Source: Squalus acanthias
Lineage: Eukaryota
DNA: 64,000 nucleotides
Direction: 5' to 3'
Assembly (NCBI GenBank): GCA_030390025.1
Contig: CM059432.1
Location: 59,770,001-59,834,000 of the forward strand
The notes beneath the pieces were generated by a model. It saw nothing but the letters and a program-made list of their open reading frames with translations, did no database searches and had not been told where the DNA came from. Shown piece by piece: positions 1 through 64,000 of this stretch; the first letter of the stretch is position 1; each line of letters begins with the position of its first letter. The position numbers were made by a program, and so were the translations under genes.

Positions 1-713
1 TCCTGATCCAATGAGTTCATTGAAACATTTGCAGCACTGCACCCAGGTCCTCCTGACCACATCCCTGCTGTTGACCTCCTCTGCAATCTCCAACCAGGCC
101 GTTTGTCACCTGGGGAGGTGTTTTCCACCCCTTGGAAGGGAAGAGGACCTCTCTGCGTGCTTTGACTCCCTCCACAAGCATATGGAAGGAGTCATCGGAG
201 AAGCTGGGTGCAGCCCTCTGCCTCTGTGCAGTCATTTCCAAAGTGTTTTCAGCAGTCCAATGCTGTAGTGCACTGACTGCACTATTTTAGATTAACCTTC
301 AAATGTAATGTGGCCATGGCCCCTTTAAATATGAGAGGTCGCACAACACCAGGTTATAGTCCAACAGTTTTATTTTAAATCACAAGCTTTCGGAAGGAGT
401 TGTAACTCCGAAAGCTTGTGATTTCAAATAAAACTGTTGGACTATAACCTGGTGTTGTGCGACCTCTCAATTTTGTCCACCCCAGTCCAACACCGGCATC
501 TCCGCATCATGGCCCTTTAAATATCCCAGTTGAAAACGGATGACGTCAGCAGACCTGCACCATTTAATGGGGCCGGGTAATGCGCAGGTTGGGTTGAATA
601 GGTCCTATTGATGTAAAGTCATTTTGTGCAGCAGGATGGAGCCAGCAACGGGGTCGCGATCCGCCATGGCCACCACCCGCACCGGACCCTCCCAAGTAGG
701 GAAAATTCTGGCC
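1..713 (-). mobile_element. PIF/Harbinger-type element end with start of Myb/SANT-like gene
   Basis: ORF 17-241 (RAAPSFSDDSFHMLVEGVKARREVLFP...) resembles the other Myb copies; terminal GGCCAGAATTTT ends at 713. Confidence 0.75.
332..512. mobile_element. Penelope-like element terminal remnant forming a 63-bp inverted repeat
   Basis: Arms 332-394 and 407-469 with one mismatch; flanked by the duplication ccctttaaatat (321-332, 513-524); contains a ggag-ttgtaa-ctcc-GAAAGCTT hammerhead half. Confidence 0.65.
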
Positions 714-1720
714 ATAGTGTGTGCTATGCTGCTGTTCTGCAAAGTATACCTCCTGAAAGCATACACAACACATCCAGATTTTAGAATTTGGAAGAGCTAG
801 ACAACCAACCTTGTGGTCACACTACATTCTTCCTTGTAAGAATCCATCAGAATGCAGTATGCATATATTTTCTGTCAGCAGTGTTGGTTCAGGGTACACC
901 TTACAAGATTTATGGAGACAATGGAAACTACATCATTGGCACATTGAAAGTGTACCCTATAGCTTTATTTCCATGAAAGCATGTGTGAAAACAGTGAAAG
1001 GTTGTCTCCATGTTTTGTATGCTGCCTCTGAGGATGCTCCAGGACAAGTTCTGTTGGTACCATAATGTTATGTACCAATAGTAACCATCTGTTGAAATTA
1101 GGATACACTTATCTTAGCACTCCTGATACTTTAACATTTCTTGTGCATTTGCTTCTGCAGACCTGGGAGACTGCACTCATTATCTTATTAACCTCCATTC
1201 AGGCAGCTTGCACCTTTGCTTTCACATGAGCTTTAAAGATGGACACCCTTCTTCGCCACAACTTTTAAAGTAGGGCCTCCAAGATATCATCAAAAGGCAT
1301 TATTTGACATTGTACACTTCTAAAAACTTTTAACAAACCAATTACTAAATATTCCAGTACAAACACTACATCTGGCACATCAAAAAATTCAGTGATGAGC
1401 AGCAGCACTTTAAGAGTCGCTGTCATGATGGATTTCCCACCCCAACCAATCATGTCCCTCCCTGCACTTGTGCATGCACAGAGTCTATTAAAATTAGTAG
1501 GAAGGGCTGGCCTTGCAAAATGTAGCGAGGCCAGCCGTCTGTAATCCTGGCCCAAGCCTGCCTGTGCTACTCTTATTTTTGGAAGAGAGAAAACTGATCT
1601 TGTGCTTCTTTTCCTCAATTAACTTAGTTTTGATGTCTTACATGAAGTTAACTCTTGGTGTAGGAAGGTTGGAGAAACTCATGAAAATCAGCTCTTTTAG
1701 ATTTGTCTGACAATACTTGC

Positions 1721-1853
1721 CTATTGTGGGTAAGAATGAAGCATGGAAATTGTCCTCAGTTAATCTCTTTAATATGGCAGTTTTACCTACATTGGAGTCT
1801 CCCACCATAATTATTTTTGAAAGAATATCTCCAGATAGATTCACTTCTTCCAT
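1721..1853 (-). CDS. Divergent Rab-family small GTPase, first coding exon (exon probably 1721-1891 including 5' UTR)
   Basis: MEEVNLSGDILSKIIMVGDSNVGKTAILKRLTEDNFHASFLPTI(G): beta1, G1 P-loop GDSNVGKT and switch I F-x-x-T-I-G; Kozak AACATGG; acceptor tttcag at 1892-1897; donor AG|GCAAGT in phase 1 within the TIG glycine, the usual first-intron position of Rab8/10/13-like genes. Confidence 0.75.
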
Positions 1854-2419
1854 GTTAAAGCCAGCAGAGTCACAGAGTAAACATCCTTCCACTGAAATTC
1901 ATATACTTATTCAAAATTCAAGCTTGTAGAGGTAACCCTTTCAATTAACTCCTTGTCAGATGGGCCTAACTTGAATAGACAGTCCTCAATTTCTATTTGG
2001 ATGGAATAAGCCTCAATGGACAACAAAGCCTCAAATAACAAGCCTTGGTTCCCTTGGGAAGATAAGATGAGTTTCTTATTAAACAATATGGATGGAAATA
2101 GATGAGGATCAATGGACTGTCCGGAGTTCGCTTGAATAAACAGGATGAGGCTCAATGGACAGCCCTCAGCTCATCAGTGAGCAGGACAAGCCTCAATGGA
2201 CAGGACATGTGTCCATGGACAATGGTGTCTTGATGCATAGGGAAAGTTTCAGATGGCTAGTCCTCAGTGCCTCAAGGAGCAGCAGTTAGTTCTTCAGTGC
2301 TCAAGCCCTCTTCAGTTCCTCCTTGTATAGGTCAGATCAAGCTTCAAGGGTAAGCCTTGAGTTCCTCTTCAGACAGGAAAGGATGGGGCCCAATGGGAAA
2401 CCCTCTCTGCATAGGCCAG

Positions 2420-2930
2420 AACGAGTCACAGTGAAACGTTCGCCGCTTTTCGATGGACTGGAGAAGTTTCAGTGAGGTCAATTCCACTCTGTATAGCACA
2501 GGGCCGGTCTAATGGCAACTCCCATTTCTTCGTCGGAGAAGCTCGGACGTGTCTCAAAGGACAGGACAATTCGCAGTGGACAGCGCCACCAGTCCAAGCG
2601 CTACGTGAATTCCTCTCTTCGTACCTAATCCCGATGTAAATCGCGGAGCTGTAGTTTAAAAAACTGTTGAACGGTGCCTCGGGCCCAGAGCGGCGATGCA
2701 CTTGAACGGGTCTGAGCCGCTGCTCGTTCTGACCCACGTGCTCCCTCGCGCCCATCAACCGACGGCTCAAGGCTGCGCGAGCTCCAGCAGGCACGAGCCG
2801 CCCGCCGACCTCCTTCCAATCAGAGACAATCGGCGTGGCGACGTCATACAACCCGCTCAGAAGCGCCGGACTTGGGAGTCAGGATCGGAAATCTGAACAA
2901 ACCAGTAGGGCATTGTGGCGGAGGGGTAGC
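2420..2930 (-). promoter_or_regulatory. CpG-rich non-repetitive segment, putative promoter / 5' UTR exon of the Rab-like gene
   Basis: Abrupt CpG enrichment against CpG-poor flanks, 0.5-1 kb upstream of the Rab exon; CRE-like TGACGTC near 2840; possible donor TAG|gtacga at 2625. Confidence 0.5.
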
Positions 2931-3104
2931 ACAGTGACTTAGCACTGCCGCTTGGGGTCAGCTAAAACATTGTCGCATGAATACATATTTTAAATTGTCT
3001 CATGTCGCACTCAGATTGTGGTAGCTCATCTTTTAAGACGGGTTTATCATTAATACTCACGCTCTATTCTGCAGACTTGCATTTCAAGTCAGATAGCAAT
3101 ACAG

Positions 3105-3263
3105 GTTAGGTTGGAAAGGGAATTGGATACATATTTGAAAAGGAAAAAAAAATGCAGGGCTCCGGGGAAAGAGTAGAGAAGTGGGGCGAATTGGATAGCT
3201 CTTTCAAAGAGCCAGCACAGGCATGATGGGCCGAATGGCCTCCTGTGCTGAAAGATTCTATGA
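3105..3263 (+). mobile_element. CR1 LINE 3' end fragment
   Basis: Typical CR1 3' UTR gatgggccgaatggcctcct...attctatga tail. Confidence 0.8.
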
Positions 3264-3394
3264 TAGCAAACATTTCAAAAATAATTACTCCTCCCCTCTC
3301 CCCTGTCATATTATTTTCTCCTGGAAAACATTTCAACCACAAAATGTGCCTTTGTTTTACATTACTCCCTTCAAAATGTAATGTTCCATGAAGT

Positions 3395-3848
3395 AGAAAG
3401 AACGACTTGCATTTATATAGCGCCTTTCACGACCACCAGATGTCTCAAAGCACTTTACAGCTAATTAAGTACTTTTATTTTGAAGTGTAGTCACTGTTGT
3501 AATATGGGGAACGCAGCAGCCAATTTGCACACAACAAGCTCTCACAAACAGCAATGTGATAATGACCAGATAATCTGTTTTTGTTATGTTGATTGAGGGA
3601 TAAATATTGAGGGACACCAGGGACCATCAAAAAAGTGCCATGGGATCTTTTACATCCACTTGAGAGAGCAGACAGGGCCTCAGTTTAACATCTCATCCAA
3701 AAGACAACACTGCTGACAGTGCAGCACTCCCTCAGCACTGCAATGGAGTATCAGCCTAGATTTTTGTGCTTAAGTCCCTGGAGTGGGACTATGAACCAAC
3801 AACCTTCTGACTCAGGTGAGAGTGCTACCCACTGAGCCACAGCTGACT
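3395..3848 (-). mobile_element. DeuSINE (SacSINE1-like): tRNA head, Deu-domain, L2-type tail
   Basis: Minus strand carries a tRNA-like head (gtggctcagtgggtagcactctcacc), a Deu-domain-like core (gatgttaaactgaggccctgtctgc...gatgtaaaagatcccatggcact) and the L2 tail (aaaggcgctatataaatgcaagtcgttctttct). Confidence 0.75.
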
Positions 3849-4749
3849 CTCAGATATTGCTGAAATGCAGCAATATCTGGTGAAAGAAGAAACAGAAAAT
3901 GCGTGAAGCACTCCGGCAGCATCTGTGGCGAGAACAAAGTTAATGTTTCAGGTGTGGATGTAGTTTTTTTTTGCTTTTTGTCAATATCTGGTGAAACCTG
4001 CTAAATATTTGCATATTGTAGTGACACCTTGCTCTTAACACCAGAGATCCATAATGTTAGAAAATGTATAGGTCATTTATGTGCATGATTGTGCACAATG
4101 GGTGTGACATGGACTTGGAAACCTGAAAAACATAAAGGGGTATCTTTTATATGATCACAAATGTGCAGTACAGCTAAAATTTAGAGTTGTCCCACACAGT
4201 TTAAAAAAAATCATTATACTGTGTTGGCCATTTGGGAACTAGACTAAAGGATGAAGTGAGAACAGAGTGTTAAATCAACTAGAGAAGCCTTTTTCCACAA
4301 TTGAGTATGCCGAATCATTCACTATAACCACTGGTTCAACATGACCTATTTAATTTTTTTTGCAATTTTTGTTTTTACAAGTTTTTCACGCATTAGAACT
4401 GACAGACCATTACTGTGGAAATAGAATGGCTCCTGGATGAGAACACATTCATGGCATTTCTCATCTGGTTGAGAATAATGTCGGATAGCAGGAAGCAGTG
4501 CTTGATGATTTAAAAATTAATTTTAAACTTGTTCCTCAATTCGACTATTTTCTTAAGAAGCTAATATCTGTTGATACAGCCAGATTAGAAATTTTAATCT
4601 TACTCAACCATCTGCTAATAGTTTCTGTTTATTCAACTGCCTTCAAGAATATTTATCCAGATATTGATCCAGTTTATAAAGACTAGTTGATCTCCTGTGG
4701 TGTTCCACAAAGGTGGTCAAGACTAATTGGAATTTTTCAGGTCAAGCAG

Positions 4750-5170
4750 TGTTAGAGGGTGGGGGGAAATGGAGAGGGGAAGGGGATGGAGGTGAAGGCA
4801 AATAGGAGGGGAGAGGGGAAGCAGGGAAGAGGAGTGGGGTGGGTGAGAGGAGGAGTGGCAGGGGAAAGGAGGGGAGGCAGTAGTGAAGGGGAGTGGGAAC
4901 ATGGAAATAGGGGAGGTAAAAGACAGTGGGAGTAGAGGACAAAGTAGGAGAGGAGGGAAAAGGGAGGGATGGAGAGAGGAAGGGTAAAGGGAAGAAGAGG
5001 GAGGGGTAGATAAAGGGATTGCTGAGCATGGGGAATTCAGATTAGCAAGGGTAGGGAGATGATTGAGGCATGGGACAACCGTCTATTGGAGGAAGAGAAG
5101 AAAGCCAATGGGAGGGCAGGGGTTGAGGATGGGAAATGCAACCTGTAAAGGGAAGAGGGTTGGGTGTGGT
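4750..5170 (+). repeat. Low-complexity polypurine (G/A-rich) tract
   Basis: About 400 bp dominated by GGGA/GGAG runs; produces the spurious Pro-rich ORF 4742-5029. Confidence 0.8.
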
Positions 5171-6053
5171 GATAGTGTTTATTCTAAAGGAGGAAAATAA
5201 GCAACGCATTCAGAAACCCAGAACATATGGGGCCTTTCTGAAGGCTTACGATGGTGTACGTTGTCATTGGCACCGCAAATTCCGAGCCAATCTCTTGGAC
5301 ATTGCAACAAGAAGTCAGGAGAGAAAGTATAAGGGCATTAAAAAAAATGTTTTAATTTTCTTTTAACACTTTTATTTATTATTTATAAAAATATTGGAGT
5401 TGGGAAAAAACAGGTGTTTGATTGGGCACCGAGTTGTTGGGGACGGGAGTTCATGTAATGAAACCTCCAGGAATACGTCCAACCAGAGTTGGCCACCTTA
5501 GGCGGAGGGAGACGTAGAAAGAGTAATGGTCAAGGGTCTGTGCTAGTGCTTTCAGAGCAGAACTCTGCACAGGTTCCAGCGGCACCACTAAGTTTTCAAA
5601 AATATTTTTTCCAGACAGCAGATTGGCTGTCATCTTCCTCTAGTTGTAGTAGGCCCCTAGGGCCTACTGCAGCAAGTCTGGCCTCTTGTTTGGCTCAACT
5701 GCTTGGTGAAGGGCAGCACCCCGCCTCTGGTATTATTCTACAGCCAGAATTTCGGCCAGGGTCAGGGGATTCTCTGATAAAGAGTGGAATGCCTTTGCCC
5801 CCCCCCCCCAAGGGATATGCCCCATCTCAAACTCCAGGCTATCTGTTCGATACGAGGAATGCTTTATATAAATGAGATATGTTGGCTATAGAACGCCATT
5901 GATTGAGGCCTGGGAGTAGCTCATTTACCTGCCTTTAAAGTTGGTGAGCATTGTCTCCCAAGATAGTTGATAATATAGTCGTTAAAGTTGCTATCTTTAG
6001 CTATAAATCCCAGAACAAAATGCTTAATATGAGGTACCTATAAACCAAATATT

Positions 6054-6823
6054 GGCCAGTAATTTGCGGTCAACAGCAAGGCAAAGGCGCTCGCTGCTGG
6101 TCCCGAAGAAAGCTGCCCACAGAGATCTCAGAATCTCGCTGGCGAGAAGTTTGCCTTTTTCGACGTTCAATTGATTGCAGCGCTATAAATAGAGATTCCT
6201 ATGGCGATGCTGCAGTGACATCAAGAAGCTGTCTAAGCAGCCAATCACGTTGAAGAATTCTCACAGACAGGAAACCAGGAAATGAGAAGTTGCTTTTTTT
6301 TAAATGTTAAGAGAGCGAAATAAACATTGGAACTTTCACATGGGAATAAGGTAGAAGCTGAAATATCATGAACAAACTTTAATTTTTAAAAAAGTTTTTT
6401 AAAAATTGTAATTTTTTAAAATCAAAATTGAGAAATTTGACACTCCACAAATATAAAAATTAGTTTTTCAGGGCCACAACATTTGTTTACCAGTCAATAT
6501 GCTGTTAAAACCCCAATTACACCTACTCCAACAAGGCTTACCATTTAATGGAGTATTTAACAGCGATATTACCACAGAAAAGCCAAAGTTTTCATCAGTT
6601 TCACTGATTACACTGATTGGCAGCTATGGCGGTGGGGGGTGGGGGGGGGGGGGGGGCGTCCACAGTGCAACCAGTGTTGGAGCAGTGAATGACTGATTGC
6701 AACTTCAGGATTTCTGTGTTTAGATGCGCATGCACTAAATCCTGAAGTTGCGGTTAGTTTCAGCGGGGTAATGACGGCAAAAACTGACAGTTCGCCATCA
6801 TTACCCATCGCAAATTCTGGGCC
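6054..6823. mobile_element. Non-autonomous Harbinger-type element (MITE-like)
   Basis: TIRs GGCCAGTAATTTGCG / CGCAAATTCTGGGCC, AT-rich flanks, no coding capacity. Confidence 0.7.
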
Positions 6824-8728
6824 AATATTTTAGATTTATTTGCTAGCAAATCTCCTCCTTATTATGTGTTCTGCATATAAAATGCCCTCTATATAGAACA
6901 GACTTACATGCACCTGGACCTCAAGCAGCATATAAACAATAATGGAATAATATTCATAAATCAGTTGCCAAGAAATTATATACTTGGTTCAGGATTATGC
7001 ATAGAACAGGTTTTTACATACTGTTAATTTGAAAATGTCTAACTAGTCACATTTGTACAATCATTTATTTAATCACTCATTCTGGAACTGAAACAAATTA
7101 AAACAATTTATTATCCAAAATATGAAATTGATAGTGTGTGAAAGATGACTTACATCTGCCAAACTGACAGTATTCAGTAATTAGAGAAGGCTGCATGCAT
7201 TGAGATGCTGATACTACTAGTTTTTACTCACTACACTGCCCTAAACTGGGCGGTATAGTGGTGGAGGAGCAAGAAAAATGAAGCGGGGAGGCCTACTGCT
7301 GGATTCTTGAACCTGAGAACTTCACATGTCTTCTCTCCCCAGTAGGGATTTCAGCTGCTTGCCCCTTGCCCACCCCACCACATTTAAATGATAGTGGGAG
7401 AGCAGGGCTAGGGAAACCAGCCGTTTCCCCTGCCTTCTCGCTGCAATACCACTGACCCAGGTAAGACCTGTTCAGGGGTGGTGGTAGTTGCTGAGGCAGG
7501 ACAGGACGACTTCTGAATGACCTGATGGAGGGTGAGAGCCTGGTAATGGCCACCTCTCCCTCTCTTCTGCCTCCATCACTGCAGCAAATATGGCCATGGC
7601 TCATTCAGAGCTTTTTGTAAAAATTGTTCACAAGCTTTTCAGGGCATTTCTGTCCCCTTTAATCATGGCTGTTCCTCCTGGTGCCACCGAGTTTTCCTAC
7701 CTGGCAGTTGTATGCTCCCTCTGTGTGGCTGGGATCCCACCGGGAATCTGCCCTCCATGTTTAATGACCCTGGTCTAGGAAAATAGGTCAAGGGTTGGGG
7801 TAATGGGCAAAGTCCTACCAGGCCTACTGCCAGCACTGAATCCACCCAGAGTAAAATCCAGTCACACTTTTATTGCTCATGGTGTGTTGAAGATATCAGT
7901 GTACTGGTGCCAAACGGATTGTATAAAGGATGGGCTATTGGAGGAAGGAGCAACTCCAAGAAGCCATACTCTTCTCAGTCAGACAAAAGTGAACTGATTC
8001 AGATATCAGTAAGCCACATTCCAGGCATGTGTTTGAGTAAACATAGTAGAGCTCTGTTTTCCCTCACTCCACAACAATGGGAACAGAAGTGTAACCACCA
8101 CTTGCTACGCAGTTCATTATTAAAATGCTGTTGGTATTGCAGAAAAAAGACAGCATGAGAAACTTAAGCACCATTCGTAAGTCCAGTTGGAAGATTTGGA
8201 GGAGTGGCAACTTTAGCTTGTGGAGTGAGGTCCAACAGTAGTCTCCAGGTACGTTGCTTTCATTCTGGGAAGAGCTGGTTCTATAATATAGTGAGAATAA
8301 CAACACCCTTAAGACAACCTCTAGGAACATAGGAATTGCTAGATGAAAAAAAAGCTAAGGCCCATTTAGTTTGCCTTCTACTACCCTGGCAGTCGCAGAA
8401 TACAATAATAATGGAGTTGTTAACCAATCATAGAATCTAAATCCTTCATGATTTTAAACACTTCTATCAAATCTCCTCTTAGCCTCTCTGCTCCAAGGAG
8501 AACAACCCCAGCTTCTCTAGTCTATCATGTAACTGTAATCCCTCATCCCTGGAACCATTCTAGTAAACCTCTTCTGTACCCTCTCTGAAGCCTTCACGTC
8601 CTTCCTAAAGTGTGGTGCCCGGAATTGGACACAATACTCCAGCTGGGGCCAAACTAATGTTTTATATAGGTTTAGCATAACTTCTTGTCTTTTTTACTCT
8701 ATGCCTCTATTTATTAAGCCCAGCAATT

Positions 8729-11098
8729 GGGCTACTTGCCGCCACCCGCTTGCACTGCTATCCTGGTGAAAAATGGCAGCCGCCACTCCAGCGCCCTTCT
8801 CTGGCGCGGGACTCGACGTCTGCCATTTTGGTGAGGGCCTTAGTCCTGGATTTTTTTCTTTTAGTGAAGTAGTGGCTTGGTGCAATACATGTTAAAAAGA
8901 TTTTTAAGTGCGCATGGAGTGCAGGGAGTGCTGCTGGATGCTTGGAAGGCCTCGGACGGTAAAGGAAGGCCTCTGAGAAGACAGAAAATGCTGGAAATAC
9001 TCAGCAGGTCAGGCAGCATCCGTGGAGAGAGAAACAGAGTTCATGTCTCAGGTTGAGATGCTGCCTGACCTGCTGAGTATTTCCAGCATTTTATGCTCTT
9101 ATTTCAGATTTACAGCCTCCACTCACAGAGGGAAGAGGAAGAAGCCGAAGAAGAAGATGCAGAGAGGAGGAAGCAGGAGAGGAGGAAGCAGGAGAGGAGG
9201 AAGCAGGAGAGGAGGAAGCAGAAGGAAGGATGCAACCCAGACAGCCCTTTCTGGCCAGGATATCCAGGATGGAATCAACCGCCTGCGGTACCAGTGACCA
9301 CAACCCCAATTCCCCTTTCAACATTTGTCCCACACCTTACCTACCCTCTGTTACTGATCATCACAGCATCCTCTTGGCCACAATGCTGAAAAAAAAGCCA
9401 CCACAAATCGAACTTTCCAATCCAACTTTATACATCTATCCATCCAATATGACATCAAGAAATCAGCTCATCACCCTTATGCATTCCCTAAGTGTGTGTG
9501 TGCCTTTGCCTATCCTACTGATGTCACGCAGTGCTACCCCAGTGGCTGCAGCATGGCTGGTGGAAGGCTGCTGACTTTTAGTGTGGAAACCCGCAGATGG
9601 TCTTGCAGGTCGATGTTGAGGAGCTGGTGGCTGGGAGTATGAAATTGAGTGACGGTGTTTTTTCTTCTACTTCTTCTTTTCACTCTCCTCTCCCTCTTTT
9701 TGGTCACCCACTGGCTGGGCAGGCTGCATTTCTTGGGTGTGTGAAATGAGGAAGGCACAAGGGTGGAGTTGTGGTGAGGGGAGGGCGGGAATGCAAGAGG
9801 TGCATGCGAGAAGTAGGATAACGTATGAAGATACGAGCATCTTGTATCCTTTCTGCCCGCCGCTGGCCAAGGGCTCAGCCATGCCCCTGCCAAGAATGGC
9901 CTGCACAGTCTCCTCCAAGGGGGTGAGCTGAAGCTAGGAATGGGATGTGTGCCTCGTGTTTGGTACAGATTGTTGGTAGGTGAGTGATTGGTGGGGGTGG
10001 GGGGGGCGGAGTCATGCATTGAGCAGTGTGTGAGGCTAGTGGTACAGTTGGTAGGAGATGTCTTTTGAAGATGCATTCACTGACCTTGACCACTGGTCTG
10101 AGGTCATGAGGCTTCCTTCAGCACTGGAGCCAGGTTGTGAGGGCAACACTTCTGACAGTGATCTGCTCCCACATCCTTCTTTCTGGAAGGCCTCCTGGCC
10201 CCTGTGGGTAGAGGACCTCTCTTGCAGTGTTGACCCCCTGCACAAAGCTGGAGTGCTGTGTGCGAGACCCTGGGTGCCCCTTCCCTGGCTTGCTGAGCCA
10301 TTTGTGTTAGTGCTGAAGCACTTTTCCCATATTTTTAGGTGCGGAGGGGAATTCAGCTTTAAGAACTGAAGACTCCCATTTGGAAATTATTTTTACATAT
10401 GATTACATAGGATATATGGCACAGAAACAGGCCATTCAGCCCAACCAGTCTATGCCGGCGTTTATGTTCCACTCAAGCCTCCTCCCGTCTTTCCTCATCT
10501 AACTCTGTCAGCATAACCCTCTATTCCCTTTTCCCTCATATGCTTGTCTGGCCTCCCCTTAAATGCATCTATACTAGTCGCTTCAACCACTCCCTGTGGT
10601 AGCGAATTCCACATTCTCACCACTCTTTGGGTAAAGAAGTTTCTTCTGAATTCCCTATTGGATTTCTCGATGACTATCCTATATTGATGGCTTCTAGTTA
10701 TGCTCTTCCCCACAAGTGGAAACATTTAATGTTAATTTTTTTTCAGAAGACAGTTGAACTGTAAGGGCTAAAAATGGCCTAATTTTACACGATTTTTATT
10801 TATTTCATTTCAGAAGGCAGTTCCCCTTTAAGAGATTGAACTGCTTTCTGAAATGACAGCCTTGCTTTCAGAGCAGGTTGTTCTTGCTGCAATGACACTA
10901 CGGCCACGCTACATTGGGGCCTCTTGCTGGGATGAACGCCACCAGGACGGCGTTGTACAGTGAGTTTAATGCTGGGCTAATGTTAATTAGTCCCCAGCGC
11001 CAATTTACCGGTCCTACCAGCACCACCATTTTCAGCAGCCGTTAACATCAGCCCACAGTGGCACCGGCAGGTTTTTAGCCTTTTCAACTTTTTAGCCC
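8729..11098 (-). mobile_element. Non-autonomous Harbinger derivative (deleted Myb gene, transposase 3' stub, embedded Penelope hairpin) inserted in a CR1
   Basis: Ends GGGCTA... / ...TTTTTAGCCC; 8860-10390 is an inverted copy of 42110-43590; CR1 sequence continues on both sides (~8455-8725 and 11099-11585). Confidence 0.75.
10395..10726 (-). mobile_element. 5'-truncated CR1 inserted in the Harbinger derivative
   Basis: Encodes RRNFFTQRVVRMWNSLP plus CR1 3' UTR; absent from the sister copy near 42100. Confidence 0.85.
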
Positions 11099-11585
11099 AA
11101 GATGCCTTACTAACTGCTTTGTTAATCTGTCCTGCCACCTTCAAAGATTTGTGCACAAGCACCCCCAGGTCTCTCTGTTCTTGCACCCCCTTTAAAATTG
11201 TATCATTTAGTGTGTATGGTCTCTCCTCATTCTTCCTACCAAAATGTATCACCTCACACTTCTCTGCGTTGAATTCCACCAGCCTGTCTATGTCTTCTTG
11301 AAGTCTATTACTATCTTCCTCACTGTTTACTACACTTCCAAATTTCCTGTCATCTGCAAATTTCGAAATTGTGCCCTGTACCCTCAAGTCCAAATCATTA
11401 ATGTATATCAAAAACAGCAGTGTCCTAGTACTGAAAGCCACTCACCACAACCCTTTGTTTTCTATCCCTTAGCCAATTTTGTATCCATGCTGCTACTGCC
11501 CATTTTATCGCATGGGCTTCAATTTTGAAACACCTTTTGAAAGTCCATATGCACAACATCAACTGCACTGCCCTCATCCACCCTC
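11099..11585 (-). mobile_element. CR1 reverse transcriptase fragment
   Basis: FLIYINDLD...ISKFADD...EKCEVIHFG motifs. Confidence 0.85.
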
Positions 11586-12213
11586 TACACTGCCCTCATC
11601 CACCCTCATGGATTGCGCAGCCATCAGGCTCAAGATGGTGTAAGAAAACATTTCACCAAAACATCTCAGTTCTTCACAATTCAGTAGTTGAAAGAATTGA
11701 AACACCAGGAGTGTGGCATGGTACTGTAAAAGGCAATTGAAATTATCAAGCATTGCCTTGTTAGATCTTGAAATAATTACAGATGGATTCACAAATGGCA
11801 GTAACAAAAATAGACTTTTTTTTAACACAATTACTCTTTACTTAACTACACTATGCTTCACCTGATGTACAGATGCAACACTACAGTAATTTCCTAATTG
11901 CTATTTTCATACATCTGGACACACACAGAAGAAACACAAGATTAATTTTGTTCAAACTTAGGAGGCATTACCATTATGGCTCCTATAGCTTGTTATCATC
12001 CAATGCAAACAAATTATTGGTTGAGTCAGGTTCAACGTTTAAACCTCCACTTCCCTTGTTCTTAGTTCTAGGTGGATGAGAGAAAAATGAAGCGTGATAG
12101 ATTATTGTATTCTTTCTTGGTGGTTACAGCATACAGGGTTAAAAATTGTTACTACTAGCTATTTCTGCAATTTGCAGAGCATATACAATACAGTTTGTCA
12201 TGCAGAAGGCCTT

Positions 12214-14207
12214 AGAATCGTAGAATGATACAGCACAGAAGGAGGCCATTCGGCCCATCGTGCCTGTGCCGGATCTTTGGTAGAGCTATCCAATTAATCT
12301 CACTCACCCTGTAAATTTTTTCCCTTTATTTATCCAATTCCCTTTTGAACGTTACTATTGAATCTGCTTCCACCACCCTTTCGGATAGTGCATTCCAGAT
12401 CACAACAACTCGCTGTATTAAAAAAATATTTCCTCATGTCGTCTCTCACCAATCACCTTAAATCTGTGTCCTCTGGTTACCGACCCTTAGAATCATAGAA
12501 ATTTACGGCACAGAAGGAGGCTATTTGGCTCTTCGTGGCTGTGCCGGCTAAAAAGAGCTATCCAGCCTAATCCCACTTTCCAGCTCTTGGTCCGTAGCCT
12601 TGTAAGTTACAGCACTTCAAGTGCATATCCAAGTATGTCTTAAATGCGATGAGGGTTTCTGCCTCTACCACCCTTTCAGGCAGTGAGTTCCAGACCCCCA
12701 CCGCCCTCTGGGTGAAAAATTTCTCCTCAGCTCTGCTCTAATTTTTCTACCAATTGCTTTAAATCTATGCCCCCTGGTTATTGACCTCTCTGCTAAGAGA
12801 AATAGGTCCTTCTTATCCACTCTATCTAGGCCCCTCAAAATTTTATACACCTCAATTAAGTCTCCCCTCAGCCTCCTCTGTTACAAAGAAAACAACCCCA
12901 GCCCAGTTACGGGGATAGGATGGGATATGTTAGGGGGAATTAAATACGTGGGGTTACGGGGATAGGGTGGGATATGTGTCGGTGCAGGCTCGATGGGGAT
13001 TCTGTGTGAGAAAGCAGGGACAGGGTACTGGATTTGGATGATCAGCCATGATCGTATTGAATGGCGGAGCAGGCTCGACGGGCTGAATGGCCTACTCCTG
13101 CTCCTAGTTTCTATAACTATGTCTATGTCTATCCAATCTTTCCTCATAGCTAAAATTCTCCAGTCCTGGCAACATCCTCATAAATCTCCGTTGTACTCTC
13201 TCTAGTGTAATCACATTTTTCCTGTAATGTGGTGACCAGAATTGTACGCAGTACTCTAGCTGTGGCCTAACTAGTGTTTTATACAGTTCAAGCATAACCT
13301 CCCTGCTCTTATATTCTATGCCTTGGATAATAAAGGAAAGTATCCCACATGCCTTCTTAACCACCCCTTAAATGCATCTGTACTAGTCGCTTCAACCACT
13401 CCCTGTGGTAGCGAATTCCACATTCTCACCACTCTTTGGGTATCTACCTATCCTGCTACCTTCAGGGATCTGTGGACATGCACTCCAAAGTCTCTCTGTT
13501 CCTCTACACTTCTCAGTATCCTACCATTTATAGTGTATTCCCTTGCCTTGTTAGCCCTCCCTAAATGCATTATCTCACACTTCTCTGGATTGAATTCCAT
13601 TTGCCACTTTTCTGCCTACCTGACCAGTCCATTGATATCTTCCTGCAGTCTACAGCTTTCTTCCTCACTATCAACCACACAGCCAATTTTTGTATCATCT
13701 GCAAATTTCTTAATCATGCCCCCTACATTGAAGTCTAAATCATTGATGTATACCACAAAAAGCAAGGGACCTAGTACTGAGCCCTGCGGAACCCCACTGG
13801 AAACAGCCTTCCAGTCACAAAAACACCCTTCGACCATTACCCTTTGTTTGCTGCCACTGAGCTAATTTTGGATCCAACTTGGCACTTTCCCTTGGATCCC
13901 ATGGGCTTTTACTTTTCTGACCAGTTTGTCATGTGGGACCTTGTCAAAAGCCTTCCTAAAATCCGTGTAGACTACATCAAATGCACTACCCTCACTGACC
14001 CTCCTTATTAGCTCCTCAAAAAATTTAATCAAGTTAGTCAGACACGACCTTCCCTTAACAAATCCATCCTTTCGCCACTGGAAACAGTTTCTCCTTATTT
14101 ACCATATCAAAACCCTTCATGATTTTGAACACCTCTATCAAATCTCCTCTTAACCTTCTATGCTCTAAGGAGAATAATTCAAGCTTCTCCAGTCCCTCCA
14201 CATAACT
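12214..14207 (-). mobile_element. Cluster of CR1 3' portions (RT domain and 3' UTRs)
   Basis: SGVPQGSVLGP, KFADDTK and LVRPQLEYCVQFWSP motifs; two attctatgattcta-type tails at ~12214 and ~12489. Confidence 0.9.
12903..13128 (+). mobile_element. Small antisense insertion in CR1: HE1-SINE-like 3' part joined to a CR1 3' UTR
   Basis: Interrupts aacaaccccagc|ctatccaatctt (contiguous in the 45240 copy); contains ggggttacggggatagggtggg...gtcggtgcaggctcgatggg followed by a CR1 tail. Confidence 0.55.
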
Positions 14208-17200
14208 CTCCCCTTACTCCTCTGGCACTTTCTCCTCCTTTGAGCATCTCACCTTGTTCCACCCCTCTCACCTCTCATTTAAAATTCTCGTTCTCTACCA
14301 CCCACCCAAGTACCACAAAAATGTTATCACCAAAATATCTTCACTGCTTTCCTCCCTCAGCCTCTGCATCGAGCGACTTCTCATCCTCGGTGATTTCAAC
14401 CTGCATCTCAATTCACCTTGCTCTCTCTCCTCTGAGTTCACTACCCTCCTATCCTCCCTTAATCTCTCCTTCCATGTAAACTCCCCAACCCATATTCATG
14501 GCCACCCCCTTGATCTTTCCATCTCTCGTGGCCTCGCTCCTCCCATCGTGTCAATCGCAGATAAGGCCATTTCTGACTAATTCCTTGTATCGCTCTCCAC
14601 CCACATCCCCCTTCTCCCCAACCCTACTTCCTTCTGTGTCCGCCCCTGGAAAAAACTCTCTCTCAACTCACTTACAACTGCACTTATGAAATCCCAACTG
14701 TCCAGCCTTTAGTCCTCCATTCACCACGACATTTCTGCTGCTACCGATCTGCTCAACCACCACCTTGGAAACCCTAGTCCCTATTAAAACCATTACTCCC
14801 TCTCACACTGGCCATTCTCTCTGGTACAACCCTCATCTCCGCTCCCTTATGTCCAAGGGACGCAGACTTGAACAGCTATGGTGGACAACTGGTTTAGCCA
14901 TTCACCGCCAGATCTGGCTGGACCACATAAAGCATTATCGGGTCCTGCTCTCATCTGCCAAAACTGCTCACTATTCCAGGATCATTCTCCAATGCAAAGA
15001 CAACCCCCGTCTCCTTTTCTCTACTGCTAAACGTCTTCTTAAACCCCTTTCCCCTGTCTCCTCCACCCTCACCTACAACAACAAGTGCAAGGAGCTCATG
15101 GACTTCTTTGTCTGTAAGATTGAGACCATCCGATCAGCTGCCTCTGCCACTTCCCTTCTTTCCCCTAGCCTATTGGGCCAAATATCCTCTAAGGTTCCCC
15201 CCTGCCCAAGCCCTGAACTCGCATCTTTCTCCAGTTTCTCTCCAATCACTCCTCCTGCCCTCTCTGTTCTCATCTTATCCATGAGACCCACTTCCTGCTC
15301 CCCTGACCATATTCCCACTAAACTGCTGACCACCCAACTTCCTTTCCTGGCTCCCATTTTGACTGACATTGTTAACGGTTCTCTCTCCTCAGGTACTGTC
15401 CCCCTCTCCTTCAACTCTGCCGTCATCACCCTTCTCCTCAAAAAAACAACCCTTGACCCCCTCCGCCCTTACAAACTACAGCCTCATCTCCAATCTCCCT
15501 TTCCTCTCCAAAGTCCTTGAACATGTTGCCACCTCCCAAATCTGTGCCCATCTTTCCTGGAATTCCATGTTTGAATCCCTCCAATCAGGTTTCCACTCCT
15601 GCCACAGTACCGAAACAGCTCTCATCAAAGTCACAAATGACATCGTTTGTGACTGTGACAAAGGTGAACTATCCCTTCTTGTCCTTCTCCACCTGTCTGC
15701 AGCCTTTGACACGGTTGACCACTCCAGCCTCCTCAAATGCCTCTCCACCGTCGTCCAACTGGGTGGGACGGCACTCGCCTGGTTCCGTTCTTATCTATCT
15801 AATCGTAGCCAGAGAATCACCTGCAATGGCTTCTCTTCCCGCTCCCGCATCGTTACCTCTGGTGTCCCCCAAGGATCTATCCTTGGTCTCCTCCTATTTC
15901 TCATCTATATGCTGCTTCTCGGCGAAATCATCCGAAAACACAGCATCAGTTTCCACATGTGCGCTGATGACACCCAGCTCTACCTCACCACCATTTCTTT
16001 TGACCCCTCCACTGTCTCTAAATTGTCAGACTGCTTGTCCAACATCCAGTACTGGATGAGCAGAAATTTTCCCCAATTAAATATTGGGAAGACTGAAGCC
16101 ATTGGGCTGGATTTTGTCATTGGGGGCGGGTTGGGGGCGGTCAGGTGGTTGGCGGGTCACGACCCCGCCTCCGATGTGAGGCGTGACAATTGAGCGATTT
16201 TCCCCTAATTGGGCACTTGATTTCCAGCGTGTGGGAACCCCTGGCCCAATGAGTATTTTGCTGCTGAAACTCGCCCCTGATGACATCATCTATGCAGCTG
16301 CATTTGAGGCTTGCAAGCAGCCTTGGTTCTTTTTCTGCCTTACAACTTTTGCATTATACTCTGAGGGATTCGTGCTCCAACCACGTCAAGCAGCAGACCA
16401 AAGTGTGCACCCCGTTTCGATGAGAACTCCCTCCAAGCTCTGGTAGGAAGGAAAAAGCCTCCCCAACAGACCAAAGCTGTGTGGCTGCAAGTGGCACAGG
16501 AGGTGAATGCGATTTCAATGTGCAGCAGAACCTGGCTGCAGTGCAGAAAGAGGTTTCATGACTTCTCCGCACAGGAAAAGTGAGTATTCCATCCAAATGA
16601 CCTTCAATCTGATCCCCATCGCCTCTCATCACCAGCACTCTGCTTTGTCAACCTCCTCCTCCACATCCCACTTCACCCTTACATCCCTGGACCCTTAACC
16701 ATTTCCTCTCTCTGTATGTTCACATTCACTTAACTATTCGACTATGCAGCCCTCACACTCCCTATCACTGTGATGCAATGACAACAACTTACAACACACA
16801 GGGAGGGCCCTTGGTATTGGCATCTCACTCCTTTGTGTCCTTCTAAGCATCTATGCTATGGATTCTCTACACTCACTCCTTCATTCTCACTCAAACTCCA
16901 CTTGTGTCCCTCATTGCAGGAAAAGAGAGCCCACAATAAGAGGGAGAGGGTGAGGACAGGAGGAGGGCCACCCTCAATAGCCCAGCTCACCACTGCAGAG
17001 GAGGCGGCCCTGGAGACCGTGGGAGTCGAGGAGGATGCGCAAGTGGGAGATGGACGCAACAGAGCAAGCTGGTGACAGAAAAGTTTTTCATATCTCTCAT
17101 TGACATTGCATGAGTGACTGATATTGATACTAATGCTCTAACAGATTGACTTATGATCATCTACACAATTCAATGTGCATGCAACGTTTATCTCACATGT

Positions 17201-18397
17201 CTAAGTCTTTCCTTTACTCCCCCACAGGACCATAGACAGCCCCCCTCCCCACTGTCAGGAGGAACAGCCTGAGCCCCCAGACTCCTCAGAGGAAGCTGCA
17301 ACCTCTGAGGGCGCAACATCAGCAGAATTCAGCGCACCCAGCACCAGTGCAGACACTCACACCTCGGTGGGACCTTTGGGAGATAGAGTAGAGTTGTCAC
17401 CTTGGTGTATCACAGCTCACAAGTGAGCATCAGCAGATGGTGTAGACAGGGACAGCAGTGATTAGAGGCGGGCTGGAGGCGGGATCGGAGCCGCCCGCCA
17501 TTTTTTGCAATTTTAACACCTCACACGCCTCCAAACCCGCCTCCTCGGGCCTGGCAAAATCTAGCCCATTGTCTTCGGTCCCCGCCACAAACTACATTCC
17601 CTAGCCACCGACTCCATCGCTTTCCCTAGCATCTGTCTGAGGCTGAACCAGACTGTTCGCAACCTTGGTGTCGCATTTGACTCTGAAATGAGCTTCCGAC
17701 CACATATCCGCGCCATAACTAAGACAGCCTATTTCCACCTCCATAACGTTGCCCGTCTCCGCCCCTGGCTCAGCTCATCTGCTGCTGAAACCCTCACCCA
17801 TGCCTTTGTTACCTCTAGACTTGACTATTCCAACGCACTCCTGGCCGGCCTCCCACGTTCTACACTATGTAAACTTGAGGTCATCCAAAACTTGGCTGCC
17901 TGTGTCCTAACTCGCACTAAGTCCCATTCACCCATCACCCCTGTGCTCGCTGACCTACATTGGCTCCCAGTTAAGCAATGCCTCGATTTTAAAATTCTCA
18001 TCCTTGTTTTCAAATCCCTCCATAGCCTCGCCCCTCCCTATCTCTGTAATCTCCTTCAGCCCCACAACCCCCCCCCCCCCCCCCCGAGATATCTGCGCTA
18101 CTCTAATTCTAACCTCTTGACCGTCCCTGATTTTAATCACTCAACCATTGGTGGCTATGTCTTCAGCTGCCTAGGCCCTAAGCTCTGGAATTCCCTCCCT
18201 AAACCTCTCTGCCTCTCTACCTCTCTTTCTTCCTTTAAGATGCTCCTTGAAACCTACCTCTTAGACCAAGCTTTTGGTCACCTGCCCTAATTTCTCTTTA
18301 TGTGCTTTGGTGTCAAATTTTGTTTTATAATGCTGCTGTGAAGCACCTTGGGACATTTTACTAGGTTAAAGGTGCTATATAAATGTAAGTTGTTGTT
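14208..18397 (+). mobile_element. L2 LINE (ORF2 endonuclease-RT, disrupted), split by a Harbinger insertion
   Basis: ILGDFNLH, THIHGHPLDL, LQSGFHSCHSTETAL, LSAAFDTVDH, SGVPQGSILG, CADDTQLY, FVTSRLDYSN motifs; L2 tail ggtgctatataaatgtaagttgttgttg. Confidence 0.92.
16104..17567 (+). mobile_element. Non-autonomous Harbinger-type element with Myb-gene remnant
   Basis: TIRs GGGCTGGATTTTGTCA / TGGCAAAATCTAGCCC; perfect ATT TSD (16101-16103, 17568-17570); removal restores the L2 reading KTEAIVFG; remnant QEKRAHNKRERVRTGGG. Confidence 0.92.
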
Positions 18398-19573
18398 GAA
18401 CAACTCCAGCTTCTCCAGTCTCTCCACATAACTGAAATCTCTCATCTCTGGTACTATTCTAGTAAATCTCGCTAAGGCTTCCTATATACAGCTGCATGGC
18501 CACGCGGCCAAGCAACTGAGCGGGAACGTTGGCTGAGACTGCATTGTTTCTTCTGCAGCAAAAGAAATCTCTGTACTAACAAACAAATCACTCTCCAGAC
18601 AAACCACTCTTTTCCCCACCAATCTCTCTTCAACCTCCACCAACCTTCAACTGTCATCTTTGCAATGCTCCTTTAAATACCTGAGCTGATTTGGTCCCAT
18701 GCGTGACATCATCACGCCTGCTCCCGTTATTTGGTCAGTAACCCCAGAAGTTAGATGCAAATGCAGTGGCTTCATTAAAAAGCCACTGCAAAATGTGCCG
18801 TTTCACCTTCCGGGTTCCCCACGCGATCCAGGGCTCCCCTGCTGCCAGCTCATCGGAAAGGTAAAAATTCCGGCCATTATCCCCACTCTCAGTCTTCCAC
18901 CACCTAATCAATCTCCTAACCACATCAATAACTTGCCTTTAATTACATGAGCTTTAATTTTAGCTAGTAGTCTCTTATGTGGAACCTAATTGAATGCCTT
19001 CTGAGAAGACCATATAAACTACATTCATAGATATTCCCCTGTCTACTACTTTAGTTACTTCCTCAAAAAATTCATTTAGGTTTGGTAGACATAATGGGGG
19101 TTTAGCGCCGGCTGTTACTGCCCGATTCGGGGAAAAAAATGGCGGCTGCTGATCTTCTGCCAGCTGGACGCGGGTCCCACGGCAGCCACCATTTTTGGCT
19201 GGGCAGCAGCGCTGCTGATGTCCGAGCTCATGAAAATTATGTAGATAATGCATTTGTGACGTCAGTGGGTGTGCAACGCTCACTTGATGTCCGATCTGCC
19301 GTTTTCAACTTCGCCACTCCACTTACCGGCTTGCCTTAACTGCGACCAGCTGAGCAAGTGTTGACAAGCAGGAAGGAGGCTCCAGAGGAACGTTATTTAA
19401 AGGGATCATCAGCAACAACTTGTAGCTGACGTGTTTCTGCAGTTTGACTAGCTCTGTGAAACTTTCTGCAACTCCAGCAGCTTTATTAACTTCTTTCAAG
19501 ATTGTGTTGGGGCAAGTGGAGAACACCTTCATTCTTATTTAAAGGCGTCTGTTCACAACACTTGCTCACAGTC

Positions 19574-20696
19574 ATGGGGGCTCTACTGGCAGTCCTCCTC
19601 GCACTCGAGTATCTTCGGGAGAGGGAGTGGAAGCAGCGAAGAAGATGAGAAAATGCTCGCAGAGGGGGGAGGAGGAGGCCAGGAGGGCTCTCAACAGGAG
19701 GCCTTACCCATCTAGGGTCTTCTGAGAGCACTTCTCTTATATCCACTTAAGCGAGGAGCTGTGTATTAGGAGGCTCCACTTCACCAAGGAGGTGGTCACA
19801 GAACTCTGCCGCCTCCTGCAACCAGACCTGCAGCCTGAGAACAGGGCGACCACGGCTTACCCGTGGCCTTCAATTTCTTTGCCAGCAGATCCTTCCAGTC
19901 TGCAGCAGGAGATATAGCTAACATCTCCCATCCATCGCTGCATCCAGGAGGTCACAGACACTCTCTACACGAGGAGAAGGGACTATATTTTCTTCTCTCT
20001 GAGCAGAGAGAAGCAGGACAAGCGCATGTGTGGCTTTGCCAGGATAGTGGGCTTCCCCATGATGCAGGCGCCATCGACTGCACACACATGGCTTTGTGGG
20101 CGCCGCATAACAATCCTGAGATCTTCCATAACCACAAAGGCTACCACTCACTTAATGTGCAGTTGTTATGCGACCACGCCGAGTGCTTCCTGATGGTCAA
20201 TGCCCGCTATCCTGGCAGCAATCCTGATGCCTTCATCCTGTGTCAGTCCGGTGTGCCAGCAATCTTTCAGCCACCACATCAAACCCGAGGGTGGCTGCTC
20301 AGAGACAAGGGCTACCCGCTCTGCACCTGGCTGATGACTCCCCTCCGCAACCCCAGCACTTGTGCCCAGCACTCATATAATGAGAGCCATACTGCCACCA
20401 TCAGGCTACTGAAGCAACGGTTCTGCTGCCTTGACCACTCAGGAGGAGCCCTCCAGTACGCGGTGGATCGGGTGCCCCATTTCTTGGTGGTCTGCAGCAT
20501 GCTTCACAACTTGGGTATCATGAGGGCACGCCCCTTGCCAGCAGGGATTGTGGGACTACCTCAGGAAGAGGAAGGGGAGGAGGATGAGGACAAGGAGGAG
20601 GACGAGGACGAGGAGGAATGGAGGAGGCAGGCAGCAAACCCCCTTCGGCATGAGCTGTCTGTGAATACCTCATCAGGCTCCGATTGCAGTGAATGA
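19574..20696 (+). pseudogene. Harbinger (HARBI1-like) DDE transposase, frameshifted
   Basis: GAIDCTH, NHKGYHSLNVQLLCD, YPGSNPDAFI, GWLLRDKGYP, LKQRFCCLD, CSMLHN, acidic tail; the segment with the catalytic E (IEQTIG) is deleted; stops and frameshifts upstream. Confidence 0.9.
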
Positions 20697-20878
20697 AACC
20701 CCAGATCCCAGTTGCTCACCACATCCTCATCAACCACATCCCCATCATACCATCCATCTGTCACGGAATATCACAGCGTCATTCTGGGCACAAAACTGAA
20801 ATGAGAGCCACCGCAAAACAAAGATTTCAAGCAAAATTATTAAATTCATCAAGAATGAATTCACACATACTATATCAA

Positions 20879-22800
20879 CTAATCACCCTTGTGCAATCCC
20901 TTAGTGCCTGTCGTTCAGGTGCCCTTTCCTGCTTGAGTGCTCCTATGAAGTGCTCCCCCAGTGGCTCTGGCATGGCTGGTGAAAGGCTGCTGACTTTCAG
21001 TGGGGGAGACTACAGATGGCCTTGCAGGATGACCTTGAACAGCTTTAGAAGGCCCGGCTGTAGATGGCACCACCTCAGCATGGGCAGCAGCAGTCTGGGC
21101 TGGCTGGCTGACAGGTAGCGGCAAGGGCAATGGCAGAGTGGCAGTGGTGGGAGTAGGAATGCTGTCATCCTGAGAGAGGACAGCAGGGTCCTGCTCCAGT
21201 GACCCACAGCCACTCCCCCGGGGTGGCGCCTCAGTGTTCCTAGCAATCTGGAACTCCGTCTAGCAAGCACTCTGTAAGCCCCATTCGACAGTGGTGAACC
21301 CAGCCATGATGGCAGCAGTCTGAGCTTGGGTGGCAGCAAGCTGAGACTGCATGAGAACAGTCTGATCTCACGTGGCAGCAAGTTAAGACTGCAGGACAGT
21401 GGTCTGCGCTTCTGCTGCAGCCTGCGCTGCAATGGCAGCCACGACATTGGCCATACGTAGCATCATGTCTGGATCGACATGGTCTCTCCGGGTATTTTCC
21501 ATCATTTCCAGCCTGGAAATCCTGGGCTGCAATCTCTGCGCAAAGCCTTGGCCAATGTTGGAGGCGGACTCCTCCATACTTCTTGACATTGCCAAGAAGC
21601 TCTCTGGAAGGCTTGCCACTGCACCTAGCAATTCGGTGTGCGTGCCCATCACCCTTCTTCTGAAGACCGCCCCATAGAGGTCCTCATCTGAGTCCTGTGC
21701 AGCAGAACTTGCATGCGAACTCGCCCTCCGGGGAGCTGGCCCCCGAGCTACCCTTTCCCCCTGGCCTTGCTACAGCCCACTCAGTGCCTCACCCTGTGCA
21801 AATTCCAATACTACACTAGCCTCTAAAGTGCACGCCATGCCAGTTTCTGAGCTGGTGTCTGTGAGTGACAGATGCAGTGATGCTGTGTCTTCTTTTCCCC
21901 TTCGTTCTCCTCCATCGTTGCGATGACAGGCTGGGCTGCTGCTTGTTCTTGTTTATCTGAAAGCAGAAAGGCACAAGAGTCAGGTTATGGTGAGGGGAGG
22001 AGGGGGTAAGCAAGATATGCATGCATACAACATCAACAGCTTGAAAGTGAGAAGAGATTGTGGGATGAGGGGGAAGTGGGATGTGAGAAGAAGGATTAGG
22101 AATGAGCAAACCTTTGTTGTCCCCAAAGGCTTCAACATCGCCCGTTGCCACGGCCTCGGTGACTTCCCCTCCAATGATCTCCAGCAATCGCTCCTCCAGT
22201 TGACGTAGAGCCTGTATGGCAACATGCTGCTCGCCTGTCTGCCGCTGCTCCTATTGTGCGTGACCTTGGCCTTCAGGGAAAAGGGAAGTGTGTGAGTGTG
22301 GTGCAATGTGTTTGGGTGACATGCCTGCCATAGTTGAATAGCTGTCAGTGTGTGCAAGGTGTGAGATGTGGGTGTGAGTGTTGCAGCAGTGGCAAGGTTA
22401 TGAGAGGATTGTGAGGTATGAGTGGTGATCAGTAGAGATTGTTGGTAGGTGAGTGCTGGAAGGTATGGTACATTGAGCAGTGTGTGAGGCTTGAGGTGCA
22501 GGTGGTGGGATATGGCATTTGCCGAAGCCTTCACTCACCTTGAGATCATTAAACTTCTTGCGGCATTGGATGGATGACCTGGGGACCACATGGTGGCCGA
22601 CACATAATCGAATATCTCCCACCACAGCCTTCTGGACGTATGGGCCGATGGCTTTCTGCCACCTTGCAGGAAGAGGACAGCCCGCCTCCTCTCTGTGGCC
22701 ACCAGAAGTGCCTCCAGAGTTGCGCCTGAGAATCGTTTTGCTCTCTTCCTGTGCTGAGGCTCAGCCGGCTCTTTGTAATTGGTTGTGCTTCCAAGTGGAG
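20879..22800 (-). pseudogene. Harbinger Myb/SANT-like DNA-binding protein, three exons (~22800-22539, 22270-22112, 21956-20879)
   Basis: RAKRFSGATLEALL...RRAVLF...LWWEI...QCRKKFNDLK|gtgagt; GT-AG introns at the same positions as in the other copies. Confidence 0.82.
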
Positions 22801-23089
22801 TTCCAAGTGGAATGACGATGAGGTGCTGCTGCATCAATGCACCGTCCATTTAGGTACTGGATAAAGCCTAGGCCAAACATGACTTGGAATTAGACTGCTC
22901 CCGATATTGGCCCACCTGTTGAGCGGTAAGCCAAGAGCAGTGGTTTAGTCCTGAGATCAGCACTATAATCATGTAAATGAGCACTCAGTACGAATTTTGC
23001 TTGTCAACTAGACCACTTTGACTCGGCGCAGCTTAATAACGCTGGGCCATGACAACACCCGTTTTCGGGCCATATCCAATTTTTAGACC

Positions 23090-24215
23090 AATATTCCAAA
23101 TCTCTCTTGATTCAGGAATTGCAAAATTGCAAATGTAAGTCCATTATTTAAGAAAGTTGAAATCCATGTTGGCTCTGTAATCAACTCAAATTTCTCTAAG
23201 TGCTCAGTAACTCTGTCCTTAATTATAGATTCCAATAACTTCCCCACAACAGTTGTTGGACTAACAGGTCTATAATTTCCTGGTTTCTCTCTCACACCTT
23301 TCTTAAATAATGGAGTTACATTTGCAATTTTCCAATCCTAAGGGGCATTTCCTGAATCAAGAGAGCTTTGAAATATTATGGCTAAAACATCTGTAATTTC
23401 CTCGCCAATTCCTTTAAAACCCTGGGGTGGAAACCATCAGGTTCTGGGGATTTGTCAGTCTTTAGTCCCATTATTTTTTCTAATACTATTTTCTTGCTTA
23501 TGTTAAGTTTAGTAGGTTCCATTCCTTGATTCATTATTAATTTCCCTGGAATGTAAGATATATTTTCTTCTTCCTCTTCTGTAAAGACTGACACAAAGTA
23601 ATTATTCAACAAGTCTGCCATTTTCTTACTTTCATTTGCAGTATTACCCCCATCTGTTTTTAAAGGGCCCGCATTACCCTTGACTACCCTTTTTCTTCTC
23701 ATATAATTGTAAAATCATTTTGTGCTAATCTTGATATCCACCGCAAGTTTCTTTCCGTATTCCTTTTTGCAGCTTGTTATCTTTTTTGTCTCGCTTTGCT
23801 GTTCTTCATATCTCTCCCTGTCCCTTGGATTTACATTATTCTTTGAGCTTTTGTAAGCTCTTTCTTTTAGTTTTATGTTGTCTCTCACCTCTTTTGTCGA
23901 CCATGGCTGTTTTTGGTAAGTAGAGCTCTTGCCCCTTAGGGGTATATATGGTCCTGTATTAAGCTGAATCTTTTTTGAACAGCTCCCACTGTACATCTGT
24001 AGTTTTACCCGATAACAGTTTTGACCAGTTTGCTGCCATCAGTCTCTGTCCCATCTCGTTAAAGTCAGCCTTACCAAAATCTAGAATATTAGTAACTGTG
24101 TTAAGTTTCTCCTTTTCAAACCTAACATTGATTCGATTATATTATAATTACTGTCAGATATTTGTTGCCTTACTGTTAGATTATTAACTAAGTCTGGCTC
24201 ATTACTCATTACTAA
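23090..24215 (-). mobile_element. CR1 ORF2 fragment
   Basis: KPGNYRPVS, LNNYFVSVFT and DKSPEPDGFHPRVLKE motifs. Confidence 0.88.
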
Positions 24216-24809
24216 ATGAGGATGCAATGGTGCAGCAGTAGTAGAAGAGGAGGAGGAGAATAAGGATTAAGAAATGGAGGAACAGCCAGGAAGATTATTG
24301 TGGTGAGTATTCTTTGATAACTGCTTCCTGTAATTCCCAGATCTGGCCCTTGCACAAATATTGAAGATGAATCAAAAACCATACATTGGGGTCAATTTTT
24401 GAGTGACCTTGTTCATTGGATCAATCCCATCACCTGCCCAATGATCTTCGCTGGAGGGCTGAACCATTTTATGGACAGTCTTCATTAAAATATTATCTGT
24501 GACACACCTGCGTGTTTGAAGCACTGACCGGCAGCTCAGCGATCCCCTAGGGAAATCCAATGGCTCCTTCACTGAGCTAATCCAGCAATTTTTCCTTAAC
24601 AGGTAGGGCCAGGCGATCATGGAGAAGGGGGACCGCAGAGCTCCTGGCAGCAGTTGGGAAGATTTTTGTTGAGCCATGAGGAGCATTAACGGTCCCTTTA
24701 AGGACAGATGCTTTGGCTGTTTTTTGTTGAGTTCCACTGATGGGGCTAGCGCAGTGTGTGTGCTGCTCATTGCAGCATTAAAAATTGCCTCAGGGTCCTA
24801 TGTGTGTAC

Positions 24810-25183
24810 TAATTGTTGACTGGTGCTGTGGCCAGAAAGGTACATTGCTCCATATGCTCTGGTCATGTCTCCACATCCAACCATTTTGGGCAGCAGTCCA
24901 GCAGGTCCCAAAGGTCAAGACTGACTTTAGTCTTATTATTCCCTGCAGACACAACCCTTGGGCTTACTCAACAGAGACCAAACCCCATCCCATCTACAAT
25001 TCAGAAGTCAGTGCAACTGCCATTGTTAGCTGCACACAAAGGTGCATCCCCAACCTTCCCATAACATACCATTGGGTTAAACATCTAATAAACATATGCC
25101 AATCAGAATGGTTGATATATTGCATTGGTGTGGACTCAAATCTGCATATAGGCAGGATCTCATATATCCCCTGGTATTGCTGA
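24810..25183 (+). mobile_element. L1 LINE ORF2 C-terminal zinc-knuckle remnant
   Basis: WCCGQKGTLLHMLWSCLHIQPFW matches the L1 CCHC region pattern C..CG..GTLLH..W.C...QP.W. Confidence 0.6.
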
Positions 25184-25285
25184 ACACAGGAAACTATAAC
25201 CAAATTATTTCATCCCTTTAAAAGTATGTTACACCCAGTGTTTGTACAAGATGCCAATAATTCCAAAGTACCATCAAAAAACAGT

Positions 25286-26862
25286 GGGCTAGAAATTTGT
25301 TAGAACCAAGAAATGGGCAGTGTTTAGACTAAAAATGGTTAAGTACCGCCACCTGAAAATTGTCTAGGCTGCACGCAAAATTCATCCTCACCTCTCATTA
25401 AAATGATTGCAGTCATGATTCTCATCTAAAAACCCAAGCTCATTGGCGTTACACTGAAAAGATGGATCAATATCGGTGGGAGTCTAAACGCAAGTAATGA
25501 TTGCCACAGGCTTTTTTCACTACTTAAAGGGAAGGTTCATTGATGCTGCAGCACCTCATTCTCAGTATTGTTGGTTGTTCAGCTGCCTCAACAACTATAA
25601 GAAGGACAAGGAGAAGGAGCACTTATTTACAAATCCTGATGGCAGATCGCTGCCCCAGGAAGAGCCTGCAGGTTTTCCGATGAAGCTTTGGAGGCATTGG
25701 TTTTAGAGGTGGAGAGAAGGCGGGCAGTCCTGTACCCGCCAACTGGCAGGAGGCCCTCGCCACAAGTCTGCCAGACTATGTGGAGGGAGGTGGCACAACA
25801 TGTCACGGGCAGCACTGTGGTTCCCAGGTCCCACACACAGTGCAGGAAGAAGTTTAACGAGCTCACATAGGTGGTCAGGGTGAGTGAAGGCTTCAACAAT
25901 TGCTACATACCACCATCTGTACCATAAGTTTCACACACTGCTCAATGCACCACACCCACAGCACTCACCCACCAACAATCTCTACCTAGCAACACTCACA
26001 CCCACATCTCACACCTTGCACACAATGACAGCTATTCAACTATTGCAGGCACAAGGGTCATTAGTTATTAGAATTGATCTGATATGTGTGATAGGTTTAT
26101 AGATACATTTATTAATTGTGTTTGGAATATTTTGTGGTCTCTCTCATTTCACCTTTGCGCCCAGGAGGACGCTGTGATATGGTGTGAGACAGGGATGGTA
26201 TGCTGGGGATGTGGTGAGCTACGGGGATCTGGGGTTTCATTCATGCGAATCGGAGTCTGATGAGCCGGTCATGGACAGCCCGTCCGGAAGGCCGATTGTC
26301 TGGCTGCCTCCGCCGTAGATCCTGGAGGGCAAGGTCCACTGCCAGTGCAGCCCCCATGACTTTTAGCAAGTGTTGTAGGTTGAAGCTTTTCAGAAATAAT
26401 TATGGAGTTTTACACTTGCCACAACATTCCCTGATAACAAAGTACATTGAAATGAATAAAGAAAACTCTTTCAGTAGCAGGAAGTAGTACACAGCCACTC
26501 AAACTTCAAAAACCTATCAGATCCGAGTGATTGGTGATGATCCCTTTAAATAGCGTCGCTGGAGCCGGCTTCCTGCTGCTGCACGCCACCTGAAGCCGTC
26601 ATTGTTTTCTCCAGCTGGTAAGTTCATTGGCTGTAACAAAGTTGGGAGTTTGGGCGTCAAGTGAGCATTGCACACTCACTGACATCACGATCTCCGTGAT
26701 GGCGAGGCCCCTGGCGAGCGCGTTCAGAGGCAGCGCTACCTGCAACACCGATATGGCGTGCGGCTCTGGAACCGGCATCAGGTGGCGTTAAAGCTCTCAA
26801 TGGTGTTTTAGCGCCATCCCGTGGCGCTAACGTGTGGCGCAAACCACACAAATTTCTCGCCC
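25286..26862 (+). mobile_element. Internally deleted Harbinger-type element
   Basis: TIRs GGGCTAGAAATTTGT / ACAAATTTCTCGCCC; perfect AGT TSD (25283-25285, 26863-26865); Myb exon 1 remnant (LEVERRRAVLYP...QCRKKFNEL) and fused transposase ends. Confidence 0.92.
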
Positions 26863-26865
26863 AGT

Positions 26866-27259
26866 GACTTTACAAAATATAGATGTAAATTACTGAACAA
26901 AAGTTAAATGCAGACAAGAATTATTTCCAACTGTGCAATAAAATTAAATCACACAGCATTTTTAAAGTTTTTATTTAAGTATGTTTTCAACAGACAAGCT
27001 TCATTTGCACTTTCTTATCCTGTACAAAATTTACATATTGTTATATTCTACTACATCAGTTATTTTACTTGGTCATGCCTTTCTTCTGAAAGATACAAAG
27101 ATTTACATAACATTATTTTCATAGTCATAAATTACCATAGTAAAAAAGCACATTTCAAACATTAAATATGTTTGGGAGTAAGAATTCAGTATTTTGCCCG
27201 ATATCATTTAAATAAATTGTCTCAGTGTTTATATTAATGTTGTGAACTGACAAATTGTT
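26866..27259 (-). other. KLHL14: Proximal KLHL14 3' UTR with candidate polyadenylation signal
   Basis: AT-rich non-repetitive sequence after the TAA; AATAAA on the minus strand at 26970-26975; bounded by a Harbinger insertion at 26862. Confidence 0.55.
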
Positions 27260-27400
27260 TTATTTATTATATGGCACACAGGTTGGCAATGTAACAGTTG
27301 CACATGCTGGGCCAGCTAGTGGCTCAGCAACTTCCCCTTCCAGTTCTGTCCAAGTGGCTTTCTCAGGGCTGTAGCAAATTGTAGATGATTTGTAGGCCCC
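27260..27400 (-). CDS. KLHL14: Kelch-like protein 14, last coding exon with stop codon
   Basis: Translates GAYKSSTICYSPEKATWTELEGEVAEPLAGPACATVTLPTCVPYNK*; acceptor attacag, phase 0; matches the recalled KLHL14 C-terminus. Confidence 0.96.
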   Translation of the reverse strand, partial: GAYKSSTICYSPEKATWTELEGEVAEPLAGPACATVTLPTCVPYNK

Positions 27401-28875
27401 CTGTAATATCAAGCACAGCATTTCAAACTAACACATATGCTTTCAAATTCCAAGAAATCCACATCTCTTCTATACCACATCTTGACCTGAACTTACATTG
27501 TCTATATGTGACCAGGTCAGTTGATTACTAAAAATATAAATGGTATTCCACCCTTCTTGTACAGGGTATTCAGTTTATTACAATAAATATCTTTATATCA
27601 TGTGAGTCATATCCTGAGTCTGCAGATAAGGGACAAAGCAATCCAGCACTTGACCCCCTGTTTAATGGCTGCTGAAGTTGAGGTGCTGCACAAGGCAATT
27701 GTTGGGGAAGGTTACCCTGTATGCCACTCCATGGTGAGCATTGTAGCTTATCTGCTAGGAAGTGCAGCCAAGTTTCAACTGATCTACTGTCTCTGCATAT
27801 GCAAGTCCTGTGCTGCATGGCCACCTAGGCCTCTCTTCTGACCCAGACCATGAGAAGACAGGTGCCCACATCATTCCCAGGTAGGCATGCCAGGGCCTGC
27901 AGAAATAGATGATGATATCTGGGTGGGTGTAGCCAATCAGGCAGTGCTGCCCTGGCATGCTTTCTTTCATGGCAATACTACCTAAAGCATGACATGCTAT
28001 GATTAGGGTGCTTCTGAAGAACACTGCTGCACAGCTAACTAGAACATTGTGGTTCTGGATTGCCTCTCGGGCTGATCTGAAGTCAGGGCTTCCATTGTTT
28101 CCAATAGAGCTGCTCTGGGGGTTATGGGGCCCTCCTCACCAGTGACACCATAAAGCAGCATAGTAAGGAGGAAGGCCTGCGCCTGCATGCAGCTCGGAAA
28201 GTGGACGTTTTTATGACCATGTTATATTAAGTTCTTCTAAGTACATTATTTTTCTCTATAAAATAGGGGAGTACTTTGAACAAAAAGAACTCCACTAGAA
28301 TTCAACTTTAATATGGTATAAATGCTCAGTAAGATGGATACACCTTTTGGTTTAGCTTTTTAGGAACAGGACATATCGCTGTTTTCAGTAAAATACACTG
28401 ATGCATCATTATGGGTCATAATAACGTCATGAAAAGCAGTGAAAAAAATCATAAAATTACACAAAGAAAATCTTTTGAATGATAGCTGTACTTGCAGTTT
28501 GTAAAAAGAAATCTACTTCTAGTTTATGTTCACATATTATCTTTTGTACTTTAACGCTGCCTTTGTCCCCAAAATTCAATAGTTTATTGCAGTTTATCTA
28601 CTTTTAAAGGCCGCTGAATGTCACCAGTATTTCTGCACACAGACACCATTTGGTGCATCCATTGTAATCCAAATTATTTGGTAATACCTGTTAAATAACA
28701 CTAGGTGGTGCAATGTCTACAGATTAAAAAGAACACACAATTCAAAAAGGGTTTCTTGTTATAACTATCTTGCAGAAGTAAGGCCACATATTAGAGCCAT
28801 CCAAGAGCCTGACTGGATTGGTCCTTATCTTTTTTTTTGTCATTTAGAGTAATGGTCTTGAGTCTAAAATTTAGT

Positions 28876-29038
28876 GGGGGTAAAATTCCACTTTGGCGGC
28901 GGTGCAATACGGGCCATAGTGGATCAGTTGCCTGTTGTACACCCCGTCTGATTTTCATTTCCATTGAAGTGAATGGAATGGGTGGAGTGTGTCTGCTATC
29001 GTCCGTTTTGCAAACTGCTGGAGTTGAATTTCACTCCC
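28876..29038. mobile_element. Harbinger-type MITE (163 bp)
   Basis: TIRs GGGGGTAAAATTC / GAATTTCACTCCC; AGT TSD on both sides. Confidence 0.75.
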
Positions 29039-30522
29039 AGTGATTCCTGTTCTATGTTAACCAAATTATGTCTGTGTGTAGTAAAACTAGTCTTGCTGTA
29101 ATTGGTACTAATAAGATGGCTAAAAAGAGCTGACAATTCAATTTTCTCTGTATAACTGATCTAAAGAATTAATCTGATATACATCATCATCTAAATATAA
29201 ATCTAAAATCATTTTATTTTAAGTACTGTAGTTTTGTTTACTAACTTAAGCATAGAGAAAAAATCATTCTTCCCACTAAGCCTGTTCCTTCAACAGAACC
29301 TGTATAATTCACCCTGTCAGACATTCTGTTTCACCATTTAATCACCTGAGGAAAAGTTTGCCCTGCCCTTCTCTCCAATCCAAAGATACGTCAATCAAAA
29401 CTCGAGAATACCAATCTAATCTTGCATTGTAAATCAACGATCTGTTGCTTTTCTCTTATTGGCATTTTGGCAGTTTAAGAATATAACATTTAGGTCTATA
29501 ATTCAGTCATGATAATTGTTTTGTAAAATCATCTCTAATTTTTCTCTGTCCATTTTCTCCCCTCCCATCTCTCTGAAAGAATTTGCTCCTTGCTGGGATG
29601 CTGTTCCATATGTCGTGCCTAGCACCTTTTTTAAAGCTGCCAATTGACACAGGATTAACTGCTTTCGATGAGAGTTTATTCCACAATTCACTAATCTATG
29701 AAAAACATCCTTCTAATCTCAAAACTTACTTGTTAAGTATGTGCTCTTGTTCACTAGTTCTTCGCTCACAGTTCAAGTTAAATAATTTGCTTACATCTAC
29801 ATTATTCCTTCCTCTCATTGCTTTAAAAACCTGGATCATGTCCTTTATCAAGATTCTCTAATGAAAACAATTGACTTCTGTGAATCTCTTTCATAATGTA
29901 CAATCCATAAACATTCTCCTTGCTCTTCGGTCCAACACATCAATAACATTTTGTAAATAGTATGAACAGTTCAAAGTTGGAGTAACTTGTTTCAACTTAT
30001 AAGCAAATCTCTTTGAAATGCATCCTGGTTTAAGCTGCTTTAATATTGCTGTACTCCAGTTAAAAAAAGTCTTTCTGCATATTGGCCTTAGTAAATACAG
30101 GAAAATTACTTTGGTTTTGCTGGCAACTGCACATAATTCACACATTAGGAGCTCACAATGCTGACATGAGACTTAGCCCAATATAAATGCAGCTAATAAC
30201 AGCTTTTCATTGTCTGGAACTTGTCCTTGAGTGGTGAAATAACTTTCCTTTCTACCTTTGCTAACAGAGACCCTTCAATGTCTGCATTTTTCATGGTTTC
30301 TGCTCCAATATATATTACATTACATTTGTTTCTACACAAAAGTCCGTCTGCCGTCCTTTACCCAACCTACATAACTGGACTGATCTTGTATCTTTCTGAA
30401 AATGTATTCAGATATTTAGATCACATCTAATGTTTTGGTCGTAAAATTAATATAAATTTCATTAAAATTATTTGGTAACTTAAGAAATTCTTTAGGACTT
30501 AATGGCTGCTCAGCAGTCAGTG

Positions 30523-32556
30523 AACATAAGAACATAAGAAATAGGAGCAGGAATAGGCCACTTGGCCCCTCGAGCCTGCTCCGCCATTCAATAAGATCAT
30601 GGCTGATCTTGGGCTCAAAGCCACTTCCCTGCTTGCTTCCCATAACCCTTCACTCCCTTATCTTGCAAAAATCTGTCTATCTCCACCTTAAATGTATTTA
30701 ATGACCCAGCCTCCACAGCTCTCTGGGGCAGAGAATTCCACAGATTTACGACCCTTAGAGAGAAGAAATTCCTCCTCATCTCAGGGCGACCCTTTATTCT
30801 GAAACTATGCCCCCGAGTTCTCGATTTCCCCACGAGGGGAAACATCCTCTCTGCATCTACTTTGTCGAGCCCCCTCAGTATCTTATATGTTTCAATAAGA
30901 TCACCTCTCATTCTTCTAAATTCCAATGAGTATAGGCCCAACCTGCTCAACCTTTCTTCATACGTCAACCCCCTCATCTCTGGAATTAACCTAGTGAATC
31001 GTCTCTGAACTGCCTCCAATGCAAGTATATCCTTCCTTAAATAAGGAGACTAAAACTGTATGCAGTACTCAAGGTATGGTCTCACCAATACCCTGTACAG
31101 TTGTAGCAGGAGTTCCCTGCTTTTATACTCCAACCCCCTTGCAATAAAGGCCAACATTCCATTTGCCTTTTTGATTACTTGCTGTACCTGCATGCTAACT
31201 TTTTGTGTTTCATGCACAAGGACCCCCAGGTCCCTCTGAACTGTAGCATTTTGTAATCTCTCTCCATTTAAATAATAATTTGCTTTTTTATTTTTCCTGC
31301 CAAAGTGTATAACCTCGCACTTTCTCACATTATACTCCATCTGCCAAATGTTTGCCCACTCACTTAGCCTGTCTATATCCCTTTGCAGATTCTTTGAGTC
31401 CTCTGCAAAACTTGCTTTCCCACCCATCTTTGTATCATCTGCAAACTTGGCTACATTACACTCGGTCCCTTCATCTAAGTCATTAATGTAGATTGTCAAT
31501 AGTTGAGGCCCTAGCACCGATCCCTGTGGCACCCCACTAGTTACCGTTTGCCAACCGGAAAATGACCCATTTATCCCGACTTTCTGCTTTCTGTTAGTTA
31601 GCCAATTCTCTATCCATGCTAATATATTACCTCCAACTCCGTGAGCTCTTATCTTATGCAGTAGCCTTTTATGTGGCACCTTATCGAATGCCTTCTGGAA
31701 ATCCAAATACACCACATCCACTGGCTCACCTTTATCTACCCTGCTCGTTACATCCTCAAAGAACTCCAGCAAATTTGTTAAACATGATTTCCCTTTCATA
31801 CAACCATGCTGACTCTGCTTGACTGCATTATGAGTTTCCAAATGCCCTGCTACCGCTTCCTTAATGAAGGACTCCAGCACTTTCCCAACGACAGATGTTA
31901 GGCTAACTGGTCTATAGTTTCCTGCTTTCTGTCTCCCTCCTTTCTTAAATAGGGGTGTTACATTTGCGGTCTTCCAATCCGCTGGCACCTCTCCAGAGTC
32001 CAGGGAATTTTGGTATATTGCAACCAATTATTCCACTATCTCTGCGGCCACTTCTTTTAAGACCCTGGGATGCAGGCCATCTGGTCCAGGGGACTTGTCG
32101 TCTTTTAGTCCCATTATTTTACCAAGTACTTTTTCCTTAGTGATAGTGATTGTCTTTAGTTCCCCTGTGGCCCCTTGGTTATCCATTATTGGGATGTTGT
32201 TAGTGTCTTCTACTGTGAAGACAGATACAAAATATTTGTTCAGAGTCTCTGCCATTTCCCCGTTCCCCATTATTAATTCCCCATTCTCATCCTCTAAGGG
32301 ACCAACGTTTACTTTAGCTACTCTCTTCCTTTTTATATACCTGTAGAAGCTCTTACTATCTGTTTTAATATTTCTTGCCAGTTTACTCTCATAATTCATC
32401 TTCTCTCTCTTTATTATTTTTTTAGTCATCCTTTGCTGGTTTTTAAAAATTTCCCAATCCTCTGGCCTCCCACCAATCTTGGCAACATTGTATGCCTTCA
32501 TTTTCAATTTGATACCATCCTTTACTTCCTTAGTTAGCCACGGATAGTGCTCCATA
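30523..32556 (-). mobile_element. CR1 LINE, 5'-truncated, RT region largely intact
   Basis: ORFs 32028-32564, 31050-32027 and 30615-31019 with NYRPVSLTS, YLDFQKAFDKVPH and KFADDTK; ttcttatgttcttatgtt tail. Confidence 0.95.
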
Positions 32557-33032
32557 GATTCCACAATTCATCCACTAAAAGTAGACTGTTTATTAAAATC
32601 TAGCAATCTGATGAACTGGTATATAGGGATTAATCCTGGATCAAGTCTCCATTTTAAGAATATTTTACTGGTGCATTCAAGAGGCCCATTTCAAATTCAA
32701 ACCGGCACTTCAGACTTTCATATATAACAATTTAACTACCAGGATAATGTCTGAATATGTAGGTTCGATGATGGAAGAAGAGACCAAAATCTGGTTAATC
32801 CTATGCTTTATTCAGCTCTCTGTTCCCTATACATTACTATATTCTAGTAAAGATCCCTTGCATTTGGATGTTTTGCCCATTGTAGCAATCAGATACAGAA
32901 ACAACAGGCAAAAGCTAATAAGTAAACCAAAAAATAATGGTAATGTATAAATATGTAAAACTGGACAGGCATTTGGTGGTTGGAAAGAAATAGCAGATTG
33001 TAATCTTGAGAAGAAGTAATAGTTTGACCTAA

Positions 33033-34168
33033 AACATAGGAACAGGAATAGGCCATTTAACCCCTCGTGCCTGTTCCGCCATTCAATGAGATCATGGCTG
33101 ATCTGCGACCTAACTCTATATACCTGCCTTTGGCCCATATCTCTTCGTACCTTTGGTTAACAAAAATCTATCAATCTCAGATTTAAAATTAACAATTGAT
33201 GTAGCGTCAATTGTCCTTTGCGGCAGAGAGTTCAAAACTTCTACCACACTTTGTGTGTAGAAGTGTTTCCTAATTTTACTCCTGAAAGGTCTGGCTCTAA
33301 TTTTTAGACTATGCCCCCTAGTTCTAGACACCCCAACCAGCGGAAATAGTTTCTCTCTATCTACCCTATCTGTTCCCCTTAATATTTTGAAAACTTCGAT
33401 CACATCACCCCTTAACCTTTTAAATTCTAGGGAATACAACCCTAATTTGTGTAATCTCTCCTCGTAATTTAACCCTTGGAGTCTAAGTATTATTCTGGTA
33501 AACCTACGCTGCACTCCTTCCAAGGCCAATATATCCTTCCTAAGGTGTGGTGCCCAGAACTGCTCACAGTACTCCAGGTGTGGTCTAACCAGGGCTTTGT
33601 ATAGCTGCAGCATAACTTCTACCCCCTTGTACTCTAGTCCTCTAGATATAAAGGCCAGCATTCCATTGGCCTTTTTGATTATTTTCTGTACCTGTTCATG
33701 ACATTTTAATGATCTATGTACTTGGACCCCCAAGTCTCTTTGGACCTTCACTGTTTTTAACTTTTTACCATTTAGAAAGTACCCTGTTCTATCCTTTTTA
33801 GGTCCAAAATGGATGACCTCACATTTGCCTACATTGAAATCCATTTGCCACAGATTTGCCCATTCACTTAATCTATGGATATCCCTTTGTAATTTTATGC
33901 TTTCATCTACATTGTCTACAATGCCGCCTATCTTTGTGTCATCAGCAAATTTGGATATATGGCTTTCTGTCCCATCATCCAAGTCGTTAATAAATACAGT
34001 GAATAGTTGAGGCCCCAACACCGATCCCTGCAGGACACCACTAGTCACATCCTGCCAATTAGAGTACCTGCCCATTATCCCTACTTTCTGTCTCCTGCCC
34101 CTCAGCCAATTTCCTAACCAGGTCAATAATTTGCCTTCAATTCCACGGGCTTCTACCTTAGTTAACAG
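33033..34168 (-). mobile_element. CR1 LINE 3' portion
   Basis: ORF 33116-34258 is the RT C-terminal half; CR1 3' UTR follows. Confidence 0.95.
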
Positions 34169-34928
34169 TGTGAGAAGTACTGGTAGAAAAGTGCAGGTAA
34201 CAATAAAATACAGTTGTTTAGAAATGCTGCTTTGTACGTGTGATTTGAAGTAGTCCACAAGAGTATCACTGAAGTATTACAGCAAAGGCCCCTAAAGAAA
34301 AGGAGGTGGCCAGGTTAGTGAGTGCCAACGGATAGACCTCTCACCAATCAAAACAATGGGGGATGGCAGTATTTACCCACCCCTGGACAAATCCATTTCA
34401 ACCTAAAGAGACATTTCTTCAAGATGTATCCAGTGAAGAAACTGGTGATTCTGTACTCTTCCCCACTTGGGAGTTACCCTAGCCACATCCATCAGTATAG
34501 TAATCGCTAGACAGGAGTCTATCCAAAGTGATTTGTCACCAGCAGTCAAAAGAACTGAAGGAGCCAAAAGCGATGGTTGTTAGCCACAATAAGTCCTGAA
34601 ACCCCATACTAAAACTGAATTTCATAAGCTTAACAATAATGAAAATAGTTATAAACTTACAAATTTAAGTTGAAGGCTGACCTGACATATAAAATTGGGT
34701 GGGGGTTATTGTCATCTGGTGACAGGAAAGAAATAGCAGTATTGCAATCTGGCAAGGAAGTGCTAACTTGACTTGGACCTGTGAAGTGGCAGGTATTGGT
34801 AGCAAAGCACAGGCAATGAGAAAAGATTTGCTATTGTTCAGAGCTGCTGCCTTATATGTGTGATTTGAAATTGCCCAACACAATTATTATTGAAATATTA
34901 CAAAAATATTGTATCAAATCCATCTCAC

Positions 34929-35086
34929 CATACTCCAGCTGTAGCCACCAACAAGGTAAATATTGTCGTCCAGCACTGCGCAGCCTGGACCACTGCGACC
35001 CTCCAAGATAGGAGTTTGCAGAATGTTCCATTGGTCACATTTAGGGTCATAACATTCAACGAGCATAACATCAAGATGTGAGAAAC
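34929..35086 (-). CDS. KLHL14: Kelch-like protein 14, penultimate coding exon
   Basis: Translates (G)FSHLDVMLVECYDPKCDQWNILQTPILEGRSGPGCAVLDDNIYLVGGYSWSM; acceptor ttggtctag, donor ATG|gtgaga; 158 nt, phase 1 to 0. Confidence 0.96.
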
Positions 35087-37633
35087 CTAGACCAAAAGAA
35101 GCATTTTGAATCAAAGTAATGAGCTGAGAACAGTTTTGCTTGATACAGTTGTTGACATAGCTGCTTATTTCAGCACAGCTCTTAAAGAGAAAGGTGTATA
35201 AGATACTCTGGACTGACCTAATGATGAGTTACTGGTCCAATTTAGTCATATATTTCCACTTAAAGCAGAGGGATGGTATGGGGAAGTATTTTCAATTTGA
35301 AAAAAAGCTAAAAATATTGAAGGAAGAGTTCCTCTGTGTGCTATGTGCAGCAAAATCCTAAATGTGTTTTTAATCAAGAATTTATGATTTCATTAGACAT
35401 AACACACAGAAGAAATCTTCCCCAGCTATCTTCTACTTCATAGTGGCCATGTTCATTATTTTCAGTTTAATGATTAGATTTCACTCTTACAGAGACGCAC
35501 CATTTTTGGATCTCCATCTGCAGTTGTAGCTGCTCTCGTGATGTATATTGCTAGGGGAGAATGGGGAGGGCACATGTCTAAGAGTGACTTTGTTTATTTG
35601 CAGAGAAATCAGTCCTTTGACCACCTGAAAAATAAAACAAGTAAGCAAAGCTGGTACTAACTTTCCCAGCTCAGATATCTCTGGATTGGCTCCCAGCTGG
35701 AAGGAAGCATTGTTTTCTGAATGAGTTAACAGGCCATTGCTATTATATGTCACAATGGCTCCAAACACAAGTGGAGACTAGATATGGAGATGAAATTACT
35801 TATTAATCAAAGTGCTTCATATAATTACATACATTTATGGAGTATTTGGTTCTGTAACAATTCCTTCTAGTCTCTCCTTTAAGCATAATTGCCTGGAATT
35901 TCTGTGGGAATTCTCCAGTGGGAGAGTGACTGAACCCTGGAGAAAGTGTAAATGGCTAAAAATGGCTGTTTGTGCTGTTTCTCAAGGTTTTCTGCCGATC
36001 TTCCATCAAAGGAGATCAGGAAAGCCCCCCCAGAAATTCAGTGCTGTTAGTTTACTATATTCATACAAATATTAATAAATTATTCCCTTGATACAGAGGG
36101 TTGCTAACAGAATTTAAGGGTTAGCCCCGTGTTTCTCTCCCACTGTAAAGCAGGGGAATTTCATTTGCACATTAAGCCTTAAATAATGTATGCTTTTGCT
36201 AGCTTCTTGTATGCTCATTGTTTTCAATGTCCTCAATATATTCTCTTCTCTATTTTCCATTGCATATATTTTAATAGTTAATAGCTGATAATTATTTAAT
36301 CTTCATCGATCTGCATACCTTCCTGGTTTGAAAAGTGCAGCAGTAATAATTACCATTAGTATGTACCATAAATGTCCTTTCAGGAATCAATTTTACAGGG
36401 TACATTTTCTGACAGGTGCTCTAGGCAGGTGAGACCTTGGGGTTGGAGCGCACAATTAGAATATATTGATGGACTCGTGGAACTGAGTCAAAAATATTGA
36501 AATGGATCGAATTATTCATTTGGTAAACTAATAGAACAGGGACAGTTCAAAACGTGCTATGCTTTCCAGCTATGGATGTGGTCCAGTCTAGAAAGAGATA
36601 TATCAGGCACTAATTTAGCAGTGAAGCGCATTGGTACTCTGTCCAATAACCAGTCAGTAGCAACTGCAATTAGGTAAGAATTCTATCTACCTTGTTGTAT
36701 GTTGTATTGCAGGCCAAGGCTCTTAGAGTGTCACTATTGTACAGACCACAACCTACATGTCCCATTGTTCTATTTTTTCTTTACTATGGTGCCTTTTGTT
36801 CCTACTAGATTAATTGAAGGATGAAAAATAAAGAGGCTTATATTTTGGACTGGTGCTGGGACCCAGGAAAATTCAGTAGATTGCCCTGTCAGCAGTAGAG
36901 AGTTATCTTCCTTTATACAGTTTGTGTGCTGGCAGCAGCAGGATTACAATTGAGTATCACACTCACTGACGGGGCACTATCAGTATAAAAGTGGCTTTTA
37001 ATAATGTGGTAGTGGATCTCCCGTCATGTTGCTGACAAGACGTCAAATGAACTGAGCTATAGCCATGAAAATTTATTATGTAAATTAAATCCTATTAATT
37101 ACCATGGTCTTCCCCGAAAATTTATAAATTAAATGAAAATGTGACTATTTAATGGAATGGGGTTGTTGTAAAATTTATTGATTACATAAAAGCAGCGGCT
37201 GTTTGATAGTAATTGGGCCGCTAGTTAATCAAATTGGTTTGTGGAAATTTATTAATAAAATGGGTGGTTATGTCATAGAAAAGGTTTGCTCAAAAGTGTA
37301 TTCATTTAATAAAAGAAGGAACTAGAACAGGCTTCCATCAAAGTCATTAAATAAGAGCAGGAAATCGAACAGGACTGTACTAAAATGTATTAATTAAATT
37401 AAAGTGGAACATGTAAGTAAGAAGTGAAAAATAAGTGACCTAAAATGTATTTTTTAAATAACAACAGTAAATTGAATAGGGCTGGCACAATGAAGTAATT
37501 TAATGTGGAGTGGACTGTGAATAAGCTATAAACTATGCTGATTAATTGTAGTAGAAATTAATTAATTTGAAATAGATAAGTAGAGGTTGCACAAAGTGGG
37601 GCAGAGAGGGTGATTACAGCAGCGGGTCTGAAA

Positions 37634-37729
37634 CAATGTTCCCTGTAATTTTTTTTGGTGCGTAGGCCCTTTAACTGGCTGCGGGGCCCATTCAATTTTT
37701 CGTGCATGTGCAGCTTAGCAGGAACGTTG
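37634..37729. mobile_element. hAT-type MITE
   Basis: TIRs CAATGTTCC / GGAACGTTG; 8-bp TSD gtctgaaa / gtctgaag; longer relative at 39568-39731. Confidence 0.75.
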
Positions 37730-37874
37730 GTCTGAAGCCCAATTTTCAGCAGCATTATTAGCTGAAATGGAACACAAAGACAAGAAGGGGCAAAGTCGCA
37801 GCAGTGATGTGGAAGTGAGGATGGGAAGCCAGAAGAAAAATCGTGAGGGAAAGTATACAAATTTAAAAGATATT

Positions 37875-39131
37875 GGGCTAAAACTTTTCAGGTTTAGCGC
37901 TGGCCGTTACCACCCGATTCGTGGGAAAAAATGACGGCCGCCACACTTCTGCCCGCTGTCGGCGGGTCCCATGGTAGCCGCCATTTTCGGCATGCTGCAG
38001 TTGCCTGCGCTCGCCGAAAGTATTGTAATGAGTCGGAGCGTGACGTCAATCGCCGTGCAATGCTGAGTTGACGCCCGCTCATCCATTTCGGATGTCGCTG
38101 CTCCTATTGTGGCCCTCTCTAAAGCACGCCAGTCCGTGCAGCTGCTAAAAGCACTTCAGCAGCGTTAACGGCAATGAGGAGTCTGGCAGGTCTTGGCAGA
38201 ATGTAGACGAGGATGAAGGTTGACAAGTACAAAACACCTCAGATGGATGCCAGAACTTCAAATGCCCACATTGCCAAGGTTCTTCTTCTATACTTTCATT
38301 TTCTGCCCATCGGTGGGAGGGGGGGCGGAGGGGGGTGGTTGCATTTTCTGGTGGCTTTCCAGGAGGCCTGCAGTGTTTGTGGGTCAGTAAATCAATGGGT
38401 GAAACCTTGTGGAACAAGCTTTTAATTCAGAACTGAACACCTGCACAAAACTGCAAATCCCTCGGCGAATTCCCAACAAATAAAAGAAACAAATTCCTAA
38501 AGAGCATCAGATTGGCTAGAACTCCATTGCAACGTTTGAAGATCATCTCTGATAAGATCTCTTTTATCTTTATGATAGCATCACCAGAACGCCACCTCCT
38601 AGTAAATCTGGACTCAACTGCTCAAGATTTTAAGAAATTATAATTAATTTATTCAAAATTCCATAACCAATTATGTATCAAATAATTATTTTGTGTTGAG
38701 TATGCAAGACCCACTAAAAGCTGGCATGATTACTACACATTTAAACACTTTCAAGAGTGACCACTGGGGAAAGATTAGTGTTACAGAGAACGCGGATGCA
38801 TTCATTTCATGAACTATTAAAAAATCACCAAACATAGTTAATAATTGGGTGGCAGGTAATATTGTTGTAGCAAGTACGGCAACTGTTCTGTACATGGCCT
38901 ACAGGTTCGCGCCTTTCTTCCCTGTTCTCCTTCACTGCAAATCGGACACAGACGCGACCTATGGCTGCCTGCTGAGCTTAGTGCTGGAAAGAGCGCGTTA
39001 CACCACAAATTTTCCGCACCGCTGATGTTAATTAGCAGGCATCAGGCTGCCTGCGCTCTCTCGGCGGGAGGCCGTTAGCCTTGGCTGGCGCTGTTACCGG
39101 CAGGTCTCCAGCGTACTGGAATTTTTTGCCC
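37875..39131. mobile_element. Non-autonomous Harbinger-type element
   Basis: Ends GGGCTAAAACTTTTCAG / CTGGAATTTTTTGCCC; ATT TSD (37872-37874, 39132-39134); left subterminal region shared with 19095, 44550-44790 and 60200-60452. Confidence 0.85.
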
Positions 39132-39567
39132 ATTGTTTTTAACCTGCAGGGAAGCTGTAAAAATTAACGAACTGGTAAATGGAAACATTGTTGTTTAAAG
39201 ACCAAAAAGATAATGGAGTGTGGGCCTGAGCAACTGGTGTTACAGCGCCACCAATGATGGGAGACCTGTACCTAAAGTATGGCAGGCGGATAGGATTTTC
39301 ATGTTATATTAAAACGTTGATATCCCTTTAATGGGTTTTTTCTTTATAAATGTTTACATAGGGAGTTTCCATTAAGGATGTTGACATAAAAATCATTCAT
39401 GAAAAATCATGACAACAGGAAGTAAAGTTTTTGGACAGGATGTGTGTAGAGTCTCAAGATTTGTAAAAATATATAGATAGGAGTATGTTTCAAGGCAGAG
39501 CTGAACCTCATAGGCACATCCTAGTCTCATCCTCTGGCCATATGCAATGCTACAGCAAATATACGAG

Positions 39568-39731
39568 CGATGTTCCCGCTAAGATTTTTTGGGTGCGTGG
39601 CCCCTTTAACTGTCTGCGTGGCCCATTCAAATGATCACGCATATGCGTGTTTTTTCCATTTAAAAGCAGGCGAGTGCCCTGCGTGGGACCTCCAGACCGT
39701 TGCGCAGCCGTGCAGCTTAACGGGAACATTG
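39568..39731. mobile_element. hAT-type MITE (same family as 37634-37729)
   Basis: TIRs CGATGTTCCCGCTAAG / CTTAACGGGAACATTG; decayed 8-bp TSD (5 of 8 match). Confidence 0.7.
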
Positions 39732-39871
39732 CTTATGAGCTGTTTCAGACTTTACACATCCCCATTTCTGTACTAAACAGCCCAATCTATAATTGGGCTT
39801 CCAATGTGGTGGCCCGTCTCATACATAAAATGGGTTCTCATTCCAGTTCCTTCATCACTAGTAAAACACAC

Positions 39872-40030
39872 CTTTTAAATGGTTTCCCCCAATAGCGTAC
39901 AGACGATCATTCACCACAGCCAGAACATGAATTGCCCGTTTGGTGTTCATGTCCTGTTTTCTGGCCCATACATCCATTATTGGGTCATAGCAGTAGAGCC
40001 ACGATACATATTCACCATTATGAACGCCTC
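39872..40030 (-). CDS. KLHL14: Kelch-like protein 14, internal coding exon (3rd from last; absent from the ORF track)
   Basis: Translates (G)GVHNGEYVSWLYCYDPIMDVWARKQDMNTKRAIHVLAVVNDRLYAIGGNHLK(G); acceptor cacttgtag, donor AAG|gtgtgt; 159 nt, phase 1 to 1, in frame with both neighbours. Confidence 0.96.
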
Positions 40031-40064
40031 CTACAAGTGAAAATCAACATTGAAACTATTATTA

Positions 40065-40540
40065 CAAAAGGAAAATACTGCAGATGCTGGAAATCTGAAA
40101 TAAAAACAGAAAATGCTGCAGATACTCAGCAGGTCAGGCAGCATCTGTGAAGAGAGAAACAGAGTTAACGTTTCAGGTCGATGACCTTTCGTCAGAACTG
40201 AAAAAAAGCAGGAAATGGAACAGATTTTTAAGCAAGTGTAGGGGCTGGGAAATGGGGGAGGGGATGAAAGAACAAAAGGGAAGGTCTGTGATAGGATAGA
40301 AGGCAGGAGAAGTTAAGAGACATTAAGAGATATTCAAGGCAAAAGGAGATGGTAATGGGACAGGTTAAGAAACAAAGGATGGCTCTAGATGAAGTGTAAA
40401 TTGCGCTGGCAGAATGAAGGACAGCTGCCATGTGGGAGAGAAGAACAGAAGGCACAAACAAAAAGTGTGGAGAAAAAATATATATACGATAGGGGCCAGG
40501 TTATGATCTGAAATTGTTGAACTCTATGTTGAGTCCTATT
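40065..40540 (-). mobile_element. Penelope-like element 3' end / pLTR
   Basis: gcagatgctggaaatctgaaataaaaacagaaaatgctg...actcagcaggtcaggcagcatctgtg terminus, a hammerhead core, then a purine-skewed stretch. Confidence 0.75.
40160..40200 (-). ncRNA. Minimal type I hammerhead ribozyme motif
   Basis: CAGUU-CUGACGA-A-AGGUC(AUC)GACCU-GAAA-CGUUA-ACU: both core boxes, 5-bp stem II, palindromic stem III (AACGUU), short stem I. Confidence 0.65.
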
Positions 40541-41789
40541 GAAACTATTATTATTGTATATCACTTTACATATGATGACTCCATTTCACTAGGGGAATGT
40601 ACTTTGTCATTGAACATTGGGAATATGAAACATATGTGTAAGATTATAGCCTGGAAATTAATGACCTGTATATCATATGAACTCTAAACACACACATTAA
40701 ATTTCTCTCTCTACTAATTTAACAGAAATGTAATTTAGGAATAACAAGTTAATGTCTTTGTTAAAATAGTGGAGACAATAATTTAATGTGAGCATGTTAT
40801 GTAAGAACATTGGGATTGATACCCTGACAAGAATATTCATTTAGGGCACCAGATGAATCCTTAAATGCTTCAACTTAACTTCTCATCAAGGAACTGTCTG
40901 GGGTTTACCACCTAGTCAGAGAACAAAATCATGAACTAAAAATTGTTTATTATCCTTATAATCAGAGTGAGCAGCACTTAAATTTAAAAGTTGAGTATGC
41001 AAATAATTAATAGGTAGGATCAATTGATGAAAAAAATAATGGAAGTTAAAATGGCAGTCCAGTTATATCACAGTATTTCAGCATTAATTGTTTGCTGATT
41101 ATAAATTTATAATTGAGATTAGTGTCTGAGATTGATATGAATTGGTGAGATTAATTTAGGATTAGACTCCTTAGATAACTGACAAGTTAACAGCATTTGA
41201 TAACCTGTCTATTGAATCATATCTATATGCTTGCAGTTAGCAATGTTTTCAGAACTGATACAACCTCATCTTTATGAGCTGGCATTTTTGAACTGGTTGC
41301 CTTGCCTTCCTCTGGGAGGATGCCGTTAGCCTGCTGAAATGTCAAAATGATGAACCGCTCCTCCTGGATCCTTTGCTTTCAGGTAAATTCACCTTGCATG
41401 ATGATAGCTGTATAGATGGCTTAAATCTTACCTCCCTTGATGTCAGAAAAACTTGTGCATCCGGTGAAACACTTGTACTTGCCTATATCTGGTTGGTATA
41501 ATCTACAACCGTACAATTTTAACTTTTGTAACCTATCTCTTTCTGTCAGAGATGCACTTTCCATATAGTGACAATAACAGAGACCTGACTCAAACAAAGG
41601 GAAGAATGGGCACTTAATATTCCTGGCAACAATGTATTCAGGAAAGCTAGGAAAGGAAAAAAAGGGAGGAGGTGGGGTGGTAGCAGTATTGAACAAAGAT
41701 ACTGTTACAGCACTAGAAAGGGATGATGTACTTGAGGGTTGAAAGACAGAATCTATTTGGTTAGAATGAAGGAACAATAGAGGAGTTCG

Positions 41790-44700
41790 GGTAAATGGCC
41801 ACTGAAAATGATCGCAGCGCTACCCGGGAAAAATTTGCGCTGGGGGCTACAGATTTTTAGCCCAGCCCTAACTTACTGTGTAACGCCCTCCTGGTGGCAT
41901 TAGTGTAAGTATGGAGGTCAAAGTGCCCGTCCTAAAATAGTGTTCCAGCTTCTAGCAGCCTCTGGGAGCGAGGCTGTAGAGTTCGCAAGGAATTGTGGGC
42001 AATTGAAAGGGCTAGGAATGCGTTCAGGACTAATAAAAATTAAAATGAAGTGAAAAAATGCAGTTTTCAGCCCTTACTGCCTTAAAAAAAAATTACCATT
42101 AAAAAGAATTCCCAAATGGGAGTCTTCAGCACTTAAAGCTGAATTAACCTCTGAACCTCAAAAAATGGGAAAAGTGCTTCAGCACTAACACAAATGGTTC
42201 AGCAAGCCAGGGAAGGGGCACCCAGGGTCTCGCACGCAGCACTCCAGCTTTGTGCAGGGATCAACACTGTAAGAGAGGTCCTCTACCCACAGGGGCCAGG
42301 AGGCCCTCCAGAAAGAATGATGTGGGACCACATCACTGAGACCATCACTGCCAGCAATGCTGCCCCTATCACCTGGTTCCAGTGCCCAAAGAAGCTTCAT
42401 GACCTTAGACCACTGGTCAAGGTCAGTGAATGTATCTTCAAAAGCTGTCTCCGACCAACTGAATCACTAACCTCACACACTGCTCAATGCACAACTCCCC
42501 CCCCAATCACACACCTACCAACAATCTGTACCAATCACGAGGCACATCTCCCATTCCTAGCCTCACCTCACCCCCTTGGAGGAGACGGTGCAGGCCATTC
42601 CTGGCAGGGCCATGGCTGAGCCCTTGGCCAGCGGCGGGGCAGAAAGGATACAAGATGCTGGTATTCTCATATGTTATCCTCCTTCTCGCATGCACCGCCT
42701 GCTTTCCCGCCCTCCCCTCACCACAACTCCATCCTTGTGCCTTCCTCATTTCACACACCCAAGCAATGCAGCCTGCCCAGCCTGTGGTTGGCCAAGAAGA
42801 GGGAGAGGAGAGTAAAGAAGAAGAAGAAGAAGAAACACCATCACTTGATTAGACTCTCCCAGCCACCAGCAACTCAAGGTCGACCTGCAAGGCCATTTGC
42901 AGTGTTCCCCACTGAAAGTCAGCAGCCTTCCACCAGCCATGCTGCAGCCACTGGGGTAGCACTGCATGACATCAGTCAGATAGGTAAAGGCACACACAAG
43001 ACAGTCACTAAGAGAATGCATAAGGGGGATGAGTTGATTTCTTGATGTCATATTGGATGGATAGATGTATAAAGTTGGATTGGAAAGTTTGCTTTGTGGT
43101 GGCTTTTATTTCAGCATCGTGGCCAAGAGGACAGTAACAGAGGGAAAGTAAGGTGTGGGTCTAATGTTGAAAGGGGAATTGGGGTTGTGGTCACTGGGAC
43201 CGCAGGCGGATGATTCCATCCTAGATATCCCGGCCAAAAAGGGCCTGTCTGGGTTGCATCCTTCCTTTTGCCTCCTCCTCTTCTGCTTCCTCCTCTTCTG
43301 CTTCCTCCTCTTCTGCATCTTCCTCTTTCCTCTGCGAGCGGATGCTGTAAATCTGAAATAAAAGCATAAAATGTTGGAAATACTCAGCAGGTCAGGCAGC
43401 ATCTTGACCTGAGACATGAGCACTGTTTCTCTCTCCACAGATGTTACCTGACCTGCTGAGTATTTGCAGCATTTTCTGTCTTCTCAGAGGCCTTCTTTTA
43501 CCATCTGAGGCCTTGCAAGCATCCAGCAGCACTCCCTACGCACTTAAAAAAACTTTTAACATCTATTGCCCGAAGCCACTACTTCAGTAAAAAAAATGTA
43601 AAAGTTCAAAAGCTAGGGGCTCGATTTTGCCAGCCCTGGGGAGGTGGGTATGGAGGCGGGACTGCCGGGAAAATGGCAGCATTTGGGGGCAGGTGCCCAA
43701 CCCTCCCCCAACCCGCCTCCGTTCCATCTTGCCAGGAGGTGGGTAGCCATCCCGCCCCGGCTCCCGTCTCCTTGGAGGCGGGAAGGGATTACAGACACTT
43801 AACTGCCTGTTAACAGGTAGTTAACAGGCAGATAAGAGGATTATCCCCATTTTGCCCACACAAGTGCAGGCTTCCAGAAGGCTCCGAAACCCGCCAGGTT
43901 CACCGAGGCGAGTAGTGGGTCTGTGGGGGTCGGAAGGGTCCAAAAGTGTGCTGTGGAGGTGAGTGATGGGTGCAAGTGTGGAGAGGTGAGTATCTGAGGT
44001 AAGTGGAAAGTGTTAGAAAAAGTGTACTTACCTTTGTTTCTTCCTGCAGGCTTCAATCGGTGGGTATACAGAGAGTCTTGCACCTCCCCGGCAGAGATGA
44101 TAGATGGCCGTTGCATTCTCCAATGCAACAACCATCTAATTTCTGCAAAAGAAAGAGGTTTGATGAGGTCTTGAATTTAAGAACTCATCAAACTACAGAG
44201 AATGTCAGTGTTTGACAGCTTCACAGAGCTGTCAAACGATGACAATTCATCTGTCAAAAATTTTTGACAGATGAAACGTCATATGCTGACGTTCTCTGTA
44301 ACCAGCTTTCCCTTAATTGGCCTGCTAAGCCCGCTGGGCGGGCTTAACAAGGTCAATCAAGGGAAAATAGTGTGGGTTGGCCACAAGTTGATGGAGGCGG
44401 GACTGAAAGCCAACAAGTGGGAGTCCCGCCTCCAAAAGCTCCCCATTGGCAAAATCTAGCCCTTAGATGCAAACTTACCTGAAAGATGTGTGTGTCCCTT
44501 TAAGAGGTGAGCATCTCTGTGAGTCTGCTTGCACGCTGGGTTTACCTGGACTCAGTGCTAGGGTTGAAGTGCGCCGTGGTGACGTTAAGTTGGCGTTGCA
44601 TGCCGACTGACGTCACCACTCCGCCATTTTTCTTTGCAGGGCGATACTTCATAATGGCAGCACAACTGGGCCTTCGAAAATGGAGGACGCCACGGGACCC

Positions 44701-44790
44701 GCCACCAGCTGCCGAAAGACCTGTGGCCGCCCTCTTTTCGCCACTTTTTTGCCGGTAACGGGTGGGGTTAAACCTCTGAATTTTTAGCCC
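41790..44790 (+). mobile_element. Non-autonomous Harbinger derivative (sister of 8729-11098) with nested element
   Basis: Deleted Myb gene (MVQQAREGAPRVS...QCPKKLHDL), transposase 3' stub, Penelope hairpin at 43345-43480; right end GAATTTTTAGCCC at 44790; CR1 pieces on both flanks. Confidence 0.8.
43617..44462. mobile_element. Harbinger-type MITE nested in the previous element
   Basis: TIRs GGGCTCGATTTTGCCA / TGGCAAAATCTAGCCC, same type as 16104-17567; TSD ambiguous. Confidence 0.8.
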
Positions 44791-44844
44791 GTAGAGATTA
44801 AAATGAAATAGAAAAAGGAGGCTTATGATAAATGTTAGGTTCAC

Positions 44845-45922
44845 AGAATCATAGAATAGAATCACAGAAATTTATGGCACAGAAGGAGGCCATTCAGTCC
44901 AACGTGTCTGTGCCGGTCGAAAAAGCGCTATCCAGCATAATCACACTTTCCAGCTCTTGGTCTGTAGCCCTTATGGTTACTGCATTTCAAGTGCATATCC
45001 AAGTTTCCGCCTCTACCACCCTTTCAGGCAGTGAGTTCCAGATCCCCATAAACCACTGGGTGGAAAATGTTCTCCTCAACTCCCCTCTAATCCTTCTATC
45101 AATTACTTAAATTTATGGCCCTGGTTATTGACCTCTCTGCTAAGAGAAATAGATCCTTCTTATCCACTCTATCTAGGCCCCTCATAATTTTATACACCTC
45201 AATTAAGTCTCCCTTCAGCCTCCACTGTTCCAAAGAAAACAACCCCAGCCTATCCAATCTTTCCTCATAGCTAAAATTCTCCAGTCTTGGCAACATCCTC
45301 GTACATCTCCTCTGTACCCTCTCTAGTGCAATCACATCTTACCTGTAATATGGTGACCAGAACTGTATGCAGTATTCTAGCTGTGGCCTAACTAGTGTTT
45401 TATACAGTTCAAGCATAACCTCCCTGCTCTTATATTCTATGCCTCGGCTAATAAGGGAAAGTATCCCATATGCCTTCTTAACCATCTTATCTACCTGTCC
45501 TGCTACCTTCAGGGATCTGTGGACATGCACTCCAAGGTCCCTCTGTTCCTCTGCACTTCTCAGTATCCTATCATTTATTGTGTATTCCCTTGCCTTGTTA
45601 GCCCTCCCCAAATGCATTACTTCACACTTCTCTGGAATGAATTCCATTTGCCAGTTTTCTGCACACCTGACCAGTCCATTGATATCTTCCTGCAGTTTAC
45701 AGCTTTCTTCCTCACTATCAACCACATGGCAAATTTTCGTATCATCTGCAAACTTCTTAATCATGCCCCTACATTGATGTCTAAATCATTGATATATACC
45801 ACAAAAAACAAGGGACCTAGTACTGAGCCCTGCGGAACCCCACTGGAAACAGCCTTCCAGTCACAAAAACACCCGTCGACCATTACCCTTTGCTTCCTGC
45901 CACTGAGCCAATTTTGGATTCA
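44845..45922 (-). mobile_element. CR1 3' portion, closely similar to the 12489-13880 copy
   Basis: KKFADDTK...LVRPQLEYCIQFWSP and the same 3' UTR. Confidence 0.92.
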
Positions 45923-46970
45923 ACATTCAGTAGAGAACCAAGCTGAATGCAAGAAGTACAGACGAGAACTGAAAAAAGAATTCTTCTTGTGGAAGCAGAT
46001 GGCATGGCCGAGGTACAAAATCAATACTTTGCATTTGTCCACGAAAGAAGAGGATGCTGCCAGTATCACAGTAAAGGAGGAGGTAGTAGAGAAACTGGAT
46101 AGGATAAAAATAGATAAAGAGGAGGCATTAGAAAGGTTGGCAGCACTCAAAGTAGAAAAGTCACCCGGTTCAGATGGGATTCATCCTAAGTTGCTGAGGG
46201 AAGTTCAGGTGGAAATTGAGAAGGCTCTGGCCACAATCTTCTAATCCTCCTTAGATATGGGAGTGGTGCCAGAGGACTGGAGGACTGAAAATGTTACACT
46301 CAGCCTAACATCAGTGTTGGGTAAACTTTTAGAGACAATAATCCGGGACAAATTAATTGGTAATTGGAAAAATATGGGTTAATAAATGAAAGCCAACATG
46401 GATTTGTTAAAGGCAAATCGTGTTTGACTAACTTGATTGAGTTCTTTGATGAAGTAACAGAGAGGGTTGATGAGGGTACTGCGGTTGATGTTGTGTATAT
46501 GGACTTTAAAAAGACGTTTGATAAAGTACCACATAATAGAATTTTTAGCAAAATTAAATGGTTAAAGGGGCAGTGGCTGCATGGATACAAAATTAGCTAT
46601 GGGACAGAAAACAGAGACTGGTGAAGAAAGCTTGTTTTTCAGACTGGAGGGAAGTATGCAGTGGTGTTCCCTAGGGGTTGGTGTTGGGACCACTGCTCTT
46701 TTTGATATACATTAATGATCTGGACTTGGGTATACACGACATAATTTCAAAGTTTACAGATGACATGAAACTCGGAAATGTAGTGGACAGTAAGGAGGAT
46801 AGTAACAGACTTCATTCAGGAGGACATAGACAGACTGGTGAAATGGGTAGATACATGGCAGATGAAATTTAACGCAGAAAAGTGTGAAGTGATTCATTTT
46901 GGTAGGAAGAAGGAGGAGAGAAATTGGTACAATTTTAAAGAGCGTGCAGGAGCAGAGAGACCTGGGGATG
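45923..46970 (+). mobile_element. Decayed CR1 ORF2 fragment
   Basis: KSPGSDGIHPKLLRE, SQHGFVKGKSCLTNL and YMDFKKTFDKVPH motifs. Confidence 0.9.
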
Positions 46971-47681
46971 AAGTGGCCTGCAGTATTTTTGCTGGTCCTT
47001 TAAGGACCACTGGTTAGGCCAATTAATGCCTGGTACAAATGGGTGGAGTATGCCCCCCTCCACCGATTTTCAGCTGCAAGCCATTCATTTTCAGGTGAGA
47101 AACAGGCGGCCGGCTGGCAGTTGACATTTGCCCCCAGTATCTCATCTTTCCGCTGGACGCAATGCAGCCCTTTAGTTTAAAAGTGACTTTAGTAACTTCA
47201 GACCTTAGCTACACTCTCCATTTTCTTCACAGTAGCTTGTGGTATGGGGAGGTTCTATGAGTGTCAGGCAGGAGGTGAGGTCATTAACATTTGGTTCGGA
47301 GACCCTTGATCAGAGCACAGCACGAGCAGGGTCCTGAGCCCATGGCATGAACCAATTCTTTGTCTTTTCTCAGATTGGCACATTCACCATGCTTCACTTG
47401 CATATTCTGTTTTAATTTCAATCATTCAAAAAAAAACTCTCTTTCTTGATTGTTTCTTCATTTCTTTTTACAGCTGCTGACTGAAGTGCTTTTCTGTTTT
47501 ATTCTGATTTCTAACAATTTCTGTTTTTCCCTTTTTTTGTGATGTATGCAATTGGGTACAGATTTTTTTGCTGCACCATATCTGCTTTGCTCATTCACTG
47601 TTGCTTTGTCCAGGCAATAAGAAGTGGTATTTACATTGATGTCTGCAAGGATGGTTTCTGTGTTCAAGTTCCAGAGACATA

Positions 47682-48345
47682 GGCCGCGATTTTGCCAGTG
47701 CTCAAAGGGCGGGTTCGGAGGCAGGTCCGCTGTCAAAATCAAAATGATTGACAACAAGTTGGGAGCCCGCTCCGAACCCGCCTCCATGTAAGTTTCCAAA
47801 GTGTCGGGTCTGCCATTTCAGAACAGACACCAAGCGGTGGGGGAGGCATTTAAGATAGTTAAATGCTTGTTAAACGCTTGTTAACTAATATTTTGCCAGC
47901 CTATTTCTATTTTACCACTTTTTTAACGAGGTTCATGTTGTTCGGAGATCACGTCAGGTAAGTAGGTCGGGTTCTCTCTGTCTCCCCATTGCGTGAATAG
48001 GTAACAGCTGCAAAAGTGGTCTGACAGCTGGGCTCCAGCCATGGCACCACGCTGCCCTGGTGGCCTCGTGTGGGCCATCGGAGACGCTGCAGAGCTCGCA
48101 GCGTCCCTTCCCTTTAACGGAAGGGGAGGGGCGAGAAATGCGTCAGCGCTACGTGGAGTGGCCACGTAGTGCTCCGGCGTTCGAGTGCTTTGTGCCCCCA
48201 ACACTGCCCTGAGAGGAAGTGGAGCGCCCGACATAGCGCTTCACTTCCTCCCGGGAGCGGTAAGCCGAATTTAGCTCCGGGCGCTAAATGTCCGGCGCTA
48301 TTTCGGTTACCGCCCCCAAATGGGGCGTAACCGAATTTCGTGCCC
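47682..48345. mobile_element. Harbinger-type non-autonomous ends (possibly two fused halves)
   Basis: Left GGCCGCGATTTTGCCA, right CCGAATTTCGTGCCC; GC/CpG-rich subterminal sequence; flanks ata / agt do not match. Confidence 0.6.
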
Positions 48346-48914
48346 AGTGTATCTATAAGTAGTAACTCTGCCAGCAAGGTCTAGAAACCAACTGGACAGA
48401 GAGGAAAAGGGTGGGAAAGACAATATTGCTACAGAAAAAAACTTACTATTAATTCAGTTTTCAGTTTTTCCCTTTGTGTTTTACGTTTTAACTGTTTGAT
48501 TGAATCCCTAGTCCTCTGGTGTATTATTTATTGGTTACAAATATACTGGGCAAATAACCTACTTTTAGGTAAGCCCATACTAACTAAGGCAATGGATTAT
48601 TTCTTGCACTTCAACTTGTTGGGAATATAATTTTGGTAAGAATAACTGCAATGAACACAATCACTATCACCTGTGCTCCCTTGATTACTCTAAATTCTTC
48701 CTTACTAGAATGATGGAAAGAAATACATAAGGCCACAGGTTTCTGTTGCCGATAGTAACAAACAAATGGTTAACTTTTGAAGATTTACTAGTTTTGTCAG
48801 GGTACATTTCCAGGAATGGCTTGGATAGATGTCTGATTCTCAAATTCAGCAGGTGTTCAACAAATTTTGTAATCAGGTCTGTTCAATGAGGACAGGTCAA
48901 TTCTTCACAAGCAT

Positions 48915-51900
48915 TGATACTGAATACTGATGAGGGCGATGGTTCCTCTGGGGAGTACAGCCAGAGCCAAGTCCACGGCACCACGGGTGGCTCAGATGTA
49001 CTGGGGGTGGGGGGAGGAGGAAGCTCGGGACGGCAATAGTGGTAGGGGATTCGATAGTATGGGGAACAGACAGGCGTTTCTGCGGCCACAGACGTGATTC
49101 CAGGATGGTATGTTGCCTCCCTGGTGCCAGGGTCAAATATGTCACTGAGCGGCTGCAGAACATTCTGAGGGGGGAGGGTGAACAGCCAGAGGTCGTTGTC
49201 CATATCGGTACCAACGACATAGGTAGAAAAAGGGATGAAGTCCTGCAGGCAGATTTTAGGGAGCTAGGAAAGAGAGTAAAAAGCAAGACCTCAAAGGTAG
49301 TAATCTCCGAATTACTCCCGGTGCCATGAGCTAGTGAGTATAGAAACAGGAAGATAGAGTGGATGAATGCGTGGCTGGAGAGATGGTGCAGGAGGGAGGG
49401 CTTTAGATTTCTGGGACCTTGGGTCCAGTTCTGGGGGAGGTGGGACCGGTACAAGCCAGACAGGTTGCACCTCAACAGAGCCGGAACCAATATCCTCGCC
49501 GGGGGGCGGGGGGGTTGCCAGTGCTGTTGGGGAGGGGGGTTAAACTAATTTGGCAGGGGGATGGGCACCAGGATGTAGCATTAGAAAGGAGAAACAAAGT
49601 GCACAAAGGATGGGGAGAGACAGATAGCACTAGAGTAAGAAATAGTAATGTATTAGATGGGGTCAGACTAAGAGAGAATACAGGAAGGTCTAAGACAGGT
49701 TTACAGTGCATGTGTGTAAATACACGAAGCATGGCAAATAAGGTTGGTGATCTGAAAAGGCAAATAGCCAAATGGGAATATGATGTCGTGGCGATAACGG
49801 AGACGTGGCTCAAAAAAGGACAGGATTGGGTACTAAATATTCCTGGATATAAGGTGTTCAGGAAAGATAGGGAAGGAAAGAAAGGAGGTGGGGTGACAGT
49901 ATTGGTTAAGGAGAATGTAACAGTGCTGGAGAGAGAGGATATCCTGGAGGGGTCAAGGACTGAATCTATTTGGTTAGAGTTAAGAAACAATAGAGGTACC
50001 ATTACAATACTAGGTGTATTCTATAGGCCGCCAACTAGTGGGAAGGATATAGAGGACCAAATTTGCAGGGAAATGACAGAGAGGTGCAAGAACTATAGAG
50101 TAGTGATAATGGGGGACTTCAACTATCTTAATAAGGACTGCAATAGTAATAGTGTAAAGGGCAGAGAGGGGGAAGAATTTATGAAGTGTGTTCAGAAGAA
50201 CTTTCTTGAAAAGTACGTTTCTGGCCCAATGAGGAAGGAGGCATTGCTGGATCTGGTTCTGGGGAATGAGATGGGTCAAGTGGAGCAAGTGTCAGTAGGT
50301 GAACATTTAGGGAACAGTGATCATAGTATCATAAGGTTTAGATTAGCTATGGAAAAGGATAGGGAGCAATCTAGAGTAAAATTAATTAATTGGAGGAAGG
50401 CCAATTTCAGTGGGATGAGAACGGATCTGGCTCAGGTAAACTGGAATCAAAGATTGGCAGGCAAAACTGTAATGGAACAATGGGCTGCCTTTCAAGAGGA
50501 GATGGTTCGGGTACAGTCAAGGTACATTCCCACGAGGGGGCAACCAAAGCCAGAGCTCCCTGGATGGCAAAAGAGATAGAGATTAAGATGAAGCAGAAAA
50601 AGAGCACGTATGACAGATGTCAGGTTGCGAATACAAGTGAGAATCAGGCTCAATATAAAAAGTTCAGAGGGGAAATGAAAAAGAAAATATGAGGGCAAAG
50701 AGAGAGTATAAGAATAGATTGGCAGCTAACATAAAAGGGAATTCAAGTGTCTTCTATAGGCATATAAATAGTAAACGGGTAGTAAGAGGAGGGGTGAGGC
50801 CGATTAGGGGCCAAAAAGGAGGCCTACGCTTGGAGGCTGCGGTACTAAATGAGTACTTTACATCTGTCTTCACCAAGGAAGAAGATGCTGCCAAAGTCAT
50901 TGTGAAAGAGGAGGTAGTGGAGATACTGGATGGGATAAAAATTGATAAAACGAAGGTACTAGAAAGGCTGGCTGTACTTAAAGTAGAAGGTCACCAGGAT
51001 CAGATGGGATGCATCCTCCGACGCTGAGGGAAGTTAAGGTGGAAATCGTGGAGGTACTGGCCATAATCTTCCAATCCTCAATTGGATACAGGAGTGGTGC
51101 CAAAGGACTGGAGAATTGCAAATGTTACACCCTTGTTCAAATAAGGGTGTACTCTTTTGCATGGACCATAAACTGTAACTCTTCCTGAATTTAAATTCCC
51201 TAGTTGCCGTGGTGGGTTTTGAACTCACGTCTACTGGATTGTTAGTCCAGGCCTCTGGATTACTAGTCCAGTAACCACTATGCTACCATACCCGATCAGA
51301 TAAGGATGTAAGGATAAACCCAGCAATTACAGGCCAGTCAGTTTAACCTCGGTAGTGGGGAAGCTTTTAGAAACGATAATCAGGGACAAAATTAACAGCC
51401 ACTTGGACAAGTGTGGATTAATTAAGGAAAGCCAGCACGAATTTGTTAAAGGCAAATCGTGTTTAACTAACTTGATCAAGTTTTTTGATGAGGTAACAGA
51501 GAGGGTTGATGAGGGCAATGTGGTTGATGTGGTGTACATGGACTTCCAAAAGGCATTTGATAAAGTGCTACATAATATGCTTGCCAGCAAAGTTGAAGCC
51601 CATGGAATAAAATTGATAGTGGCAGCATTGATACGAAATTGGCTAAGTGACAGGAAACAGAGAGTAGTGGTGAACAGTTGTTTTTGGACTGGAGGAAGGT
51701 ACGCAGTGGTGTTCCCCAGGGGTCGGTACTAGGACCACTGCTTTTCTTGATCTATATTAATGACTTGGGTTTGGGTGTACAGGGCACAATTTCAAAATCT
51801 GCAGATGACACAAAACTTGGAAGTATAGTGAACAGTGAGGAGGATAGTGATAGACTTCAAGAAGACATAGACAGGCTGGTGAAATGGGCGGACACGTGGC

Positions 51901-52112
51901 AGATGAAATTTAACGCAGAAAAGTGTGAAGTGATACATTTTGGTAGGAAGAACAAGGAGAGGCAATATAAACTAAAGGGTACAATTCTAAAGGGGATGCA
52001 CGAACAGAGAGACCTAGGGGTATATGTGCACAAATCATTGAAGGTGGCAGGGCCGGTTGAGAAAGCAGTTAAAAAAGCTTACGGGATCCTGGGCTTCATA
52101 AACAGAGGCATA
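48915..52112 (+). mobile_element. Long CR1 LINE: ORF1 SGNH esterase plus ORF2 endonuclease and RT (disrupted)
   Basis: ORF1 VVGDSIV...CLPGARV...VVHIGTND...DRLHLN; ORF2 VAITETW, GVFYRPP, MGDFN, LLDLVL, SDH, then RT motifs; cut at 52112 by a Harbinger end. Confidence 0.95.
51170..51292 (-). mobile_element. tRNA-derived SINE head inserted in CR1
   Basis: Minus strand GGTAGCATAGTGGTTA (A box) ... GAGTTCAAAACCC (B box); interrupts CR1 between PLFK and KDKPSNYRP. Confidence 0.65.
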
Positions 52113-52550
52113 GGCCGTGAAATTCGGCTCCTTTGTGCCTGTCGTTAGCGTCTCCGGGGAGCGCTAACGGGGGGTAAAGGACTTATCACCTGGGTGGGGG
52201 CAGCACCTCTCACGAGAAATTCGGCGGGGCACTACTGAGGCGCTAGCCGATAGCGCCACGCCCCCACCGGTAGCGCCTCAGGCTGCTGCGCCGCCAGTGA
52301 TGACGTCATCGCCGTGCGCCGCGACCCCTTATCGCCCCATGGCAGAAATTTGGCTGCCCCCCGCGAGGCTGCTGTGGGCGGTGTCAGCCCCAGCCTCGCG
52401 GGTCGCGAGCCGGGCAGACCTCCGCTCACGGGGTGCTAATTAAAGGGAGATGCGGCCGCGACCCGCGCCGCCATTTTGGTTTTTTTGGCCGACCTCCAGG
52501 TCGGCCCTACGTGACAGCCCTTGCCATGGTCTGTGGCCACCATCGCACAG
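52113..52550. mobile_element. Harbinger-type terminal fragment
   Basis: Starts GGCCGTGAAATTCGG, matching the end at 48345; CpG-rich; truncates the CR1. Confidence 0.65.
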
Positions 52551-53539
52551 CCCGGCACTGCATCTCGTTGTATGCTTTTCCAAAAGTCTCCAATCTTCAA
52601 ACAAAACTGAGGCAATTCATAATTATATATTTAAACTTCCTGTCCCTTATGTTTCCAGTGGCAATCCCAATTTGTTGTCAAACTCTTCGCACTGTTCAAC
52701 CTGTACCTTTGCAGTAGGTGTGCTCCATCCTTAACCATCTCATGGGTTGAGACCCATCAAGTTATATTATTTTCTGTATCCATTCCAGCTCCAGGTCTTA
52801 ATGTCACAGCAGGTGCCACGTGGTCAGTTATTTTCATGGAAGAGGCAGTGATCTGCCAATATTTGATTAGGGCTGACTGGGACTGGTGATTGTGGGTGGG
52901 GGGGATGGTGGTGTGGGATGAAAGCTTGCCATGTTCAAATAATAAAAGTAATTGCTTGACTCAATAAAACAAATATTTTAATATTACAATTCTGAATTAC
53001 AATTACAATACAGAAGCAAACCAGATGGTCACAGTCTCACATTGACCACATGCTCGATCTCCCTCTGTTGCAACATTATTTGAATTTTGGCGCCAAGTAC
53101 TGCTGCCATTCAGTCATTATATACAAGCACAATTCCTTTGCCTATTGATAATCATCTGTATTATCCAAAGGGCATCATGGGTCTTCCGAGGCTCAGCCAA
53201 TAGTCAGGGCTGGAATCTTTGATTTGTGTTGGGCACCAGCCTCCAGTGATTAAACAAAGTAGTCTCTGACGATGAAGCATGAACTCCCACAAAGATAAAA
53301 TTAAGAAGACACAGTCGATCAAAACTGTTTGAGATCACCAGCCAGCAGTGAGACCAACCAAAGGCAAAGCCTGAGTGGTTCAAAGTATTTCACCCCTAAT
53401 ATTAACATTTAGGGACGAATTGTGCTGATGCAGCCGGCTCACAACGGCTTGATAATAAAATTATTGGGCTGATTCCCCAATTAGACATTCGCGGTAAAGA
53501 GCAGAGCTTGCAGGGGATGCTGGTCTGGAAATCCCAGTC

Positions 53540-55763
53540 CCTAACAGCAAGGGCACTTGTGGAGTGGCAGTGGTGGGAGGACGAATGCTGTCCTCCTGAG
53601 AGAGGACAGCAGGTTCATCCTCCACAGAGCCAATGCCACTCCCCTGGGGCGGTGCCTCAGCAATCCTAGTAATCTGTTGGAGGACAGATTGCAGCACTGC
53701 TGGGACACCCTGCAAGCCCTTTTCAACACTGGTAAACGCAGCCACGATGGCAGCAGTCTGAGCTTGCGTGGCAGCACTCAGATGTTGGGTTGCTTCTGCT
53801 TGTGCTGCAATGGTAGCTGAGACATCAGCCATCAGACCTTGCTTTATGGTTGGGTCCCCAAGTGCACTAATGGAGTTGGCCATCACTTCCATCCTGGAAA
53901 TCATGGGCTCCAAGCTCTGTGCAAAGCCCCGTGCAAAGTTGGTGCCGGACTCCTCCATATACCTTGATTGTGACAACAGGCTCTCTGGTGGGCCTGCCAA
54001 TGTACCAAGCATTTCTGTGTGCAGGCCCATCAGCCTTCTTCTGTAGGCCGCCCCATCAAAGTCCTCATCTGAATCCTGTGCAGCAGAACTCGTGTGTGAC
54101 CTCGCCCTCCGGGGAGCTTGCACCTGTACAACCCTTTCCCCCTGCCCTGGCTGCAGGCCACTCGTGCCCGGTGGCTCACTACATGCAGATCCCGCCTCTA
54201 TACTACCCACTAAAGTGCATGCAGTGCAGTATCTGAGCTGGTGCCTGTGAGTGTGAGATCGAGTGACGGTGTCTCTTCTTCTCTATCACTCTCCTCTTGC
54301 TCTTCCTGCACTTGCTAGCCAGGTTGGAGTTCTTGGGTATCTGAAAGGAGAAAGGCACAAGGATAGGGTTGTGGTGAGGGGAGCAGAGGGAAAGCAAGAT
54401 GTGCATGCTTACACCATAAGCAGCTTGTAAGTGAGAAGAGATTGTGGGATGAGGCGGAAGTGGGATGTGAGGAGGAGGAGGAGGAGGAGGATTAGGCGTG
54501 ACGACCTTGAATGGTTTCAGCCTCGCCAATCACCACAGCCTCAGTATTAGCCCCTCCAATAATGTCGAGCACGGTCTCCTCCAGCTGGGTCAAGACGTGC
54601 AGTCTTGCCCGTCCTCTGCCGGTTAGCTGCTGCTGCCTGCGGTTATGAGCCACCTTGCACTGCAAGAGAGAGGGAAGTGTGTGAATGATGTGGTGCAATG
54701 TGATTGGGTGATGTGTGTGTGAGTGAGTGTGGTGCAATGTGATTGGGTGATGTGTGTGTCAGTGAGTGTGGTGCAATGTGATTGGGTGATGTGTGTGTCA
54801 GTGAGTGTGGTGCAATGTGATTGGGTGATGTGTGTGTCAGTGAGTGTGGTGCAATGTGATTGGGTGATGTGTGTCAGTGAGTGTGGTGCAATGTGATTGG
54901 GTGATGTGTGTCAGTGAGTGTGGTGCAATGTGATTGGGTGATGTGTGTGTCAGTGAGTGTGGTGAAATGTGATTGGGTGATGTGTGTGTCAGTGAGTGAG
55001 TGTGGTGCAATGTGATTGGGTGATGTGCCTGTCGTGGTTGAATAGCTGGCAGTGTGTGCAAGGTGCGAGATGTGGGTGTGAGGGTGAGGTGAAGCTATGA
55101 ATGTGAGGTATGAGTCCTGATTGAGAGAGATTGTTTGTAGCTGAGTGATGGGAGTGTGTTGCTTGAGCAGTGTGTGAGGCTAATGGTGCAGCTGGTGGGA
55201 GATTGCATTTGAAGATACATTCACTGACCTTGACCATCCATGTGAGGTCATTGATCTCCTTTCGGCACTGCATCCAGGCCCTTTGGGCTAAACTGCTGGC
55301 ATTGACCACGTTGGCTATCTGCTCCCACTGCTTTCGCAGTGTGCGTCTGGAGGGCCTCCTGGCCCCCTGCAGATGGAGTACACCTACTGCACTAAGGCCT
55401 CTAGTGCTGTGTTTGAGAACCTTGATGCCCTTTCTCTGGCCTGTTGAGCCATTATTCAGTCTTCTTTCTCAAAATTGCCTCCACAACCAGTTCCAGCAGC
55501 TGCTGCAGGGAGAATGCACCTCCCCTTTAAGAGGAGCAGACTGCCTTTAAGAAGTGGAGGCTAGCTTTAATTGGTGTTAGCCTCACACAAACTTGGGTCC
55601 CCTGCTGAGTGTTCAGCCACTCAGCAGCGCATTCAGCTACAATCATTATAATTAGCAGACAGCATGAAGGTCGCGGGCTACCTCCATTCCTTTCAACGGG
55701 CGCGGAGCATTTGTGTATTGCGATCCCCGCACCCGTTTTCGGGTCTAATCCAATTTTTAGCCC
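53540..55763 (-). mobile_element. Harbinger half-element carrying the three-exon Myb/SANT pseudogene
   Basis: TIR GGGCTAAAAATTGG at 55763; WEQIANVVNASSLAQRAWMQCRKEINDL exon, KVAHNRRQQQLTG exon, and exon 3 (DEDFDGAAYRRRLM). Confidence 0.88.
54680..55027. repeat. Minisatellite, ~37-41-bp unit, about 9 copies
   Basis: Unit gtgagtgtggtgcaatgtgattgggtgatgtgtgtgtca, located in intron 1 of the Myb pseudogene. Confidence 0.95.
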
Positions 55764-56198
55764 AATTCAGCCATGGTATCAGAGACAGGTGCCATGCAAA
55801 GGCCAGAAGCAAACTCTCACAAAGTGACAGGAAAAAGTTCCTTTAATTTCTTTCTCGCCCCTTCTAGTAGCTGATTGCAGAGTTGAATTGGAATTGCCAT
55901 ACCAGGAGCTAAAGCTTTACCTGGCATTTTGGCTGCAAGAAAGTATGGCGTACAGAATTGGGTGAAAGGCCAAAAGATAAAAGAACTTAAAATAAAATGG
56001 AAAGGCATTGACAGCGCAGAGCTGCACCAGTGAAACTCCAGTTGAATCCAACTTTTTAATAGCTTTACTGCAAGACAGGTGTAGGGGAAAAAAAGAATAA
56101 TCAGCATCTTAACACAATTTCTTCATTTAAAGTTCAATCAACAGGAAAAGAATTAACCTCCTAACTTTTATACTTGCAATCACGTATTGTAAAGGTAC

Positions 56199-56389
56199 CT
56201 GATATGTAAATTTTTCCGTTGTGCACTGCACCAGCGTGAGCTGCCAGGGGTTGAGGCAGAGAGGACAAGTAGCACCATTCATTGGCTTCCAGATTGTAAC
56301 ATTCAACACTTGACAAATAACCAGTTTCGTTCCTTCCACCAATCACGTACAAATGTTTATCCAGAAGGCAGGCATAGAAACTTGCTCGT
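56199..56389 (-). CDS. KLHL14: Kelch-like protein 14, internal coding exon (4th from last)
   Basis: Translates (R)RASFYACLLDKHLYVIGGRNETGYLSSVECYNLEANEWCYLSSLPQPLAAHAGAVHNGKIYIS(G), near-identical to recalled vertebrate KLHL14; acceptor ttttactgcag, donor CAG|gtacct; 191 nt, phase 2 to 1. Confidence 0.96.
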
Positions 56390-57842
56390 CTGCAGTAAAA
56401 TTAAAAGTCAGATTATAAAACAGTTTATATAAATATTACAAAGATAATTTTTTGACTTTGCACCTCAAGTGCAGCGCCTTGGATGCCAGTGGCACGTATC
56501 AGAAAGTCATATTATTTTCTGACTATGAATGTAAATGGTCATAAATCCACGTGCTACTGGCTGGCAAGGTTCCCCATTGGCAATGCGAAATTTCCTTTTT
56601 AAGCCTTTAATGATCCATAATTGATGATTTACTGATTTTAAAGCTGGTCCTCACACTTGCCTATTTACTAGAAACAGTCCTACTTATAATTCCTCTCATT
56701 TCAGATGAATTCTGGCATTGTGTCCAAGATGACATTTGCTTAAAACCTAAGTGCCAGTCTGTCAGTCACATTGACATCCATCTTGCAGTGCTAATTTCCT
56801 GTTCTGTGACAGATGGAGGAGAGGAGGAATCAGTTTGACAAGACTGACATTGTTACAACTGATACTTGCATTACACTGGCATTCTTTTAGAAATAAAAGC
56901 AGGCACTGAGAAATACCAATCCGCTTCAAACATGAAAATATGCTGCAAATTTAATGTGCTCAACATTTGGTATGTAGCTGAGTTTGTTGGTGTTGTTTAA
57001 AGCACTAGTGTTACAAATTATAAGGTATTTCAGTTTAAAATAGAGTTGTGACATAGATGTAAATATGCGTTGTACCAGTTACTGTGATAAGTGGATATCT
57101 TTTTCTGCAAATCAATGAATTTGTGATTGCATTCTCTAGAACTGCTTGATGTCCAGCTGATGTGTTAGCTGTTCCCATCTGTTAGTTGTTGGACCTTGTA
57201 TATATTTTTAATTCAGCAACTAAATTTAAAGGGGTATTACTTCCAATCTAGATCTTTCTATCAGATACAAGATAGAGTCAACTGGTCTAACTCATTGCTG
57301 AAATTCTGGTGTTCAATGGTTGGTGCATTTTGTTTATATATTTATAATAAACATGAGGTATTTTTTATTTGTGTATAATATATCTGAGAACTGAGGAAAG
57401 GCCAATGGATTGAAGAATGAGATCACTGGGTCAAACCCTTTAATCGACCTGTCAGTTCTATTTGCTTGCTTTGTCCAAACACACCTTCAATTTTTTCTGC
57501 ATGTCAAGTCTTTTATTTTTTAAGGAATTCTATTTAGAACCTTTTAAAATATCTGGAGATGGTACTGCTGTCGGCTTTGGTTGATAATTCTTAACTGTGC
57601 GATGCAATGTATGTTAGGGTATCTTCAGTCAGTCAGAGAGCCAGATCTGATCAAATTAAATTTCCGCACTAACTGTGATGTTTTAATATCACAACGCCAG
57701 AGAGCAATAGCCTGAATTCTGCTCTTCAGACCATGAAGAGAACAATAATCTGGATTCTGTCAACAAGGCCAGCAGGAAGGCAACATCCTTCGGTCTGTGT
57801 CATGGCATCAGGAGTGCAACATCTGGAGTTTGTCTGTTAGAT

Positions 57843-57927
57843 CAGTGGTTCTCAAACTCTTTTTGTTGAAGGACGCCTTTGCAAATTGACCCCCAGGGGT
57901 CCGCAGACCCCAGTTTAAGAAACACTG
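57843..57927. mobile_element. hAT-Charlie-type MITE (85 bp)
   Basis: TIRs CAGTGGTTCTCAAACT / AGTTTAAGAAACACTG; perfect 8-bp TSD TGTTAGAT (57835-57842, 57928-57935). Confidence 0.92.
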
Positions 57928-58055
57928 TGTTAGATGACTAGAAGGTCTGTGTGTAAGGTGACGAGGGCAATATCCTGATATTGAAGAAGGGAGAGAAGGG
58001 TAAACCCAGTAACTATAGACCAGTTAGTCTAATGTCAGCTGTGGGAAAACTCCTA

Positions 58056-60452
58056 GGGGGAAGAATTCATGCACACCAACAGAATTGCCGGTGTCACTGG
58101 CAACTCGAGTTAACGGTCGCTGAAAATGGTCGCAGCAAATGAAGTCCTCTACCCACAGGAGGCCCTCCGGAAAGAACGATGTGGGACCAGATCACCGAGG
58201 CTGTCACTGCCAGCAGTGTCGCCCACACCACCTGGCTCTGGTGCGCAAAGAAGCTTCATCACCTCAGACCACTGGTCAAGGTCAGTGAATGCATCTTCAA
58301 AAGCTGTCTCCTACCAACTGCATCACTCGCCTCACACACTGCTCAATGCACGACTGCCCCCTCCCGCCCCCCCCGTATCACACACCTACCAACAATCTGT
58401 AACAATCACGAGACACATCTCCCATTCCTAGCCTCACCTCACTCCCTTGGAGGAGACGGTGCAGGCCATTCTTGGCAGGGACATGGCTGAGCCCTTGGCC
58501 AGATACTGGTATCCTCACACGTTATCCTCCTTCTCGCATGCACCTCTTGCTTTCTCACCCTCCCCTCACCACAACTGCACCGTGCTGCCTTCCTCATTTC
58601 ACACACCCAAAAAATACAGCCTGCCCAGCCAGTGGTTGGCCAAGAAGAGGGAGAGGAGAGTGAAGAAGGTTAGTGTGCACAATTAAAGCACATGGGATTG
58701 GGGGTAATATACTGGCATGGACTGAAAATTGGTTAACAGACAGGAAACATAGAGTAGGAATAAATGGGTCTTTTTCGGGGTGGCAGGCGGTGATTAGTGG
58801 GGTACCGCAGGGATCAGTGCTTGGGCCCCAGCTATTCACAATATATATAAATGATTTGGATGAGGGAACCAAATGTAATATTTCCAAGTTTGCTGACAAC
58901 AACAAAACTAGGTGGGATTGTGAGTTGTGAGGAGGATGCAAAGAGGCTTCAAGGCGATTTAGACAAGTTGAGTGAGTGGGCAAATATATGGCAGATGCAG
59001 TATAACGTGGATAAATGTGAAGTTATCCACTTTGGTAGGAAAAACAGAAAGGCAGAGTATTATTTAAATGGTGATAGATTGGGAAATGTTGATGTACAGA
59101 GGGACCTGGGTGTCCTTGTACACCAGTCACTGAAAGCAAACATGCAGGTGCAGCAAGCAGTTAGGAAGGCAAATGGTATGTTGGCCTTCATTGCAAGAGG
59201 ATTTGAGTACAGGAGCAAGGATGTCTTACTACAGTTATACAGGGCCTTGGTGAAACGACACCTGGTGTACTGTGTGCAGTTTTGGTCTCCTTACCTCAGA
59301 AAGGATATACTTGCCATAGAGGGAGTGCAGCGAAGGTTCACCAGACTGATTCCTGGGATGGCAGGACTGTCATATGAGGAGAGATTTGGTCGACTAGGCC
59401 TGTATTCATGAGAGTTTAGAAGAATGAGAGGGGATCTCATTGAAACGTATAAAATTCTGACAGGGCTAGACAGACTGGATGCAGGGAGGATGTTTCCCCT
59501 GGCTGGGGGGTCTAGAACGAGGGGTCACAGTCTCAGGTTACGGGGTAGGACATTTAGGACTGAATGAGGAGAAAATTCTTCACTCAGAGGGTGGTGAACC
59601 TGTGGAATTCTCTACCACAGAAGGCTGTGGCGGTCAAGTCACTGAATATATTTAAGAAGGAGATAGATAGATTTCTAGACGCAAAAGGCATCAAGGGGTA
59701 TGGGGAGAAAGCAGGAATATGGTATTGAGATAGAGGATCAGCCATGATCATATTGAATGGCAGAGCAGGCTCGAAGGGCCGAATGGCCTACTCCTGCTCC
59801 TAGTTTTCTATATTTCTAAGAAGAAAAAACGCCATCACTCGATTTCACACTCCCAGCCACCAGCTCCTCAAGGTCGACCAGCAAGGCCATTTGCAGTGTC
59901 CCCCACTGAACATCAGCAGCCTTGCACCAGCCATGCTGCAGACTGAGGTATCACTAGTTGAGATCAGTGGGATAGGCAAAGGCACACGCAAGACAATCAC
60001 TAAGAGAATGCATAAGGGTGATGAGTTGATTTCATGATGTCATATTGGATGGATAGATGTATAAAGTTGGATTGGAAGGTTTGCTTTATGGTGGCTTTTA
60101 TTTCAGCATCGTGGCCAAGAGGACGCTGTGATGCTCAGTAACAGAGGGAAGGTAAGGTGTGGGACTAATGTTGAAAGGGGAATTGGGGTTGTGGATTCCT
60201 GGCGTGCTTAGGACCCAGTGCTAGGGTCGAAGATCGGCGTGGTGACGTTAAGTTGGCATTGCACGCCAATTGACGTCACCATGCCGCCATTATTTTTTCC
60301 AGGGCGCTGCCAGATACTGGCAGCACAAAGGAAGGGAGGAAAATGGCGGCTGCCATGGGACCCGCCACCAGCTGGCAAAAGAGCGGGATCCCCCATTTTT
60401 TCGCCATTTCATGGCACTATGGAGTGGCGGTAAGTAGATGAATTTCTAGCCC
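58056..60452 (+). mobile_element. Non-autonomous Harbinger derivative (third copy of the deleted-Myb subfamily) inserted in CR1
   Basis: Ends GGGGGAAGAATTCAT / ATGAATTTCTAGCCC; same internal deletions as 42190-43200; CR1 continues on both sides (57990-58055, 60453-60614). Confidence 0.82.
58669..59817 (+). mobile_element. 5'-truncated CR1 inserted into the Harbinger derivative
   Basis: RT C-terminal half plus 3' UTR; probable TSD aagaag (58663-58668, 59818-59823). Confidence 0.92.
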
Positions 60453-60942
60453 AAAGAATCGATAATTTGAGATAAAATTAGTGCGTATTTAGAAAAGCAT
60501 ATGTTAATCAAGGACAGCTGTCGTGTATTTGTTAAAGGCAAGTCATGTTTGAAAAATGTAAGAGTTTTTGAAGAAGTGACCGATTGTATAGATGGAGGGA
60601 CTGCAGTAGATGTAGGCCTAGAATTTTGTCAGCCCCCGGAAATGGGCGCGGGGATCGCGATGCGCGATCAACCCACGCCCGTTCAGAGGAATGCAGGCAG
60701 CACCTGAACTTTATGCTGTCTGCTGATTATCATGATTGCGGCGTTCAGCCCAACGCTGATCGCGCTGCTGAGGGGCCCAACGCTCAGCAGGGGGCCCAAG
60801 TTTGTGTGAGGCAAGCACCATGTAAAGTTAGCCTGCACTACTTAAAGGCAGTCGGCACCTCTTAAAGAGAAGGTGCATTCTGCCTGCAGCAGCTCATTGA
60901 ACTGGCTGGGGAAGACAGTGAGAGGAGGAGAAAAGAAAAATT

Positions 60943-62593
60943 ATGTCACAACAGGAGAGAGAACGTGCGTCTAGGTTCTCCGATGCAACACTGGAGGCCT
61001 TGGTGAAGGAGGTCAACTCGAAGAGAGAGGTGCTGTTTCCACAGGGGGCCAGGAGGCCCTCCAGGCAACAGTGTAAAGTCCAATGGGAGCAGAAAGTCGC
61101 TATGGTGAATGCCAGCAGTTTAGCCCCGAGGATGTGGATGCAGTGCAGGGAGAAATTTAGTGACCTCACATGAGTGGTCAAGGTCAGTGAATGCATCTTC
61201 AAATGTTATAACCTATCAACTGCACCACTAGCCTCATACACTGCTCAATGCACCACAACCCCATCACTCACCTACCAACAATTTCTACCAAACACGACTC
61301 ATACCTCACATTCATAGCTTCACCTCACCCTCACACACTTAGCACTGCTGTAAGCCTCACACCCACATCACACAGCTTGTACACACTGCCAGTTTTTCAA
61401 CCATGACAGACACATCACCCAAACACATTGCACCACACTCATTGACACACATCCTTTTCTCTTGCAGGAAAAGGTGGCTTACAACCGGTGCCAGCAAGAC
61501 CTAACAGGCGGGGGACAGGCACGCCTGCATAACCTGACCCCCATGGAGGAGACGGTGCTGGCCATTCTTGGGAGGGGCATTGCTGAACCCGTGGCCAGCG
61601 GCGGGGCTGAAAGAATATAAGATGCCCGTATCCTCATACATAGTCCTCATTCTCACATCCCATAATCTCTTCTGATTTACAAGCTGCACATGGTCTAAGC
61701 ATGCACCTCTTGCTTCCCCCCAGCCCCCACCCCTCCACTCACCACAAACCTACCCTTGTGCCTTTCTCATTTCAGAGACCCAAGAAATCCAGCCTGCCCA
61801 GGCAGTGGTGAAAGAAGAAGAACAAAAGGGAGAGGAGAGTGATGATGAAGAAGAAGCACCGTCACTCGATCTAACACTCGCAGCCACCAGCTCAGATACT
61901 GAGATACTGGCACTGTGCGGACTTTAGAGGGTAGCTTAGAGGTGGGATCTGCACGTGGTGAGCCACCGGGCATGAGTCAGTTGCAGCCAGGGCAGGGGGA
62001 AGGCTAGCACAGGTACCAGCTCCCCAGAGGGCAAGGTCGCACATGAGTTCAGCTGTACAGGACTCAGATGAGGACTTCGATGGGGCAGCCTACAGAAGAA
62101 TGCTGATAGGTATGCACAACGAAATGCTTGGTGCATGGGCAAGCCGGCCAGAAAGCGTTTACCAGTGTGGAAAGGGGCTTGCAGGGTGTCACAGCAGTCC
62201 AGCAATCAGCTCTCCAACAGATTACTAGGATTGCTGAGGCACCGCCCCAGGGGGGCAGTGGCTCCGTGGAGCATGAACCTGCTGTCCTCTCAGGATAACA
62301 GCATTCGTACTCCCACCACTGTCACTCCGCCAGTGCCTTTGCTATTGCTTGTCAGTCAGCCAGCCCAGACTGTGGCCGCGCATTCTGAGGTGGTGCAGTC
62401 TACAGCCGGGCCTTCTAGGTCCAGAGCTGCTCAAGGTCATCCTGCAAGGCCATCTGCAGTCTCGTCCACTGAAAGTCAGCAGCCTTCCACCATCCATGCT
62501 GCAGCCACTGGGATAGCACTTTGTAGGAGCACTAGGACAGGCAAAGTCACCCGCAAGGCAGGTACTAAGGGAATGCACAAGGTGATTTGTTGA
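60943..62593 (+). pseudogene. Harbinger Myb/SANT-like gene, three exons (60943-61182, 61468-~61627, 61776-62593)
   Basis: MSQQERERASRFSDATLEALVKEV...QWEQK...MQCREKFSDLT*VVK|gtcagt; acceptors cttgcag and tttcag; in-frame stops. Confidence 0.85.
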
Positions 62594-62758
62594 CTTCGTT
62601 ATGTAATATTGGATGAATTGATGCACAAAGTTGGTTTGGAATGTTTCTTTTGTAGTGGATTTTATTTCAGCATTGTGGCCAAGTAGACGCTGTGATGGTC
62701 AGTAACAGAGTGAAGGTAAGGTGTGGGACTGTTGGTGAATGTGGAATTGGGGTTGCGT

Positions 62759-63919
62759 TTACTGGTACCGCAGTCAGATAAGTCGATCATGGACAGCCCG
62801 GGCAGAAAGGGGCTTTCTGGGTTGCCTCCTCCCTTTCCACTTCCTCTTCTTCCACTTCCTTCTACTCTTCTTCCTCATTCTCCTCTTCCTCCTCCTCCTC
62901 CTCCTCCTCAGCTGGATGCTGTATGCCTGGTGGCAAGGACTCTGCCCTCATGATGGCGAAGTTGTGGAGCATGCAGCAGACCACGATAAATCTTGAGACG
63001 TGCTCTGACGAGTACTGCAGGGCTCCTCTAGAGTGGTCCAGGCAGCGGAAGCATTGTTTAAGGACGCCAATGGTCTGCTCTATCAGACCACATGCTGCCC
63101 ACGTCTGATTGGGTTCTGGAGTAGAGTCATGAGCCAGGTGGTCATTGGATAGCCCTTGTCTCCCAGTAGCCACCCTCTAGTTTGTCATGGTGGCTCAAAG
63201 ACTGAGGGAACAACGGACTGACGCAGAATGAAGGCATCATAGCTGCTGCCAGGATACCGGGCAATCACCATCATGATGTACTAAGCATGGTCGCACACCA
63301 AGTGCACATTCAGCGAGTGGTAATCTTTGCGGTTCCGGTACATCTCAGCATTTAGATGTAGCGCCCGCAAAGCCTCGTGTGTGCAGTCGATGGCGCCCTA
63401 CACCATGAGGAAGCCCGCTATCCTGGCAAAGCTACGTGCACGTTCTGTCTGCTTCTCTCTGGTCAAAGAGAAGACAATGACGTCCTCTCTCCTGGCATAA
63501 AGAGCTTCTGTCACCTCTCTTATGCAGCAGTGGACTGCGAACTGGGAGATGTTACAGATGATGCCTGCTCCAGCCTGGAAGGATTCCGACGCGAGGAAAT
63601 TCAGGGCCACGGTCACCTTCACAGCCACTGGTAGCGCTTTCCTTGCCCTGGTGTGAGGCTGCAGGTCTGGTTGCAAGAGGTGGCAGAATTCTGTGAGCAC
63701 CTCCTTCGTAAAGTGCAGAGGCCTCACACACTGCTCTTGGTTCAGGTTGAAGTGAGAGAATTGCTCTCAGAAGACCCTAAATGGGTAAGGCCACCTGCTG
63801 AAAGCCCTCTCCCCCCTCCTCCTCCTCCCTCTGCGAGCAGCTTGTCCTCTTCTTCGCCTTCTCTGCTCCATCTCCCTGTCATGCTGCAGGCCAAGGGGGA
63901 TGACAACTAGAGCATCCAT
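62759..63919 (-). pseudogene. Harbinger (HARBI1-like) DDE transposase, disrupted
   Basis: LHFTKEVLTEFCHLLQPDLQP, VAVKVTVALNFLASESFQ, GAIDCTH, LLGDKGY, LIEQTIGVLKQCFRCLD, CCMLHNF and acidic tail; stops and frameshifts. Confidence 0.9.
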
Positions 63920-64000
63920 GACTGGGAGCAAATGGTCTGACCCTTGAATTCAGAAGCAAGGCCTTCTCCACTTGCAGCACCACTCCCTGTCACCTCACCA

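Follow-up and report, generated by a model that had tools for sequence, protein, structure and literature searches.

The window, a stretch of 64,000 nucleotides of Squalus acanthias DNA, carries near its start the first coding exon of a Rab10-like gene. This exon spans 1891 to 1721 on the minus strand. Its 5' untranslated part (1854 to 1891) follows a candidate acceptor with AG at 1893-1892, and the ATG at 1853-1851 stands in a strong context, with A at -3 and G at +4, as the initial annotation had stated. The frame is open from there to 1721, where GCAAGT follows, giving a coding segment (1721 to 1853, minus strand) of 44 codons plus one base. The encoded peptide of 45 residues, the split glycine counted, contains the GDSNVGKT P-loop and the FLPTIG switch I exactly as first described; two Rab family hallmarks, the G1 P-loop and the G2 threonine, are thus present in the window's own exon. 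Pfam assigned the peptide to Ras (E=6.7e-8) and to Roc (E 2e-8), and four shark proteins matched it over its whole length (E 1e-16 to 1e-18, 87-89% identity, 100% cover). Judged by these sequence comparisons, the match to Rab GTPases is not due to chance, and the exon is the real one that had been proposed. Tandem Repeats Finder detected no repeat in 1500-3200.

The splice donor had been placed at the conserved phase-1 TIG position. This position is confirmed, inside the glycine codon of TIG/IDF, but the site is of the GC-AG type, AG/GCAAGT (1715 to 1720, minus strand), with a use suggested by full-length shark models, and a second donor-like site, TAG/GTAAAA, lies within the P-loop codons (1781 to 1787, minus strand). 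Splicing at the internal site would remove 22 codons in frame, including those for Lys-Thr of the P-loop, and an in-frame isoform devoid of P-loop is therefore possible. Shark models P0007, P0012 and P0013 have no first coding exon and are joined at the same point as the GC donor, while P0009 is spliced at the internal site; these omissions and truncations are probably explained by the GC donor together with the internal GT. Competition between the GT site in the P-loop (1787) and the GC site (1721) is a setting in which shark gene models often choose wrongly or omit the exon. A six-frame motif scan found no later Rab exon in 1-1720, so the remainder of the gene should lie outside the window, and we infer a whole Rab10-like gene in Squalus acanthias.

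A CpG island belonging to the Rab10-like gene lies at 2401 to 3000 and is likely a promoter with a first non-coding exon. GC content is 0.56-0.57 and CpG o/e 1.06-1.09, the highest of the window, whose median is 0.32. The island contains a donor-like TAG/GTACGA at 2625, a CCAAT at about 2816-2820 and a CRE-like GACGTCA at about 2840-2846. Transcript evidence was drawn from contigs of four runs (two studies) that were guessed to be RNA, none being on record as such; the runs were selected with 1600-3000 and their contigs mapped to 1-4500. The contigs cover 1718-2099 and 2238-2763 at a depth of 2-10, the second stretch in three of the four runs, and depth is zero at 751-1050, 2851-3000 and 4051-4350. 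The acceptor AG at 1892 is present as claimed, but its use is not borne out by these contigs, which cross it unspliced in three of the four runs (X6 1718-2099, X7 1787-2031, X14 1862-2053). The contig end at 1718 and the uncovered stretches are weak hints for splicing, and one X7 contig that ends at 1787, with no joint shown, hints weakly at use of the internal donor. Among the 15 joints listed of 193 in these runs, where repeats dominate, none was a spliced joint of the Rab10-like gene. Because the runs were selected with 1600-3000, the contigs lend weak support to a transcript starting at the island.

The gene upstream of the Rab exon, on the same strand, is a kelch-repeat gene by its sequence, with exons at 56199 to 56389 (Pfam Kelch_1, E=2.5e-17), 39872 to 40030, 34929 to 35086 and, as the last coding exon, 27260 to 27400, all on the minus strand. 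We take it to be KLHL14, in agreement with the initial annotation; PDB and Atlas searches with window sequences returned generic Rab and kelch names only, and not KLHL14. The Rab gene had been placed directly downstream of KLHL14. It does lie downstream of the kelch gene, but not directly, as 25.4 kb separate the kelch stop (27260) from the Rab ATG. CpG-rich patches were also observed at 26601-27000, in the 3' region of the kelch gene (o/e 0.94), and at 37801-38200, in a kelch intron (o/e 0.99). Elsewhere, broken frames recur at 9077-10400, 53400-55500, 58100-58700 and 60900-63900, with a putative likeness to Harbinger-type transposon proteins (Myb/SANT-like and nuclease-like), and there are many CR1/L2-like reverse-transcriptase fragments, such as those at 10986-11441, 13107-14100, 14200-16200 and 58600-59650.

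The exon peptide shares 39-43 of its 45 residues with eight shark proteins that have a full G domain, and 34 with a chimaera protein. The four shark clusters that it matched hold 10 members, all named 'Rab-10-like' by RefSeq. A full-length query added two further sharks, a chimaera, bowfin, sturgeon, paddlefish and one frog, and a profile search, of which the best 120 of 7709 hits were kept (8000 candidates scored, cut 282 bits), added bichir, gar, coelacanth, many frogs, axolotl, caecilians, birds, snakes, anole and turtle. The idea of a lineage-specific subfamily thus has to be given up, as relatives span sharks to birds. The gar and bichir members, absent from the profile itself, score 331 and 345 bits, well above the cut, yet no teleost is found among the best 120 of 7709 hits, which is modest evidence, from sequence searching, that teleosts have lost the family. 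Reptile and bird members score 283-290 bits, right at the cut, so the profile search is uninformative on mammals. No cyclostome or invertebrate member was among the hits listed for the full-length query and the profile. A search of 50% representatives returned mostly multi-domain proteins and was the source of outgroups; the six family rows examined from it were all from birds or a tortoise.

In an IQ-TREE analysis of the G domain, comprising 55 rows picked by hand, the 19 rows of the Rab10-like family fall on one side of a branch supported at 100/99, and their internal order follows the species tree. Many outgroups were classed by motif, and four by name or by match to the 2012 supplement cited below. 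The clade contains shark, chimaera, bowfin, gar, sturgeon, bichir, coelacanth, amphibian, reptile and bird proteins; a shark-only gene is thereby ruled out, and in this tree the family is older than the split between sharks and bony vertebrates. The family sits on a long branch and joins Rab10 with moderate support (80/91), at an unresolved fork inside Rab10. In AU tests on a quick tree of 31 rows, the union with jawed-vertebrate Rab10 was not rejected (p 0.28), and a tree that makes the shark copies orthologous to bony-vertebrate Rab10 was rejected (p 0.035). The two hagfish Rab10 proteins, P0043 and P0110 (Myxine, Eptatretus), differ from one another and stand apart in the tree, and are possibly cyclostome paralogues.

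Single residues point the same way. His72, Lys49 and Ile159 are of Rab10 type in all 14 family rows scored, His72 and Lys49 being absent from Rab8/13, and human Rab10 scores highest of six references for nine of nine queries. Moreover, mis-predicted C-termini, compared by eye, break after the same lysine (Lys173) in 12 models of the family and 10 of Rab10, whereas Rab8/13 models break after NVEE/N or KKL. The shared break points to a last intron common to the family and Rab10, and would provide independent though indirect evidence of a Rab10-type gene structure. The initial annotation held that the exon fits no standard paralogue; with this support (80/91; His72, Lys49), it fits the Rab10 lineage. 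Its likeness to Rab19, Rab33 and Rab44 was rejected as well, since the shared string amounts to one variable P-loop position. The Rab33-type protein P0226 has the same GDSNVGKT as the window exon, but with 34-42% identity to the family it is the most distant of the six references; Rab19 and Rab44, which we take to share the string too, were not in the trees.

The family has neither the MAKKTYDLLF N-terminus (RabSF1) nor the >90% G-domain identity of canonical RAB10. Over the G domain its members are 53-62% identical to human Rab10, and the identity between shark and chicken members is 55%; human Rab10, for comparison, shares 92-96% with Rab10 of amphioxus (92%), lamprey and teleosts. On these comparisons, the family is a distinct, ancient and fast-evolving Rab10 paralogue and not RAB10 itself. 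The separate clade, with a single Rab10 in human and mouse, also upholds the earlier suggestion of a Rab paralogue outside the human set.

GAREM1 and GAREM2 are paralogues, and so are ASXL2 and ASXL3. A gene list given for cattle runs HADHB, HADHA, GAREM2, RAB10, KIF3C, ASXL2, DTNB (in a table of PMC11049649), and one for mouse runs Mep1b, Garem1, Klhl14, Ccdc178 and 'Axl3' (in a passage of PMC12342377). No Rab is named in the Garem1-Klhl14 interval of that mouse list, in line with the earlier statement that the protein-coding gene downstream of mammalian KLHL14 is GAREM1 and not a Rab. The paralogy of GAREM1/2 and ASXL2/3 means that a Rab downstream of KLHL14 fills the slot on the GAREM1 side equal to that of RAB10 beside GAREM2, which makes it a likely genome-duplication twin of RAB10. 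The synteny is indirect, built on these two gene lists and on the kelch neighbour in the window, GAREM1 lying outside it. We infer that the Rab10-like gene is likely an ohnologue of RAB10 from early vertebrate genome duplication. Frog and chicken have both Rab10 and Rab10_2 among 27 Rab10 labels, and human and mouse one Rab10 each (PMC3425129 supplement 4). With no second copy there, a loss had rightly been supposed for some vertebrates: judging from human and mouse, the gene has likely been lost in these two species, and it has possibly been lost in teleosts.

An origin by small-scale duplication or transposition of Rab10 in early jawed vertebrates, instead of whole-genome duplication, would suit a tree that leaves the sister relation with jawed-vertebrate RAB10 unresolved, and a synteny known from published gene lists, not from genome reads. 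We regard it as unlikely, given that RAB10 and the KLHL14 interval both have GAREM and ASXL paralogues as neighbours; for a retrocopy in particular, the retained last intron argues against it.

It is still less probable that the family is the survivor of an older lineage of the Rab8 group, either RabX4, which vertebrates are said to have lost, or a relative of Rab15, that has been pulled toward Rab10. The AU tests do leave such unions standing (p 0.44 for RabX4, p 0.39 for Rab15, with one RabX4 row and one or two Rab15 rows). Insect RabX4 proteins also have GDSNVGKT, and Leu74, found in 9 of 14 family rows, occurs in all eight RabX4 rows. However, the same eight rows have Arg72 and none has ETSAK, against His72 in every family row and ETSAK in 13 of 14. 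Neither the EVSCK/EASAK-type G5 nor the CXC ends of RabX4 are found in the family, whose identity to RabX4 (45-53%) is lower than that to Rab10 (51-62% in this comparison), and RabX4 falls outside Rab10 plus the family in the 55-row tree.

The exon in Squalus acanthias could in principle be a relic, or be rarely spliced productively because of its GC donor, internal GT donor and upstream ATGs, so that little full-length protein is made. The lack of a downstream exon within the window, the shallow and unspliced contigs of the RNA-guessed runs (depth 2-10), and the nine ATGs in 2800-1854, counted as if this were one exon, are in keeping with such a state. The frame, however, is intact, the proteins of Heterodontus and Heptranchias match the peptide at 43 of 45 residues, a likely CpG-island promoter is in place and other sharks have full-length models, and we consider a relic very improbable. 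A divergent Rab8 or Rab13 paralogue is the least credible reading: Rab8A, Rab8B and Rab13 share the Rab8 group, the fold and 49-62% identity with the family, Leu140 is of Rab8/13 type in 14 of 14 rows, and the 45-residue peptide alone scores alike with Sec4, Rab8A and Rab10 in the PDB, but AU tests reject the union (p 0.008 for Rab8A/B, 0.041 for Rab13), and His72, where those proteins have Arg or Lys, and break points that indicate a Rab10-type last intron speak against it.

Human RAB10 (PDB-derived P0075) is among the closest known systems, and its comparison with the family suggests what was kept and what was rebuilt. Common to both are the G1-G5 motifs, His72, Lys49, the hydrophobic triad, the last-intron position and, likely, the paralogous GAREM/ASXL neighbours. 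Full-length relatives have WDTAGQE (G3), NKxD (G4), SAK (G5), IGIDF and Y(Y/F)RG, and keep G1 to G5 together with Gln68 and the triad F46/W63/Y78. An AlphaFold model of P0005 adopts a Rab fold (pLDDT 72.6). From the retained nucleotide motifs and the modelled fold, a normal GDP/GTP switch is predicted. By contrast with RAB10, the RabSF1 N-terminus is replaced, Lys4 being kept in 0 of 14 family rows, Tyr6 in 0 and Asp7 in 2; Phe takes the place of Tyr79 in all 14 rows; and the P-loop position of Gly19 is variable (C 51, N 29, F 16, L 11, D 6, S 5, W 1 and 18 not scored, in 137 rows). Members P0170, P0332, P0177 and P0184 (bird, snake, turtle) have an insertion of about five residues just before switch I.

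Two further differences concern mostly sharks and are known from relatives, because the later exons of the Squalus gene lie outside the window. Thr73 is the LRRK2 site and controls GDI binding, according to the part of PMC4769169 that treats it. At this position, 121 of the 137 rows of the family have Thr, and alanine stands in 12 of the 13 from sharks (11 species). The C-terminus is CCxx or CxxCx in bony-vertebrate members; in six shark models, drawn from five species, another 8-10 residues follow the CC motif. The tail of 8-10 residues after CC is conserved in the shark members P0002, P0005, P0011, P0012, P0013 and P0404. Such a tail is unusual for a Rab.

These features can be arranged in a tentative mechanism. 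A GEF would load GTP onto the Rab10-like GTPase, and the resulting switch would act on vesicles of the secretory or recycling routes. The conserved core of the switch (IGIDF, WDTAGQE, F46/W63/Y78) would bind GDI and general partners of the Rab8 family. The bMERB domains contact Rab10 at Tyr6, Asp7, Leu9, Lys11 and the N-terminal lysines, as described in a section of PMC5026484. With Lys4, Tyr6 and Asp7 replaced, Phe10 also changed, and an acidic N-terminus in the window peptide, weaker binding to the bMERB domains of MICAL/EHBP1 is predicted, which would narrow the part played in trafficking. Where alanine stands at the Thr73 position, as in most sharks, LRRK2 control would be removed, and the displaced CC may alter the lipid anchor. 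Altogether, we consider it probable that this exon is the beginning of a gene for a Rab10-derived GTPase, common to sharks through birds and likely the twin of RAB10 from whole-genome duplication, with a predicted GDP/GTP switch and likely different effectors.

The gene had been put forward as possibly uncharacterised. Our literature search, with bioRxiv supplements and subscription papers outside its scope, found no description of the family or of its function, in keeping with that view, but the family is not unseen. RefSeq names it 'ras-related protein Rab-10-like' (XP_067833163.1, XP_419183.4, NP_001107281.1), and XeLa_Rab10_2 and GaGa_Rab10_2 of Klöpper et al. (2012; PMC3425129 supplement 4) are members. 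These Xenopus laevis and chicken proteins group in the same clade as the window exon and exist there as alignment labels only; the main text, in the portion dealing with Rab8b and Rab13 as vertebrate Rab8 duplications, leaves a second Rab10 unmentioned (PMC3425129). The family is thus already automatically annotated and catalogued in a supplement, and is a molecule of a familiar type that here reveals no new mechanism. In a table on lens regeneration in newt (PMC3628982), a transcript similar to the family member X. laevis LOC495396 appears to be listed among the highly regulated ones. With a fast-evolving twin persisting in chicken and Xenopus, the view that vertebrates have a single Rab10 gene would need correcting. 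Chicken and Xenopus copies are often named simply 'Rab-10', so expression and knock-down work on the two genes can be confused. Coppola et al. 2019 reportedly treats chordate Rabs and may already discuss the family.

A bolder reading, which we hold to be possible though doubtful, is that of an undescribed 'Rab10B' subfamily that dates from the vertebrate genome duplications and survives in sharks, non-teleost fishes, amphibians, reptiles and birds after independent losses in mammals and in teleosts, with effectors of its own and, in sharks, without LRRK2 phosphorylation (T73A) and with a non-terminal CC anchor. If it were true, this would be a trafficking route invisible to mouse and zebrafish models. 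The family would offer a natural test of the residues that set effector choice in the Rab8 family, and its shark members a natural non-phosphorylatable LRRK2 site.
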